Origin: an uncultured delta proteobacterium
GTDB taxonomy: Bacteria; Myxococcota_A; Polyangia; Fen-1088
Reading direction: 5' to 3'
NCBI GenBank assembly: GCA_963767925.1
Contig: CAVYGB010000008.1
Location: forward strand, 2,336,001 to 2,400,000
DNA length: 64,000 bases
Part shown: in pieces, positions 1 through 64,000 of the stretch
Layout of the letters: every line of letters begins with the position of its first letter
Position numbering within the stretch: position 1 is the stretch's first letter
Notes under the pieces: model-generated
Databases searched by the model: none
Told to the model about the DNA's origin: nothing
What the model saw: only the letters and a program-made list of their open reading frames with translations
Position numbers and translations under genes: made by a program

Positions 1-2
1 CG

Positions 3-1028
3 GAAGCTCCGTTCCTCCGCGGCGACTGGTTCATCTCCACCGCCATGCTCTCGCCGCTCTACGAACGGCTGGTCGACTTGCCGGCCAACCTGAACGATCT
101 CGAGCAGGACCTGGACTTCGACATCGACCAGAACGTTCTGAACAACGACATCATCCGCGTGGCCTTCGGCTTCTCGGGCGTGTCGTTCCAGGAGCGCATG
201 ATCGAGCGTCACGACCTGGGCAATGGCGACTACTTCTGGTGGAGCTACGACTTCGCAGACCGGCTGGCGACCTCTCGGGTGACCGAGCGGCCGATCGGTC
301 CGGGCCGCCTCTTCGGGCAGTTCGAGAACACCTTCAACGAGGCCGGGGGCGAGGCCATCTTCTCGCTGCCGAACGACTTGCAGGGGTACTTCCTGACTGA
401 CAACCAGGGGACCTTCCTCTCGGAAGCCCCGGTCCAGATCGTCGCCGACCCCCGCCGCCGCAAGGGCGCCGTGCAGAACGCTCTGTCCTGCCTCGGTTGC
501 CACACGGAGTCGGGCATGCTCTTCCCGAAGGCATACGACGACGTCATCAAGTACGTCGAGGAACACCGCAACGACTTCAGCGCGGAAGAGCTCGACATCG
601 TTCGCGAGATCTACCCCCGGAACACTCAGGCCATCCTGCAGAGGGACGCCGCTCGGTTCGCCCGAGCGATCAGCGCCCTTGGCCGGACGACCGAGAGCAG
701 CCTCCAGGGTGGCGGCGTCGTCGAATGGGACGCCTGGGCCACGCTGGCCGGTCAGTACGAGTCGAAGCTGGGTCTGCGTGGCGGCGCCACGGAGCTCGGC
801 ATCAGCATCGAGCAGGCTCGTACGCTCTTCCGGAGCGAACGTCGTAGCGCGAACAACGAGGACGCTCTCCCGCTGCTGATCAGCGACCCGCTGGTTACCC
901 GCGAGGAGTGGTTCTGCCGGTTCCGCGAAGTGATCGGGACCGATGTCCGCCGGGGCCTCGACTTCTGCAACGGCAGCTTCGAGGAGGCCGCGCTCGAGGC
1001 CTTCTGCGACCAGATCATCAACGACTGA
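3..1028 (+). CDS. C-terminal part of a c-type cytochrome-like protein (CxxCH); 5' end lies outside the window
   Basis: The frame is open from base 3 (EAPFLRGDWFISTAMLSPLY...). It contains NEAGGEAIFSLPNDLQGY and the SCLGCH heme-binding motif, as in planctomycete/myxobacterial cytochrome c-domain proteins. Confidence 0.65.
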   Translation, partial: EAPFLRGDWFISTAMLSPLYERLVDLPANLNDLEQDLDFDIDQNVLNNDIIRVAFGFSGVSFQERMIERHDLGNGDYFWWSYDFADRLATSRVTERPIGPGRLFGQFENTFNEAGGEAIFSLPNDLQGYFLTDNQGTFLSEAPVQIVADPRRRKGAVQNALSCLGCHTESGMLFPKAYDDVIKYVEEHRNDFSAEELDIVREIYPRNTQAILQRDAARFARAISALGRTTESSLQGGGVVEWDAWATLAGQYESKLGLRGGATELGISIEQARTLFRSERRSANNEDALPLLISDPLVTREEWFCRFREVIGTDVRRGLDFCNGSFEEAALEAFCDQIIND

Positions 1029-1050
1029 TCTAAGACATCCGGCCCTTGTT

Positions 1051-1095
1051 AAGGCCGCCCTCTCCTTGGGGGGAGGGCGGCCTTTCGATTTTTTT
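1051..1095 (+). terminator. Intrinsic terminator-like hairpin
   Basis: Stem AAGGCCGCCCTCTCC / GGGGAGGGCGGCCTT followed by TCGATTTTTTT, just after the stop at 1028. Confidence 0.7.
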
Positions 1096-1108
1096 GAGGG
1101 GAAGCCCA

Positions 1109-2179
1109 ATGACAATCAAGTTCACCCGATCTCGCTCTACGGTTGGAGTAGGTACCTCGAGCAGGCGGAGACGGTCGATCGGCACGGGCCTGATCGGGCT
1201 CGCTCTCGCGGTGGGCGGCGCCGCCGGTTGTCCTGGTTCTCTGGATGAGTCCGTGATCCCCCTGGACGGTTCGAGGCCCCCTGTGGGTGGCATGGGCGGC
1301 GGTCCCCAGGCGACTCCCCCTCCCCCTGCTCAGGTTGGAGGCCGTGGTGGACGCGGTGGACGTGATGGTGGTGGCATGGCCGGCAGCGCCCCTCGCCGGG
1401 TCGACGCCGCGGTCGCAGCGCTTCCCTGCTGGGAGCCCACCGAGATCACCCGCCGGATCCTTCTTCCCAAGTGTGCAGGCGCGGCCTGCCACGACAACGT
1501 GATGCCAGCCGCCGGGCTCGATCTGCAGACGGCCGGTGCCCGCATGCGGCTCCAGAATGTCGGCTCCCGGCTCTGCGGCGGCCGCTCCCTGGTCACCGTT
1601 CAGGGTAACGCAGTCGGCGGTCACCTCTTCGACAAGCTCGTGGGCCTGCAGCCGATGGGCTGTGGCAACCGCATGCCGGCCAATGGCGCTTCCGCCGGAT
1701 ACCTCGACGCCACAGACGTGCAGTGCCTCCGGGACTGGTTCGTCAGGAACCCGCCCGTCCGGCTGCCCGACGCGGGCGCGCCGGTAGCAGCTCCCCCAGC
1801 TCCTCCTCCGCCGACCGACAACACGCGGCCCGAGCCACCCGCCGGCTTCTGCGCCAACCCCTCGGTTGACGGGTTCGAGAAGGTCCTGCGTCCGTTGTGC
1901 GGCGTCACCTGCCACAATCCAGCAAACCCCGCCCTCTTCGCGGCGTTCCTGGACCTCTACAACGCTGGCGCGAAGGGCCGCCTCGAGGGCACTTCATCGA
2001 GGCAGTGCGCTGGAAAGACCCTCATCGTTCAGGGGCGTCCTGAGGGACTTTTCTTTGATAAGGTCCAGCGCCAGGTACCGAATGGCTGCGGAACGGCCAT
2101 GCCTCCCACAATCCCTTATCTGCATCCGGCAGAGATTAAGTGTCTCAAGGATTGGATAGCCCCAGGCGTCGCACAGTGA
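1109..2179 (+). CDS. Lipoprotein with two repeated cytochrome c-like domains
   Basis: ATG at 1109 after GAGGGG. Hydrophobic signal ending AAGC (lipobox-like), Pro/Gly linkers, and motifs CAGAACH...CGNRMP and CGVTCH...CGTAMP. Confidence 0.7.
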   Translation: MTIKFTRSRSTVGVGTSSRRRRSIGTGLIGLALAVGGAAGCPGSLDESVIPLDGSRPPVGGMGGGPQATPPPPAQVGGRGGRGGRDGGGMAGSAPRRVDAAVAALPCWEPTEITRRILLPKCAGAACHDNVMPAAGLDLQTAGARMRLQNVGSRLCGGRSLVTVQGNAVGGHLFDKLVGLQPMGCGNRMPANGASAGYLDATDVQCLRDWFVRNPPVRLPDAGAPVAAPPAPPPPTDNTRPEPPAGFCANPSVDGFEKVLRPLCGVTCHNPANPALFAAFLDLYNAGAKGRLEGTSSRQCAGKTLIVQGRPEGLFFDKVQRQVPNGCGTAMPPTIPYLHPAEIKCLKDWIAPGVAQ

Positions 2180-2229
2180 GGTGTCCGTTGCTCCAAAACC
2201 ATCACAACACGGTGTCTCGAGCTCGGGTC

Positions 2230-3546
2230 ATGCGCCCTCTGCTCGTGACTTTGGTCTTCTGTCTGATGACCGCGGCCGCGTCGGAGGCTCGCGCCATCGG
2301 CAAGGTGGCTGTCCTCCCCTTCACGGGACCCCAGCTCCCCGTGGTCCAGCGGGCGCTTTACGTCGCCCAGCGGATCGTGACGTCTTCGATCCCGCCGGCC
2401 TACCAGCTCGTGCCGCCTGCCGACCTGTCGCGCACGATGGGTGGCGGTCGCCCGGCGGCGCCGGCCGAGTTCACCGGCCTGGCCCGTCGCCACGAGGCCA
2501 CCGCGCTCATCGAAGGGGTCATGACGGTCGAGCAGCGGCGGCGCTGGCGGCTGAAGGTCGTGGTCCGCCGCGCCTCCACCGGCATGCCGGTGGGGACAGT
2601 GACCTGGTCGGGCCTCGGCAGCAAGCCGCTGATCTCGAACCTGCAGCGGAACGCCAACCAGTGGGTGGCTTCGCTGCTGCAAAGGACCGGCGGGCCGACG
2701 GCGGATCCGCCCGGTGGCGGCGGCTCGCCCGTTCCGATGGCCTCCGGTGACGACGAGCCCTCGGACTCCGATCGCCCTCGGGCCGCCGACGACGACGCCT
2801 CGCTGTCGAGCGGGGTGACCGCCGGTCGCGGCCGGTCCAACGTCCCCTCGACCTGGGCGTTCTCGATTGGCCCCAAGCTGATGTCGCGCGCCTTCGTCTT
2901 CACCGACAACGTGGCGGCGCTGCCCGGTTACAACCTGCCGGGCGCCCCCGCTCTCGCCGCCGAGGTGGAGTTCTACCCGGCGCCGCGCGGCTCGGGCATC
3001 CTCCGCAACATCGGCCTGGTCGGGTTCTACGAGACCTCGATCGGGGCGAAGACCCAGCAGAGCGACGGCGGCACAGGCACCACGCTCGCCCGTTCTTACC
3101 GGGTTGGCGCCCGCTACCGCATCCCGTTCGAGAACTCGGCGGTCCTGCTCGGGACCGACTACACCCAGCACTACTTCAACCTGGATGTAAACAACGCCCT
3201 CCCCCCGAACGTGAACTACACCGCCATCCGGCCGTCGCTGGGCGGACGGGTGCCGATGGGCCGCAAGCTCATCCTCGGCCTGCAGGCGGCCTACCTGCAT
3301 ATTCTTGCCGTCGGGGCGCTGGCCGACGCCGACCGCTTCCCGAACCTCACCACCATCGGGGCCGAGGCGGGCGCCATGCTCAGCTACCGCCTGGACACCG
3401 ACCTCGACGTCACGGCGGGCGTGGACATGCGTTACTACGCACACAGCATGAACGCCCAGGCCAATGACCCGCCCGATCGGCTGGTTGGCGGCGCCATCGA
3501 CGCGCACTTCGGCGCCTCGATGATGCTGACCTACCGCCTGCGCTAG
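2230..3546 (+). CDS. Exported protein with a probable C-terminal outer-membrane beta-barrel
   Basis: Signal peptide MRPLLVTLVFCLMTAAASEARA, then KVAVLPF. The C-terminal half has alternating aromatic/hydrophobic strands ending MMLTYRLR. Confidence 0.6.
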   Translation: MRPLLVTLVFCLMTAAASEARAIGKVAVLPFTGPQLPVVQRALYVAQRIVTSSIPPAYQLVPPADLSRTMGGGRPAAPAEFTGLARRHEATALIEGVMTVEQRRRWRLKVVVRRASTGMPVGTVTWSGLGSKPLISNLQRNANQWVASLLQRTGGPTADPPGGGGSPVPMASGDDEPSDSDRPRAADDDASLSSGVTAGRGRSNVPSTWAFSIGPKLMSRAFVFTDNVAALPGYNLPGAPALAAEVEFYPAPRGSGILRNIGLVGFYETSIGAKTQQSDGGTGTTLARSYRVGARYRIPFENSAVLLGTDYTQHYFNLDVNNALPPNVNYTAIRPSLGGRVPMGRKLILGLQAAYLHILAVGALADADRFPNLTTIGAEAGAMLSYRLDTDLDVTAGVDMRYYAHSMNAQANDPPDRLVGGAIDAHFGASMMLTYRLR

Positions 3547-3621
3547 CCCCGCCGCTTCCCCTCGGGGACGTTATACTTTCCTCACCCGGCGTTGAACGTC
3601 GCCGGGTGAGGAGGTAAGCCG

Positions 3622-4902
3622 ATGGATCGCCGCTCGCGCAGCGTCTGGACCGTCCGGCTGGTGTTTCTGATCGCGGCTGCCGCGCTGAGTGCGCTCTCCT
3701 GCGCCCGCGCGGCCCGCTACGGCGACTGGGGCGTGAGCCGCTCGCAGAACGTGGCGGTCTACACCGACGCCAAGCTCGAGCACGAGTTCATCCAGGAGTG
3801 GCTCGAGCTGTCCCACGCGGCCCTCCGGGCCTTCTTCCCCGCGGTCAAGACCGGCACGGTGGACGTGGTCTGGCTGAAGAACCAGCCTGGTGGCGGCACG
3901 CGTTTTTACCGCCCCTGGGACGACCCGCGGTCGGGCTGGACCTTCCAGAGCCTGCCCAGCATCAGCGACGGGCGGATCGGCCGCGAGGGACTCATCGTGC
4001 TCGAGCGGAGGCTCGAGGGGACGGCGGAGCAGCGTTCGTTCCGCCCGGTTCGCGACGAGACCCTGGCCAAGGAGCAGATGGCCCATCTGTTCATCATGAA
4101 GGCGGTGCCGATGGCGCCGCTCTGGCTCCAGGTGGGCCTGGGCCGCTACCTCCAGAAGTACCGCATCCACTACCGGGGTGACTTCTGGCTGGCCTGTTTC
4201 GGGTCGCCCGTCTTCGACGAGCCAGCCTGGCCAGGCACCACCGCCGGGCCGGCCGAGACGCTGGGGGGCCGGGTGGGCAGCACGGGCGACGGCCGGCGGG
4301 TCACCTTGCCCATGGCCGACATCTTCGACGCCGACTGGTACACGTACGACGGCCGCCACCGGCGCTGGTACGAATACACCGCGTACGCCCTCGTGCATTA
4401 CCTCATCCACGGTGAAAACGGCTGGCACCGGGGCCGGTTCCCGCTGCTGCTCGATGCCCTGCGGGCCGGCAAGACCAGCCCCGACGCCCTGGCCCTGGCC
4501 TACCCGCACATCCTGGCCGAGGAGTGGGACGAGCGGCTCTCTGCGCACGTCCGGCCGCCGCGAGGTCGGGCCCACGTCGCTGCCACGGCCGAGATCTCCC
4601 AGGGACTGTGCTTCAAGATCCCGCCCGTCCACCACGCCGAGAAGAAGCCCCGCCGGGAGAAGGCCAACCCCCGCGACATCCAGGTGCTGATGACCGACCT
4701 GGAGCAGGTCGACCCCTTCCGCCGTCACTCCGGCTGGTGGCCCCAGGACATCGTCGACGCCGAGGCCTCCAAGCGCAAGCGTCAGACCGGTCCGGCAGGC
4801 GAGCCCGGGCGACCCGGGCGGGAAGGCCGCGCTCCCACCGGGGTGCCCCCCGACGAGGGCGAGGTCCCGGAGATCCGCGCGCCCCTGCCGACCCCGCCCT
4901 GA
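3622..4902 (+). CDS. Exported/lipoprotein hypothetical protein, DUF1570/zincin-like with degenerate catalytic motif
   Basis: RBS GAGGAGG, signal peptide with LSC. LAKEQMAHLF...PLWLQVGLGRYL and YEYTAYALVHYLIH resemble DUF1570-type gluzincin-like proteins. Confidence 0.5.
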   Translation: MDRRSRSVWTVRLVFLIAAAALSALSCARAARYGDWGVSRSQNVAVYTDAKLEHEFIQEWLELSHAALRAFFPAVKTGTVDVVWLKNQPGGGTRFYRPWDDPRSGWTFQSLPSISDGRIGREGLIVLERRLEGTAEQRSFRPVRDETLAKEQMAHLFIMKAVPMAPLWLQVGLGRYLQKYRIHYRGDFWLACFGSPVFDEPAWPGTTAGPAETLGGRVGSTGDGRRVTLPMADIFDADWYTYDGRHRRWYEYTAYALVHYLIHGENGWHRGRFPLLLDALRAGKTSPDALALAYPHILAEEWDERLSAHVRPPRGRAHVAATAEISQGLCFKIPPVHHAEKKPRREKANPRDIQVLMTDLEQVDPFRRHSGWWPQDIVDAEASKRKRQTGPAGEPGRPGREGRAPTGVPPDEGEVPEIRAPLPTPP

Positions 4903-4906
4903 GGGG

Positions 4907-7632
4907 TCAGGCCAGCCGGCCCAGCGCCGACTCGACGCGGGCGATAGCGGCCTCGACCTCCGCCAGCTTGGCCCGGTCCTTCTCGATGACCTCGGGCTTG
5001 GCCCGGGCCACGAAGTCGGGGTTGGACAGCTTGCGGCTGAAGAAGTCGCGGTCGGCGGTCAGCCGGGTGCGCTCCTTCTGCAGCTTGGAGCGCTCGGCGT
5101 CGCCGCCGCCGCCGGTCGCGTCGAGGATCAGCATCACCTCGACCTCACCCGACACGGCGGTCGCCACCGGGCCGTCCGGCGGGTCGCCGCTGCGGCGGAC
5201 GACGATCTCCGAGCAGCGCGCCTGCTCGGCGATGAGGGACCGGTAGCCCTCGAGGATGGTCATCTTGTAGTCGTCGCTGACGTCAGGATGGCCCGGCTGC
5301 GATGGCCGCTGGGGACGTTGTTGTCCGCTGCGCAGACCCCGCACCGCCGTGACCACCCGCTGCACCAGGGCCATCGAGGCGTCCGAGGCGTCGTCGACGA
5401 AGCGCGGATCGGGGATCGGGTACAGCGTGATCATGATGCTCTGAGGGGCTCCGGCCGGCTTGGGCAGCTGCTGCCAGATCTCCTCGCGTGAGGAAGGGCA
5501 TGAAGGGATGCAGCAGGCGCATCGCCGTCTCGAGGGCGGTCACCAGCGTCCCCTGCGTCTTCCAGCGGTCGGGATCGGCCCGGTTCGCGCAGGCGCCCCT
5601 TGGCGAACTCGATGTACCAGTCGCAGACCTCGTCCCAGACGAAGTGGTAGACGGCCTGGGCGGCGTCGGCCATCCGGTATTCGTCGAGCGCGTTGTTGAC
5701 CGCCTCGCTGGCTCGCTGCACGCGCGAGAGGATCCAGCGCTCGGGCAGATCGAAGGCTCGGCGCCGTCGGGCCCCTCGGCGGTGCGATCGGCGTAGCGAT
5801 CGGCGTCGTAGCCGTCCAGCGTTCATGAGGACGAAGCGGGCGGCGTTCCAGATCTTGTTGGCAAACCGGCGGGCGTCCTCGACGTTGTGCAGCGAGAACT
5901 TGATGTTCTTGCCCTGCGAGGCGTGGGTGGTCAGCCAGGCCAGCGCGAACCGGAGCGCGTCGGCGCCGTGTTTCTCGATGACGTCGAGGGGGTCGATGGT
6001 GTTCCCCTTGACCTTCGACATCTTCTCGCCCTTCTCGTCGGTGACGATGGTGTGCAGGTACACGGTGCGGAAGGGGACCTTCCTCATGAAGTGCAGGCCC
6101 GCCATCATCATGCGGGCCACCCAGAAGAACAGGATGTCGTAGCCGGTGACCAGCAGCGCTGGTGGGATAGAAGGTCTTCAGCTCGCGCGTCTCTTCCGGC
6201 CAGCCCAGGGTGGCGAAGGGCCACAGCCAGGACGAGAACCAGGTGTCGAGCACGTCTGCGTCCTGGTTCAGGTCGCTCCCGCCACACTGCTCGCAGGCCG
6301 CAGGGGCCTGGCGCGCCACGTGCACCTCGCTGCAGCCGGCGCAGTACCAGGCCGGGATGCGGTGGCCCCACCAGAGCTGGCGCGAGATGCACCAGTCGCG
6401 GATGTTCCGCATCCAGTGAAAGTAGGTCTTCGTCCAGCTCTCGGGGACGAAGCGGGTCTTGCCCTGCTCGACCGCCTCGATGGCTGGCTCGGCCAGCGGC
6501 TCCATCTTGACGAACCACTGGGTCGAGATGCAGCGGCTCGACCACGGTGTTGCAGCGCTGGCAATGACCGACCGAATGCACGTGGGGCTTGGCTGCCCCG
6601 CTGCGAGGCCCAGCTCCTTCAGCCGCGCCTTGACCGCCTTGCGGGCGGCGAAGCGGTCCATGCCCGGCGAAGGGCCCGCCCTCGGCGGTCACGTTGCCCC
6701 GCTCGTCGAGGATCGAGATGGAGGGCAGCCCGTGCCGCTGGCCGCACTCGAAGTCGTTCGGGTCGTGGGCGGGGGTGACCTTCACCGCGCCGGTGCCGAA
6801 CTTCGGATCGACCAGCATGGCGTCGGCGATGACTCGGGATCTCGCCGGTCGACGAAGGGGTGGCGGACCTTCTTGCCGATCTTGGCCTGGTGGCGCGGAT
6901 CGTCGGGAGTGGACGGCGATGGCGGTGTCACCCAGCATCGTCTCGGGGCGGGTGGTCGCCACCACCAGCTCGCCCGAGCCGTCAGCGAAGCGGGTAGGCG
7001 AACTCGTACAGCTCCCCCTGGGCGCCCCTCGTCGTACTCGACCTCGAGGTCGGACAGCGCCGTCCGACAGGAGATGCACCAGTTGATGAGGCGGCTGGCG
7101 CGGTAGAGCAGGCCCTCCTCGTACAGGCGCACGAAGACCTCGGTCACCGCCTCGGGAGTAGCCCGGGTCCATGGTGAAGGCCGTCGCGGTCCCAGTCGAG
7201 GGAGCAGCCCATCACCTTGAGCTGCTCGAGGATCCGGTCGCCGTATTGCTCCCGCCACTTCCAGACCCGCTCGACGAAGGCCTCGCGGCCGAGGTCGTGG
7301 CGGGTCTTGCCCTCGGTCTCGCTGCAGGTTGCGCTCGACCACCAGCTGGGTGGCGATGCCCGCGTGATCGGTGCCGGGCAACCACATGGCGTTGTAGGCG
7401 GCCATGCGGCGCCAGCGGGTGAAGATGTCCTCGATCCCGCCGTCCCAGCGCGTGGCCCATGTGGAGCGACGCCCGTCACGTTCGGGGGCGGAATGACCAT
7501 GGAGAACGGCGCCTTGGGAGCGGCGGCGTCGGCGTGGAAATACTTCTTTTCCAGCCACTCGTCGTACCACCGCTTCTCGAGGGTGGCCGGATCGTAGGTC
7601 TTCGGTAGGTCGGGCTTGGGCTCGTCGGACAT
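4907..7632 (-). CDS. valS: Valine--tRNA ligase, split by multiple frameshifts (probably sequencing errors)
   Basis: Collinear fragments in different frames: [87 protein letters not shown] and the C-terminal KLSNPDFV coiled coil. Confidence 0.95.
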
Positions 7633-7683
7633 CGTCGAAGGAAGTCGGGCGGGAGGGTATGAGAGGCCGGAGGATACCTCCAG

Positions 7684-9015
7684 CTACTTCCGGGCGTTCG
7701 CCAATCGCTCGACGTGCTCGCGAATGATGGCTTCGGCGAGCTCCGGGACGACCTCCCATACGACTTGCTCGATGACCTCGCGCGACAACTTGGCTATCGC
7801 CTCGAACTCGGGCCCCCGGGCGGCGATGGCGGCGACCTTCTGATCGATGCGGGCCGAGACCAGGGAGGCCGAATCTGCCGCCGGAACCGGCGCCAGCGGG
7901 AAGGCGCCGGCCGACGGGCGACTGGGCGCGATCGGCGTGATCCCGGGGGTGACCGGCACCGGGGCCGGCATGGCCGGAGCGGCGGCGGGCGCCGCGGTGA
8001 CCTTGATGGGTGCGGCCGGCGGGGGCGTTACCGCCGGGACCATGGTGGGCGGGGCCGTCCGGGGCTCCCGGGGGGATCCGGGCATCCCGGGGATGGCCAC
8101 CGCGGGGAGGCCCATGATGGTGCGCCCGATGCCGGCGTGAGCGGCAGCGGCCGCGATCCCGCCCTTGTCGGAGATGATCTCGGGCCGCTTCGGCAGCGGG
8201 GCCGAGGCCGGCCGGTGGGCCGCGGCGGTGGGCGGTGCCGCGGAGGCCGACGCCACCGAGACCTGGGGCCGGGCGGCCGGGCCGGGTCGGGCCCCCGGGA
8301 TAAGCGAGGGCCGCAGGGCCGCGCCGGACCCCGCCGAGGCAGTTGGCGGCGCCGCCTGGGGCGCAGAGAAGGGCGACACCGGCGACGGCGTGGGCGCCGT
8401 CGGACCGGGCCGGACCAGCGGCGGGGTGGGAGCGGGCGGCGCCAGCACCGGAGCCGCGACCGCGACGGGCGCCGAGGGCAAGGACTGCCCGGGGGAGGAG
8501 CGCTCGATGGTGAACTCCCCGTATTCGTCGTCGAGGTCGTCCATCACGGCGGCGGCCGCGGACCGGGCCCCCACGGGCGGGCTGGCGGCAGCCACCGGCG
8601 GGGCCGTCGAGACCGGCCGGGCCGGAGCGGGGGCCGGGACGGCCGGGCGAGACAGCCCCTCCTGCACCCGATCGATGAGCGACTGGCTCTCGAAGGGCTT
8701 GAGCAGGTGTCCGTCGGCACCCGCCTGACGCCCTCGCGCCTCGTCGTAGGGCGTCTGACTGGACGCCAGGATGTAGACAGGAACCCCACGGAAGGCGGGG
8801 TCGGCTTTCAGCGCCGCGCAGAGATCGTATCCGGTGCGATTGCCCAGAACGATGTCCGCGATCACCAGGTCCGGCCTTCCTTGACGCGCGGCTGTCACCG
8901 CCTCGTCGTAGCTGCGGGCGGGAACGAGGGAAACCCCATCCTGCCCGGCCAGCACCATGGTGAAGGCCTTCTGTATGGTGGCGCTGTCATCTGCGACGAG
9001 GACTCTTTTCCCCAT
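7684..9015 (-). CDS. romR: RomR-like polarity/motility response regulator
   Basis: N-terminal receiver (VLVADDS...PDLVIAD...KPF), long Pro/Ala linker and C-terminal SREVIEQVVWEVVPELAEAIIRE region. It lies directly upstream of valS, as I recall for Myxococcus. Confidence 0.8.
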   Translation of the reverse strand: MGKRVLVADDSATIQKAFTMVLAGQDGVSLVPARSYDEAVTAARQGRPDLVIADIVLGNRTGYDLCAALKADPAFRGVPVYILASSQTPYDEARGRQAGADGHLLKPFESQSLIDRVQEGLSRPAVPAPAPARPVSTAPPVAAASPPVGARSAAAAVMDDLDDEYGEFTIERSSPGQSLPSAPVAVAAPVLAPPAPTPPLVRPGPTAPTPSPVSPFSAPQAAPPTASAGSGAALRPSLIPGARPGPAARPQVSVASASAAPPTAAAHRPASAPLPKRPEIISDKGGIAAAAAHAGIGRTIMGLPAVAIPGMPGSPREPRTAPPTMVPAVTPPPAAPIKVTAAPAAAPAMPAPVPVTPGITPIAPSRPSAGAFPLAPVPAADSASLVSARIDQKVAAIAARGPEFEAIAKLSREVIEQVVWEVVPELAEAIIREHVERLANARK

Positions 9016-9086
9016 TCTGAATGTCCCAGATCTTCAATTAATATCACGCACCTAGGCGAGGGTCAACACCGCCACGGGTACGAACG

Positions 9087-9806
9087 ATGGATCTCGAGTC
9101 TCCGGCCCTACCGTTTCGACCCCGGGCCCGTGTTTTCATCGACGACGTGCAGGTCACGGGCTCGCGATCTTTCATCGGTAGGAGCGCGGCCCGACTTGTC
9201 CGCCGGACGCGTTTTTACCGAGTATTTTTGCGGGGGCTGGCCGCCCTCCTGCTGCTGGCGCTCCCGGGTGGGGCCCGGGCCGAGCCACCCCGTCAGGGGC
9301 AGCTCCGAGCCGCGGTCTCGGCCGACCCCTGGTGGGGGCGGGACAAGAAGCTACATTTCGCCGCCAGCGGCGGCCTCGCCCTCGCCGGCTATGGAACTGC
9401 GGCGCTCGCCGATCGGTCCGAGCCAGTCCGCCTGGCGGTGGGCGCGGGCCTGGCGCTCGGAGCCGGGCTCGGCAAGGAAGGCCTCGATCTCTTCACCGCC
9501 GGAGACGCGTCCCGCCGCGATCTCGCCTGGGATCTGGCCGGCACCGCCAGCGGGTTGCTGCTGGCGTGGGCGGCCGACCGCGTGATCCGACTGCTCGACC
9601 GCCCGTCGAGGGGCGAGGGAGCCGGCGTGGGCGCGGCTGCTAGCGCCCGCCGCGACCGAGGATCCGACGGAACTTGGCCCGATCCTGGGGTCCGAACTCA
9701 CCCAGCACGATCAAAGCCACCAGGAACACCACCCCGGACGCGACCAGCACGCCCAGGGTCAGCAGCTTTCCTTCTCCCGGCACCAGCCGGGCCGCCACGA
9801 GAGTAG
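9087..9806 (+). CDS. YfiM/DUF2279-like membrane protein (start and end uncertain)
   Basis: DPWWGRDKKLHFAASG...GLGKEGLD...SRRDLAWDLAG motif. The 3' end overlaps the convergent flippase gene. Confidence 0.6.
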   Translation: MDLESPALPFRPRARVFIDDVQVTGSRSFIGRSAARLVRRTRFYRVFLRGLAALLLLALPGGARAEPPRQGQLRAAVSADPWWGRDKKLHFAASGGLALAGYGTAALADRSEPVRLAVGAGLALGAGLGKEGLDLFTAGDASRRDLAWDLAGTASGLLLAWAADRVIRLLDRPSRGEGAGVGAAASARRDRGSDGTWPDPGVRTHPARSKPPGTPPRTRPARPGSAAFLLPAPAGPPRE

Positions 9807-11145
9807 CGGAGCTGGCGACCACCACCCGGATCACGCTCGCCAGCGGCGGCCCAGCCTGGAAGCGCCGCCGCAGGTACACGAGCGCGCCCACGAACCCCGC
9901 CGCCATGCCCGTCGCGGTGGCCGAGGCGGCGGCGTTGAGCATGGGCGCGCCGGGGACCTGGCCGGGGACGATCAGGAAGGCGACCGCCGCGCCCACCCCG
10001 ACGGTCACGGCGACCAGCCCCACCGCGACCCGCGGCTGGCCCGAGGCGTTGATGATCGCCCCCGCCACCCCGAGCAGCGAGAGGGCGACGATGCCCGAGA
10101 CGAGCACCGGCAGCGCGGTGGCGCCGTCGACGTATTCGGGCTTGTAGAACAGCCCCAGCAGCCCCGCCGGCCGGGCACAGAGGACCGAGGCCATGGCCGC
10201 CGCCAGGATGAGGGCGTAGCGCATGGTCTGGGTCACGTAAGCCCGGGTGGTCTCGCGGTCTTGCTCGAAGGTCGAGCGGGAGACCAGGGGGAAGATCACG
10301 AAGGTGATGATCAGCAAGGCCTGGTAAGGCAGGAGCGAGAAGTTCCGGACGGCCTCGTAGTGACCGACGATCTGGTTGGCCCGCTCCGCGGCGGCGACGA
10401 CGCCGGCAAACCGCCGGAGCAGGATGAGGTCGTAGTTGAGCGCCAGGTTGATGAGCAGCGTGTAGAGGACGATCCCGACCATGAAGGCCGCGAGGCGCCG
10501 CACGGGGAAGGTCGGACCGCCTGCGGTGGGGCGAGAGATGCCAATCACCGCCACGGCGGCCAGCAAGATGACCAGGGCCGCCGCCACGAACCCGCCGAGC
10601 GCGCCGGCGACGCCGAACACCGCCGCCCCGCCCAGCAGGAGCACCGTCTTGATCGTGGAGAAGCCGATGTCGAAGCCGGCCTGCACGTGAAAGCGGCGTA
10701 GCCCGTTGGCCGACCCGATGAACACCGAATAGAGCGAGTAGAAGAAGGGGATGGGGGCCACCAGCCGGAACCAGCGCACGAAGCTGGGGTCCCGGTAGGC
10801 CGAGGCGATCAGGGGGGCGGCCAGGAAGAAGCCCAGCGTGAGGGCCGCCCCGACAACGATCTGCAAGCGGAGGCCCGCCCGCTTGACGGCGTCGGCGCGG
10901 GCGTCGTCCTCGGCGGTGAACTTGGAGACCGACTGGATGGTCCCCTGGACGGTGGCGTTGTTGATGACCGAGACGACGACGTTGACCACCGAGAAGATGC
11001 CGTATTCGGCGCTGCCGACGACCCGGGTGAGCAACCAGCGCTGCAGGAAGGCGCTCACCATGAAGAAGACCTTGGCGGCACCGATGAACAGGGCTCCCCG
11101 TCCGGCCTGCACCGCGCCGTCAGAAGCTCGCGATCCTGAAACCAT
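9640..11145 (-). CDS. Oligosaccharide flippase / polysaccharide biosynthesis membrane protein (MOP superfamily)
   Basis: About 12-14 hydrophobic segments, with LTRVVGSAEYGIFS and IFPLVSR motifs. Confidence 0.8.
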   Translation of the reverse strand: MVSGSRASDGAVQAGRGALFIGAAKVFFMVSAFLQRWLLTRVVGSAEYGIFSVVNVVVSVINNATVQGTIQSVSKFTAEDDARADAVKRAGLRLQIVVGAALTLGFFLAAPLIASAYRDPSFVRWFRLVAPIPFFYSLYSVFIGSANGLRRFHVQAGFDIGFSTIKTVLLLGGAAVFGVAGALGGFVAAALVILLAAVAVIGISRPTAGGPTFPVRRLAAFMVGIVLYTLLINLALNYDLILLRRFAGVVAAAERANQIVGHYEAVRNFSLLPYQALLIITFVIFPLVSRSTFEQDRETTRAYVTQTMRYALILAAAMASVLCARPAGLLGLFYKPEYVDGATALPVLVSGIVALSLLGVAGAIINASGQPRVAVGLVAVTVGVGAAVAFLIVPGQVPGAPMLNAAASATATGMAAGFVGALVYLRRRFQAGPPLASVIRVVVASSATLVAARLVPGEGKLLTLGVLVASGVVFLVALIVLGEFGPQDRAKFRRILGRGGR

Positions 11146-11318
11146 ATGGCGGCGGAGCTTACCCAGGGCGTCGACAAACCGGAACGGGTTTCGCCGGGGC
11201 CAGGCCCGAGGGGTCAGCCTGGCCGGCGGGTAGGATCCGAAACGGTATCCCTTCCGGTAGTCGTCTTTTCGTAACCCACAGACCAGCCCGGCGGGGCTCG
11301 ACCCAGCATTTGCGCCGG

Positions 11319-11334
11319 TGGCACGGGACTTGAT
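11319..11334 (+). promoter_or_regulatory. Putative sigma-54 promoter (-24/-12)
   Basis: TGGCACGGGACTTGAT against the consensus TGGCACG-N4-TTGCW, with one mismatch at -12. It lies upstream of the GlsB/YeaQ gene. Confidence 0.4.
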
Positions 11335-11503
11335 GTCAATTCAGGCGTGTGGCCGGGTGGCGTGATGGGCGAGGCAAAGGAAGGGGAAGACGGCGCCCCG
11401 CGGGACGAACAGTCCGGCGAGGCGCCAGCGGGCGGAGCCGCTCGCCGGGAGACCGTCGACGCTGTCGGCCGAGGCGATTGAAGCAACGGAGGAGGAGAAA
11501 CAC

Positions 11504-11782
11504 ATGAACCCAGCATACGGAATCATTATGTGGATCATCATTGGCGCCCTGGCCGGCTGGATCGGCAGCAAGATCATGGGAACCGACGGCCGTCAGGGCG
11601 GTCTCGCCAACATCGTTGTGGGTATCATCGGTGCGGTGGTGGGCGGCTTCATCAGCAGCTCCGTGTTCGGTGACGCCCGTAGCAACAATGGCCTCATTGC
11701 CAGCTTTCTGGTGGCTTTGCTGGGTTCCGTCATCGTCATCGGGATCTGGCGGGCGCTATCGCGCCGAAGCAGGACCATCTAA
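11504..11782 (+). CDS. GlsB/YeaQ/YmgE family stress-response membrane protein
   Basis: WIIIGALAGWIGSKIM...NIVVGIIGAVVGG; strong RBS GGAGGAG. Confidence 0.9.
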   Translation: MNPAYGIIMWIIIGALAGWIGSKIMGTDGRQGGLANIVVGIIGAVVGGFISSSVFGDARSNNGLIASFLVALLGSVIVIGIWRALSRRSRTI

Positions 11783-11809
11783 CGCGATACTCGCAGTATT
11801 CCCGGGCGG

Positions 11810-11835
11810 CCGGGGTCGGCGAAAGCCGACCTCGG
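11810..11835. terminator. Hairpin between convergent genes (likely terminator)
   Basis: CCGGGGTCGGC-GAAA-GCCGACCTCGG stem with a GNRA loop, followed shortly by TTTTT. Confidence 0.6.
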
Positions 11836-11838
11836 ACG

Positions 11839-12888
11839 TCAGTTTTTCTCTCGCTGCAGCCGCAGCAGGCCGACCGCGCGGTTGACGAGCTCGATGGTCT
11901 GGGCCTCCGACAGCTCGACCGAAAGCAGGGCTCGCGGCCCGCTGGCCTGGGCCTTGATGCCGTCGAGGTAGGGCCCGGCGCCGATCAGCAGGGCCTCCGG
12001 GCTCTTGCGGGCAGCTTTCAGGAAGGTCTCGAACTTGTCGACCAGGACGCGGGCGTCGTCGCCGTTGCTGAGCTCGGCGTCCACCTCGCCCCGCAGGGCG
12101 GGACCGAGGTCGAGGCCGGCGCCGAACCGCATGACCGACGCCTGGGCGCCGAGGCGGGGGTCGGCCCGCAGGGTCTGGCGGGTCTGATCGGGCACCAGCG
12201 CCGCCATCCAGATCGACCGCTTGACCCCCAGCCGTTCCACCAGCCGCAGCAACGTCACGTTCGACTCGGCGCTGGCCGGGGATGAGCCGGTCGCCCGGGC
12301 CAGGTCGGCCATCTTCTCCGCCCAGCCTCCGCCCGCCAGCACGAAGCGGCGCCGGTCCAGGAAGAACCCGGCGGTCCCTTCGGCCGAACCGGTGTGCCAC
12401 AGGGTGTAGCCGGCGTGTTGCCGGGGTTGCAGCTCGTTGCCGCGCAGCTTGGCCTGATCGCGGGCGTAGGTGAGCAGCCGCTTCTCGTCGAAGAGAGCCT
12501 CGCCCTCGATGACGAGCGCGAACGCCCCGCTCTTGCGGGCCTCCTCGGGAAAGGCCGCCACCAGCCGGTGCAGGTGGCGGAAGGGGTCGAGGCCGGTGCG
12601 GGCGGTGAACGCTTCGATCAGCTTCTTGTCGGCCGGGTCCTCGGAGGCCAGGGCCGAGACCCGCTTCCACAGGGCGGTGTCCCGGATGCGCGTGAAGTCG
12701 ATCGAGACGACGACCTGGGTCTCGGCAGGAAAGCGGGCCAGCACGCCGCTGGCCCCCGCCCCCGGCTCGCGCAGGCACCCTCCCCGACAGCCGGCCATGG
12801 TAATGAGACAGACAGCCGCCAGCACCGGGCCAACGGAGAATGACCGGGGCGACCTCTCCGGCGGCCTCATCATCATCATGACCCCCAA
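11839..12888 (-). CDS. Hypothetical lipoprotein (start uncertain)
   Basis: Long ORF with high GC3 and a signal with lipobox-like MAGC. Confidence 0.6.
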   Translation of the reverse strand: MGVMMMMRPPERSPRSFSVGPVLAAVCLITMAGCRGGCLREPGAGASGVLARFPAETQVVVSIDFTRIRDTALWKRVSALASEDPADKKLIEAFTARTGLDPFRHLHRLVAAFPEEARKSGAFALVIEGEALFDEKRLLTYARDQAKLRGNELQPRQHAGYTLWHTGSAEGTAGFFLDRRRFVLAGGGWAEKMADLARATGSSPASAESNVTLLRLVERLGVKRSIWMAALVPDQTRQTLRADPRLGAQASVMRFGAGLDLGPALRGEVDAELSNGDDARVLVDKFETFLKAARKSPEALLIGAGPYLDGIKAQASGPRALLSVELSEAQTIELVNRAVGLLRLQREKN

Positions 12889-12925
12889 CGTTACGCGAAC
12901 CCGCCGCCTTGGCTAGGCCGACCCG

Positions 12926-13603
12926 ATGAGCTGGTCCCAGATGCGCTTCCGCGGACAGGTGGTGTGGGTGCGGGTGGACGGGCAAGGAAAGCCGGTCCTG
13001 GACCGCGACGGCCGGGCCGAGATGAAATACCGGGCCGAGGACAGCCGCTCGTACCGGCCCTCCCCCGGCAACCTGGAGGCCTCGGACGAGCCGCCCGGCG
13101 CCACCCCCCCTCCCCCGTCCGCCCCCCCTCCCTCGTCCGCACCCGCCGGCGCGCGCAAGGGGGCGAGGCCGCCCGAAGCGACGCCCGAGACCATCCACGT
13201 CTGGACCGACGGCGCCTGCACCGGCAACCCGGGCCCCATGGGCATCGGGGTCGTCGTGATCGCCGCCGGGAAGCGGCGGGAGGCCGGGGAATACCTGGGC
13301 CAGGGCACCAACAACATCGCCGAGCTGACCGCCATCGAGCGCGGGCTCGAGATCGCCGCCGAGCTGTCACCGGAGCGTGACCGGCCCGTGCGCGTCTACA
13401 GCGACTCGGCCTATTCTATCGGCGTCGTCAGCCAGGGCTGGAAAGCCAAGGCGAACCAGGAGCTTGTGGCCCGCCTGCGCCGGCAGGTGGCGGCCTTTCC
13501 CGACCTCCACTTCGTCAAGGTCGCGGGCCACGCCGGCATCCCGGAAAACGAACGGTGTGACGAGCTTGCCCGGCGTGCTATCGAATTGCGCTCGGGAGCC
13601 TGA
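12926..13603 (+). CDS. rnhA: Ribonuclease HI with N-terminal extension
   Basis: WTDGACTGNPGPMG, TNNIAELTAI, VYSDSAY, KVAGHAGIPENERCDELA. Confidence 0.92.
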   Translation: MSWSQMRFRGQVVWVRVDGQGKPVLDRDGRAEMKYRAEDSRSYRPSPGNLEASDEPPGATPPPPSAPPPSSAPAGARKGARPPEATPETIHVWTDGACTGNPGPMGIGVVVIAAGKRREAGEYLGQGTNNIAELTAIERGLEIAAELSPERDRPVRVYSDSAYSIGVVSQGWKAKANQELVARLRRQVAAFPDLHFVKVAGHAGIPENERCDELARRAIELRSGA

Positions 13604-13609
13604 GGCGCC

Positions 13610-14368
<759 letters not shown>

Positions 14369-14388
14369 GCGCCAGCCGGGCGGGACCG

Positions 14389-14694
14389 TCAGAGGATCCG
14401 CAGGCGGGTGATCGGCACCTCCACCTCGACCGTCCCCTCGAGCACGCGGGCCTGGCAGGCCAGGCGCTGCCGGGTGAGGTAATAGACGTTACCGAGGTGC
14501 TTCTCCTCGCCCTCGTTGAGGGGGGACAGGTGCTCGTCGCCGGCCAGCACCTTCATCCGGCACAACCCACAGGTGGCATTGCCCACGCAGGCGGTGGCCA
14601 CCGGCACGCCCAGCCGCCGGGCCACCTCGAACAGCGATTCCCCTACCGGGCAGTCGGCCACCAGCCCGATCGGTTCGAACTTGACCGTGGGCAT
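14389..14694 (-). CDS. 2Fe-2S ferredoxin
   Basis: CVGNATCGLC...RLACQ cluster motif; ATG at 14694 preceded by GGAG. Confidence 0.9.
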   Translation of the reverse strand: MPTVKFEPIGLVADCPVGESLFEVARRLGVPVATACVGNATCGLCRMKVLAGDEHLSPLNEGEEKHLGNVYYLTRQRLACQARVLEGTVEVEVPITRLRIL

Positions 14695-14701
14695 GGCTCC
14701 G

Positions 14702-15073
14702 TCAGCGGTCGTTGCGGTGCTTTCGCCAGTCCCCACCCGGAATGGTGGGGGCCGAGCCGAAGCTGGGATCGGCGCCCAGGTAGGCCTCCGCCTTGCCGCC
14801 GCCAGCGAGCTGGACCTCTCCCCGCTGAAAGAGGACCGGACTGCCCTCGACGCCGTCGAGGGCAGCGAGCACCTGCTGGTCGACCAGGTAGAGCTCCCCC
14901 TTCACGCTGGTCTGGCCGCCCGCCAGCAGGCCGGGGTACCCCGAGAGGGCCACCAGGCGGTAGGCGGCGGTGGTGGCTGCCGCGCCGACGTAGCTCGAGC
15001 CGGCCAGGACCTGGGAGTTCGGCTCGCCCCGCATCAGCGTGCCGTAAACGAAAAGCCGCACGCGGTCGCTCAT
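14702..15073 (-). CDS. Gamma-glutamylcyclotransferase (AIG2-like) family protein
   Basis: LFVYGTLMRGEPN, YPGL, VKGELY, LDGVEG. Confidence 0.88.
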   Translation of the reverse strand: MSDRVRLFVYGTLMRGEPNSQVLAGSSYVGAAATTAAYRLVALSGYPGLLAGGQTSVKGELYLVDQQVLAALDGVEGSPVLFQRGEVQLAGGGKAEAYLGADPSFGSAPTIPGGDWRKHRNDR

Positions 15074-15080
15074 CGTCTCT

Positions 15081-15911
15081 TCACTCTAGTTCATTTGGCG
15101 GCTGCGCGAGCAGGCCCTGCTCGGCCCAATCGACAAGGAATTGGAGGGCCGCCCCGGCGGCCTCCTCGGCGGGCCGCCCGGCCCCCAGCCGATCGCAGAC
15201 GAGGCCGAAGGTGCCGCCCGGAGCCAGGGCCGCCAGCAGCCCGGCCTCCTCGGGGGAAGGGCGCCGATGTAGCACTTCGGTGTGTTTTCTCCACACCAGC
15301 AGATGACCGGGCAAAAGCTCCGGCGCCCCCGCCGGCTCGTCCCGGTCGACCCGACGCCAGACCTCCTCGACGGTGAAGCGGACGGGCAGGAGACGCTGGC
15401 CGGGGACCAGCACGAGCGGCAACTCGGCGAACCGGTCGGGAGGAAGGCTGCGCAGCCGGTCGAGGGTCAGCGTCGCGGCGTCGGGGCCGTCGAACAGGTC
15501 GACCCGGCTCCACTCCAGCCGGGCCAGCTCGGCCAGCCAGGGTCGATCGGGGAAGCCCGGACCGGCGGCCAGGAAGTCGGCCAGGGGAGCGCCCAGGTCC
15601 CGCAACGCGTAGCTGGCCGGCGGCCAGGCGGCCAGGAAGTCCCCCACCAGCGCGGCGAAGGCCTCCTCGCCGAGGAGGGCGGCCAGCTTGGGGTAGTCCT
15701 CGGCCACGGCGTCGTGCAGCCGTTCCAGGTACATGTCCGAATAGATCCCGACGCGCCCCACCCCATCGAGCTTCTCGTCCCCGACGACGAGGCCCGCCAG
15801 GTCGGCAGCGCTGGCGCCCAGCCGCGCCAGCTCACCGGGTACCCCCTCGGCCGAGGTCACCAGCGCCAGGAAGCGGGCCTGCAGGCTGCGCAGATCAGAC
15901 GGCCAGCCCAC
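15081..15911 (-). CDS. DUF2063-family MNIO partner protein (HvfC/BufC-like)
   Basis: GTG at 15911 with RBS AAGGAG. LRSLQARF...RVGIYSDMYLERL...DYPKLAALLGEEAF...LAELARLEW. It overlaps the end of the DUF692 gene. Confidence 0.8.
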   Translation of the reverse strand: MGWPSDLRSLQARFLALVTSAEGVPGELARLGASAADLAGLVVGDEKLDGVGRVGIYSDMYLERLHDAVAEDYPKLAALLGEEAFAALVGDFLAAWPPASYALRDLGAPLADFLAAGPGFPDRPWLAELARLEWSRVDLFDGPDAATLTLDRLRSLPPDRFAELPLVLVPGQRLLPVRFTVEEVWRRVDRDEPAGAPELLPGHLLVWRKHTEVLHRRPSPEEAGLLAALAPGGTFGLVCDRLGAGRPAEEAAGAALQFLVDWAEQGLLAQPPNELE

Positions 15912-16833
15912 CGGGCTTCTCCTTGCTCGCGTCCTGGCTCGCGGCGGCCCATTCGATCTCGGCCTCCCCGGCGATCTCCCGGGCCCGCCGGGCCTCGGCG
16001 ACCACCCGCTCGAAGGGCGGGAGGTGGGCGTCCCACTCGATGAGGGTGGGCACCGGCCCATGGGTTCGGATCGCCAGGCGGTAGAGGTCCCAGACCTCTT
16101 CGCGGACGGGGTGGTCGTGGGTGTCGAGGAGGAGGGCGCCGTTGCGGCGGTGCCCGGCGAGGTGGATCTGGCCGATGCGGTCGCCGGGCAGGCCGCGAAT
16201 ATAGGCCTCCGCAGAGAAGCCGTGGTTGTGCGCGCTGACGAAGACGTTGTTGACGTCGAGCAGGAGGCCGCAGCCGGTGCGTTCACACAGCGCCGAGAGA
16301 AACTCCCACTCGCTCATGGCCGAGGAGACGAAGCGCACGTAGCTCGAGACGTTCTCGAGCAGCAGGGGCCGGCGCAGACGATCCTGGACCATCGCCACCC
16401 GCTCGCCGACGTGGCGGAGGGCCTCCTCGGTGAAGGGCAGCGGCAGCAGATCGTGGGCGAAACGGCCGCCGGCGCCGCTCCAGCACAGGTGGTCGGAGAC
16501 GAAGGGCGGGTCGACCTCGGCGGCCAGCGCGGCCAGGCGGTCGAGGTAGGCCTCGTCGAGCGGGTCGACCGAGCCGATCGACAGCGCGACCCCGTGGAGC
16601 ACGACCGGGAAGCGATCGCGGACCGCCCGCAACATCCGGCGGGGGTTGCCACCGGGAGCGAAGTGGTTCTCGCTGATGGCCTCGAACCAGTCGAGGGCGG
16701 CCAGGGAGCTGCCGGGCGGGACGCCGCGGCAGAGATCCTCCTCGATCGCGGAGTAGTGGGCTCCGCGCAGGCCAACGCCGAATCCGTGCAGCGAACGTGA
16801 CGACATCCCGGAAACTCTGTCACGGCGCGCCAC
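15895..16833 (-). CDS. DUF692 family multinuclear non-heme iron oxidative enzyme (MNIO)
   Basis: GVGLRGAHY, WFEAISEN, HGVALSIGS, SDHLCW, LLENVSSY, LLLDVNNVFVSAHNHGF, QIHLAGH, DTHDHPV, TLIEWD. Confidence 0.95.
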   Translation of the reverse strand: MARRDRVSGMSSRSLHGFGVGLRGAHYSAIEEDLCRGVPPGSSLAALDWFEAISENHFAPGGNPRRMLRAVRDRFPVVLHGVALSIGSVDPLDEAYLDRLAALAAEVDPPFVSDHLCWSGAGGRFAHDLLPLPFTEEALRHVGERVAMVQDRLRRPLLLENVSSYVRFVSSAMSEWEFLSALCERTGCGLLLDVNNVFVSAHNHGFSAEAYIRGLPGDRIGQIHLAGHRRNGALLLDTHDHPVREEVWDLYRLAIRTHGPVPTLIEWDAHLPPFERVVAEARRAREIAGEAEIEWAAASQDASKEKPGGLAV

Positions 16834-16925
16834 CCTTCCCCGTACCCGGATCAGCCGGTCGGATTGACGCGGATGAACGGATACGTGGGATGGATAGGAC
16901 CCCGCGCCAAGGCGGGAACGAAGGA

Positions 16926-17159
16926 TTACTTGGCGGGAGCGGGCTCTGCGGGCTTCTCGGCCTTCTCGCCTTCGGCCTTCTCGCCCTCTTTCTTGGCCTT
17001 CTTGCCCTTGGCCTTGCAGCCTTCCTTGCCCTTACAGGCGGCCTTCTCGCCCTTGGCAGTCTTGTCCTTCTCGGCGTCCCCCGCGTTGGCGGCGGTCGGG
17101 GCGGCAGTCACCATGTAGCCCGCGGTCAGAGCCGCGATAAGTGCACCTTTGACGGTCAT
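16926..17159 (-). CDS. Putative secreted RiPP precursor peptide (MNIO substrate)
   Basis: 77 aa, RBS GGAG. Signal peptide ending AANA, Lys/Glu-rich body with CKGKEGCK. It lies directly upstream of DUF692. Confidence 0.8.
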   Translation of the reverse strand: MTVKGALIAALTAGYMVTAAPTAANAGDAEKDKTAKGEKAACKGKEGCKAKGKKAKKEGEKAEGEKAEKPAEPAPAK

Positions 17160-17338
17160 GGGTAGCTCCTCTCCGGGTCGGTTTTGACCCTGGAAGGCAG
17201 CCAGTTAAGCCCACGGACAGCCGATCGCGCAAGCAACGTGTCGTTCACAGGACTCTGCTGCTGCCGGCTTGAATGTGGCGGAAGCCCGCGTCATGTTGTG
17301 GGGAGAGCACCCACCGGGCGCTCGCGCAGGAAGTGCAC

Positions 17339-17527
17339 ATGGACCCCATCCACACCATCAAAGTCTTCACCGCGACCCGAGCCGCCGACCGAGAAGCCCT
17401 GGGCGCAAAGCTGACGGCCTGGATGGACGCCCATCCCGATCTGAAAGTTCTGAAGGCCGTGGTCCGGCAGTCGTCGGACGCCAGCTTTCACTGCCTGTCG
17501 ATTGTGGTCTTCCTGGCAGCGCGGTAG
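17339..17527 (+). CDS. Small conserved myxobacterial hypothetical protein
   Basis: IKVFTATRAADREALG...QSSDASFHCLSIVVF pattern, which I recognise from myxobacterial small proteins. Confidence 0.7.
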   Translation: MDPIHTIKVFTATRAADREALGAKLTAWMDAHPDLKVLKAVVRQSSDASFHCLSIVVFLAAR

Positions 17528-17794
17528 GGCGACGCTCTTTGGATAGATCCAGCCCCCCGGGGCCTGGGTCTGCCTTTTGGGCCTGCAAGCCGTCCTACGG
17601 ATCGACCGGGAAAAAACGCGGGTCGAGCTGCCTCTGAAGTCACTAATAGATGGCCTGGCCCTCGTCTGCCCTGCGGACGAAAAAACCTCGGGCTGGCACA
17701 CGAATTTTCCAAGAGGAACGCCCGCCTCCCCTAACTGAGATCGAGCGGTCAGACGCCGACAACGCCGCGCATAGCCCCGGAGGACCCCCCGCCC

Positions 17795-19546
17795 ATGACT
17801 GATGAAGGACCCGCTTCCAAGATCCCACCGAGACGGCTCTCGAAGCTCCTCGTGCTCGGCGCCCTGGCAGGGCTGGGCTGCACCGGCGCGATCTCGGGCG
17901 ACGGGCCTGGGCCTACGCCCGGGAATGGTCCGGGCAACCGGCCCGGTGAACCGGGACCGGGTCCCGGCGTGGGTCCGGGCCCGGGGGGTCCGGCTGGCTC
18001 CCCCTCGGCCGACGATCTGGGGCGGGCGGTCTTCCGCCGCCTGAACCGGCTGGAATACAACAACACGATCCGCGACCTGCTCGGTGACGCCTCCCGGCCG
18101 GCGACGGCGTTCGCCGCCGATCAGGACTCGGCCCGCTCGGGGTACTTCGCGGGCGGCGCCATCGCCAGCGCCGACGCCTCTCACCTGTTCGACGCGACCG
18201 AGGCGGTGGCGGCCAGCGCCATGAAGCGGCTGCCCGACTTGCTGCCCTGCAAGGCCCTGCCGGCGGCGGCGCCCGATCAGGACCAGTGCGCGCGGCAGTT
18301 CATCACCCAGTTCGGCAGGCGCGCCTTCCGCCGGCCGCTCAGCCAGGACGAGTCGACCAGCTTCACCAACTTCTACAGCGCGCAGCGCTCGGCCGGCCTG
18401 GACTTTCCCAACAGCATGCGCCTCGTGATCTCGGCGCTGCTGCTGTCCCCGCAGTTCCTGTACCGCTGGGAGGTGACCCCCCAGACCGCGGTCCGCGAGG
18501 GGAGCCTGCTCCGCTACAACTCGTACGAGATGGCCTCGCGCCTGTCGTACCTCTTGTGGGCCTCGATGCCCGACGACGCGGCCTTCGCGGCGGCCGATCA
18601 GAACAAGCTCTCCACCCCCGACCAGATCGAGGCGGAGACCCGCCGCCTGCTGAAAGATCCCCGGGCCAAGGAGGCCATCTCCGACTTCTTCACGCAGTGG
18701 CTGGAGGTCAGCGACCTGCGTACGGTGCCCAAGGACGCCAGCGTGTACCCGAGCTACACGGCCCAGCTCGCCGAGGCGATGGTCGCGGAGAGCGCGACGT
18801 TTGCCGCCTCCACCGTGATCGAGGGCGACGGCAAGCTGTCGACCATCTTCACCTCGAACCGGGGCTTCGTGGACGCCAACCTGGCCAAGCTCTACGGCGT
18901 GACCGGCGTGACCGGCGCGGCGCCGACCGCGACCGACCTCGACCCGGCCCAGCGAGGCGGGATCTTGACCCAGGCCAGCTTCCTCACTCAGCACGCCAGC
19001 TCGGATGAGTCGAATCCCACCCGCCGGGGCAAGGTCCTGGCCGACCGGGTCGTTTGCATCGAGATCCCCCTGCCGCCCGACGACGTGCCCGATCCGACGC
19101 CGCCGGCTCCGAACCTCTCGGTGCGCGAGCGCTTCGACACCCACAGCAAGAACCCCTGCGCCACCGCCTGCCACTCGGTCATGGACCCCCTCGGGTTCGC
19201 CTTCGAGAACTACGACGGCATCGGGGCCTACCAGACCAGCGACGGCGGCAAGCCGGTCGACGCCACGGGCAGCATCGAGCTCGACGGGAGCCAGAAGCCC
19301 TTCCAGAACGCCATCGAGCTCGGCAAGCACCTGGGCGCGTCCCGACAGGTGGCCGACTGCATGGCCCGGCAGTTCCTGCGCTACGCCCTCCGCCGCAAGG
19401 AGACACTCGGCGACCAGCCCTCCCTGGCCGCCGCGGGAGACGCGTTCACCAAAGAGTCCAGCAACCTGCGTGAGCTGATCGTGGCCTTGACCAAGACGCG
19501 CGCCTTCACGCACCGTACGCCCTCGACGGGGGAGGTCCTTCCATGA
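17795..19546 (+). CDS. DUF1592/DUF1588/DUF1595/DUF1587/DUF1585 domain lipoprotein
   Basis: RRLNRLEYNNTIRDLLG, RAFRRPL, LLSPQFLYR, YEMASRLSYLLWASMPD, RGGILTQ, CATACH...DPLGFAFENYDGIG. Confidence 0.92.
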   Translation: MTDEGPASKIPPRRLSKLLVLGALAGLGCTGAISGDGPGPTPGNGPGNRPGEPGPGPGVGPGPGGPAGSPSADDLGRAVFRRLNRLEYNNTIRDLLGDASRPATAFAADQDSARSGYFAGGAIASADASHLFDATEAVAASAMKRLPDLLPCKALPAAAPDQDQCARQFITQFGRRAFRRPLSQDESTSFTNFYSAQRSAGLDFPNSMRLVISALLLSPQFLYRWEVTPQTAVREGSLLRYNSYEMASRLSYLLWASMPDDAAFAAADQNKLSTPDQIEAETRRLLKDPRAKEAISDFFTQWLEVSDLRTVPKDASVYPSYTAQLAEAMVAESATFAASTVIEGDGKLSTIFTSNRGFVDANLAKLYGVTGVTGAAPTATDLDPAQRGGILTQASFLTQHASSDESNPTRRGKVLADRVVCIEIPLPPDDVPDPTPPAPNLSVRERFDTHSKNPCATACHSVMDPLGFAFENYDGIGAYQTSDGGKPVDATGSIELDGSQKPFQNAIELGKHLGASRQVADCMARQFLRYALRRKETLGDQPSLAAAGDAFTKESSNLRELIVALTKTRAFTHRTPSTGEVLP

Positions 19547-20901
19547 TCGGCTTCAAGAAAGACTGGCAGCTCGCCCGCCGTGAGCTGCTCAAGGGCCTCG
19601 GCATCGGGGCGGCCTGCCTGCCGCTGCTGCGAGCCACCCGCTCGTACGCGCAGGAGGCGGTTTACCCGAGCCGCTTCCTCTGCGTCCTGCTGACCGAGGG
19701 CTACCGGCCCGGGCAGGTGGCGCCGGCGGCCGGGCCGCTGGCCAGCCAGGCGCTGCCGGCGGTGACGGCGCCGCTCGAGAAGCACAAGAACGACCTCATC
19801 ATCATGACCAACCTCGGTAACCCGCAGTTCCGCGGGTGCAACCGCTGGGGCCATGGCACCTACGGGACAATCTTTGCCCAGGACCGGGGCGATCCCGACA
19901 CCGGCAACGGCAAGGAGTACTGGGAGCCGCTCAACGCCACGGTGGACCAGGTCATCGCCAAGGAGATCGCCAAGACGGCGCCCAACCTGACGGTGCCGAG
20001 CATCGCGACCAGCGTGCGGGTGGCGACGAACTCGGGCGGGACCGGGTCGAACCGCTGCTTCTATTCGGGACCGCGCCAGCCGGTCACGCCGGAGGCCGAC
20101 CCCTACAAGATGTTCGACCGGCTGTTCGCCGGGCAGATGTCGGGTGCTGGCGCCATGCCGGGCGCGCCGGACCCGACCGAGAAGCTGCGGGCGGAGCGCC
20201 GGAGCCTCCTCGACTTCGTGGGCGGCTCGCTCGAGAAGTTCGGCCGTCAGATCGGGAGCGACGACCGGGTGCTGATCGAGGGCCACCTCGAGTCGATCCG
20301 GACGCTGGAGCGGTCGTTGACCGCGCCCCGGCCCAGCCTGGGGGCCTGCGGGGTGCAGCTCACCGGAAACGCCGCCCGGCCAATCGACGTCAACTCGAAC
20401 AACAACATCCCCACCCTGCTCGATCTGCACTTCCAGATCATGACGGCGGCGCTCAAGTGCGACGCCACCCGGGTGGCGACTCTGCAGCTCGGGGACGCCA
20501 CCGGCGGCGCCGTCACCTTCCCGTTCGTCGGGGTGGGACGGAACTGGCACAGCATCGGGCACAACCCGGGGGCGGACAAGATCAAGGTCGACGTGTGGGC
20601 CATGCAGCAGTTCGGCGCCCTCCTCGACATGATGAAGGCGGTGCCCGAGGGGCCTGGCCAGACCATGCTGGACCACTCGGCGGTGCTGTGGGCCAACCAC
20701 ATGGAGTCGGGCGACACCCACGGCTCCACCAAGCTGCCCTGGATCCTGGCCGGCAAGTGCAACGGCTTCTTCAAGACCGGCCAGTCCCTGCCCACCACGG
20801 GCAAGAACAACACCCACGTGCTGGCCACGATCTGCAACGCGATGGGGGTCAACGTCGCCTCCTTCGGCGACGGCACGCCCATGCCCGAGCTGCGCGCCTA
20901 G
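19543..20901 (+). CDS. DUF1552 domain protein (Tat signal)
   Basis: RRELLKGLG, TVDQVIA, SLLDFV, HLESIRTLE, ALKCDATRVATLQ; coupled to the upstream DUF1592 gene by an ATGA overlap. Confidence 0.92.
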   Translation: MIGFKKDWQLARRELLKGLGIGAACLPLLRATRSYAQEAVYPSRFLCVLLTEGYRPGQVAPAAGPLASQALPAVTAPLEKHKNDLIIMTNLGNPQFRGCNRWGHGTYGTIFAQDRGDPDTGNGKEYWEPLNATVDQVIAKEIAKTAPNLTVPSIATSVRVATNSGGTGSNRCFYSGPRQPVTPEADPYKMFDRLFAGQMSGAGAMPGAPDPTEKLRAERRSLLDFVGGSLEKFGRQIGSDDRVLIEGHLESIRTLERSLTAPRPSLGACGVQLTGNAARPIDVNSNNNIPTLLDLHFQIMTAALKCDATRVATLQLGDATGGAVTFPFVGVGRNWHSIGHNPGADKIKVDVWAMQQFGALLDMMKAVPEGPGQTMLDHSAVLWANHMESGDTHGSTKLPWILAGKCNGFFKTGQSLPTTGKNNTHVLATICNAMGVNVASFGDGTPMPELRA

Positions 20902-20917
20902 CAGCGCCTCACCCCGC

Positions 20918-22216
20918 TTGGCTGCCGCCGATCGACTGCTCTCGCTGGCGCTCCTGCTGGCGGGCGCGGTCGCGTGCGGCGGCGCGGGGCCGGGGGACGA
21001 AGACGCCGGGCCGGGACGAGATGGCGCCGCCGCCGAGGCTGGACCCGGCGGGGGGCCTGACGGCGGACCGGGGGACACGCCGGCGCCGGTGGTGATCTGC
21101 GGGTCGAGCGCGGACTGCGGGCCAGACCGCTTCTGCAGCCTGCCCGGCGGGACCTGCGTGAGCGCGGTGGCGGGGGTGGCGGCCGGTTCGGTCCACACCT
21201 GCGCCGTGCACCGGGACGGGCGGGTCTCTTGCTGGGGGTACGGCCCCTTCATCGGGCCCGGGTTGCCGCAGGTGACCCCGCCGGTGCCCATCGAGCTCCC
21301 GGGACGGGCGGTCGAGGTGGCGGCGGGCATCCAGGCGAGCTGCGCCCGCCTGGCGACGGGCGGCGTCCAGTGCTGGGGCGACCTGGGAGGTGGACCGGAG
21401 GCCGCCGGGCCGGTGATCAAGGAGGACGGGGCGCCGCTGGCGGGCGCGACCCGGCTGGCGGGGGGCAGCGCGGCGTTCTGCGCGGTCCATCCGGGGGGGA
21501 CGTCGTGCTGGGGGGCCAACGGCGCGTCGGAGCTGGCCCGGCCGGCCGCCCTGTCGTTCCCACCCCGGACCGCGGTGCTGGCCCGGCCGGGGCGGGCGGC
21601 CCTGCTGGCCGCCACGGTGGCCATCCTGGTGCACGACGGGGCCTCGGAGCTGTGCGGCTGGGGCAACAACGACAGCGGCATCGTCCCGGGGCCTCGCGGG
21701 ACCGTGGACCGCCCGAGCTGTGCCGGTATGATTCCCGGCGTGCTCCAGCTCAGCGCCGGGGACGGTCACGTGTGCGCCCGCCGGGGGGGACCGGCCTTCT
21801 CTTGCTGGGGGTCCAACTCGGGCGGTCAGCTCGGCAACGGCGACGAGGGGCGGCTGGAGGTGGCGCTGCCGGGCGAGCGGCAGGAGCTGGCCGCCGACCT
21901 GGTCTCGATCGACAGCGGCGCCTACCACACCTGCGCCCTGCTCGCGACCGGGCAGGTCCAGTGCTGGGGGAGCAACGAGCGGGGCGAGTGTGGGCTGCCA
22001 ACCTCGGCGCCCCGCTACGCGCCGACCGGCCCGGTCCCGTTCGATGCGCCGGTGGTGGCCATCGGCTCGGGCGCCGGCGCCCAGCACACCTGCGGCGTCC
22101 TCGGCGACGGCTCGGTCCATTGCTGGGGCTACGACAACGAGGGGCAGCTCGGCTCGGGCGTGCTCACCCGCGACTCGGATCGCGCCTCGGTGCGGCCCCT
22201 GCCGGTGCGCTGGTGA
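20918..22216 (+). CDS. RCC1/BLIP-II repeat lipoprotein
   Basis: Repeated HTCA...G.V.CWG.N..GQLG motifs; lipobox AVAC. Confidence 0.88.
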   Translation: MAAADRLLSLALLLAGAVACGGAGPGDEDAGPGRDGAAAEAGPGGGPDGGPGDTPAPVVICGSSADCGPDRFCSLPGGTCVSAVAGVAAGSVHTCAVHRDGRVSCWGYGPFIGPGLPQVTPPVPIELPGRAVEVAAGIQASCARLATGGVQCWGDLGGGPEAAGPVIKEDGAPLAGATRLAGGSAAFCAVHPGGTSCWGANGASELARPAALSFPPRTAVLARPGRAALLAATVAILVHDGASELCGWGNNDSGIVPGPRGTVDRPSCAGMIPGVLQLSAGDGHVCARRGGPAFSCWGSNSGGQLGNGDEGRLEVALPGERQELAADLVSIDSGAYHTCALLATGQVQCWGSNERGECGLPTSAPRYAPTGPVPFDAPVVAIGSGAGAQHTCGVLGDGSVHCWGYDNEGQLGSGVLTRDSDRASVRPLPVRW

Positions 22217-23064
22217 CCCGGCCGGGCGTTCCCCCTGCCCTGCTGGACTACCACCGGGGCAACAACCGGGCCTCCGCCGAGCTGGGGGCGCACTTTGCCG
22301 ACCACCGCGCCCGCCTGAGCGCCCTCATCCTCGGAGAGAGCGGCGGCGGCACCCTGGCCCTGCTGGGGGCGGGCAACTGCAACGACGTCGACCTGCCGGC
22401 CCTGGCGGCGGCCCACGATCGGGTCCACCTGGTCGACCTCGACGAGGAGGCCCTGCGACGGGCCCGCGACCGACAGCCGCCCGAGGTGGCGGTCCGGCTG
22501 GCGCTGGCGCCCGCCGACCTCAGCGGGGTGTTCGCCGAGCTGCCGCGCCTGCGGGGCAAGAGCCTCCCGCCCGAGCGCCTGCAGGCGCTGCCGGGGGAGG
22601 CGGTCGAGCGGGTGCTCGCCGCCTTGCCCGGCCCCTTCGACACGGTCGTCTCCTGCTGCCTGCTCAGCCAGCTCATGCATAGCTGCTACCTCGGTCTGGG
22701 CCCCCACCCTCAGCTCGATGACATCGGAGCGGCGGTGGCCGCCGCCCACCTGCGCGCGCTGGTGGCGCTGGCCCGGCCCGGTGGCCGGATCGTGCTGGCC
22801 ACCGACGTTGTCTCATCGGAGAGCTACCCCCTCGAGGAGCTGTGGGGCCAGCGCACCCCCGGCGCGTTGCTCGCGCACCTGGAGGCGTCGGGAAATTATC
22901 TGTCGGGGACGGCCCCCTCGTCGCTGCGGCGGGTGCTGGCCGCCCGCGAGCTGCCCCTCGAGCAGCCCCCCCGGCTGGTCGAACCCTGGCTGTGGCGGCT
23001 GGACGGCAACCTCACCTTCCTCGTCTACGCCTTCGTCCTGCGCCGCCGCCCGGCCGGCGGCTGA
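22213..23064 (+). CDS. SAM-dependent methyltransferase-like protein
   Basis: GTGA overlap with the RCC1 gene. LALLGAGNCNDVDL, HLVDLD, FDTVVSCCLLSQL, ARPGGRIVL. Confidence 0.65.
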   Translation: MTRPGVPPALLDYHRGNNRASAELGAHFADHRARLSALILGESGGGTLALLGAGNCNDVDLPALAAAHDRVHLVDLDEEALRRARDRQPPEVAVRLALAPADLSGVFAELPRLRGKSLPPERLQALPGEAVERVLAALPGPFDTVVSCCLLSQLMHSCYLGLGPHPQLDDIGAAVAAAHLRALVALARPGGRIVLATDVVSSESYPLEELWGQRTPGALLAHLEASGNYLSGTAPSSLRRVLAARELPLEQPPRLVEPWLWRLDGNLTFLVYAFVLRRRPAGG

Positions 23065-23073
23065 TCACCGGCC

Positions 23074-23889
23074 TCAGGTCCCCGCACGGGCGGGCAGGAC
23101 CACGCTGGCGGCGGCGGGGCGGGCGGCCGTCCGGGGGGAAAAGGCGAAGACCACCCAGGGCACCAGCAGGCACAGCCCCATCCAGACCAGGCTGAGCTGG
23201 AGCTGGCTGGCCTCGCCCACCAGGACGACCTTGATGGCGCCCTGGACCACCCAGTGCACGAGGGCGGCGCCCCAGATGGTGTTACCGCCCAGCTCGTAGA
23301 GGCGGGCCAGGGGAAAGGTGATGACGAGCGAGGTGATCACCGCCGCGGCCGCCACCGCCAGGTCCATGCGGGCAAACAGCACCAGGTGCACGGCGAGAAA
23401 CGGGAGCATGCCCAGGAGCGCCGCCTGCCAGAAGGTCCGCCCCTCGCGCAGGCGCCCGAACAGGTAGCCACGAAAGAGCACCTCCTCCGCCACCCCCGCC
23501 TGGGCGAACAGGCCGGGCAGCAGCAGGAGCCAGCCCGGCCGCAGGGCCAGGCGCGTCCCGGTGGCCCAGGCGAAGGCCGGGAAACAGGCCAGCATCAGCA
23601 GCGAGACCACCCCCGCAGCCAGCCAGCCGGCCGCCCGGGGCCGCCCCAGGCCCACCCGCCCGGGGGCCGCTGCCAGCGGCGGACCAAACAGGAGCCACTG
23701 GGCCAGAAGCACCGCCGCCACCACCACCACGCCGACCAGCAGGCCGGCCTCGCCGAGCTGGCTGTTGGTGGCGAGGGCGAGCCGGTCGAAGAGGATCCAG
23801 ATCAGGGCGACGCTGACCATCAACCGGGCCAGGCGCCAGGGCCCCGTCGTGGCCCCCACCTCTGCGCTTGCGTCCATGGCGGCAGTCAA
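23074..23889 (-). CDS. CPBP (CAAX/Abi) family intramembrane metalloprotease
   Basis: AEEVLFRGYLF, FLAVH and AALVH motifs; multi-TM. Confidence 0.85.
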   Translation of the reverse strand: MTAAMDASAEVGATTGPWRLARLMVSVALIWILFDRLALATNSQLGEAGLLVGVVVVAAVLLAQWLLFGPPLAAAPGRVGLGRPRAAGWLAAGVVSLLMLACFPAFAWATGTRLALRPGWLLLLPGLFAQAGVAEEVLFRGYLFGRLREGRTFWQAALLGMLPFLAVHLVLFARMDLAVAAAAVITSLVITFPLARLYELGGNTIWGAALVHWVVQGAIKVVLVGEASQLQLSLVWMGLCLLVPWVVFAFSPRTAARPAAASVVLPARAGT

Positions 23890-23987
23890 CCCCAGACGGG
23901 GGCACGGCGCAATGCCGGCAGGCCCCCGACGGGGCAGGTCGGTCGGGCTCGGGCAGGGGTTTCAGGGAAGGGGCTCAGGGAACGGGC

Positions 23988-24611
23988 TCAGGGAACGATC
24001 TTCGGGTCGGCGCCGGCGGCCGAGCTGGCCGCGGGGGCGCAGACGTCCTCGCTGCAGGTGCGCGAGCAGCACTCGCTGGCGATCCGGCAGGCCGAGCCGG
24101 TCGGGGTGCAGGCTCCCTCCTCGGTGAAGGAGATGTCGACCTTGGCCCGGCCGTTGCGGACCATGACGAGGTCGACGTTGCTGAGCCGTCCCAGCACGAC
24201 CGAGGTCTCGACAGGCTGGCTGGCCCAGGCGGCGATGGTGCTCTTGCTGACCGAGGTGCAGGCCGCGGTGAAGGCCTCGCCGAGGAAGGTGACCGTCCCG
24301 AGCGGAAGGCCCGAGAGGTTCTGGGTGAGGCTGGTGCTGCCCGAGGTCTCGAGCTCGCGCTCGACGGTGCGGCCCGGGCCGGCGGCGCTGACCCGGATGC
24401 AGCGGACGTCCGAGGGCACCACCGCGATGCGGAGCACGACCTGTTCGACCCCGTCGTCCTCGGGCAAGGGCTCCAGGCCGTAAAGGCCACATGCGCCGGC
24501 GCCGGCGGCGAGGCCGGCGAAGGCCAGCGCGGAGAGCGCACGGCAGAGGTGACGAGAGAGATTGGAGGAAAGATGAGAAGAGAGAGGAGAAGACAGATGA
24601 GCTGGGTACAT
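23988..24611 (-). CDS. Hypothetical lipoprotein with Cys-rich C-terminus
   Basis: Signal ending AGAC; C-terminal CTPTGSACRIASECCSRTCSEDVC. Confidence 0.65.
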   Translation of the reverse strand: MYPAHLSSPLSSHLSSNLSRHLCRALSALAFAGLAAGAGACGLYGLEPLPEDDGVEQVVLRIAVVPSDVRCIRVSAAGPGRTVERELETSGSTSLTQNLSGLPLGTVTFLGEAFTAACTSVSKSTIAAWASQPVETSVVLGRLSNVDLVMVRNGRAKVDISFTEEGACTPTGSACRIASECCSRTCSEDVCAPAASSAAGADPKIVP

Positions 24612-24826
24612 GAACGACCTCCTTTGCAAACCGCGGGCTCGGGCACCCGCGCAGGAAAGAGGTGTCGGCGCGCGGGCTTCCCGTTTGCCGGCGTCCGGAG
24701 CCTGGCCGCCCCGGTCCAGCGCCCGGACAGCCCGCCCGCGATCAGGACGCCGCAGCCCCCCCGTCATCGAGGGGCGGGGCGGACCGTTGCAGAAAGGACC
24801 GGGTCCCTCGCTGCGCGCGGGTCCAG

Positions 24827-26205
24827 CTAGCGCAGGCGGCGGCGGAGGTAGTTGAGGACGTCGATGCGGGTGATGAGGCCCAGGAACCGCTCGCCATCGA
24901 CGACGATGGCCACCATCCCCTGATCGAAGATCGGCAGCAGCGAAGCCACCGGCGCCGACGGGGACACCGTCGTCAGGCGGCTGGTCATGAAGTCGCGGAC
25001 CGGGCGGCGGAAGGCCTCGGGCGCGCGCGAGGCGGCCAGCAACAGGTCGGACTCGTCGAGCATGCCCACGATCTGGTCGTTCTCCAGCACGGGCAGCTGG
25101 GACACGTCGTAGAGCTTCATGCGACCGTGGGCCACCAGCAGATTGTCGTCGGTCGACACCGCCACCACCGAGTGGCGCTCGTGGCTGCGGGCGATGAGGT
25201 CGCGCAGGTCGCCAGTCTCGGGGCCGCGCAGCAGGCCCTGGTCGCGCATCCAGAAGTCGTTGAACATCTTCGACAGGTACTTGTTGCCGCTGTCGCAGAT
25301 GAAGGTGACCACCCGCTTGGGGGTCTTCTGCTCGCGGCAGTAGCGCAGGGCCGCCGCCACCAGCGTGCCCGAGGAGGAGCCGGCCAGGATGCCCTCCTGG
25401 CGGAGCAGGGCGCGCGCGGTGGTCAGGCTCTCCTCGTCGGTGATGGTGTAGGCCTGGCGCACCCGGGAGAGATCGGCGATGGAGGGCATGAAGTCCTCGC
25501 CGATGCCCTCGACCAGCCAGGAGCCGGCCTCGCCGATCTGCCCGCGTCTTCACGTAGTCGGCGAGGACCGAGCCGGCCGGGTCGGCCAGCACCATCTCGA
25601 CCTGCGGGCGCCACCCGGGCGAAGTAGCGCGACAGGCCGGTGATGGTGCCGCCCGAGCCGACGCCGCACACGACGGCGTCGAGGCGGCCGTCCATCTGCT
25701 TCCAGATCTCGGGCGCGGTCGTGCTCTCGTGGGCGGCGGGTTGGCCGGGTTGCCGAACTGGTTGATGTAGTAGCCGCCGACCTCGCGGGCCAGCCGCTCG
25801 GCCATGTCCTGGTAGTAGTCGGGGTGGCCCTTGGCCACGTCGGAGCGGGTCATCCGCACGTCGGCGCCCAGCGCGCGCAGGTGAAAGATCTTCTCCTGGC
25901 TCATCTTGTCGGGGATGACGAGCACGCAGCGGTAGCCCTTGCGGGCCGCCACCAGGGCCAGCCCCAGGCCGGTGTTGCCGGCGGTGGCCTCGACCAGGGT
26001 GGCGCCCGGACCGATGTGCGCCCGCGCGCTCGGCCGCCTCGATCATGGCCAGGCCGATGCGGTCTTTGATCGAGCCGCCCGGGTTCTGGCTCTCGAGCTT
26101 GACGTACAGCTCGCAGGGCCCGGTGTCGAAGGACTCCAGGCGGCAGAGCGGCGTGTTGCCGATCAGCGGGAGGATGCCCGAGACCGGAGGGGCCGCGGCG
26201 CTCAT
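24827..26205 (-). CDS. Cystathionine beta-synthase with CBS domains (frameshifted)
   Basis: IGNTPL, KLESQNPGGSIKDRIG, KMSQEK, NQFGNPANP, GVGSGGTITG, GSSSG, CDSGNKYLSK and a C-terminal CBS pair, spread over several frames. Confidence 0.9.
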
Positions 26206-27395
26206 CGGCCCCGCGCGGCCCGCAGCCCGCCCTCCAGATCACCCCAGAGATCTTCCACGTGCTCGAGCCCCACCGACAGGCGCACCAGCGAATCGCTGAT
26301 GCCCAGTCCCCGGCGGATCTCGGCCGGGATCGAGGCGTGGGTCATGATGGCGGGGTGCTCGGCGAGCGACTCGACGCCGCCCAGGCTCTCGGCCAGGGTG
26401 AACAGCTTGAGGGTCTTGAGGAACCGGCGCGACTCGTCCAGCCCGCCCTCCAGCTCCAGGCTGATCATGCCGCCGGGGCCGCTCATCTGCTTGCGGGCCA
26501 GGGCCGTGCTGCGGGTGGCTGGCCAGCCCGGGGTAGTGGACCCGCTTGACGCCGGGAGCGGCCTCCAGCCGGCGGGCCAGCTCGCTGGCGCTCTCGACGT
26601 GGCGTTGCATGCGCAGGGGCAAGGTCTTGAGGCCGCGCAGCACCAGGTAGCAGTCCATCGGACCGGGGACCGCGCCGATGGCGTTCTGCAGGAAGGCCAG
26701 GCGCTTGCCCAGCTCCCGGTCGCTGGTGACGATGGCGCCCCCCGACCACGTCGGAGTGACCGTTTATGTATTTGGTTGTCGAGTGCAGGACCGCGGTCGG
26801 CCCCCAGGGCTAGCGGCCGCTGCAGCACCGGCGAGGCGAAGGTGTTGTCGACGACCACCGGGATGCCGCGCGCCCGGCCCAGCGCCGATACGGCCGCGAT
26901 GTCGACGAGCTTCAGCATCGGGTTGGTCGGGGTCTCGAGCCAGATCATGCGCGTATTCGGCCGCAGCCCGCCGCCTCGACGTTGTCCGCCGATGCGCATG
27001 TCGACGAAGGTGACCTCGATGCCCAGCGGCCGGATCACCGAGTTGAACAGGCGGTAGGTCCCGCCGTAGACGTCGTCGCCGCACAAGACGTGGTCGCCCG
27101 GGCGCAGGGTGTTGAGCATGGTGGCGGCCGCGCCGCAGCCGCTGCCGAAGGCGAAGCCGAGCTCTCCGCCCTCGAGCGCGGCCAGCGCCGCCTCCAGCGC
27201 CGCCCGGGTTGGGTTGCCGCTGCGCGAATAGTCGTAGCGCAGCGGCTTGCCCGGCTCGGGCTGGGCGAAGGTGCTGGACAGCACGATCGGTTGCATCACC
27301 GCACCATGGATCGGGTCCGGGTGCTGGCCGCCGTGGATGGCGACGGTCTCGATGCGGGGAGCGGTCGCCGCCTCCCGGCCCTCCGTGTCGCTCAT
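26202..27395 (-). CDS. Cystathionine gamma-lyase/synthase (frameshifted)
   Basis: YDYSRSGNPTR, DDVYGGTYRLF, WLETPTNPML, VDNTFASP, LRGLKTL, TLAESLGGVESL, RLSVGLE. Confidence 0.92.
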   Translation of the reverse strand: MSDTEGREAATAPRIETVAIHGGQHPDPIHGAVMQPIVLSSTFAQPEPGKPLRYDYSRSGNPTRAALEAALAALEGGELGFAFGSGCGAAATMLNTLRPGDHVLCGDDVYGGTYRLFNSVIRPLGIEVTFVDMRIGGQRRGGGLRPNTRMIWLETPTNPMLKLVDIAAVSALGRARGIPVVVDNTFASPVLQRPLALGADRGPALDNQIHKRSLRRGRGAPSSPATGSWASAWPSCRTPSARSPVRWTATWCCAASRPCPCACNATSRAPASWPAGWRPLPASSGSTTPGWPATRSTALARKQMSGPGGMISLELEGGLDESRRFLKTLKLFTLAESLGGVESLAEHPAIMTHASIPAEIRRGLGISDSLVRLSVGLEHVEDLWGDLEGGLRAARGR

Positions 27396-27503
27396 ACCGT
27401 CGAGGATAGCCGATCGCGGTGGCCTCGGCCCACCGCGCCCGATCAGAGCCCTTGCCCACCTGAGCGCCCATTGTTAGCGTGCTTACCGAGCTCGACGCCG
27501 GTA

Positions 27504-28781
27504 ATGCGGAGAGCCCCCGACCGCATGCGCACGCGCGACCACAACGGCGCCCTGCCCCTCGGAACGATCCTGGGCGACGCCTACCGACTCGTGCGCCGCC
27601 TGGCCGACGGCGGGATGGGCACCGTCTACGAGGCCGAGCAGCTTCGCCTGCGCCGGCGGTTCGCGGTCAAGGTCATGGCCCGCGAGCTGGCGACAAACCG
27701 GGAGGCGCTGACCCGGTTTCACCGGGAGGCGGAGATCCTGGCCCAGCTCGCCCACCCCCACATCGTCCAGATCGCCGACTTCGGCACCGCCCCCGCCGGC
27801 CAGCCCTACCTGGTGATGGAGTACCTCGACGGCGAGGACCTCGAGCGCCGCCTGCGACGGACCGGCCGGCTGCCGCTGGCCGAGGTCGTCCACATCGTGC
27901 GGCAGATCGGGTCGGCGCTGGCCGCCACCCACGGGCGGGGCATCGTTCACCGCGACCTCAAGCCGGCCAACGTTTTCCTGCTCGACATCGAAGGGGAGCC
28001 CGACTTCGTCAAAGTGGTGGACTTCGGCATCTCCAAGCAGAAGAACGCCGACATCAAGCTGACCCGCACCTCGTCGCTGATGGGCACCCCGCACTACATG
28101 GCGCCCGAGCAGGTCAGCGGGAACCTCGACGCCGTCGATCACCGCACCGACCAGTGGGCCCTGGCCTGCATCGCCTGGGAGATGCTGAGCGGCCACCCGC
28201 CGTTCGACGGCAAGGAGATCACCGCGCTCTTTTACAACGTCGTGCACGCCCCGCCCGGACCGCTGGCCGGCCGGGTGAACGGCCTGCCTCCCGACGTCGA
28301 GGCGGTGCTCCGGCGGGCGCTGTCCAAGCGCCCCGCCGACCGCTTCGCCAGCGTCACCGCCTGCAGCCGGGCCTTCGAAGCCGCGGCCACCCCGGGTGGC
28401 CGCTCCAGCCGGATCCTGGGCGATCCGCTGCCCGCCGGTGGTCCGGCCTGGGCCCCCCGCCTGGCCGACCGGTTCGTCGTCCTCGCCCGCACCCTCGTCG
28501 GCGCGCGGGCGATGGAGCCGCCTCCTCCGCCCCCGCCGGCCCCTCCCCCCAACCCGGGTCCGCTGGGCCGGTTCACCGCCTTCTTCCAGCGGGCCGAAGT
28601 CGTCACGCCCTCCCCGCGCGAGGAGGTCCGCCGGCCCCGGCGCCGGCGCCGCTGGCCGCTGCTGGCCGCCCTGTCGCTTCTGGCGGGGACGGCCTGGCTG
28701 CTCGGGCCACAGGCGCCGCCCCGCTGGCCGCTCGCCGCCTGGGTCCCCTACCTCGCGCCGGCGCCCCTCTCCTCACGCTGA
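27504..28781 (+). CDS. Serine/threonine protein kinase with C-terminal TM segment
   Basis: LADGGMGTVY, AVKV, HRDLKPANVFL, DFGISK, GTPHYMAPEQ. Start is 27504 or 27525. Confidence 0.93.
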   Translation: MRRAPDRMRTRDHNGALPLGTILGDAYRLVRRLADGGMGTVYEAEQLRLRRRFAVKVMARELATNREALTRFHREAEILAQLAHPHIVQIADFGTAPAGQPYLVMEYLDGEDLERRLRRTGRLPLAEVVHIVRQIGSALAATHGRGIVHRDLKPANVFLLDIEGEPDFVKVVDFGISKQKNADIKLTRTSSLMGTPHYMAPEQVSGNLDAVDHRTDQWALACIAWEMLSGHPPFDGKEITALFYNVVHAPPGPLAGRVNGLPPDVEAVLRRALSKRPADRFASVTACSRAFEAAATPGGRSSRILGDPLPAGGPAWAPRLADRFVVLARTLVGARAMEPPPPPPPAPPPNPGPLGRFTAFFQRAEVVTPSPREEVRRPRRRRRWPLLAALSLLAGTAWLLGPQAPPRWPLAAWVPYLAPAPLSSR

Positions 28782-28974
28782 GGACGCCGGCTGCGAGGCC
28801 GGCGGGCCGGCTCCTCGTCCCCGGTCAGCGCGGGAAACAGGACGCGGGCCAGGCGATCGAGCAAGGGCGAGCCAGGAAGCCGGCCACGCCCGCCAGGACG
28901 AACAGCCCGAGCTCGGTGCGCAGCGCCCAGGGCGCCACCGTCGCCTGACCGGGGAGCAGCAGCACGACGAAGGG

Positions 28975-29620
28975 TCACCAGCAGCCCGACCAGGGTGCCC
29001 TCGATGGCCCGGCGGCGCAGGCGCCGGAGGCGAGCCGGCCGCAAGCCGGAGGCCAGGCCGCCCAGCAGCCCGCCGGACACGGCGGGGTCCCGCACAGCTC
29101 GGTCAGATAGCCCGGCAGGCCGTCGAGCGAGAGGATCTTGGCCCCCTTTGTCGCGGCGATGGCCGCGTTCGGCATCTGGGCGCTCTCCGCGGTCCGGGGA
29201 TCCTCCACGACGACCAGGCCCCCCCGCCGCTTGATGCGCGCGCAGCCGCTGGCGCCGTCGCCGTTGAGGCCGGTCAAGATCAACCCGAGCACCCGGGGCC
29301 CGAAGGCGTCGGCGACCGATTCGAACAGCACGTCGACCGAAGGCCGGGCGTGATTCACCGGGCCTCGGTCGACAGGGCCAGGGTGGGCCCCTCCACCAGC
29401 AGGTGGTAGTCGGCGGGCGCCAGGCGAAGGGGTAGGTCCGCAGGAGCGGCAGGATCTTCTGGCGAAAGGCCAGTTTCTCGAGGATGTCGATCCCGTCCTT
29501 GCCGTCCTCGGCGTACAGCACCGTGATGCCGTGGCGTTCGAGCACGGTGGTGAGGGCCTAGATGTTGCGGACGTCGTCGTCGATGACGAGGACCCGGCGC
29601 CCCCGCGGGAGGGAGACGAG
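28975..29620 (-). pseudogene. Chimeric remnant: receiver fragment + CheR fragment + CheB C-terminal half
   Basis: VLVIDDDVRNI*ALTTVLE...AEDGKDGIDILE (receiver, internal TAG), then in frame FRQKILPLLRTYPF (CheR-like), then frameshifts into APADYHLLVE...VNHARPSVDVLFES...ILTGLNGDGASG...DPRTAESAQMP (CheB). Confidence 0.75.
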
Positions 29621-29652
29621 GCGAGCGCGCGCGGCGCGAGCTGGCCCGAGCG

Positions 29653-32600
29653 TCACACGTATAAAAGCACGGCTCGGGCCGGGCGCGCGGTGGCCTCGGA
29701 GATCGCCCGGGCGTACAGGCGCGCTTGCTCCTCGTAGGTCGAGTTGTCCCGGGCCACGCCGAGGTCGGTCTTGAAATCGACGATGGTCCAGGTGTCCCCG
29801 CGGGCGTCCCCCGACTCCTCGGTGAAGGCGAGGTCGACGACGCCGTCGAGGACGGTGCCGTCGGGCAGGCGCAGGGACAGCGGCAGCTCGCGGCGGCAGC
29901 GACCGGCGGCCTGGGCGACGGCGGCCCGGCGCAGGAGGGGGTGGCGGAGAGCCTCGGCCACCGTGAGCCCGGCCGCCTCCACCTCGGGCGGGCTGCACCC
30001 CAGGTAACGTCCCTGGACGGTCGCCGCGGCCTGGATGACCAGGGCGCTAGCGTCGAGCGGGATCTCGGCGAGCACGGCGTGCACGAGGGTGCCGAACCGG
30101 CGGCCATGAGGGCGGGCGGTGCGGCCGGCGGGCACCCGCTCGACGAGGACCGGGTCGGGCGAGGGTTCGTTCGACTGGTCGCGGGTGTGCTCGGTGACGG
30201 TGCGGGCGACGAGGGTGGGGACGGCGCCCCGCCGGCCGACGTCCCGCCGGCGCTGCTGCCACTCGGCGTGGGCCCGGATGCTGGCGTCGCTGTTGCCACC
30301 GGCGGCGTCGTCCTTGAGGATCTCCTGCTGGCGCAGTCCCACCTGGTCCTCCTTGCCGAGGTCGAGGACGTTGGGGTCCCACCACACCACCTTGTGCCCG
30401 CCCAGCTCGGGCCCGTGCTGGCCAGGCGCCACCGCCTCGTGCAAGGCGCGAGGTCCCCGGGCGGGGCGGGCCACCAGGCTGTCGGAGCCGAAGGCCGGGC
30501 AGAGCGGCGCCGGCTGGCCCTGGCGCTGCCGGTCGCGCGGCGGGTAGAGGGCGGGGTGCAGGACGTCGACCCAGCCGGGCAGGCGCTGGTCGCCCACCAC
30601 GGGCACCACGAGGAGATCGCGCGCCCGGGTGGCCGCGACGTAGGTGAGGCGGACCGACTCGGCCGCGTCGCGCTCGAGCACCTCGGCCTCCCGCTCGCGC
30701 AGCTCGGTCGGGATGCAGCCGGCCAGGGGGACCAGGCACTGGCCCCGCTCGGCCTCGATGTGACGGGTGGGTCGGCCGGTGTGGGAGACGGTTGGATCGG
30801 CGAGGACCACAACCGGGAACTCCAGGCCCTTGGCCTTGTGCACGGTCATGATGCGCACCCCCTCCGACCCGTCCTCGAGCACCGGGGCGTCGGCGGCCTC
30901 GTTGCGCTCGGCCTGGTCGCGCAGGCGCTCGACGAAGCCCCGGAACGAGCTGGCCCCGGCGGCCTCGAAGCGCCGGGCCAGCTCCACCACCCGCAGGACA
31001 TTGGCCAGGGCCTGCTCGCCGTTGGGCCAGATGGCGATGCCGGCGTGGGCCCGGGTGGCCTCCAGCAGCTGCAGGATGGTGTCGGCGATGGGGACCCGGT
31101 TGCGACCGCGGTGCAGCCGGGCCAGCAGGGTCAGGGCGCTGGCCACCTCGCTCGTCTCGGGGCGATCGCGGGCCTCGGCCAGCACCGGCGTGAAGGGGTG
31201 CAAGCCGCCCAGGGTGTGCCGCCAGACCAGGAGCTGGGCGTCCGAGAGGCAGAACAGCGGCCCCCGCAAGGTGGCGTAGATCGAGAACTCGTCCTCCGGC
31301 CACTCGAGGGCGCAGAGGGCGTTGCGCATGGCCTCCACCTCCTCGCGCTCGCCGTAGCCCCGCCCCCCCACGAGGACGTGGGGCAGGCGCCGGGCCTCGA
31401 GCGCCCGCACCACATGGCGGGTGGTGTCGGCCCCGAAGCTCTGCAGGCGGCGAAACAGCAGACAGACGTGCCGGGCCTCGACCGGCACGAGGCCGGCCTG
31501 CGCGTCGAGCACCTTCCAGCCGCTCTGCCCGACCAGCCACTCGATGAAGGCGGCGATGGCGTCGGCGCCCGACCGTTCGATCTCCGTGTTGCTGGCCAGG
31601 TCGCCCCACTCGTTCTTGTAGGGCGCGGGGACCGGCAGGGCCACCAGGGCGGGCTGCTGGGCGATGGGCGGACGGACGGCGTCCAGCGGGGCGTAGTCGG
31701 CCTGGATGCGCCCCGGCCCCCCGCGCATCGCCGCGGCGAAGGCGCCGTTGACCGCCTCGGTGAGCGGGGGGACGCTGCGGAAGTTGGCCGAGAGATGGAC
31801 CACCTCGGCCCCGGCGGCGCACAGGCGATCGACGATGCCCTGGTACAGGGCGAGATCGGCGTGGCGGAAGCGGTAGATCGACTGCTTGGGGTCGCCCACG
31901 ACGAACAACTTGCCGGGCGCGGGCCGGACCCGGGTCCAGTCGCGCTCGTCGGGATCGCCGGCCGCCAGCAGGAGGAGGATCTCCGCCTGGAGGGGATCGG
32001 TGTCCTGGAACTCGTCGATGAGGACGTGGGAAAAGCGGGTCTGCAGCTCGCGGCGGACGGCGGGCGCGTCGCGGATGAGGTCGCGGGCCCGCAGCAGCAG
32101 GTCGACGAAGTCGAGCTTGCCCGCCGCCACCTTGGCCGCCTCGTACTCCGCCACCAGGGGCCGCAGATCCTCGCGCAGGCAGGCGGCCAGATCGGCGTCG
32201 CACAGGGCGACCGCCCGGTCGAGCTCGGCCTTGATCCCGTCGCGCAGGGCGATGGCCTCGGACCGGGCGAGGTGGGCCCCGAAGGGTTCGGCCCGCGGGC
32301 GCCCCCGGTAGGTCCAGGCCCGGGTCCGGTATTCGTTGGCCAGATCGCGCAACTCGGCCTCGAGCCCGTCGTGATCGCGCCCGCGCAGCCGCTCGCGCCG
32401 GTCCAGCTCCTCCTTCCAGCGGCCGAGGGTGGCGATGCCCTGGGCCAGCCAGTCGGCGGGCTCGACCGCCCGGGCGCTCAGCGCGACCAGCTCGTCCAGG
32501 CGGGCCACGGCGTCGTCGATGGCCGCCGACCGATCGAAGGGATCGCGCCGCCAGGGGGCCTCGAACCCGCGCAGCTCGACGAGCTTCCAGCCGGCCTCAC

Positions 32601-33127
32601 GCAGCAACGCCCGCGGGCCCTCGTGGTCCTTGCGCCGGAGCACCCGCCGCACCCCCTCGGGCGGATCGGCCAGGACCCGCTGGAACCAGCGCTCGAAGGC
32701 CTGGTCGTAAAGGCCGCTCTGCGCGTCCCCCGCGACGATCTCGAAGGAGGGATCGACGCACGCCTCGACCGGACGCTCGCGCAGGAGATCGCCGCAAAGC
32801 GCGTGGATGGTCCCGATGTGGGCCAGCTCCAGCTCGGCCAGGGCCCGGTCCAGGCGCGGGCGCCGGGGGTCGTCGGCGCCCAGCTCCGAGCGGGCCCGCT
32901 CGATCTCCGTGCGCAGGCGCAGCTTCATCTCTCCGGCCGCCTTGTCGGTGTAGGTCACCGCTACCAGGCCCTGCAAGGTGGCCTGCCCGCCCCGCACGAG
33001 GGCCACGATGCGGGAGACCAGGCCGGTGGTCTTGCCGGTCCCGGCCGCCGCCGTGACGATCAACGTGGCCGCCGAGATCCTCGCGGATGCGGGCGCGGGC
33101 GGGCTCGTCGGGCAGCGGGGTGCTCAT
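29653..33127 (-). CDS. UvrD-family helicase/nuclease, AddA-like (frameshift near 33070)
   Basis: AAAGTGKTT, GTIHA, IDEFQDTD, VGDPKQSIYRFR, MTVHKAKGLEF, YVAATRAR, and C-terminal PD-(D/E)XK motif GVVDL...IVDFKT. Confidence 0.9.
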
Positions 33128-36100
33128 GGCAGGTTGCGCAGGGCTTTGAGGGCGGTGAGATCCCCCCGGTCCTTCTTGCGGCCGGTCCGCTCCTCCTCCC
33201 AGGGGCCGCAGATCGGACGGTAGTCGCAGAAGCGACAGGCGTCTTTGCCCGGCGCCGCCGGCAGGAAGCCCCGGCCGAGGGCGTCGGAGAGGGCGGCGGC
33301 CACCTGGTTGGCGGAGGCGCGGGCCCGGCGATCGAGGGCCACCAGCACCTCCTTGAACTCGCCGGCGCTGGTGCCGTAGCTCAGGCGCCCACCCTCGATC
33401 GCCTTGTCGGGAAAGAGCTTCTCGAGGGCCAGGGCGTAAAAGACCGGCTGGAGCGACTCGCCGCCCCCGATCACCGAGCCCGGCCGCTGGCGGGACTTGC
33501 CGGTCTTGTGGTCGGTGGCGCGGAGCTGGCCGCCGGGGGACACCTCGACGAGGTCGATCGAGCCGCGCAGCTTGATCCCGCAGTCCAGGGCGATCGGGTC
33601 GGGGGTCGACGCGGGGTCGCGCCCGCGCGCCTCGGCCAGACCGAAGGCGAGCTCGAGGTTCAGGGGACTCCAGGGCTCCCGCTCGCTCTCCCGGCGCAGC
33701 GATTCGAGGAGGTCGGCGCGGATGGAGGCCACCCCGTCCTCCCAGACCCGATCGATGGCGGGGGCCAGCCGGTCCCGGTATTGCCCGGCCACCGCGACGA
33801 GGATGCGCTCGAGCGCCGCGCGCACCTCGGCCAGGTTGTCGGGGCGGATGGGGACCAACCCGTGCGCGCGCAGCTCGGTGAGCAGCTCGAAGAGGATCTC
33901 GTGCACGAGCGAGCCGCGATCGAGCGGGTCGATCTTCTCGATGGCCACCGGCTCCTCGCGGGGGGCCAGCTTGTGGAGCGCGTGGAGAACGAAGCGGTAG
34001 GGGCAGGCGGCGAAGCTCTGCATCGCCGTCGGGGAATACGAGCGGGCGGTCAGGGCGTGGGCGGCCAGCGCGGCCCGCGCCGCCTCGTCGGGCTTGACCA
34101 GTCCGTCGGCGTAGGACCAGCGGCCCGGGTCCCAGCGCATGGCCCGGTGGCGGAGGGCGCGGGCCAGGTGCTGGTTGGAGGTGATGAGGTAGCGGGCAGC
34201 CCCGGTGACGGCGGCGGCGTCCGGGCGGACCAGGCGGGCCAGCAGGGAGAGGTCGTGCTCGGCCTCGTCGATGGCGTCGGCGGCCTCCTCGGGGGCGGGC
34301 CAGCCCAGGCGGGTGGCGCCGCCGCGATCGGCGGTGCGGGCCAGCGCCTCGAAGCTGGGCAGCCGTCCCTCGACCGCGCGCAGGACCTCCAGGCCGTAGA
34401 AGGAGGGGACCCGCGGGCGAGCCTGCTCGGCGTCGACCCGGGAGTACGACAGGACCACCCGCCGCCGGGCGCTGCCCACGGCGATCCGAGCGCCAGGCGC
34501 TCGGCCTCGATGCGATCGACGACGGTGGCGAGGTGGCCCCCGAGGGCGGCCCGGGCCTCGTCGCGCAGCAGGGGGTCCTGGTTGACCCGCTGCGGGAACA
34601 TCCGCTCGGCCAGCCCGGGCACGAACACCAGGTCGAACACCAGCCCGCGGGCGGTGGCCACCGGGCCGACGAAGACCCGGCCGGCGCTGCGGCTCGAGGG
34701 GGCCAGCGTGAGGTTGGCCAGGCGGCGGGCCAGCACCACCCGCACCTCGCGCAGCCCGACCGGACCCACCGGCGCCATGGGGTGGAGCTCGGCCAGGACG
34801 GCGAGCACCCGGTCGGGCCGCCGCAGGGTGCGGGTGGCCAGCCCGGCCAGGCGATCCAGCCAGCCGCCCCAGGTGGCGCTGCCGGGCAGCGCCTCGAGAT
34901 CGGCGAGGATCGGCAGGGCGAAGGCGCGCAGGGTCTCGAGCTGGACCAGGTCGCGCTTGATCCCCTCGCCGCGCGGCTCGTCCACCTCGACCTCCGCCAG
35001 CCGCAAGATGAGCTCCTCGCGCCAGCCGGCGAGGCGGCGCTCCCAGCGGGCCCGCCCGCCGATCACCGCGGCGTCGACCAGGATCTGCTCCCAGCGGTGG
35101 GGGGCCCGCAGGGTCCCCGCCACGACCGCGCCGGAGAGGGTAGGCGGCGAGGCGTCGCTCTCCGGAGGCTCCTCCGGGAGCGCCTCGGCCTCGGCGGCGA
35201 GCGCGGCGGGCAGCAGCTCCTCGTCGGGGGGGACCCAGCGGTCGGTGGCCGGCGCGGCCCGCGGCGGCTGGTTCTCGGCGGTGGCGTCGGGCGACTCGCC
35301 GAGGGAGAGGTACTCGGCGAAGCGGCGGGCGGACAGGCCTTCCTCGAGACAGGCGAGCAGGGCCAGGAAGGCCCGCCCGGCCGGGTCGGGCTGCACCGCC
35401 CCGCTCGAGAAGTGAACCGGGATGCGGGCCCGGCGGAGCGCCTCCTGGAGGTGGGCCCGGTACTGCGCGGGTCCTCGCAGCAGCACCGCCATGCGATCGA
35501 AGGGGACGCCCGCCTCGGCCTCCCGGATGATCCGGCGCGCGATCTCCACACACTCGCGGCTCTCGCCGGGCGCCGACATGAACACGACCTCGTCCCGCCG
35601 GTCCGACAGGGCGTTGGTCCCCTCGGAGAACAGGGAGGCCTGCAGCCGCCCGAGCGCGCCCGCAGGTGGGTCCGCGTTCTGGCTCATCCGCGCCTCTGGC
35701 AGGAGGGCGCGCAGGCGGTCGAGCGTGCGCCCGTCGCCGGCCGGGACGGTGGCCAGCGTGTCGGGCGCGGCGCGGGCGAGCTGCTCGACGAGGCGGGCCT
35801 CGAGGGTGGTCCAGACCGGCACGTCGAGCAGCAGCAGGGCGGGCGCGGGCTGCCGGGTGGTGTCGCGGCGGGCGCAGGCTTCGGCCGCCGCGGTCAGGAG
35901 AGCGGCCCGATCCGCGAGCCGCTCCTCCCCGAGGAGGCCGGCCAGCTCGCCGAGGATCCGGGCCAGCTCGGGCGACTCGGCGGCGATCGCCTCTGCGTCC
36001 AGGCCGGCCAGGCGCACCTCCGTGAGCGTGCGCGCCACCGCCGCCGCCAGCCCCGGGCGGTCGGCGATCGCCTCGAGCCGCCCCAGGCCACCCGCCGCGC

Positions 36101-36398
36101 GCAGGCGATGAATGGCCCGGACGCTGAGCGCCTCGAGGATGGCCGCGCCCGCCGCCGCCCGCTGGGTCTCGACCAGCCGGGGGGTGGCGAGGGCGACGGC
36201 CAGGCCACCCAGGGTCGTCGGGCGCCAGCCGAACGAGGCGCCGCAGGCCACGGTCACCTGCCGGACCAGCGTGCGCGCGGCCAGCGCCGTCGCCCCCACC
36301 ACGAGCGTCTCGCGCGCCTTGCCCCCGGCCGCGAGCCAGGCCGAGGCCGCGGCGATCCGCTCCTCACCGCGGGGCGAGGCGACGATGGTGGCGAGCAC
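33124..36398 (-). CDS. AddB-like PD-(D/E)XK nuclease partner (frameshift near 34490)
   Basis: SAPGESRECVEIAR, ARGLVFDLVFVPGLAE, SPTAMQSFAACPYRF, RGSIDLVE...DHKTG, and Fe-S motif CRFCDYRPIC; ATGA-coupled to the addA-like gene. Confidence 0.85.
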
Positions 36399-36410
36399 CC
36401 GGCACTTCCC

Positions 36411-36743
36411 TCATGGGATGGCGAGGACCGCCAGGGTCTGCCCGCGGTCGAACACCCGCCGCACGTCGACCGCCAGGACGTGCTCGCCGGAGGGCCAGGC
36501 CGCGCCGGCCGGGGCGAGGACGATCGCCGCCACGTAGATCCCTTCGCCCCGCGGCGACACCTCCGCGACGGCCACCTGCAAGGCGGCCAGCTCGGCCCCG
36601 GGAGGCGGAGCCAGCGCGCGCACCGAGAGGTCCCCGGCCCGCAGATCGGTGATGGCCTTGCCGGCGTCGTCGGCGACCGAGACGAAGACGGCCGCCGCCC
36701 GACCGGCGCGGGCCGCCCGCGCCTCGACGTTCATCCTCGCCAC
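36411..36743 (-). CDS. Small hypothetical protein
   Basis: Intact ORF between the DEAD helicase and the addB-like gene, same strand, high GC3. Confidence 0.55.
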   Translation of the reverse strand: MARMNVEARAARAGRAAAVFVSVADDAGKAITDLRAGDLSVRALAPPPGAELAALQVAVAEVSPRGEGIYVAAIVLAPAGAAWPSGEHVLAVDVRRVFDRGQTLAVLAIP

Positions 36744-36831
36744 AGTTCGCTCCGGGAGAAATCAGGGGCGGTCATGGATCCGAGGATGCCACGGCGGACC
36801 GCGGCCGGCACCCTCGGGGCCGCGCGGGCGA

Positions 36832-38610
36832 TCAGCGCAGCGCCGGCGCCGGCCGGGGGCGGGAAGGGGCCCCCCGGGGTGGGCCCGACGCGGGCGGAGC
36901 GTGGACCGGCTCGATGCTCACCTGAGGTGCGCGGGGATCGGGCTGCGCGGCGGCCCGCGCGAAGGCGGGCGCCGCCTCGGCCGCGATCTCGAAGGTGGAG
37001 GAGCGCGGGCCGACCCGGATCGCACCCACCACCTGGCGGGTGACGCCGCCGCGGCGGCAGATCAGGGGCAACAACCAGCCCGGCTCGGCCTTGGCCTCGG
37101 TGCCGAGGTTCACCCGGAAGATGACCGGACCGGACAAGGAGGGGCGACCGCCCCGGGCGGGCGGGCTGCCCCCGTGCAGGCGGGCGGGCTCGCGGGGGCG
37201 GGCCGGACCGGACCCCGCTTCCCGCCTGGCCAGGTCGACCGGGATGAGCGGCAAGGCGCGGGGCAGGCGGTTCATCTCCCGCTCGAGCAGCAGCGCGATC
37301 AGCACGCGCTCGGGCACCGAGGCGCGCAGGCGATCCTCCAGACTGCCGGCCACCTCCTTGCGACCGGGGAGATCGGCAGCGGGCGGAGCGCCCTCCGCCT
37401 GGGCCTCCGTGACCGGGCGGGCCTCCTCGAGCAAGGTGGCCAGAAAGCGGTCCTCCAGCTTGCGGCGAACCTGCTCGGGCGAGGGCGCCGGGGTCCAGGG
37501 CGCCTTCAGGCGGGCGGAGGCCAGCAGGCGCTCGGCCTTGGCCCGCTCGCGCAGGTCGGCGATGAGGACGCTGACCCCCTTCTTGCCGGCGCGGCCGGTG
37601 CGCCCGCTCCGGTGAGTCAGGGCATCCGCGTTCTCCGGGAGGTCGGCGTGGACGATCAGATCCACATCGGGCAGATCGAGCCCGCGGGCGGCGACGTTGG
37701 TGGCCACCAGCACCTGGGCGTTGCCCGAGCGGAGGGTCTCGAGCGCGCGGTTGCGCTCGCCCTGCGCGCGGTCACCGGAGATCGCGGTGGCCCGCAGGCC
37801 GTGCAGGACCAGCCCCTCGTGCAGGTCAGCCACGCCCTCGCGAGTCCGGCAAAACACGATGGCCCGGCTGTCCCCCGCCCCCAGCAGGACGTTGACCACC
37901 GCCGCCCGCCGGTCCTGCGGCCGCACCAGGTGGGCCACGTAGCGGATGTCGGCGTGCGCCGCCCCCTCGCCGCCCACCCGGGCATCAACCCGGACGGCCT
38001 CGCGCTGGTAGGTCGCCGCCAGCTTGGCGATCTCCCGGGGCAACGTCGCGGAGAAGAGCAACGTGCGGCGCGCGGGCGGGCTGGCGGCCAGGACGTACTC
38101 CAGGTCCTCCTTGAAGCCCATGTCGAGCATCTCGTCCGCCTCGTCGAGCACCATCACCTCGATCGCCGACAGGTCGAGGGCGCCCTGCTTGTGCAGGTCG
38201 ACCAGCCGCCCGGGTGTGCCGACCGCCAGGTCGACCCCGCGCCGCAGGCGGCTGATGTCGCCGCCGACCGGCGTGCCCCCGGTGAAGGTGGCGAGGCGGG
38301 AGTGGGTCCCGGTAAACAGCCACTGCAGCTCGCGCTGCACCTGCGCCGCCAGTTCGCGGGTCGGAGCCACGACGAGGGCGCGCGGCAGCTTGCTCTCGGG
38401 CCCGTCGCCGCGCGGCGCCAGGCTCTGGGCGATGAGCGTGCCGAAGGCGACGGTCTTGCCGGATCCGGTCTGGGAGGACACCAGCAGGTCGCGCCCGGCC
38501 AGCGCAGGATCGAGGACCGCCGCCTGCACGGGGGTGGCGGTCTCGTAGCCGCGCGCGGCCAGGGCGGAGGCGAGCGCGGAATGAACGGGGAGGTCGGCGT
38601 AAAGAGGCAA
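36832..38610 (-). CDS. DEAD-box RNA helicase with DbpA RNA-binding domain
   Basis: QTGSGKT, PTRELA, TPGR, DEADEM, SAT, ARGLD, HRSGRTGRAG, and C-terminal LICRRGGVTR. Confidence 0.95.
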   Translation of the reverse strand: MPLYADLPVHSALASALAARGYETATPVQAAVLDPALAGRDLLVSSQTGSGKTVAFGTLIAQSLAPRGDGPESKLPRALVVAPTRELAAQVQRELQWLFTGTHSRLATFTGGTPVGGDISRLRRGVDLAVGTPGRLVDLHKQGALDLSAIEVMVLDEADEMLDMGFKEDLEYVLAASPPARRTLLFSATLPREIAKLAATYQREAVRVDARVGGEGAAHADIRYVAHLVRPQDRRAAVVNVLLGAGDSRAIVFCRTREGVADLHEGLVLHGLRATAISGDRAQGERNRALETLRSGNAQVLVATNVAARGLDLPDVDLIVHADLPENADALTHRSGRTGRAGKKGVSVLIADLRERAKAERLLASARLKAPWTPAPSPEQVRRKLEDRFLATLLEEARPVTEAQAEGAPPAADLPGRKEVAGSLEDRLRASVPERVLIALLLEREMNRLPRALPLIPVDLARREAGSGPARPREPARLHGGSPPARGGRPSLSGPVIFRVNLGTEAKAEPGWLLPLICRRGGVTRQVVGAIRVGPRSSTFEIAAEAAPAFARAAAQPDPRAPQVSIEPVHAPPASGPPRGAPSRPRPAPALR

Positions 38611-38750
38611 GCCGGCGATAGTAGCAGCCGATTGCCAGGATGGCCGGGGAGTTGGCGCCCAAAAACGCGCGCCGGGCGCGGGGATGGGCCATCCCGTCTT
38701 GCGTCACGCCGACAGCGGCGGCCGGGCGAGGTGGCACGAGCGCGGGCGGT

Positions 38751-39254
38751 TCACACCGGGGGCAGCAACTCGACCCGATCGCCGGGACGGATCGCGCCCG
38801 GGGTGAGCACCCGCGCGTAGGTCCGGCTGCAGCCCGGGTGGCGCTTCTGGTCGAGCGGGCTGAAGTCGCCGTCGCGGAAACAACCGCGGATGGTCTTGCA
38901 GGGCGCCGCGTAGCTGGTGATGGCGAGGACCACCTCGCCGCCGAGGCGCAGCCGCGCGCCGGGAACGACCCGCCCCCAGTCGAGGCCCCGGACCGTGACG
39001 TTCTCCCCCGCGGCGCCGGGGGCGATGGGGTGCCCCTGCGCTACGAGGGCCTCGACCTGCTCGACGGCAAACAGACAGACCGCCCGCTCGGGGCCGCCGT
39101 GAAACCGCGGGTGCCGCTGCCGATCTCCGTCGAGCCCCAGCGTCCCCACGGTGGCCACCGGCACCGGGAGCTTCGGCACCCCGCCCTGCGAGACGCTCAC
39201 CTGGACGATCGTCCCGACCCGCCCGTCCGGGCCCGGCGATGCCGGCCGGCTCAG
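38751..39254 (-). CDS. MOSC domain protein (start uncertain)
   Basis: GGVPKLPV, GLDGD, HGGPERAVCL, GAAGEN, PCKTI, YARVL.PG.IRPGD. Confidence 0.85.
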   Translation of the reverse strand: MSRPASPGPDGRVGTIVQVSVSQGGVPKLPVPVATVGTLGLDGDRQRHPRFHGGPERAVCLFAVEQVEALVAQGHPIAPGAAGENVTVRGLDWGRVVPGARLRLGGEVVLAITSYAAPCKTIRGCFRDGDFSPLDQKRHPGCSRTYARVLTPGAIRPGDRVELLPPV

Positions 39255-39859
39255 CGCAGCCTCGCGCTCTCCGCAGCGAGCGCCGCCGGCCAGGCCGGCA
39301 AGGCTCGCGCCTCGGCGGTGGTCAGCGGCGCCGCCGGGGCAGACGGCCGGGACTGCAGCGTGAGCTGCCACCAGCCCACGTCGTGCCAGGCACCCAGCTT
39401 CCAGCCGACCGCCGGGTAGACGCCGATCGAACGGAAGCCCAGCGCCTCGTGCAGGCCGACGCTGCCCGGGTTCGGCAAGGTGATCCCGGCGTGGGCCGCG
39501 AAGAAACCTTGCAGGCGCAGCAGGGAGAACAGCGCCTGGTAAAGAGCGCGCCCCAGGCCGCGGCGCTGGTGCCCGGCTCCGACGTAGACCGCGACGTCCA
39601 CCGACCACTGGTAGGCGGCACGATCCCGGTGCCGGGAGGCGTAGGCATACCCCAGCACGGGGCCGCCGCTTGCGCTGTCCCCTTCGACCGCGACGAGCCA
39701 CGGCGCAAATCCGATCAGCGCTCCGATCCGCCGCGCCATCTCGCCCGCGTCCGGCGCCTCGAGCTCGAAGGACGTGGCCGCGTCGCGCACGTGGGGCCGG
39801 TAGACGGCGGCCACCTGCGCGCCGTCGGCCGGGTCCGCCATGCGGAGGGTGATCGCCAT
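39251..39859 (-). CDS. Phosphinothricin/ArsN1-like GNAT N-acetyltransferase
   Basis: TSFELEAP, GYAYASRHRDRAAYQWSV, RRGLGRALY, PNPGSVGLHEALGF, GWKLGAWHDVGWWQ. Confidence 0.88.
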   Translation of the reverse strand: MAITLRMADPADGAQVAAVYRPHVRDAATSFELEAPDAGEMARRIGALIGFAPWLVAVEGDSASGGPVLGYAYASRHRDRAAYQWSVDVAVYVGAGHQRRGLGRALYQALFSLLRLQGFFAAHAGITLPNPGSVGLHEALGFRSIGVYPAVGWKLGAWHDVGWWQLTLQSRPSAPAAPLTTAEARALPAWPAALAAESARLR

Positions 39860-40012
39860 GGACCTTCCTGGCCCGAGGCTATCGCCGGCGGACCCGGGAT
39901 TCAACCGCGGGCGATGGTCGAGGCCCGATGGGGCCCGCCGGGTGGCTGGGCCGGGGTGATCCTGCGCACCGCCGGTGCGCCCGGCGGGTCGGCGCTGGTC
40001 ACCGCATGCCGA

Positions 40013-40213
40013 TCACTTCTTCTTGGCCGACCCGTTTCCGCCGTCTTCCGGCTTGTGCTGGAGACAGGGAGAACAGTTCACCTCGGTCCAGTTCATGGAG
40101 CGCTTCTCCTGCCACTGCTGCTCCCGCTTCTTGTGGGCTCGCCTCCAGGGAACGAAGAACGAATGGATGATCTTGGGGTCGATCGACTTCGCGCTTTTGT
40201 CCGACGGCTGCAT
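40013..40213 (-). CDS. Small orphan ORF
   Basis: ATG at 40213 preceded by GAGGG; 66 aa with plausible codon usage; no family recognised. Confidence 0.3.
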   Translation of the reverse strand: MQPSDKSAKSIDPKIIHSFFVPWRRAHKKREQQWQEKRSMNWTEVNCSPCLQHKPEDGGNGSAKKK

Positions 40214-40518
40214 GCCCTCAACATCGGCGGCTATCGATTCCTCCTCGACGACGTACCCCGGCGCCTGCGCTGCGGTTTGCGGCAACCCGAGGTTCCCCGA
40301 CGTCTTTCGGAGGTGGCCAGCGCGTTAGCCGCAGCGGTTCGTTCGGCGCTCGTCAGGCGAATCGCGGAGGGAACTTCTGATCGGCGGGACCGGCCGGCGC
40401 GAGGCCGTCGCTGGCCGCGGGGGCGAGCAACTTGGCGGGCCCGGCCATCGTCCACCGGACGCCGAAAGAACAGAGTGGGGACGTCGAAACCAGCCGCTAG
40501 CCAGACCGTCAACCCGCC

Positions 40519-40840
40519 CTGGCCGCCCTCTTCGACGCCACCAACCTGTTCCTCGGCACCCCGATCGGCGAATTCGTCGGGGAGATCGCCACCGCCACCT
40601 GGTTCTTCGCCGTCGCCATCGCCTGGCGCCGGGCCGGCCGCCGCGTCCTGGGCACCGCCGGCCACGCCGCCGCCACCATCGTCGCCATCGCCGCCCTCCG
40701 CAACATCACCCCCGCCGTCAGCCCCATCTCCGAATGAACAACCTCACCCTCCCCCTCTGGATGATCACCATGGGCATCGCCTTCGTGCGGGACCGGCAGC
40801 CAGGGCGCTGGACCGGAAGTCCGGGCAAGTCCCCCTGACA
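40519..40840 (+). pseudogene. C-terminal fragment of a DUF4386-like membrane protein
   Basis: LAALFDATNLFLGTPIGEFVGEIA...LRNITPAVSPISE* then, in another frame, NNLTLPLWMITMGIAF. There is no 5' part. Confidence 0.5.
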
Positions 40841-40871
40841 ATGGGGTTCCGGGGCGCTATTACGAACGCCC

Positions 40872-41060
40872 ATGAACCCGAAAGAACGCCAGAGCCTGTT
40901 GACCCTGCTCGCGACCCACCTCCGCACCACCGACAACCCCGACGACACGGAGCTCGCCGACCGGATCGGAAAGAACGCCCTGACGGAAGAGGACTACGAA
41001 ACCCTCCAGGGCGTCTGCGAGATGGCCCTCGAGGACCACAAGCTCGCCAACGAAGCCTGA
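40872..41060 (+). CDS. Small acidic hypothetical protein
   Basis: 62-aa ORF with high GC3, followed by a terminator. Confidence 0.6.
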   Translation: MNPKERQSLLTLLATHLRTTDNPDDTELADRIGKNALTEEDYETLQGVCEMALEDHKLANEA

Positions 41061-41080
41061 TCCCAGGCGCCCCCCCCACC

Positions 41081-41112
41081 AGGGCCGGTCACCGATCGGC
41101 CCTTTTCGTTTC
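41081..41112 (+). terminator. Intrinsic terminator
   Basis: AGGGCCGGTC-ACC-GATCGGCCCT followed by TTTCGTTTC. Confidence 0.65.
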
Positions 41113-41333
41113 ACACGCCTCTCGGTCGACGCGTAGGGAAGCGTCCTGCGTCAAGCCCGGCGGTCGGGAGCTCTTCCCCGGCCGGAGCTGGTGCCCGTAC
41201 GCCCCTCGCCCGTCGTGAGGTCGACGACCGACAACCGTCCAGGACGTCAGCCCCGAGCGCGCCGGTGGCCGCCCCGAGCCGCGAGCCCCGGCGGCCTGGA
41301 AAAGCTCGGGGAGGCGTGGTTGACTGGGCCACC

Positions 41334-42272
41334 GTGAAGCGTCGCCAGTTCCTTCGAAACACCGGTATCGCCGCCGCCTGCGCGGTGCTCGATGGGCCCG
41401 CCTTCGCCGCTGCCGGCCTGCGCGCGCGGCTTGGCGTCACCAGCGACGAGATCTCCAACGACCTCGAGGTGGCGTTGCGCCTCTTGCAGTCGTTCGGGCT
41501 CGGCTGGGTCGAGCTGCGGAAGGTTTGGGGGCAAAACGTCACCGAGCTCTCGCTCGAAGACTGCAAGCGCGCCCGCGCCCTGATGGACCGCTACAAGGTG
41601 CGCCTGTCCGTCCTCGACACGGCCATGTACAAGTGCGACCTGCCCGGCCTGCCGAGCGGCCGCAAGGAAGACTACCCCTTCGACGGTCAGGACGCCGTTC
41701 TGGCCCGGGCCCTCGAGCGCGCCCCCATCCTCGGCACCCGCTTCATCCGGATCTTCAGCTTCTGGCGCCCCAGCGCGGCCGCGCTCGACGAGCCCGGCTT
41801 CAAGCGCGTCGTCGAGCACCTGAGCAAGGCCAGCGACAAGGCGCGCGCCGCCAAGGCGACCCTGCTGCTGGAGAACGTCAACGGCGCCAACGTCGAGACC
41901 AGCGTCGAGGCGGCCCGCCTGCTGGCCGCCATCCCCTCGCCGGCGTTCGGCCTGGCCTGGGATCCCAACAACGCCTACTGCGGCAAGGAGACCCCCTTCC
42001 CCGACGGCTACCGCGCCCTCGACCGCAAACGGATCCACCACATCCACCTGCGCGACGCCGGCTGGGACCCCGAGACAAAGAAGTGCAAGTGGCTGCCCGT
42101 CGGCAAGGGCCAGGTCGACAACCTCGGGCTGCTGCGCGCCCTCGCCAAGGACCGGTTCCCCGGCACCCTCACCCTCGAAACCCACTACGCCCGCCCCGAC
42201 GGCAACAAGGAGCTCGCCACCCGCGAGTCCCTGCAGGGCCTGCTCCCCCTCTTCGACCGCGCGACAACCTGA
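41334..42272 (+). CDS. Sugar phosphate isomerase/epimerase (AP endonuclease 2 TIM barrel), Tat signal
   Basis: KRRQFL signal; SDEIS, VELR, IRIFSF, LLEN, WDPNN, HIHLRD, TLETH. Confidence 0.88.
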   Translation: MKRRQFLRNTGIAAACAVLDGPAFAAAGLRARLGVTSDEISNDLEVALRLLQSFGLGWVELRKVWGQNVTELSLEDCKRARALMDRYKVRLSVLDTAMYKCDLPGLPSGRKEDYPFDGQDAVLARALERAPILGTRFIRIFSFWRPSAAALDEPGFKRVVEHLSKASDKARAAKATLLLENVNGANVETSVEAARLLAAIPSPAFGLAWDPNNAYCGKETPFPDGYRALDRKRIHHIHLRDAGWDPETKKCKWLPVGKGQVDNLGLLRALAKDRFPGTLTLETHYARPDGNKELATRESLQGLLPLFDRATT

Positions 42273-42474
42273 GCCGCCGTCGACCTGTGCTCGCGAACCA
42301 CGGTCGGGGTTCTGCGCCAGCACAGCCGCCACCTGCCCTCCCATCCGCGTCGGGAACCTGGCCATAGATCGCGAGGCACACGCCAGCCGTCTTGCCCGCC
42401 GCCTCCGAACAGAATCCAAAGCAGCGCGCGGCCCGCTCACAGGCCCGCTCCGAGGACAAGGGCTCCGGGCGCTC

Positions 42475-42873
42475 GTGGTGGGCGACGAGAACATCCACGT
42501 CGACGGGCGCAGGATCGCCGAGCTGGAGGCGCACCCGACCAATCACCTCTTCGTCCTCGAAGCGGAGGGCGCCGTGCAGGGAACCGCCTTCCTCACCATC
42601 TGCCTCGACCCGATGTACGGCTTCAGCCCCTACGGCGTGGTCGAGAACGTCTTCGTGCAGCCGGCGCTGCGCGGAACCAGCGCCGGTCGCGCCCTCATGA
42701 GCGCCGTCGAGCAGGAAGCGCGGGCCGCCCACAGCACCAAGCTGATGCTCCTGAGCTCGCTCTCCCGCAGCGACGCCCACCGCTTCTTCCTCCGCCTCGG
42801 CTTCGAGGGCGACAAGAAGCGCGGCTTCGTGAAATACCTCAACCGCACCCCGCCCCTCCCCCCCTCGCCCTGA
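42475..42873 (+). CDS. GNAT acetyltransferase, apparently N-terminally truncated
   Basis: VENVFVQPALRGTSAGRALM, KLMLLS...AHRFFLRLGF. Confidence 0.7.
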   Translation: MVGDENIHVDGRRIAELEAHPTNHLFVLEAEGAVQGTAFLTICLDPMYGFSPYGVVENVFVQPALRGTSAGRALMSAVEQEARAAHSTKLMLLSSLSRSDAHRFFLRLGFEGDKKRGFVKYLNRTPPLPPSP

Positions 42874-43059
42874 CGATCGCCTTTCCCCCTCCTGCCCAGC
42901 GCCCGAACTGTGGCCAGGCACAGGAGGCCCCACCGCTCACACCAGGGATCCGGCATTCTCGAGGCGGGACGGCAATCGCCAGCGCACCACCCACAGCCGC
43001 TGCCGACGGAGGCGCACGCAGCATGCCAGCCTGTAACGGCTTCAGATCCGAGTAGGTTT

Positions 43060-43077
43060 GTAGCGGGGGCCCGCTAC
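43060..43077. repeat. Putative att junction: 11-bp copy of the tRNA-Met 3' end within an inverted repeat
   Basis: GTAGCGGGGGC at 43060-43070 equals 53017-53027. The local sequence GTAGCGGG-GG-CCCGCTAC is palindromic. Confidence 0.6.
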
Positions 43078-43272
43078 TTCCGTTTTCAAATACCTACCGG
43101 CTGGCGCTGGCACCAGGGTTCGGGCTGGGGCTGGATGAGGGTTGTGGACCCGTCGCGGGGTAGAATCGAGTGCGGTCGGGTTCAGACCACCCTCGTCGTG
43201 TCGATGGGTTTGCGTTCCTGCCCCCGCCAATCTCGCAAGCCAACCAAGCTGGCTAATGACCGAGAGGTGTTA

Positions 43273-43505
43273 AAAGGCACTCCAGCGGTTCGTCTCGACG
43301 ACAAACGCCATCGAGAACCTGATGGGCGTCGTGCGGACGGTCACCCGCATCGAGAAGCGCCTCTATTCGTGCTATCTTTTGCGACGCCGGGCAATCCCAG
43401 GGGCCGCTCGAAGCGCTGGATCTATCGCCCTGATGCGCGCAGTTGCGGGTATCCTCAGCTCCGGGCACACCCTCGCGGCTGGCCAGCCAAGCTTCCGCCG
43501 CAATG
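43273..43505 (+). pseudogene. IS256-family transposase C-terminal remnant
   Basis: KALQRFVSTTNAIENLMGVVRTVTRIEKR...MRAVAGIL...SFRR resembles the IS256 C-terminal STNxIE...VRRVTR...FRR pattern. Confidence 0.5.
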
Positions 43506-43780
43506 AAGCCTGCGCCGGGAAGCGGACCCTCGTCAGCCTTGCCCTGCTCAACCAGGCGCCGCGTGCCCACACGCTTCAGCGTGGAGGCCACTCGTGATCT
43601 CAGCAGCCGCAGCGTTCGGCGGACTGACGCGCGCGCGGGCACGGCCTGCCCCGAATCGACCGCATCTTTGAAGATCTGGCAGAGCCGCAACTGCAGGCTC
43701 CCCCCGCTGCTGCCGATGACCAGCTGCCGACCGGCACTTCGGAATCCTCGCACGTTGCCGGGACGTTCGCCCACGAGCGG

Positions 43781-43935
43781 GAGCCACGAAAGGCCTGTCA
43801 GCCCGCCTGCTGGTCGCGACCAGGGCTCGCGCCACCATCTCCTTTCCAGTGCCGGTCTCGCCACGGATGAGCACGGGAACGTCGGACCCCGCCACGCCGC
43901 GCGCGAGCTGGCGGACCTGCGCGACGACGGGCTCC
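43781..43935 (-). pseudogene. Sigma-54 activator AAA+ fragment
   Basis: VRQLARGVAGSDVPVLIRGETGTGKEMVARAL...RADRPFV, with no continuation to a GAFTGA motif. Confidence 0.7.
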
Positions 43936-43965
43936 TCTTCCGATCCGGAACGCAAGAACCGCGGT

Positions 43966-44427
43966 TCAGGGCGAGGAGACCAACTCCCAGGAAGCTCCCG
44001 CGAGGCGGTAGACGCTGCCTTCGGCGGGAACCCGTCGTTCGATCGAGCCGTCGGGCTTGATGGTCCAGGACTCGTCCCAGCGCTCGTCACGATCGAGGTC
44101 GACCTTGAGGCGATTCCAGCGCCGGCCGTCGTCGCTATAAACGTTGATCTTGTAAGGCCTGCCGCGCGTTCCGTCCTTGATCTTGGGCTCGACAGGGCGC
44201 TCGAGCAGCGCCAGCGCGGCGCGGTCGATCTCGCGCATGCCCGGCCCAGGTTGAAGCGGCGCAGACGGGGCTCCGGTCGCCGGTGGGCGTGCCGGGGAGG
44301 CCCTCGGCGCGGCGACGGGAGGCGGCGATAGGGTGCCGGCGCATTTGATGGCGCCGAACATGCCGAGGAGGCCACCGCAGCTGAAAACAACGACCAGGAC
44401 GATGTTGCGAAAGGTGCGGTACTTCAT
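43966..44427 (-). CDS. Membrane-anchored hypothetical protein (last gene of the radical SAM operon)
   Basis: ATGA overlap with radical SAM #3. N-terminal TM, Pro-rich linker, KIKD...PYKINVYSDD...KVDLDRDERWDESWT. Confidence 0.75.
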   Translation of the reverse strand: MKYRTFRNIVLVVVFSCGGLLGMFGAIKCAGTLSPPPVAAPRASPARPPATGAPSAPLQPGPGMREIDRAALALLERPVEPKIKDGTRGRPYKINVYSDDGRRWNRLKVDLDRDERWDESWTIKPDGSIERRVPAEGSVYRLAGASWELVSSP

Positions 44428-45320
44428 GAGGTGGCCTTTGGTCGCTCCCGAGGCATCATGCCCCGCTCGATGGGGACGGTGCAGTTGCAGTATTGGTAGC
44501 GACACGGCGTGGGCTCGTCGCGAAGGGAAAAAGTCCCCTCGAGCAGGTTCCCGAGAGACTCCCGGCGGTACCGGCGCGCGGGGTAGCACCGGAAGGCGTT
44601 GCCGAGGTCGTCGAGGATGAAATAACGAGCGCCCGCCCAGCAGGGCCGACCGGAGAAGTCGGGGGCGATCTCGCCGGTCGAGTTGTGCCCACCCAGGGCG
44701 AGGATCTGCGCGCGCTCGCCGGGGGTGTAGGCGATGACCTCTCGATCCTGCTTCTCCGGTTGGATCTTGAAGCGAATGCCCGCCGACGCAAAGCGGTCCC
44801 GGAGATCCCCGAGGCGCGGGAGGTTGGCACGGGTCGCCACGCAGGTCACACAGAGCGACGCCGGCGGTCGGGCGCGCTTGGTGATGGTGCGGCAGCGTTC
44901 GATGAAGTCCTCGAGCGTGTCGGGTTTGCCGCCGACGCCGGTGGCGTCCACGTATTCGAGGTGTAGTGAACAGCTCATCACGCCGAGGTGGTCTCCGGCG
45001 GCGTCGAGGAACGCGAGCAGCTTTTTCCGCGAAGCCGACAAGTTCGTCACCATGGATATCAGGAAACCCAGGCCACGCAGGCCCCGCACCAGCTCCAGCA
45101 GTTGGGGGTGCAGGAAGGGTTCTCCCCCGGAGAGCTTCACCTCCCACGCCCCGGGTAGGGCGGCGAAAGCACGCAGGAACCGGGGGACGTCGCGCGCCCA
45201 GCGCCCGCGGTCGTCGACGAAACGTTGGGTGCAGTAGCTGCAGCGGTAGTTGCAGGTGGTGTTCATGTTCCAGCTGATGACCCCGCGCGGGGGGGCGGGG
45301 GTGGGAAGGAAGGGGCTCAT
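44424..45320 (-). CDS. Radical SAM protein #3 with C-terminal Cys-rich (twitch/SPASM-like) domain
   Basis: WNMNTTCNYRCSYC, LSGGEPF, TNLS, SLHLE, CWAGARYF...C...CRYQYCNC. Confidence 0.9.
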   Translation of the reverse strand: MSPFLPTPAPPRGVISWNMNTTCNYRCSYCTQRFVDDRGRWARDVPRFLRAFAALPGAWEVKLSGGEPFLHPQLLELVRGLRGLGFLISMVTNLSASRKKLLAFLDAAGDHLGVMSCSLHLEYVDATGVGGKPDTLEDFIERCRTITKRARPPASLCVTCVATRANLPRLGDLRDRFASAGIRFKIQPEKQDREVIAYTPGERAQILALGGHNSTGEIAPDFSGRPCWAGARYFILDDLGNAFRCYPARRYRRESLGNLLEGTFSLRDEPTPCRYQYCNCTVPIERGMMPRERPKATS

Positions 45321-46267
45321 TGGCTCGGCCCTGCCTCGGCCGCCCGGGCCGGCACACCCTCGATCATCCCGCGGTTGGCCGGCACACTGCAGGGGCAGAT
45401 GGTGTAGGGGCACCGCACCGGACCCGGGCGCAGAACCACGCTGCCTTGGTGGACGTTGCCGAGGTAACCTTCGTCTTCGCGTTTGGCCGATCGGCACGAC
45501 CAAGCGTCGCCGTTTTGCATGAGGACGAAGTAACGGGCGCCGGTCCAGCAGCGCCGGCCGGTGTAGGCGGGTGCGAGATTGGCGCTGCGCGACTCCTCGG
45601 CGAGCGCAAGCCCGCCGACGATTTCCTCGATGAGCGCCAGCTGCGCCAGGTTGTAGGCGACGACGCCGTGTTTGACCTTCATGAGCTGGGGAAAAAAGCG
45701 GAAGCCCGCGGCCTCGACCGCGCGCTTCGCGGCTCGGGCCTCCGCAAGGCGACTGGGCACCAGCACGCTGTTGACCACGAAGCGGGCGGTGGCATCGGAG
45801 GCCTGCCGCAGGGCCGACAGCCGCTGCAGGAAATCCGCCACCGCGGTGAACTCGAGGTGCAGGCTCGCCGAAACGATGCCGAGCCGGCCCAGGGTAAGAG
45901 CACCGAAACGTCGCAACACCGAGACCGGCGGCGACAGATTGGTCAGCAGCGAGATCCGATGCGGCAGCGCCAGCAGCCCTGGAACGATCCGGCGCAGGAA
46001 GAGCGGCGAGGCGAAGGGCTCGCCGCCGGTCATCTTGATCTCCCAGCTCCCCGGTAGGGCGCCGAGGAAGGCGATCATGCGATCGATCTGCTCGGCCGAT
46101 GGGAAGCCGACACGACGGTCGCGCGCCTGGATGCAATAGCTGCAATCGTAGTTGCAAACCCCGCACACCTGCCACTCGACGGTCGGCTGGTGCGGCCAGG
46201 GAGGTTCGGCCGGTCCCGGTTCCGCGGAGCTCGTGCCCAACCTTCCAACGATGGGTAAGTGTCTCAA
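45317..46267 (-). CDS. Radical SAM protein #2 with C-terminal Cys-rich domain
   Basis: WQVCGVCNYDCSYC, MTGGEPF, TNLS, SLHLE, CWTGARYF...C...CPYTICPC; TTG start overlapping the upstream stop. Confidence 0.9.
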   Translation of the reverse strand: MRHLPIVGRLGTSSAEPGPAEPPWPHQPTVEWQVCGVCNYDCSYCIQARDRRVGFPSAEQIDRMIAFLGALPGSWEIKMTGGEPFASPLFLRRIVPGLLALPHRISLLTNLSPPVSVLRRFGALTLGRLGIVSASLHLEFTAVADFLQRLSALRQASDATARFVVNSVLVPSRLAEARAAKRAVEAAGFRFFPQLMKVKHGVVAYNLAQLALIEEIVGGLALAEESRSANLAPAYTGRRCWTGARYFVLMQNGDAWSCRSAKREDEGYLGNVHQGSVVLRPGPVRCPYTICPCSVPANRGMIEGVPARAAEAGPSQ

Positions 46268-47394
46268 CCGAGCACCCTCAACCGTTTAGGGATAGCCGCC
46301 ACCTCCCCCGGACGCACCGGGCGGGGCGCCTCGCCGAACGCCGCGCGGAAGGCAGCGCCCAGCTTGACGTTCTCGTTCAGCTTTCCGCACTGCCAGCAAC
46401 CCGGGAAGAAGCCACCGGCGGCAAGCCGCGACCGCAAGCTCTCCCAGGCCTCACCTCGCCAGAGGGCGGAGAAACCAGCGGGCCGCTCGAGTCTTCCCAC
46501 CACCACCTCGGTGTTGCAGCAGAACAGGACGGTACCGTCGACGGTGATGCGGCTATATTCGTACCCCAGAAAACATCCGACGTCTTCGATGGGCGCGGTG
46601 GTCTCGCCGCCCGCCTCCACCTGCGCGCGGAAGACGTCCAGGTTGTGTTTCACCCCCAGGGCAAGGGCCTTAACGCGGGCCGCTTCGATCCCCTCGCCCA
46701 GCAACCAATGCCGCTGTGGCTCGCTGATGCGGGCAGCCTCGGTGCCGGCGCGCAAGGAAGCGAGCTTGAAGTTTACCTGGAGGGCCCGATAGCGAGCGGC
46801 CAGCGCGATCATGTCGGGCAGCTGACCGGCATTACAGGCGGCGATGACCTGGACCTGTTTGTAGCGGCGTCCGGCGTCTCGCAGCTGGCCCAGCATCCGG
46901 TGCAGCTTGTCCCAGTGGGCCGGGCCGAACGACGGGTGGAAGGCCAGGTAGGCTTCCGCGCTGGCACCGTGAACGCCAATGAGAAGTTGATCCACGCGCA
47001 GGGCCAGGAGCCGCTCGAGATCCGCGGCGACGAGGTTGGTGATGATCGTGAGATGCAGGCCGCGACCTTTGACGTCGGCGATCAGCTCATAGACGTGAGG
47101 ATGGGTGAACGGCTCGCCCATGCCCGACAGGATCACCGCCTCGAGGCCGCCCAACCCCTGGATGTCGTCGAGCAGCGCGTGCACGAACGCGGTGTCTACC
47201 CGCTGCCGTTTCCACGCCGCTGGTCTCGCCGCGGCCAGCAGGGGACTGTGGTCCCAGCAGGTGATGCAGTCGGTGTTGCAACTGTTCGTGATGTCGATGT
47301 GCACCGTGCGAGGTCCCAGGCGGACGATCCCGTCCCGGAGGCTCTCCAGGCGTTGCCGCGACGGCGAGGGAACAGCGCCGGTGCGCCGGTTCAC
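46264..47394 (-). CDS. Radical SAM protein #1 with SPASM/twitch-like C-terminus
   Basis: IDITNSCNTDCITCWDHSP, SGMGEPF, CFLGY...GTVLFCC...CWQC; GTGA overlap with the glycosyltransferase. Confidence 0.9.
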   Translation of the reverse strand: MNRRTGAVPSPSRQRLESLRDGIVRLGPRTVHIDITNSCNTDCITCWDHSPLLAAARPAAWKRQRVDTAFVHALLDDIQGLGGLEAVILSGMGEPFTHPHVYELIADVKGRGLHLTIITNLVAADLERLLALRVDQLLIGVHGASAEAYLAFHPSFGPAHWDKLHRMLGQLRDAGRRYKQVQVIAACNAGQLPDMIALAARYRALQVNFKLASLRAGTEAARISEPQRHWLLGEGIEAARVKALALGVKHNLDVFRAQVEAGGETTAPIEDVGCFLGYEYSRITVDGTVLFCCNTEVVVGRLERPAGFSALWRGEAWESLRSRLAAGGFFPGCWQCGKLNENVKLGAAFRAAFGEAPRPVRPGEVAAIPKRLRVLG

Positions 47395-49061
47395 GATGGC
47401 CCCCCCACACTCTGCAGCCGCACCCGCGCGCGTTCGAGGAGCAGCCGGTTTGGTTGCTCCCCGTCGGGCTCGGCCTGAAGGCGGGTCACCTCCTGGACGA
47501 CCCGGAACAGATCGAGCCCCACCGCGGCGCTGACATCCATGACCGTGACGATCTGCTCTGCGGCGCGCGCCGGGGCGACCTCCCGCTCGGTGCGGAGGCG
47601 CTCGACCAGCGAGACCAGGGCGCTCCACTGCCCGTGCGCCGCCGGGTGCGCCAGCAGCGCGGCAGCGGCCTCGCCGATCTCGTCCGGCCCCACCTGAGGC
47701 GCGCAGAGCTTGCGGCCGAGCAGCGTCGCGAGCCGCACGGCCAGTTTCTGAGGCATACCCACCTCCCGGGCCGCCCGCAAGAGGGTGCGGGCAGGCTGGA
47801 GGTCGAGCGCGGCCCGGTCCACCGTCCGCGGATTTCCCAGCAGGCCCACCGCCGCATCTACCAGATGGCCCAGCTCAACGCCCAGCGCCTGCGCCTCCGC
47901 GAGCAACTGGTCGTCGACGATGGCCGCTGCCTGACGCACCACACTGGTGGGTAGCACCAGCTCCAGCAGCTCGGCCGCTGCGTCGCGAGCATGGTTGCGT
48001 GGCACCCTCCGTAGGCCGGCCTCCCGCAAGCCCGCCGCCGTGCTCGGATCGCGGAGAGCGGCCACCGTCGCGGCCAGCGTCGATGGCTCGACGGCGCGCA
48101 GATCCAGCGCCGCCCCCGCGCCCACCATGGCCGCCACCCGGCCGTACTGGTCGTCGGCGATCTTGGTCTGGGCGAAAAATGCGGTGGGAACGCCGAAGTG
48201 CAGGAGCTCGTGGGTGGCGTTGAAACCGGCCGCGGAGATCGCACCGTCCACGCCGGGGAGCACCTCTGCCAGGCGCGTCTCCGTCCAGAATGTGATGCGC
48301 GGACCTCGGCGGGGCTCACCGCGATAGAGCGGCCCGGCCGCGAGCAGCAGATGGATGGTGGGATCGTGGGCCACGGCGGCCACCACGGCGTCGAGGAGGG
48401 CGGCGACCGTCTGGTCGCCGCCGCCGCCCCCGGAGACCAGCAGGCAAAAGGCGTCCTCCGGAACACCGATGCGGGCCCGCGCGGCCCCGCGGGACAGGGC
48501 CTCGAAGCGCTCGGTGAGCATGACCGGACCGACCGCGCGAATCTGATCGCGCCGCACCTCGGCAGGCGGCTCGGCGGGATCGCCATCCGCACCGGGAACG
48601 ATCACCCGATCGTAAAGCGTCACCAGGGCGCGGTAGGCCGGCCGATCCGCGAGCTCCTGGCGAACCCTGCGCGCGACCAGCGCCTTGTGCCGGCAGAGGT
48701 CCAGCACCCCCAGCAGCTCGTCGAACGACCCGTTGGGGAATGTGTCCACCACGAGCAGATCGGGGCGGAGCAGCGCCACCGCGCTCCAGACCCACTGCTT
48801 GGCCAGGGCCAGGTAAGAGGCCTTGGGGATGCCGGCCTCTTCGACGATGGACTTGCTCGGCAGCTTGAAGGAGGCGAAACCCTCGTGGAAAAGCAGCGTG
48901 TCCGCCTCGGAGGTGGTGAGGAACCAGTGCTGGGTGGTGACCCCGGCAAAGGTGGCATAACGCCTCAACCAGCGGTTGATGGCCGCCAGCCGGCAGACGT
49001 GCCCGAGCCCACGGCCGTTCACCGCGTAGTTGACCAGGACGAGCGAGCGCGGCAGTTCCAT
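47391..49061 (-). CDS. GT-B fold glycosyltransferase (MurG/GT28 C-terminal-like) with helical C-terminal extension
   Basis: YAVNGRGLGHVCR, PDLLVVDTFP, VSGGGGGD, ISAAGFNATHE, DDQYGR. Confidence 0.8.
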   Translation of the reverse strand: MELPRSLVLVNYAVNGRGLGHVCRLAAINRWLRRYATFAGVTTQHWFLTTSEADTLLFHEGFASFKLPSKSIVEEAGIPKASYLALAKQWVWSAVALLRPDLLVVDTFPNGSFDELLGVLDLCRHKALVARRVRQELADRPAYRALVTLYDRVIVPGADGDPAEPPAEVRRDQIRAVGPVMLTERFEALSRGAARARIGVPEDAFCLLVSGGGGGDQTVAALLDAVVAAVAHDPTIHLLLAAGPLYRGEPRRGPRITFWTETRLAEVLPGVDGAISAAGFNATHELLHFGVPTAFFAQTKIADDQYGRVAAMVGAGAALDLRAVEPSTLAATVAALRDPSTAAGLREAGLRRVPRNHARDAAAELLELVLPTSVVRQAAAIVDDQLLAEAQALGVELGHLVDAAVGLLGNPRTVDRAALDLQPARTLLRAAREVGMPQKLAVRLATLLGRKLCAPQVGPDEIGEAAAALLAHPAAHGQWSALVSLVERLRTEREVAPARAAEQIVTVMDVSAAVGLDLFRVVQEVTRLQAEPDGEQPNRLLLERARVRLQSVGGPS

Positions 49062-49063
49062 GG

Positions 49064-50344
49064 TCAGCTCGCGTCCATGCTGGAAAAATCGTCCCGGCTC
49101 CCCTGGGCGGTGGCTATCGCGCCGGCAGCTACTTCTCGGTCACGTATCGCATGAGCCGTGCGGTGTTCTGCCACCTCGGGGATGAAGTTTCCTTTAACGC
49201 GCCCGCCGGTCATGAGATCCCACCAGAGATAGTCTCGCGACGGTTCACACACTTGATACGCGTCGAACCCCACCACCGACTGGCAGGCCTGCTGGTAACG
49301 GGCGCGGCGGTCGTCCCAGCGCACGAGCGGCAGAGAGTACTTTGCCCTCACCTCTCGCTCGTCGTACGAGGCGTTGCACTTCCTGGCACTGGCGGTCAGC
49401 TTCTCCTCGGTGCGCGCCAGCTTCTCGAGCATACGTGTGACTTCGGCGCGTGGGCGGCGGATCCATTCTTCCCCAATGGCTGCGAGGTAGCGGGTCTTGG
49501 CCTGCACACCCGCCACCCGCTTGGCCGCCAGCGACAGGGCCGGGTCGTCGCTGAAAACCCCTAGAAAGTCCTGTTCCGGAAGGGCGTCGAGATGATCGCG
49601 CGCTCGACCGCGGGCGGTGGCGAGCGACCAGGGCTCGGTGCTGGCAAGCGCGGTTCCGGCCTCCTCGTACCGGCGGGCGAGCGCTTCGATCTGTCCGGCC
49701 TGATTGATCAGGTCGCCACGCTCGGTATTCAAGGCCTCGAGGGCCTCGCCCTCTCGCAGGTAACCCGCGCGAATCTGCCCGAAGTCCATCGCCCGCAGGC
49801 GCGGACCGTGTCGCTCCAGAATGAGGTCGCCGTGTTTCCAGTGGCGATAATACGAGGACTCCCACCACATTCGGGTGTACCCCTCGACCCCGTATTTCTC
49901 CGCGATCAGCTCGGCGAAGAACGGCTCGCCTTCCAGCAGCGAGCGGCTGGTCGCCAGGGCCGTGATATGCTCCGCTAGATCGTGGGCGCGGATGGAGATG
50001 CGGTTGAGCGCCGCGGCGCGGGTCACGAACCGCTGGTCGACTTCGATGGACGCCCGGGTGATCTCCAGCTGCGCCTTACGTTCTCCGGCACGCTTCGCCA
50101 CCTCGCCCGGAGCCAGGGTCGGGAGGGACAGCCGGGAGGCGGCCGCGCTCAGGGCCGCGGGGTCGAGGTTCGGCAAGAGCAGTCCGAGGAGGTGTTGCCA
50201 GGCACCGTCGAGCGCGGCTCGCACCTCCTGCTCGGTACGCTCGTGCTCCACGCGCGTGGCATCGAGACGGTGAAGCTCCGCTTCGGCCACGGCACGTTGT
50301 CTCCGGGCGAGCTCGCGCAGCTCCTGGCCGGAAAGGCTGCTCAC
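49064..50344 (-). CDS. Coiled-coil-rich hypothetical protein
   Basis: GTGA overlap with the upstream gene; helical heptad-like segments; aromatic motifs YTRMWWESSYYRHWKHGD and DYLWWDLMT. Confidence 0.75.
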   Translation of the reverse strand: MSSLSGQELRELARRQRAVAEAELHRLDATRVEHERTEQEVRAALDGAWQHLLGLLLPNLDPAALSAAASRLSLPTLAPGEVAKRAGERKAQLEITRASIEVDQRFVTRAAALNRISIRAHDLAEHITALATSRSLLEGEPFFAELIAEKYGVEGYTRMWWESSYYRHWKHGDLILERHGPRLRAMDFGQIRAGYLREGEALEALNTERGDLINQAGQIEALARRYEEAGTALASTEPWSLATARGRARDHLDALPEQDFLGVFSDDPALSLAAKRVAGVQAKTRYLAAIGEEWIRRPRAEVTRMLEKLARTEEKLTASARKCNASYDEREVRAKYSLPLVRWDDRRARYQQACQSVVGFDAYQVCEPSRDYLWWDLMTGGRVKGNFIPEVAEHRTAHAIRDREVAAGAIATAQGSRDDFSSMDAS

Positions 50345-50700
50345 GGCCCGCCGCCTCCCGGGCGGGCGCCCGAACACCTGCGGGCGACCTCGTCGAGGAA
50401 GGCCTCCGCCGCGGCCGCCAGATCCTCGGCGGAGGTCGCGGCGGTTTCATCCACCACGAAGATGTACAGGTCGCCCGCGGCGATGCGCCGGCCAAGCTCT
50501 GCTCGCGCTATCGCAGTGAGCTCGGCGTGATCACCGGCAAGGTGGGTGAGGTATTCGTATCCCACCCGCGCGACGGGGTCCCATCCGTCCGCCGTGAAGT
50601 CGAGCCTGCCCTCCCGGAAGGGGACGTTTTCCTGGATCGAATAGCCACGCCCGGCGAAAGCCCGTTTCAGGACGGCGCATCCTTCCGCTTCGCTCAGCAT
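50341..50700 (-). CDS. Small hypothetical protein, possible PD-(D/E)XK/Vsr-like nuclease fold
   Basis: F...GYSIQENVPF...FTADGWDPVARVGYEY resembles the xDGx..xEY core of restriction-endonuclease-like domains. Confidence 0.55.
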   Translation of the reverse strand: MLSEAEGCAVLKRAFAGRGYSIQENVPFREGRLDFTADGWDPVARVGYEYLTHLAGDHAELTAIARAELGRRIAAGDLYIFVVDETAATSAEDLAAAAEAFLDEVARRCSGARPGGGGP

Positions 50701-51107
50701 GATGGGCCCGATAGGCTGCCCCGGACTTCGTCCTTAAACCCATTTCTGACGAACGCCCGATCGAGGTGACCGAGCACCGCCAGGGCGGCTGGCCCGGACA
50801 GAGGTGCCGACCACTCCGATCGGTAGACGATGAGGCGGCTCATGTCTATCGTGGAGACCATGATCGAACCGCCTTGACCGCCGGCCCCCACTTCCACGTC
50901 GGCGAGACAGGCGTGGGCGCGGGCCACGTCGTCGTCGCGAGCAGAGCGTTTCAACCAGGTCCGGCACACCTCGCGGGCCTGGTCGAATCGACGTAGCTGA
51001 ACCAGCTGGGAGGAAAGCCGCGAAAGCTCCGCCGGCCCCGTTGGGGCGGCAGGCGCTTCAGCCTGCGAGAGCAGCGATCCCAACAGGATGGAGGGCAGCA
51101 AGATCAT
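50694..51107 (-). CDS. Short exported TPR-like protein, possibly truncated
   Basis: Signal-like MILLPSILLGSLLSQA; RRFDQAREVC TPR-like helix; overlaps the next gene by 7 bp. Confidence 0.4.
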   Translation of the reverse strand: MILLPSILLGSLLSQAEAPAAPTGPAELSRLSSQLVQLRRFDQAREVCRTWLKRSARDDDVARAHACLADVEVGAGGQGGSIMVSTIDMSRLIVYRSEWSAPLSGPAALAVLGHLDRAFVRNGFKDEVRGSLSGPSC

Positions 51108-51372
51108 GGATGATCTGCCCTTTCGGCAGTTCACTCGGGGATCTGAACGGGCTGCAGCCGCCCTCCACCGATGGTCGGATCAGAGCTTGAGGAGGGCTTC
51201 CCGGGCCACCGCTCCGATGGTCGATTTCTTCGATTTGGGTAGATCGGAGTCGTACAGCATGCAGGGGGTCTCGTCGGAGGTGAACCGGGCGATCTGCTCG
51301 CGCTGCTCGACCACCCTCATGCGCCCGAGCGCCCTCCTCAACTTCAGTCGCCACAGCCGAACCGGAACAAGG

Positions 51373-51771
51373 TCAAGTACTCCGCACCTGGCGGCTACCG
51401 CCGCCGGCGTTCCGGTGGCCAGCGCAGGCGACCCCACGAAGGCACCACCATCTCCACCTCCGGGGCGTTGTAGGTTCGCTCCACCATCTGGCCATCGTCG
51501 TCGAGGTGCGGACCGTCCTTTGGCCGCCCGCAACCGGTACGCTGAGGCACAGCAACGGCACGGGCTCGCGGCGTTCACGACGATGAGACGTCTCGTAGCG
51601 GACGGGCATCCAGGTGCCGTCCTTCATGGCGAGATCGAGCCCGGTCCCGCAGCGCACGGGCCGGCCGTCGAGGTGGTGGCGATACCCGCCCGTGCTGCAG
51701 TTGTGCCAGAACTCCAGATTCCCCGAGCGGTTAAGGAACTAACCGCATTCGTCGGCGTAGTCGTCGATCAT
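51373..51771 (-). pseudogene. DUF5348-like small protein interrupted by an in-frame TAG
   Basis: MIDDYADECG*FL...RHHLDGRPVRCGTGLDLAMKDGTWMPVRYE. Confidence 0.4.
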
Positions 51772-51887
51772 CGGTGAATTCCGCCACTTCTCTGGGCGCG
51801 ATGAGCATGACGCGATGGCTTTAGCGACTGCGCCTCCCTTCACGCCTGATGGCGGCAATGGGGTCGTGCGGGCCCTATAAAGGTCTG

Positions 51888-52136
51888 ATGGCAAATGCCG
51901 ACGTGGACGAGCTGCTCGCGGCGATTCGCCGTCTCCCGCTTGACGAGCGCCTGCGACTCTTGGACCGCGCCAGTCGCGAAGCCGCTCGCGATGCGCCGAG
52001 ACCGGTGTCGGTCCGTACCAACCTAGCGTCTGCTCTTCTCGGGTTGCTGGCAGACGAACCCGAGCTAGTCGATCAGATGTGCCTCCTGGCCTATCGGTCG
52101 CGCGACGGAGTGCGGATGCGGTCGGTTGATGAGTAG
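51888..52136 (+). CDS. Putative antitoxin
   Basis: VDELLAAIRRLPLDERLRLL...LLGLLADEPELVDQ; overlaps the PIN gene. Confidence 0.7.
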   Translation: MANADVDELLAAIRRLPLDERLRLLDRASREAARDAPRPVSVRTNLASALLGLLADEPELVDQMCLLAYRSRDGVRMRSVDE

Positions 52137-52552
52137 GCGGTTGTTGGATACGGACATCCTCTCCGAAATCCTCAAGGGAAGGAACGTCTCGGTTTACGGC
52201 ACGAGCAACGGCGTATCTGGCGGAGCATGGCAGGTTCACCACGTCGGCGGTGACGGTCGCGGAGGTCGTCTACGGATTCCGTCGGGTGGGTCGGGAGGAC
52301 CGTGTGACCCAGTTCGAAACGTCTGCGGACGCATCCGAGGTACTCCCCTTCGATGACCAGGCTGCCCGGCTCGCCGGGCGAATCAATGCCGATCTGGAAC
52401 GCCTCGGCCGCGTCATCGGAATGCCTGACGTCATGGTTGCCGCGATCGCCCTGCGAAACGGTCTCCCGATCGTCACCGGAAACGTCGTGCACTTCGAATA
52501 CGTCATGGCCGCGGGGTACCCGCTGGCTATCGAGAACTGGAAAAATACCTGA
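52129..52552 (+). CDS. vapC: PIN-domain (VapC-like) toxin, frameshift near 52195
   Basis: LLDTDILSE in one frame, then SAVTVAEVVYG...DVMVAAIAL...VTGNVVHF in another. Confidence 0.8.
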
Positions 52553-53017
52553 CCCTCGGTCCGGGCGTCCCTCGAGGGGAGGACAATCCCCGCAGCAGTG
52601 GCTCCCTCGGGCTGAGCGCGCCCAGTCTGCCGCACTCGCTCACGCCCGCGGCTTCTGTCGCCGGTCCTCGTCGGCGGATCAACCGGCGCACCCGACGTTC
52701 GGAGCCGCGGCATCAGCGACCTGGCCCGGCGACGGTCGCCGGTGAGGTCGGGAGGCGAGATGGGCAAGACCGTGGTCAGGTGTCGAACAACCGGAAGCCG
52801 CAGCGGTGTTGTCCACGGACGACGGGGCAGCATCGGTGCAAGGGGTGCAGTCGTCACCGGGTCAGGTGGACCAGCGGGCCTGCCAGCCGGGGGCGAAAGC
52901 GTCCTCGCCGATCGACCGTTCCGCACGCGGGCGTCCCAGACTGACAGTAGCGGGGTCAGTCAAAGGCGCACGCGGGGTCGCCAACTTCTTGGCGTGACCC
53001 TGATTTGAACGGATGAG

Positions 53018-53091
<74 letters not shown>

Positions 53092-53173
53092 TCAAGGATT
53101 TCAGTCGACTAGGTTAGGCTCTCGCCGGCGGCCGGGATTTTTAGGGGCCCGGAAGTCTTCGAAAGGGACGGAG

Positions 53174-53202
53174 AAACTGCCCCATCGGATGTGCCACGTC
53201 AA
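53174..53202 (-). promoter_or_regulatory. Putative sigma-70 promoter for the tRNA
   Basis: TTGACG-17 bp-CAGTTT on the minus strand, about 80 bp upstream of the tRNA. Confidence 0.5.
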
Positions 53203-53394
53203 GTGCGATCGGCAGAGAGGGTGGGGATTGGCATTTCTTGGACGGAGGGAGGGACGTCGGGGAGGGGTCGCGGGGAGGCCCTTCGTGCGCGGGCGACTGC
53301 GGGAGTGAGCTCGGTACGAAGTCCGCTCGGCCAGGCAATGGCCCGCCTGTTCGCGGTCGATTCGAGCGCGGGCACAGACTGGCGCTTGTCGCAG

Positions 53395-53555
53395 CGGACG
53401 ATCGGGCGAGGTTCTCTGGTGTCAGGCACGAGTCTCGGCTGCCGTCTGTCGGCCTCGTGGCGGTTCGCTGGAATCGGGTACGGGTCCCGGGCTGTCGTCG
53501 GTCGGCGTCGTGGCGGTTCGCTGGTGTCGGGTCCGAGTCGCCGGCCGTTGGTCTG
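53395..53555. repeat. Degenerate ~53-bp tandem repeat (about 3 copies)
   Basis: Units with the core GGTTC(G/T)CTGG..TC(A/G)GG...G(A/G)GTC; GTCGGC.TCGTGGCGGTTCGCTGG occurs at 53448 and 53501. Confidence 0.6.
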
Positions 53556-54171
53556 CATCGACGGCTCGTGCGGCCGTCCGGGGCGTCGGTAGATGGCAGG
53601 TATCGATCCGCGTGGACAGGACCGAAAGATCGCGCGTGGGGGAATGTCGGATGGCGGCTGCCGTCTCCTTGTCGGCGCATGCGGCCTCAGCGATTGAGAT
53701 GCTGCTGCGGTCGCCGGTGTGTCAGCCGGTCGATCTCTTCCCCCTCATCACCTTCCGCCCGCCGCGACCAACCCGCTCGCAGCCACCGTGCCAGCGCGCC
53801 CGTGCGCGGACTCCCGGTGCGAGGGGACAGTAATGCCCGGGAGCACGCTTGTACGCACCGGAGCGCGCGTAGGGGGCGCTGAGGGCGCGCTCGGGCGCAT
53901 CCACGTGACAGCGGCTCTGCGGGGCGCTCGGCGCGCGCGACGATCGAGCGTGGGGGTCCCTCTAACTCGACGCATTGAGACCTCCGGCGGGGCCTGCGGG
54001 GTTTTATGTCGAATGTGTAACGTCGTGGGTTCTGTGGAGGGGGAGTTGGAGTAATCTGGACTACGAGGGGTTTGGCGTCGCTGTGCGACGTCCGGCGCTG
54101 TCGGGGTCGGCCGGGCGAGGGGGAAAGCGCCGAGGGCGGGGCGATTTCCGCGTCTTTCCGGGAGGAAAGAG

Positions 54172-54990
54172 ATGATCGCTGAAGGAGGCTGGGCAAATCC
54201 GAGGCCCCGCAGGCGGCTGGGGGTGATCGTCATCCTGGCGGTGGCGGCGCTTGGCGCGACGGTGGCTTATGCCACCTTCTTCGAGCCCCAGCGGATCGAG
54301 ACGACCCGCCACAATTTCGTCGGCAACGTCCAGCGGCCGCTCCGGATCGTCCACCTCAGCGACCTGCACATGCGCGGGATGGGGGCGCGCGAGCGCGGCC
54401 TCATCCTCCTCGTGCGCAAGGAGAACCCGGATCTTATCGTCATCACGGGCGACACGACCAACGGCGACAGCCTCGAGCCGGCGCGCGACTTCCTCCTCAA
54501 TCTCTCGGCGCCGCTGGGGGTCTGGGTCGTGCGCGGGGACGCCGAGCGCTGGACGGACCAGGACCGGGAGCGGCCGCTGTACGCCCAGGCCGGGGTGCAC
54601 TTCCTCCAGAACCGGGGGGCGGCGGCGCGCGACGACCTATGGCTGGCAGGGCTCGACGATCCGGTGACCGGCACGCCCGACCTGGACTCCGCGCTGCAGG
54701 GCGCGCCCACCGGGTCGTTCAAGGTGGTGCTCATGCACGCGCCCGATCACTTCCCGCGCATCGCCGGGCGCTTCGACCTGGCGCTGGCCGGGCACAGCCA
54801 CGGGGGCCAGATCGTCCTGCCCGGCTACGGCCCGGTGCTGTTGCCCGCGGGCGGGCGGCGTTACGTGCGGGGCTGGTTCACCCAGAACCGCAGCCACCTG
54901 TTCGTCAACCGCGGGGTAGGGACGGGGCCGACGCCGGGGCGGCTGTTCGCGCGCCCCGAGCTGGCGATCATCGACGTGCGGCCGGGCTGA
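54172..54990 (+). CDS. Metallophosphoesterase (YkuE-like)
   Basis: HLSDLH, ITGD, MHAPD, AGHSHGGQ, NRGVG. The usual GNHE appears as GDAE. Confidence 0.85.
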   Translation: MIAEGGWANPRPRRRLGVIVILAVAALGATVAYATFFEPQRIETTRHNFVGNVQRPLRIVHLSDLHMRGMGARERGLILLVRKENPDLIVITGDTTNGDSLEPARDFLLNLSAPLGVWVVRGDAERWTDQDRERPLYAQAGVHFLQNRGAAARDDLWLAGLDDPVTGTPDLDSALQGAPTGSFKVVLMHAPDHFPRIAGRFDLALAGHSHGGQIVLPGYGPVLLPAGGRRYVRGWFTQNRSHLFVNRGVGTGPTPGRLFARPELAIIDVRPG

Positions 54991-55012
54991 GCCCGCGGCC
55001 GCGGCCGGGCCA

Positions 55013-55489
55013 TCAGGCGGTGACGGGGGCAGCGGCGGCGGTGGCGGCGGCCGTCTTGTCGTACTTGTCGACGAGGCGGGAGATACGCGGCACGGCGGCC
55101 TCGACGTGTTTCTTGCCGGCCGGCCGGAGCTTCTCGTAGGCCGACTTGAGCACGGTGTTCTTCGTGCGCTGGGCCCGCTCGTCGGTGATGGCGAGCAGCG
55201 CCTCGGCCACCTCGCCGGTGCGGGCGTTGAAGTAGGCGGTCACCGGCTCGTTCTTGGTCTTGGCCTGCTGGTAGATCGGATCGAGCCGGCGCGCGAAGTC
55301 GTCGAGCAGGTGATCGACGATCTCGGGCACGAAGCCCGGCTTGACGGCCTTCACGATGGCGTAGGCGGCCTTGATCGGCACGCCGAGCAGTCCCTTGGAT
55401 CCGACCTCATCCTCGATGATGCGCTCGCTGTCGGCGACCACCTGGGTGCGGACCCCGGGAGCGCCGAGGATGTCATTGAGCGTGGGCAT
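55013..55489 (-). CDS. Conserved hypothetical protein (DUF6918-like)
   Basis: EVGSKGLLGVPIKAAYAIVKAVKPG...ALLAITDERA...YEKLRP..KKHVEAAVPR. Confidence 0.7.
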   Translation of the reverse strand: MPTLNDILGAPGVRTQVVADSERIIEDEVGSKGLLGVPIKAAYAIVKAVKPGFVPEIVDHLLDDFARRLDPIYQQAKTKNEPVTAYFNARTGEVAEALLAITDERAQRTKNTVLKSAYEKLRPAGKKHVEAAVPRISRLVDKYDKTAAATAAAAPVTA

Positions 55490-55538
55490 GGTCCGAGCAC
55501 TCTACCCCGGTTCTTCTTCCTGTGGTACCCAGTTGCGG

Positions 55539-56840
55539 GTGGGCTCGTCCGGGTCGCGTCCCCCGCCTGCCGAGATCCGGGGAGGTTCCGGCGCTGCCGC
55601 AAGCGCCGGCACACCCGCCGGCGCGAGCCGGGCGCTGGCGGTGCTCACCGGTCTCAACGTCCTGAACTACCTGGACCGGTACGTGGGGGCGGCGGTCCTG
55701 CCCCTCGTGATCGCGGGGCTGCACCTGTCGGACGGTCAGGCCGGCAATCTGCAGTCGGCCTTCATCCTCGTCTATTCGCTGATGTCCCCCGTGGCCGGCT
55801 GGTGGGGTGACCGCAAGAACCGCCTGCACCTGGCCGCCCTCGGGGTCGTGCTGTGGAGCCTGGCCACCTTCGGGTCGGGCCTGGCGCCCACCTTCGCCGT
55901 CCTGTTGCTGGCCCGGGCCCTGGTGGGGGTCGGCGAGGCCAGCTACGGCGTCGTCACCCCTTCGCTCCTCTCCGACCTCTACCCGGCCACCCATCGGGGC
56001 CGCGCCCTGGCGATCTTCTACGCGGCCGTGCCCGTGGGCAGCGCCCTCGGCTACATGCTGGGCGGCGCGGTCGGCTCGGCCTACGGCTGGCAGACGGCCT
56101 TCTTCGTGGCCGGGGGACCCGGCCTGCTGCTGGCCCTGGCCCTGCTCCTGCTGCGCGAGCCGTCCCGGGGCCGCTTCGACCCCCTCCGCTCGGACGCGGC
56201 GATCGGCCTGTCGCTGGGGGCCTCCTGGCGGGCCCTGCGCGCCCGGCCCAGCTACCTGGTCAACACGGCAGCCCAGACCGTCTACACCTTCTCGATGGGC
56301 GGCCTCGCCTACTGGATGCCCACCTACTTCGTGCGCGAACGTGGGCTGCGGCTGGACCGAGCCACCTTTCTGTTCGGGCTGTGCCTGGTCGTCTCCGGAT
56401 TCCTGGGGACCATCCTCGGCGGCTACCTCGGCGACCGCTATTCGGCCCGCAACCGGGCCGCCCACTTCGTGTTTTCGGGCTGGGCGCTGGTGCTTTCCGT
56501 CCCCTTCACGCTGATGGCTGTCCTGGCCAGCGACCCTGCTATCTTCTGGTCGGGGATGTTCATCACCTTGTTGCTCCTTTTCCTCAACACCGGCCCGCTC
56601 AACGCGGCGATGTCCAACGTCCTGCCGCCCGAGCTGCGGGCCCGCGGCTTCGGGCTCTACACCATGGCCATCCACCTGCTCGGCGACGGCCTCTCCCCCA
56701 CCCTGATCGGCGTGGCCTCGGACGCGGTCGGGCTGCGCCTGCCGGTCCTGCTCACCGGCCTGCTGCTGGCGGCGGCGGGCGTCATCCTCCTCGTCGGGCA
56801 ACACACCCTCACCCGCGACCTCCAGGCGGAGGCCACATGA
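55539..56840 (+). CDS. MFS transporter (spinster-like); start uncertain
   Basis: LNYLDRY, RALVGVGEASY, SDLYP...RGRALAIFY, IHLLGDGLSP. Confidence 0.9.
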   Translation: MGSSGSRPPPAEIRGGSGAAASAGTPAGASRALAVLTGLNVLNYLDRYVGAAVLPLVIAGLHLSDGQAGNLQSAFILVYSLMSPVAGWWGDRKNRLHLAALGVVLWSLATFGSGLAPTFAVLLLARALVGVGEASYGVVTPSLLSDLYPATHRGRALAIFYAAVPVGSALGYMLGGAVGSAYGWQTAFFVAGGPGLLLALALLLLREPSRGRFDPLRSDAAIGLSLGASWRALRARPSYLVNTAAQTVYTFSMGGLAYWMPTYFVRERGLRLDRATFLFGLCLVVSGFLGTILGGYLGDRYSARNRAAHFVFSGWALVLSVPFTLMAVLASDPAIFWSGMFITLLLLFLNTGPLNAAMSNVLPPELRARGFGLYTMAIHLLGDGLSPTLIGVASDAVGLRLPVLLTGLLLAAAGVILLVGQHTLTRDLQAEAT

Positions 56841-57667
56841 CCTTCGAGAAGGAGCTTTTGGCGGCCCAGCGAATCGCCGAGGAGGCGGCCGCCCTGGTGC
56901 GCACCTTCCGGGTGGCGGGCATCGCGGTCGAGAAGAAGTCGGGCGACGAGCCGGTGACCGCCGCCGACCACGCCGCCAGCGAGCTGATCGTGCGCCGCCT
57001 GGGGGAGGCCTTCCCGGCGGACGCGGTGCTGTCCGAGGAGCTGCCCGACGACGGGGCCCGGCGGCACCAGAGCCGGGTCTGGATGGTCGACCCCATCGAC
57101 GGCACCCGGGACTTCATCGCCGGCGACGACGGCTACGCCGTCATGATCGGTCTCTGCGTCGACGGGCGACCGCAGGTGGGCGCCCTGGCCATGCCCGCCA
57201 CCGGCGTGGTCTACGCCGGGATCGCGGGCGGCTCCGGCTGGAAGCAGCTCGCCGACGGCACCCGCGCGCCCCTGAAGACCTCGACCATCAGCCAGCCCCC
57301 CGGGATCCGGCTCGTCGCCTCCAAGTCCCACCGGACCAAGAACATCGATGCCTTTCGCCAGGCCCTCGCCATCGAGGACGAGCTGAACGTGGGCAGCGTG
57401 GGGGTCAAGGTCGGGCTGGTGGCCGACGGCAGCCGCGACCTCTACGTCTACCCCGGCTCCCGCACCAAGCTGTGGGACGCCTGCGCGCCCGAGGCGATCC
57501 TGCTCGCGGCCGGCGGCCGCTTCACCGACGTGCGCGGCAACGCGCTGACCTACACGGACGCCGAGCTGTACAACCGCGGGGGTATCGTCGCCTCCAACGG
57601 CCCCCTGCACGACCGGGTGCTGCGCACCCTGGCCGACCTGATCTCCGCCCAGCCCCTGCCTGGCTGA
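56837..57667 (+). CDS. cysQ: 3'(2'),5'-bisphosphate nucleotidase / inositol monophosphatase family
   Basis: [32 protein letters not shown]. Confidence 0.85.
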
Positions 57668-57677
57668 GCGGGGCCGC

Positions 57678-59067
57678 TCAGGTCCCGGCCACCGTCATGC
57701 GCACCACCCGGAAGCTCGGACACTGCAAGGCCGAGCGGGTGTCGAGGTCGTCGCCGATGGCGTCGATGCCTTTCCACAGGTCGTCGAAGTTGGCCGAGAT
57801 GGTCACCTCGCTGACCGGGAACGCGCGCTCGCCCTTCTCGATCCAGAAGCCGCCGGCGCCCTGCGAGTAGTCGCCGGTGACCCCGTTGAAGCCGAAGCCC
57901 ATCAGCTCGGTGACGTAGAAGGCGCGGTCGAGCTTCTCCAGATCGGCCGCCCGGGTCTTGCCGGCGCCGCAGGATGAAGTTGGAGGTGGTGACGTGGGGG
58001 CTGCCGCCCACGCCCCGGCCGGCCGAGCCGGTCGACTGCCGCTGCAGCTTGCGGGCCGAGTAGGTGTCGCAGAGGAAGGTCCGGAGGGTGCCGGCCTCCA
58101 CCACGACGTTGCGGCGGGTGGCCAGGCCCTCGCCGTCGAACGGCCGCGAGCCCGGCGCCCGGGGCAGCAGGGGATCGTCGACGATGGTGACCAGCGGGGA
58201 GGCGATGACCGTACCCTCTCGCTGCGCCAGGTAGCTGCTCTTGCGCCAGACCGATCCGCCCGAGACCACGCCCGCGAGCTGGCCCAGCACGCTGCGGCCG
58301 GCGTCGGGCGAGAAGATGACCGGCACCTCGCCGGTGGGGACCTTGCGCGAGCCCAGCTTGGCCAGGGTGCGGCGGGCGGCCTCCAGCCCGACCGCCTCGT
58401 CATCGAGCAAATCACCCCGGAAGCGCGAGGAGGTCCAGAAGTAGCCGTTGCGCTTCTTGCCCTCGGCGTCGTCGCACACCGGCTCGACAACCAGGGAGAC
58501 GTTGGTCCCCCGGTAGTTGCCCGAGAAGCCCGCCGAGCTGGCGAACCCCATGGCGCCCATCACCCGGGCGAAGATGGCCCCCTCCGAGTTGGTGACCCGC
58601 TTGTCCGACTTGAGCGCGGCCGCCTCCCCCTTTATCGCGCGGGCCATGGCCTCGCGCACGGTCAGGCCGGGGACCTGCTCGTCCCACAGGTCGAGCTCGG
58701 GCAGCTCCCGCGCCATCAGCTCGCGGGCGGGCAGCGCGCCGGTGGGGTCGGGCTCGGCCAGGGCGGCCAGCTCGACGCTCTCGCGGGCCAGCCGCTCGAG
58801 CCCGGCCCGGCTGAAATCCGAGGTGTAGGTGACGGCCGAGCGGCCGTCCTTGATGACCCGCAGCCCGAGCGCGCGGCTGCCGGCCTCCTTGACCAGCTCG
58901 GGCTCGCCCATGCGCACCTTGACCTCTAGCTCGGAGCCGTCGCGGACCAGCACCTCGGCCTCGTCGGCGCCGGCGGCGAGGGTCAGGGACAACATCTGCT
59001 CGGCGAAGGCCTGGCAGGCCTGCGCGTCGGGCAAGGGGCGGCGGGAGGGGGCGGGCTGGGCGCTCAT
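57678..59067 (-). CDS. tldE: TldE/PmbA family protein (frameshift near 57965)
   Basis: [53 protein letters not shown]. Confidence 0.88.
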
Positions 59068-60532
59068 GAGGTCCTCGTCCCCCCCACGGTGATCTCGCTG
59101 ATCTTGACCGTCGGCGTGCCGATCCCCACCGGAACCGACTGGCCGTCCTTGCCGCAGGTCCAGGTCCCGTCCGACAGCCGGAAGTCGCTGCCGACCATGC
59201 TCACCCGGCGCAGCACGTCGGGCCCGTTGCCGATCAGGTTGACGCCCTTGAGGGGCGCGGTCAGCTTGCCGTCTTCGATCAGGTAGCTCTCGGTCAGCGA
59301 GAAGACGAAGTCGCCGTTCGAGATGTTGACCTGCCCGCCGGAGAACCGCTTGGCATACACCCCCCGGTTCACCGAGCGGATGATGTCCTCGGGCGACTCG
59401 TTGCCTGCCGAGCATGAGGGTGTTGGTCATGCGAGGCAGCGGCTCGTGCCGGAAGCTCTCGCGCCGGCCGTTGCCGGTGGCCTCGGTGCGGAAGTGGCGG
59501 GACGAGATCCGATCCTGCATGTAGCCGACCAGGATCCCGTTCTCGATGAGGACGTTGCGCCGCCCGGGGCTGCCCTCGTCGTCCACGTTGATCGAGCCGC
59601 GGGCGTGGCCGATGGTGCCGTCGTCGACCACCGTGCACAGCGCCGAGGCGACCTCCTTCCCGACCTGATCGGTGTAGTTGGAGGTGCGCTTGCGGTTGAA
59701 GTCGGCCTCCAGGCCGTGACCGACCGCCTCGTGCAGCAGGATCCCTGATTCGCCGGGCCCCAGCACGACCGGCATCGGTCCGGCGGGCGCCTCGGCGGCG
59801 TGGAGCATGGCGATGGCCAGCCGGGCGGCCTCGCGCCCCTGCTCCTCGGGGCTCTGCTCGGGCAGGAGGAAGTGCTCCATGCCCACGGCGCGCCGCCCCG
59901 CCAGCCCGGCCCCCCTGGCGCTTGCCCCCCTCCTCGGCGACGGCGTTGACGCCGAAGCGGATCATCGGCTGCCGGTCGCGGGCGTAGCGGCCGTCCGAGG
60001 TGACGACGAGGACGTCGCGCCACTCCTCCGACATCGAGGCCTCGACCCGAACGATGCGCTTGTCGTAGCCCCGGGCCGCCTGATCGGCCCGCCGGAGCAG
60101 GTCGACCTTGTCCCGGCCGGGCCGCTCCAGCGAAGGCGCCTTCACCGGGTAGAAGTCGGGCAAGGAGACATGCCGGATGGGCACAGGTCCGGGCGAGCCC
60201 CCGCCGGTCGCGATCTGACCGGCGGTGCGGGCCGCATCGCGCATGCGCTCCTCGGACAGCTCCTCGGTGTAGGCGTAGCCGGTGGAATCTCCGCGCAGCA
60301 CCCGCACGCCCAGCCCGAGCACGATGCCCCGCCCCACGGTGCGGACCCGACCCTCCTCGAAGACGAAGTCAGCCCCGGAGCGGTACTCGAAGTAGAGATC
60401 CGCGTATTCCCCGCCCGACCCGAGGGCCTCGCCAAGCAGGCGCTCGGCCAGGGCCACATCGATGCCGTCGAGCGGGCTGGACGGCGGAGGGACCAGATCG
60501 GGAGGCGCAGCGGCCCTGGGGTCCGTGGTCAT
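59064..60532 (-). CDS. tldD: TldD family metalloprotease (frameshifted)
   Basis: [59 protein letters not shown]. Confidence 0.92.
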
Positions 60533-60585
60533 GTTGGATACCCATCATGACCAGAACCGGCCGGTCGTGCCAGCCCGGAGGACCC

Positions 60586-61095
60586 TCAGCCCGCGCCCGG
60601 ATCGCCGTCCATAGTCTCGTCGCGCATCTTGCCGAGGCCCCGCACTTCGACCTGACGGATGCGCTCGCGGGTCAGGTTCAGGATCTCGCCGACCTCTTCG
60701 AGGGTGATGCCACCCCGGTCGGCGACGTCGAGGGCGCAGGTCTCCTTCATCTCCCACACCTCGAGGTGCGGGAAGTTGAGCTTGATGGCGCCGCTGGCCG
60801 GATTGACGTCGAGGTAGAGGTGGTGCGAGCAGCTCACGAACGGGCAGGGCCGGGTCATCGACTGGCACTCGGCCCGCGTGCCCGGCTTGTCGATGTCCCC
60901 CGGGTACACGATGAGCTGGGCCAGCCGCCGCTCCTCGCGGGTGAGGCGCTTGCCGGCGATGGTCTTCGACCGCACCCGCCCCTGGCTGATGTTGATGCGC
61001 GAACGGATCTTCTCCACCTCCGGTTGCGCCGGAAGCTCCGCCCCGCCCGTCTGCTCCTCCACTTCCTGGTTCTCGTCTTCCGCGAGCTCGGCCAT
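60586..61095 (-). CDS. Cys-rich protein with C-terminal sigma-70 region 4 HTH
   Basis: [48 protein letters not shown] before the ATG at 61095. Confidence 0.85.
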
Positions 61096-61190
61096 GGTGA
61101 TCTCCTTCATCTGACTGGCGACGATCGGGCGTCGCCTAGAACAAGTCGTTGCCGCCCCCGAAAGCGGCGCCGGAGGCGTTGCCACCCCGG

Positions 61191-61739
61191 CTAGAAAGTC
61201 GGCTTTCCAAAGTCGAAATCCGTCGGACGAGCTCGCCGGCAGCCTGCTTGGCCTCGACGATCTCCCGTCTCGAGCTCCTCACGCCGCAGCGGGTCGAGGC
61301 CGGTCCCCTTGGCCTCGCGCTCGAACCCGGTCATCAGCGACCGGAGGCTCTTCTCGATCCCGTCGATCTCGTCCTTGAAGCGGACGAACGAGCGCTGGAT
61401 CTCTTCGATGGTCAGGTTCTCTGCCATCATGGCTTTGACGAGGTTCACCCGCCGGACGACATTGGCGGGGTACAGGCCATGAGACCCCTGGTGTTTCCCC
61501 TTCTGACCGACCCGGATCGACCGGGGCAGGAGGCCGAGCTGCACGTATTTGCGAAGCGTCGCCTCGGAGAACCGGATGCCCCGGGCCGTGAAGACGTCGA
61601 CGATCTGGCGCGACGTCAGGCCGTCCGGCGACGTCCGCTCGATCTCCTGGATCTGCTCCTCACTGAGCAGATCCGCGGCTCGAGACCCACTTCGCGAAGG
61701 AAGGGGGTCGAGATCAGGCGGAGGTAAGGCACCATCCAT
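61191..61739 (-). CDS. MerR-like HTH transcriptional regulator (possible C-terminal frameshift)
   Basis: [18 protein letters not shown]...GLYP...[19 protein letters not shown]. Confidence 0.8.
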
Positions 61740-61755
61740 TAGCTAACACTGAGAG

Positions 61756-61786
61756 TATTCTATTCAAAATATTCTATTCAATAGAA
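61756..61786. promoter_or_regulatory. AT-rich direct plus inverted repeat, putative operator
   Basis: TATTCTATTCAA at 61756 and 61770, and palindrome TTCTATT-C-AATAGAA at 61772-61786, immediately upstream of the MerR-like ATG. Confidence 0.55.
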
Positions 61787-61978
61787 CCGATACGCGTCAG
61801 ACGTTCAGGTAGGGGTGCGCCCCATGCTCGGGGTCTGTTCGCACCAGAAAAGCCCAAGCCAGACGGGCACTTACGAAGACGGGCCGCGCAGACGCGCCGA
61901 GCGGGTGCGCGGATCTGGAGCGCGCCCGCTCACAGGACCGCCGTGACGCCTCGCCCGGGCGCCCCCCGCACACGCTTC

Positions 61979-62130
61979 CGTGCACGGAGACGTGTGACGG
62001 ATCCGAGCCCGTGCACGGGGCACGTGTGACGGTGCACGTTCACGAGCACGTGGCACGGCTCACGCTCACGCGCTCGTGCTCGTGCTCGTGCGAAGTGCAC
62101 GTCTGACATCTTTCGTGCACTTTCACGGAA
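61979..62130. repeat. CACG/GTGCAC-rich low-complexity repeat tract
   Basis: CGTGCACGG..ACGTGTGACGG twice, CTCACG twice, CTCGTG three times, and several GTGCAC. Confidence 0.55.
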
Positions 62131-62153
62131 GACGTATCCGTCACGACCGAACG

Positions 62154-62190
62154 AAAAAAAGCCCGCCCCCGGGGAGGGAGCGGGCTTTCT
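62154..62190 (-). terminator. Intrinsic terminator of the oxidoreductase gene
   Basis: Minus strand AAAGCCCGCTCC...GGGGCGGGCTTTTTTT. Confidence 0.8.
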
Positions 62191-62221
62191 GGGGCCGGGT
62201 GGCCCAGGGTCGGGGCGGGGC

Positions 62222-63676
62222 CTAGGCGGCGCCGTTGCCGCCGAGGTTGGGCACCACGAAGCCCTTGCGGTCGTTCCGCTTGAGCTGCTTGTTGGCGTCC
62301 TTGTCGTTCACGAACTGCTCGCTCTTGCCGTCCCACTTGAGCTCGCGACCCACCCGGTAGGAGATGTTCGCGATGAGGGGCAACACGCTCGACTTGTAGC
62401 CCTCCTCGATGTCGCAGGTGAGCATCTCCTGCTTGCCGGCCTTCACCGCGTCGATGAAGTTGCCGTAGTGGCCGCCGGTGCCGGTGCCCACCTGGTTGCG
62501 GGCGTCCGACTCCTCTTCCTTGATGTTCTTGGAGTCGGTGATGACCTCGTCCTTGTCGCTGAAGGCGGTCCAGTTGCCGCCGTCGTCGATCTCGAGGCGG
62601 CCCTTCTCCCCGTAGAACACGTCGCCGATCATGATGCCGGCGCCGCCGCGGCGGGCGTGCATGCCCTCGGCGTTGGTCGGGAGGCCCCGGGTCCCGAACT
62701 CGAGGATGGTCCCGTCGGCGTATTCGAAGATCGAGGTCTGCTCGTTCGGCGTCTCCTGCTGCGAGTCGCCGTAGAGGTACAGGCCGCCGAAGGAGCGCAC
62801 CTTGACCGGGTGGTCATCGCGCTTGAGGCCCCAGCGGGCCACGTCGAACTGGTGGGGGCCCTGGTTGGCGGTGTCGCCGCCGCCGTACTCCCACTGCCAG
62901 TGCCAGTTGTAGTGGAAGCGGTTCGGGTTGAACGGCTTCTTGGCGGCCGGCCCGATCCAGTTGTCGTAGTGCACCTTCTCCAGGTACGACGCCGTGAAGC
63001 CGTCCATGCTCTGGCCGCCGGGGGCGGCGGTGGTGAACTTGGCGGCGGTCATCGGGCCGTCGGGGTAGCGGCCGATGTTGCCCCGGCGCTTGTAACAGAG
63101 GCCACGCGCCCGGTAGACCTTGCCGAGCCCACCTTCGTGCAAGAACTTCATGGCGGCCATGGTGTTCTTGCGCGAGCGGTTCTGGAACCCGGTCTGGATC
63201 AGCACCTTGTGCTTGCGGGCGGCGTTGACCATCTGCCGGCCTTCCCAGACGGTGTGGCAGGCGGGCTTCTCGACGTAGACGTGTTTGCCGGCCTGGGCCG
63301 CCCAGATCGTGGCCAGCGCGTGCCAGTGGTTCGGGGTGGCGATGGTGACGGCGTGGATGTCCTTGTCGTCGAGCACCCGGCGCATGTCCCAGACCGTGTC
63401 GGGCTTGTACTTGTGGTCCTTCTCGACCCGGGCGGCGTTGCGGGCCGAGATGTTCTCGTCGATGTCACAGAGGGTCTTGAGGTGGACGCCAGCGATCCGG
63501 GGGAACGAGCCGACGTGCGAGCCACCCTGGCCGCGCATGCCGATGACCGCCAGGTTCACGCGGTCGTTGGCGCCGAGCACCTTGCCGGAGGGGTACCAGA
63601 ACATCGCGCTCGCGGTCGCCATTCCGGCGCCCTTCAAAATCTGTCGCCTGCTTGGGTTGCTGCTGGCCTTGGTCAT
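62222..63676 (-). CDS. Gfo/Idh/MocA family oxidoreductase, Tat signal
   Basis: SRRQIL signal; GANDRVNLAVIG, IATPNHWH, GKHVYVEKP, WHWQWEYGGG, NQGPHQFD. Confidence 0.93.
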   Translation of the reverse strand: MTKASSNPSRRQILKGAGMATASAMFWYPSGKVLGANDRVNLAVIGMRGQGGSHVGSFPRIAGVHLKTLCDIDENISARNAARVEKDHKYKPDTVWDMRRVLDDKDIHAVTIATPNHWHALATIWAAQAGKHVYVEKPACHTVWEGRQMVNAARKHKVLIQTGFQNRSRKNTMAAMKFLHEGGLGKVYRARGLCYKRRGNIGRYPDGPMTAAKFTTAAPGGQSMDGFTASYLEKVHYDNWIGPAAKKPFNPNRFHYNWHWQWEYGGGDTANQGPHQFDVARWGLKRDDHPVKVRSFGGLYLYGDSQQETPNEQTSIFEYADGTILEFGTRGLPTNAEGMHARRGGAGIMIGDVFYGEKGRLEIDDGGNWTAFSDKDEVITDSKNIKEEESDARNQVGTGTGGHYGNFIDAVKAGKQEMLTCDIEEGYKSSVLPLIANISYRVGRELKWDGKSEQFVNDKDANKQLKRNDRKGFVVPNLGGNGAA

Positions 63677-63921
63677 TGTCCCCCCCATTTGAGGTGTCTC
63701 ATGGTCGGTGGCGCCGGGCGTCCTTGCCCGCGGTGCTGCGCAGGTTAATCCGCGTGTGCCGGCGGGTAAACCCCGAGCACCGCGCAGGGGTGCTTTTTAC
63801 CCCTAAATCGCTGACAACGTTGCCGCGAGCGCGCCGCACGCGCGCCGCGGTAGCATCGTTCGGCGAGACCCCCCGCAGGGCCCGGCGCCGCGCTGGCCGC
63901 CGCCGGCAGAGCCCGGGCGTC

Positions 63922-64000
63922 TAGTCGAGCTCGGGGCGCAGCTCGGCCTCGACGGAGACGGCCTGGCCCTCTTCCGCTGAGATCTCGGCGTAGTGGGTGA
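63922..64000 (-). CDS. C-terminal end of a gene continuing beyond the window
   Basis: ...THYAEISAEEGQAVSVEAELRPELD* ending in TAG at 63922-63924. Confidence 0.45.

Follow-up and report, generated by a model that had tools for sequence, protein, structure and literature searches.

The operon and its seven proteins

The window analysed here, a stretch of DNA of 64,000 nucleotides, carries on its minus strand, at positions 43966-50700, seven genes that form one genuine operon. All seven ORFs are intact and are joined to their neighbours by 4-bp overlaps (GTGA for p119/cc426 and GT556/rSAM1, TTGA for rSAM1/rSAM2, ATGA for rSAM2/rSAM3 and rSAM3/TM153) or, at the cc426/GT556 junction, by a 2-bp gap. 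Their positions and junctions had been listed in an earlier note on this DNA and were all confirmed. The GC content is 0.79-0.87 at third positions vs 0.49-0.56 at second positions, as expected for coding DNA in a genome of about 70% GC, and orthologues were found for each of the seven proteins.

The first gene, p119 (50341-50700, minus strand), encodes an acidic accessory protein of 119 amino acids, the member of an orphan family; its 244 homologues are about 110-120 residues long and contain no Pfam domain, and p119 itself has no match in Pfam, NCBIfam or PDB; these searches speak neither for nor against the PD-(D/E)XK-like nuclease fold suggested for it earlier. The predicted pattern alpha-beta-beta-beta-alpha-beta-alpha was read from the sequence rather than computed. 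In one protein, P0277, p119 is fused to a homologue of cc426, the 426-aa all-helical product of the next gene (49064-50344, minus strand; GTG start codon). The coiled-coil character previously attributed to cc426 agrees with the AlphaFold2 model (pLDDT 93), which gives long helices of up to approximately 50 residues each; residues 414-426 have pLDDT <50. Homologues of cc426 form 602 representative clusters with a single architecture throughout, and share conserved Trp/Tyr-rich motifs and an acidic disordered tail, which in most of them ends in D-x-S. No Pfam, NCBIfam or PDB family was found for cc426, and the PDB folds matched are generic coiled coils only.

The third gene, GT556 (47391-49061, minus strand), encodes a glycosyltransferase in which a GT-B part (residues ~1-365) is followed by a C-terminal domain of helices, about 190 residues long (AlphaFold2 pLDDT 92). 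Its scores in Pfam and NCBIfam stay under the cut-offs; the GT-B assignment, already proposed from the sequence, is supported by the AlphaFold2 model, by Foldseek and by profile comparison with the PDB. Foldseek ranks GT1 natural-product glycosyltransferases first and also lists MurG (best E 8.5e-12, with a TM of 0.46 relative to the query length and 0.63 relative to the target length; others weaker), and the profile retrieved YjiC (3.3e-9), MurG (3.7e-7) and also OleD. H21, D101/D106, GGG(G)D and E285 are invariant in the alignment, with roles presumed by analogy with the GT1/GT28 family; judging from this alignment, GT556 retains the residues that an active enzyme of the GT1/GT28 type would need.

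Three radical SAM genes follow on the minus strand: rSAM1 (46264-47394), rSAM2 (45317-46267) and rSAM3 (44424-45320). The motifs claimed for them, CNTDCITC, CNYDCSYC and CNYRCSYC, respectively, are all found in the ORFs, and Radical_SAM PF04055 matches above the Pfam cut-off with 43.3, 36.1 and 52.6 bits. In rSAM1 the core is accompanied by a SPASM auxiliary-cluster domain (PF13186, 26.9 bits, above cut-off), which begins with CX12GX4C; rSAM2 and rSAM3, paralogues that are 38% identical, have a twitch/SPASM-like C-terminal Cys domain. The CX3CX2C motif is invariant in each alignment, together with five C-terminal Cys in rSAM1 (n=60 sequences), C240, C258, C286, C291 and C293 in rSAM2 (n=65) and C227, C245, C273, C278 and C280 in rSAM3 (n=81). 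By these alignments the SAM cluster motif is retained in all three enzymes, together with a predicted auxiliary Fe-S domain, and the enzymes of the cassette look active. Because the radical SAM cores begin at residues 18-35, an RRE would not fit ahead of them. Conservation within the cassette is highest in rSAM3, whose 120 listed homologues, the self-match aside, are 60-81% identical; in P0391, a full-length relative with 30% identity and the same pattern of C-terminal Cys forms a natural fusion with a GT2 glycosyltransferase, as seen in this single protein cluster. All NCBIfam matches are far below cut-off (STM4011, 40-45 bits vs 200; viperin, 52 vs 180; AhbD, 56 vs 500; MftC, 33 vs 265), a result that bears out the proposal of a dedicated system outside characterised pathways.

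The last gene, TM153 (43966-44427, minus strand), encodes a protein with an N-terminal hydrophobic anchor or signal, a Pro/Ser/Thr-rich linker and then about 90 residues that form a conserved domain. A conserved MK(F/Y)(K/R)TF(R) motif precedes the hydrophobic segment (residues 9-27), whose Kyte-Doolittle 19-residue mean is 2.45, compared with at most 1.69 in the other six proteins. Hydropathy thus supports the membrane anchor suggested before, and marks TM153 as the only cassette protein predicted to be anchored. The domain contains an Asp-rich loop, DLDRDxKWDEKW, in which the Lys/Trp positions differ among homologues. No Pfam, NCBIfam or PDB family was found for TM153, and the ESM Atlas gave weak leads to clusters bearing EF-hand, dockerin and FG-GAP (scores 0.80-0.86).

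Conservation and genomic surroundings of the cassette

Public loci were compared on contigs from one genome per species; 139 of 155 pattern matches proved to encode a relative of rSAM3, and the best 80 were retained. The core of the cassette consists of cc426, GT556, rSAM1, rSAM2, rSAM3 and TM153, in an order that is constant among distant genomes; all six genes lie on one strand in 48 of the 51 loci with enough flank on both sides, and the co-location of homologues, proposed earlier as a test, is therefore found elsewhere. Among the loci examined, TM153 is downstream of rSAM3 in 73 of 74 and cc426 is found in 50 of 53, while p119 lies upstream of cc426 in 26 of 53 and is hence accessory. The loci are labelled Myxococcota, Acidobacteriota, Planctomycetota, Gloeobacterales and others, with many soil and water bacteria, and the enzymes are 55-81% identical across phyla. 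Gene order is unchanged in six further copies of greater divergence, in which rSAM3 is 47-55% identical and one of which has split matches. The six-gene core, whose order is kept across several phyla, is a functional unit.

The flanks of the public loci contain no further conserved gene, RRE, peptidase or transporter; small ORFs, looked for up to 900 bp from either cassette end, are not conserved. Indeed, the absence of a precursor peptide, RRE, peptidase and transporter, remarked upon for the window, holds generally: none is present or conserved. The core is also without a conserved sugar-nucleotide synthesis gene, flippase or exporter in the loci compared. An NAD-dependent sugar epimerase/dehydratase gene adjoins or interrupts the cassette in five loci (L012, L058, L059, L070 and L081), four of which belong to one clade. 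No description of the cassette was found by full-text searches of the literature.

Occurrence is patchy: of 400 other genomes sampled in the phylum, 25 have the cassette, as do 2 of 40 relatives. It was not found in a same-genus genome (86% complete), and in a same-family genome it is on another contig; these findings, together with a tRNA-Met at 2.3 kb, agree with the island context claimed by the earlier note, but the toxin-antitoxin pair that formed part of that claim is broken. The decay ascribed to the neighbourhood was verified only in part, through a fragment of 53 residues of a sigma-54 activator domain just downstream of the operon (~43779-43937) and a PIN toxin gene split between two frames (52126-52552).

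Possible product and alternative readings

The recurring order of the core and its match to no described pathway point to a product that is probably undescribed and sugar-bearing. The best reading, with a probability of roughly 45%, is that the genes specify a self-contained pathway of patchy inheritance, whose product would be a radical-tailored glycoconjugate made at the membrane; the earlier idea that the system glycosylates and radically tailors a sugar or lipid thus ranks first. GT556, in the cytoplasm at the inner membrane face, would transfer a nucleotide-activated sugar to a small or lipid-like acceptor, and the three radical SAM enzymes would carry out successive hydrogen-abstraction chemistry on the sugar or aglycone, dehydration, epimerisation, ring contraction and C-C bond formation being among the candidate reactions. 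cc426, with p119 where present, may serve as a non-catalytic helical scaffold, and TM153 would display beyond the membrane an acidic domain that possibly binds Ca2+; the product may end up or be bound there. Radical tailoring of a sugar or aglycone has precedents in BtrN, DesII, BlsE, HpnJ and calditol synthase.

A link to sugars is given by the fold of GT556, which is like those of GT1 natural-product and sterol glycosyltransferases and MurG, by the GT2 fusion of P0391 and by the epimerase/dehydratase genes at five loci. Against a glycoconjugate stand the missing sugar-nucleotide synthesis, flippase and exporter genes of the core and the best partial matches of rSAM1, among them maturases of proteins and peptides; the usual targets of SPASM-domain enzymes are peptides or proteins. 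Moreover, the roles of cc426 and TM153, conserved and non-enzymatic, are guessed and both could be substrates, and the likeness of GT556 to small-molecule enzymes is compatible with a protein acceptor.

The main rival, which we consider unlikely, is that the cassette encodes its own substrate, a protein on which the radical SAM enzymes and the glycosyltransferase act, either cc426 on its acidic disordered tail or TM153 before export, much as anaerobic sulfatase-maturing enzymes act on sulfatases and QhpD on QhpC. The SPASM domain of rSAM1, with partial matches to tungsten-enzyme, mycofactocin and Scm maturases, would fit this idea, as would the weak likeness of rSAM2 and rSAM3 to the STM4011 family, the two non-enzymatic proteins that accompany the enzymes in 48 of 51 loci, the conserved, low-confidence tail of cc426 with its usual D-x-S end, and the conserved N-terminal motif and Pro/Ser/Thr-rich linker of TM153. 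However, neither an RRE nor any other domain for peptide recognition is present in the radical SAM enzymes, conserved Cys occur in neither cc426 nor TM153, few single residues are invariant and the loop Lys/Trp positions of TM153 vary; GT556 is similar to glycosyltransferases whose acceptors are small molecules or lipids, and the enzymes are 47-81% identical, compared with 15-56% for the putative substrates. A RiPP-type cluster, with its precursor peptide encoded elsewhere or too short or variable to be recognised, is improbable: three SPASM/twitch enzymes in tandem and the weak matches of rSAM1 to MftC, PqqE and sactipeptide maturases would suit it, and glycosylated RiPPs exist, mycofactocin being a glycosylated peptide-derived cofactor, but operon gaps in the window are at most 2 bp, the 900 bp beyond the cassette ends hold no conserved small ORF, RRE/PqqD, leader peptidase and exporter are neither in the cassette nor conserved alongside, and every RiPP-maturase model scores far below cut-off.

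The patchy distribution and the position of the window copy, in a variable region near a tRNA-Met and adjoining the broken toxin-antitoxin pair, recall an anti-phage or competition module making a modified nucleotide or sugar in a viperin-like manner, and the N-terminal half of rSAM3 does match pVip models (PADLOC 62.9 bits, NCBIfam 52.3 bits). This match, however, covers the common radical SAM core only and is far under the curated cut-off of 180 bits; PADLOC yields just such weak N-terminal viperin matches, expected of any radical SAM core, and none of its other models match. Among the 125 nearest neighbouring genes scanned, mostly housekeeping, three are defence- or mobile-element-like (HNH, Uma2 and resolvase), and searches of 50,697 phage and 72,556 plasmid records and of IMG/VR contigs found no copy of the cassette. 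The enzymes are also unusually conserved across phyla, unlike fast-evolving defence genes. The suggestion of such a module, made earlier, is therefore not upheld by PADLOC, by genomic context or by phage and plasmid sequences, and has very little probability. We infer that the cassette belongs neither to the classical RiPP clusters nor to the defence systems, and the glycoconjugate pathway is preferred.

Comparison with known systems

Like pVip, rSAM3 has an N-terminal half that aligns to pVip models and viperin structures (E ~1e-3), but it ends in a Cys-rich twitch-like domain that takes up its C-terminal half and that viperins are not known to have, and the cassette has no kinase or defence context. 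Only the first 146-150 model positions are covered. The uncharacterised STM4011 family (NCBIfam NF038073) gives rSAM2 its best full-length match in NCBIfam (model 11-255 of 278); its model matches the C-terminal half of rSAM3, and the Cys-rich C-terminal region is common to both. rSAM2 and rSAM3 are nonetheless not members (40.2 and 44.8 bits vs a cut-off of 200). STM4011 has no match above cut-off in the same genome and none at all in 14 control genomes.

rSAM1 shares the radical SAM core plus SPASM arrangement of the maturases anSME, MftC, PqqE, QhpD, Scm and the tungsten-enzyme type, with partial matches to TIGR04317, TIGR03962 and TIGR02109; however, its scores are 5 to 15 times below cut-offs, the cassette lacks an RRE, and neither a precursor nor a target carrying a conserved Cys/Ser/Tyr site was found. 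A full SPASM domain has seven Cys, while rSAM1 has five C-terminal ones. Among GT1/GT28 enzymes, GT556 matches Kcn28, OleD/OleI, CalG1, GtfA/B/D, YjiC, sterol UGT51 and MurG, with which it shares the two-Rossmann GT-B fold, the nucleotide-sugar-binding C-terminal half that matches by profile and a conserved N-terminal Gly-rich loop with an invariant His. Differently from these proteins of 347-431 residues, to which it is only 13-19% identical, it has the extra helical C-terminal domain.

Sugar- and glycoside-tailoring systems (BtrN, DesII, BlsE, HpnJ and Cds) combine an auxiliary-cluster radical SAM enzyme and a nucleotide-sugar glycosyltransferase in one pathway, and for HpnJ and Cds membrane-associated products are known. 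The cassette differs from them in having three radical SAM enzymes, none of which reaches any curated family cut-off, and three orphan non-enzymatic proteins, and in the absence of hopanoid, aminoglycoside or nucleoside-antibiotic genes around it. BlsE (PDB 7vob, E 3.9e-6) is the sole sugar-tailoring precedent retrieved by search. As in these systems, radical SAM enzymes and a glycosyltransferase occur together with no apparent peptide substrate.

The operon and its recurrence

The cassette of the window consists of seven minus-strand open reading frames (ORF calls) that encode p119, an acidic protein of 119 aa (50341-50700), cc426, a helical protein of 426 aa (49064-50344), the GT-B glycosyltransferase GT556 (47391-49061), the SPASM radical SAM enzyme rSAM1 (46264-47394), the paralogous twitch-like radical SAM enzymes rSAM2 (45317-46267) and rSAM3 (44424-45320), and TM153, a membrane-tethered protein of 153 aa (43966-44427). 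These coordinates match exactly those of the earlier note, and the junctions are also as it described: at five of them stop and start codons overlap by 4 bp, and the sixth is a gap of 2 bp, the widest in the operon. The GC content by codon position in these ORFs (third 0.79-0.87, second 0.49-0.56) is a coding signature for the source genome, which has a size of 9.3 Mb and about 70% GC.

Directly downstream of TM153, within ORF 43548-44390, a 53-residue piece of a sigma-54 interaction domain is found on the minus strand (43779-43937; PF00158 positions 4-56 of 168), which looks like the remnant of a truncated activator; at two public loci, L025 and L027, intact sigma-54 activators follow TM153. 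The window fragment and these activators prompted the idea of sigma-54 promoter control, which was rejected; the consensus TGGCAC-N5-TTGC, with up to two mismatches, gave 52 matches versus 56.9 expected, without enrichment, and no good site is present upstream of the operon. The sigma-70 scan returned no promoter-like sites, and terminator-like sites near chance level; the tRNA was the sole Rfam match in the window, which therefore offers no riboswitch clue. Among the sequencing runs listed for the sequence there is no RNA run; a DNA run from a soil metagenome contains 0.13 of the words sampled. Upstream of p119, ORF 50694-51106 (minus strand) begins like a signal peptide (MILLPSILLGSLLSQAEA...) and runs 7 nt into the start of p119; no Pfam family matches it, it is not conserved beside the cassette elsewhere, and it may be either a lineage-specific eighth gene or a remnant. 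Other features of the window are a toxin-antitoxin-like pair on the plus strand (51849-52552), composed of a 95-aa ORF (51849-52136) followed by a PIN-domain gene split over two frames (52126-52356 and 52250-52552), probably a frameshifted vapC, of which only the second frame matches PF01850 (model positions 37-111), and a stretch of 74-78% GC (29653-35415) with very long overlapping open frames of 1156 aa (minus) and 1916 aa (plus).

Database relatives of rSAM3 number 973 at E <=0.001; the best 120 listed of these, self-match aside, display 60-81% identity and come from sources labelled, among others, as Myxococcota, Pyrinomonadaceae, Planctomycetota and Xenobia. When one genome per species was scanned, 155 pattern matches were obtained, 139 of which encode an rSAM3 relative; the best 80 were fetched with their flanks, and the genes of each locus were counted by tblastn with the seven window proteins and by profile searches of six-frame translations. 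Where at least 6.2 kb is available upstream of rSAM3 (53 loci), cc426 and GT556 are each present in 50, rSAM1 and rSAM2 each in 51, and p119 in 26; TM153 is found in 73 of the 74 loci with room downstream. The earlier note had proposed a dedicated system, a view that dispersed homologues would contradict; the six core genes, i.e. all except p119, lie on one strand in 48 of the 51 loci with enough sequence on either side. L032 and L052 depart from this in having no upstream genes, L063 in having neither cc426 nor GT556 nearby, and L013 in having no TM153. Six further divergent copies from the same phylum have the same gene order, with rSAM3 at 47-55% identity; in one of them (L095, G281:C4:203500-223000) GT556 and rSAM3 each match as two pieces, which may be due to frameshifts in a decaying cassette or to assembly errors. 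All-against-all clustering of flanking ORFs revealed no additional family that occurs in more than 11 loci; families found in 7-29 loci consist of opposite-strand ORFs that overlap cassette genes. The cassette is a conserved unit with a fixed gene set, not a local accident; the six-gene unit recurs in more than 100 species-level genomes, with metagenome bins from soil, groundwater, lake, marine and wastewater sources. One carrier, Enhygromyxa salina DSM 15201 (L011), is a cultured and non-pathogenic strain, making the function of the cassette directly testable.

The occurrence within the phylum is scattered. An rSAM3 orthologue (E <=1e-60) was found in 25 of 400 other genomes, sampled evenly, and in 22 of the 339 high-quality genomes of the phylum sample, the source genome counted; families differ sharply (e.g. 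6/12, 3/9, 0/34 and 0/23), and the cassette is present in 2 of 40 relatives examined. It was not found in a same-genus genome (86% complete), in which a single contig carries tRNA-Met and the right flank in collinear order; the window copy lies 2.3 kb from tRNA-Met. In a same-family carrier (G003) the cassette is located on contig C5, and homologues of both window flanks are found about 20 kb apart on contig C12. The placement of flanks and cassette in these two genomes indicates that the window copy is in a variable region. In a quick, midpoint-rooted rSAM3 tree of 81 rows, those labelled Acidobacteriota, including a Gloeobacterales row, are nested among Myxococcota rows, as are those labelled Planctomycetota, Xenobia/Eremiobacterota and Spirochaetota; the nesting would fit a transfer between phyla, many of the labels being submitters' names for metagenome bins and unreliable. 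L027, labelled Actinomycetota, and L025 (Blastocatellia) have almost identical rSAM3 proteins, with end branches of 0.02-0.03, and almost identical neighbour genes; the L027 bin is probably mislabelled, and several bins labelled 'Enterobacterales' or 'Rickettsiales', which group with Myxococcota-like rows, may be mislabelled too.

Radical SAM enzymes and glycosyltransferase

The three CX3CX2C motifs pointed out in the earlier note were all found, and rSAM1 (43.3 bits), rSAM2 (36.1) and rSAM3 (52.6) all score above the Radical_SAM cut-off (PF04055, 29.5). The catalytic motifs are intact: the CX3CX2C cysteines are invariant in 60, 65 and 81 orthologues, respectively, and each enzyme has five more invariant cysteines, starting with the twitch/SPASM signature CX12GX4C. 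In rSAM1 these C-terminal residues are C274, C292, C293, C333 and C336, and the SPASM domain PF13186 scores 26.9 bits (cut-off 21.5); in rSAM2 and rSAM3 the signature is accompanied by three further invariant cysteines each, with no PF13186 match at E <=0.1. The latter two are paralogues sharing 38% identity, and since at every locus they fall into separate orthologue groups, the duplication is older than the spread of the cassette.

The best NCBIfam matches of rSAM1 are the tungsten-enzyme maturase (70.8 bits) and AhbD (55.6), followed by NirJ2, MftC and ScmF, all 5-15 times under the cut-offs. The earlier note saw no match to a known cofactor pathway, and the equivalog scores agree: for rSAM1, AhbD 55.6 bits (cut-off 500), NirJ2 38 (500), MftC 32.9 (265) and PqqE 24.4 (381); for rSAM3, PqqE 37.7 (381) and MoaA 36.3 (325). 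Among curated families, the uncharacterised STM4011 family (NF038073) comes closest to both rSAM2 and rSAM3; it has no match in any of 14 control genomes, and membership was rejected, the scores being 40.2 and 44.8 bits (39.6 and 35.2 in the genome search) versus at least 200 needed. Viperin models match the N-terminal half of rSAM3 with 52-63 bits, and here too identity was rejected: prokaryotic viperin (NF038283) scores 52.3 bits versus 180, over model positions 3-146 of 281, and PADLOC pVip 62.9 bits over positions 1-150 of 257, not full-length.

A JGI metagenome protein of 608 aa (P0391) carries an rSAM3-like region (residues 50-330) fused to a GT2 glycosyltransferase domain (330-545); its radical SAM part is a full-length relative of rSAM3, with 30% identity and the same C-terminal cysteine pattern. 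The rSAM3 subfamily is therefore tied to glycosyl transfer independently of the cassette operon. Two other database proteins, P0394 and P0395, combine two radical SAM domains in tandem with a SPASM domain.

The predicted model of GT556 (pLDDT 92) is composed of a GT-B part, from residue 1 to about 365, and a C-terminal domain of about ten helices; the GT-B part has the two-Rossmann fold with a nucleotide-sugar-binding C-terminal half, of the GT1/GT28-like type. Foldseek retrieved Kcn28 (E 8.5e-12) and, more weakly, OleD/OleI, CalG1, GtfA/B/D, a sterol glucosyltransferase and MurG, at 13-19% identity, and profile matches were obtained with YjiC (3.3e-9), MurG and OleD. The curated families remain below cut-off: PF06722 19.5/31.7, PF04101 13.3/22, TIGR01133 (MurG) 18.9/250 and TIGR01426 (MGT) 15.5/260 bits. 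Glycosyltransferases of this predicted type usually serve small or lipid-like acceptors.

The orphan proteins cc426, p119 and TM153

None of the three proteins belongs to a Pfam, NCBIfam or PDB family, even when every alignment member is scanned separately, and PDB profile searches gave nothing below E 0.008. The model of cc426 (pLDDT 93) is all-helical, its longest helices spanning about 50 residues, and its acidic tail is disordered; no PDB fold above generic coiled coils was retrieved, and in the ESM Atlas only unnamed hypothetical clusters were found. The family comprises 602 representative clusters, nearly all of 410-470 residues among those listed. Most homologues end with a conserved hydrophobic-D-(A/V/P)-S carboxy-terminus; in the last 50 columns of their alignment, several have His-rich stretches before the acidic tail (for instance L010:4860-6212, L013:5375-6670, L039:4864-6144, L066:3715-4986 and L086:5147-6424), and the window protein ends with MDAS, without the His run. 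A prediction of the GT556-cc426 complex scored 0.00 with the verdict 'no answer', which weighs neither for nor against binding.

The 244 homologues of p119 are about 110-120 residues long and conserve D38, D41, E49 and D84-E85; E49 is not followed by a conserved Lys, and Pfam, NCBIfam and PDB-profile searches gave no match to a PD-(D/E)XK fold. A protein of 549 aa in the representative library (P0277) has a p119-like region (residues 1-110) fused to a cc426-like one (121-549; hhalign probability 99.8%), which suggests that p119 and cc426 probably act together; the fusion may be a genuine Rosetta-stone link or else stem from a gene-calling error at a 4-bp overlap. The two kinds of fusion, rSAM3-like with GT2 and p119 with cc426, point to a link between glycosyltransferases, helical proteins and radical SAM enzymes that may be more widespread in bacteria.

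TM153 provides the single membrane anchor: it alone among the seven proteins has a strongly hydrophobic segment (residues 9-27). Its start, MK(F/Y)(K/R)TF, is conserved and is followed by the anchor, which in some homologues contains a lipobox-like Cys. After a Pro-rich linker comes a domain of about 90 residues that has an Asp-rich loop; this extracytoplasmic domain is tandemly duplicated in L010, L011, L040 and L061 (about 10890-11740). In the ESM Atlas the domain resembles (0.80-0.86) clusters partly with dockerin, EF-hand or FG-GAP annotation, which serve as leads only. A Lys-Trp cross-link in the KWDEKW loop was considered and rejected because the positions vary between homologues.

Proposed function and relation to known systems

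The most likely reading, with a probability of roughly 0.45, is a self-contained pathway that operates at the cytoplasmic membrane face and yields a radical-tailored glycoconjugate. As for substrate, reaction order and the roles of cc426, p119 and TM153, we infer that GT556 would use a nucleotide sugar to glycosylate a small or lipid acceptor and that the three radical SAM enzymes would rework the sugar or the aglycone, with cc426, alone or together with p119, as a putative scaffold and TM153 as a candidate extracytoplasmic partner. The 125 nearest neighbours scanned form a mixed set, mostly of housekeeping genes, without a defence island, an export locus for polysaccharides or a shared regulator; in five loci a NAD-dependent sugar epimerase/dehydratase gene is found within the cassette or adjacent to it, and four of these loci belong to one clade. 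The main, though less probable, alternative is that the four enzymes mature cc426 or TM153.

That the cassette is a RiPP cluster with a hidden precursor is improbable, and it is without any hallmark of such clusters. No conserved ORF of 20-110 aa was found within 900 bp of either cassette end, the only small-ORF clusters detected there consisting of low-complexity ORFs or of fragments and shadow ORFs of TM153; the radical SAM cores start at residues 18-35. RRE/PqqD, leader peptidase and exporter have no Pfam or NCBIfam match in the seven proteins, and no conserved gene flanks the cassette, as expected from the earlier note, which had seen neither these nor a precursor. About as little support can be granted to the anti-phage or competition module that the same note had put forward: PADLOC-DB 2.0 recognized no named defence system, returning only partial pVip matches, GajA at E 0.016 and PDC-M51A at E 0.0067, the surroundings hold no defence island, and no copy was found in phage, plasmid or IMG/VR viral-contig collections. 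The rest of the probability belongs to functions other than these four readings.

Radical SAM enzymes acting on sugars and glycoconjugates perform otherwise difficult chemistry, such as ring contraction, deoxygenation and C-C coupling, and to our knowledge few of them have been characterised. The cassette is a defined target in this respect, being compact and combining three radical SAM enzymes in fixed order, a dedicated glycosyltransferase and three unannotated families. Its solution would give a function to several hundred to about a thousand database clusters (973 relatives of rSAM3, 602 representatives of cc426 and 244 proteins of the p119 type) and would probably lead to an envelope-associated molecule that is new for both Myxococcota and Acidobacteriota. 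None of the seven proteins reaches the cut-off of a dedicated model in Pfam, NCBIfam (release 20.0) or PADLOC, and the cassette was not found in a full-text literature search, as judged from titles and opening abstract lines.

The chances are about even that the cassette encodes a biosynthetic or maturation machine of an undescribed kind, in which three radical SAM enzymes and a GT1-like glycosyltransferase, on a cc426 scaffold sometimes fused to p119, would produce radical-tailored glycoconjugates of a new class, perhaps with a carbocyclic or C-C-linked sugar carried by a lipid or by the scaffold or anchor protein itself, and pass them to a membrane-tethered, Ca2+-binding-like outer domain, with horizontal spread out of Myxococcota and with cc426, p119 and TM153 as new, system-specific families. 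Among known systems, the cassette is best placed with the tailoring clusters that combine radical SAM enzymes and glycosyltransferases, and there is a fair chance that its product and its three orphan families define something new.
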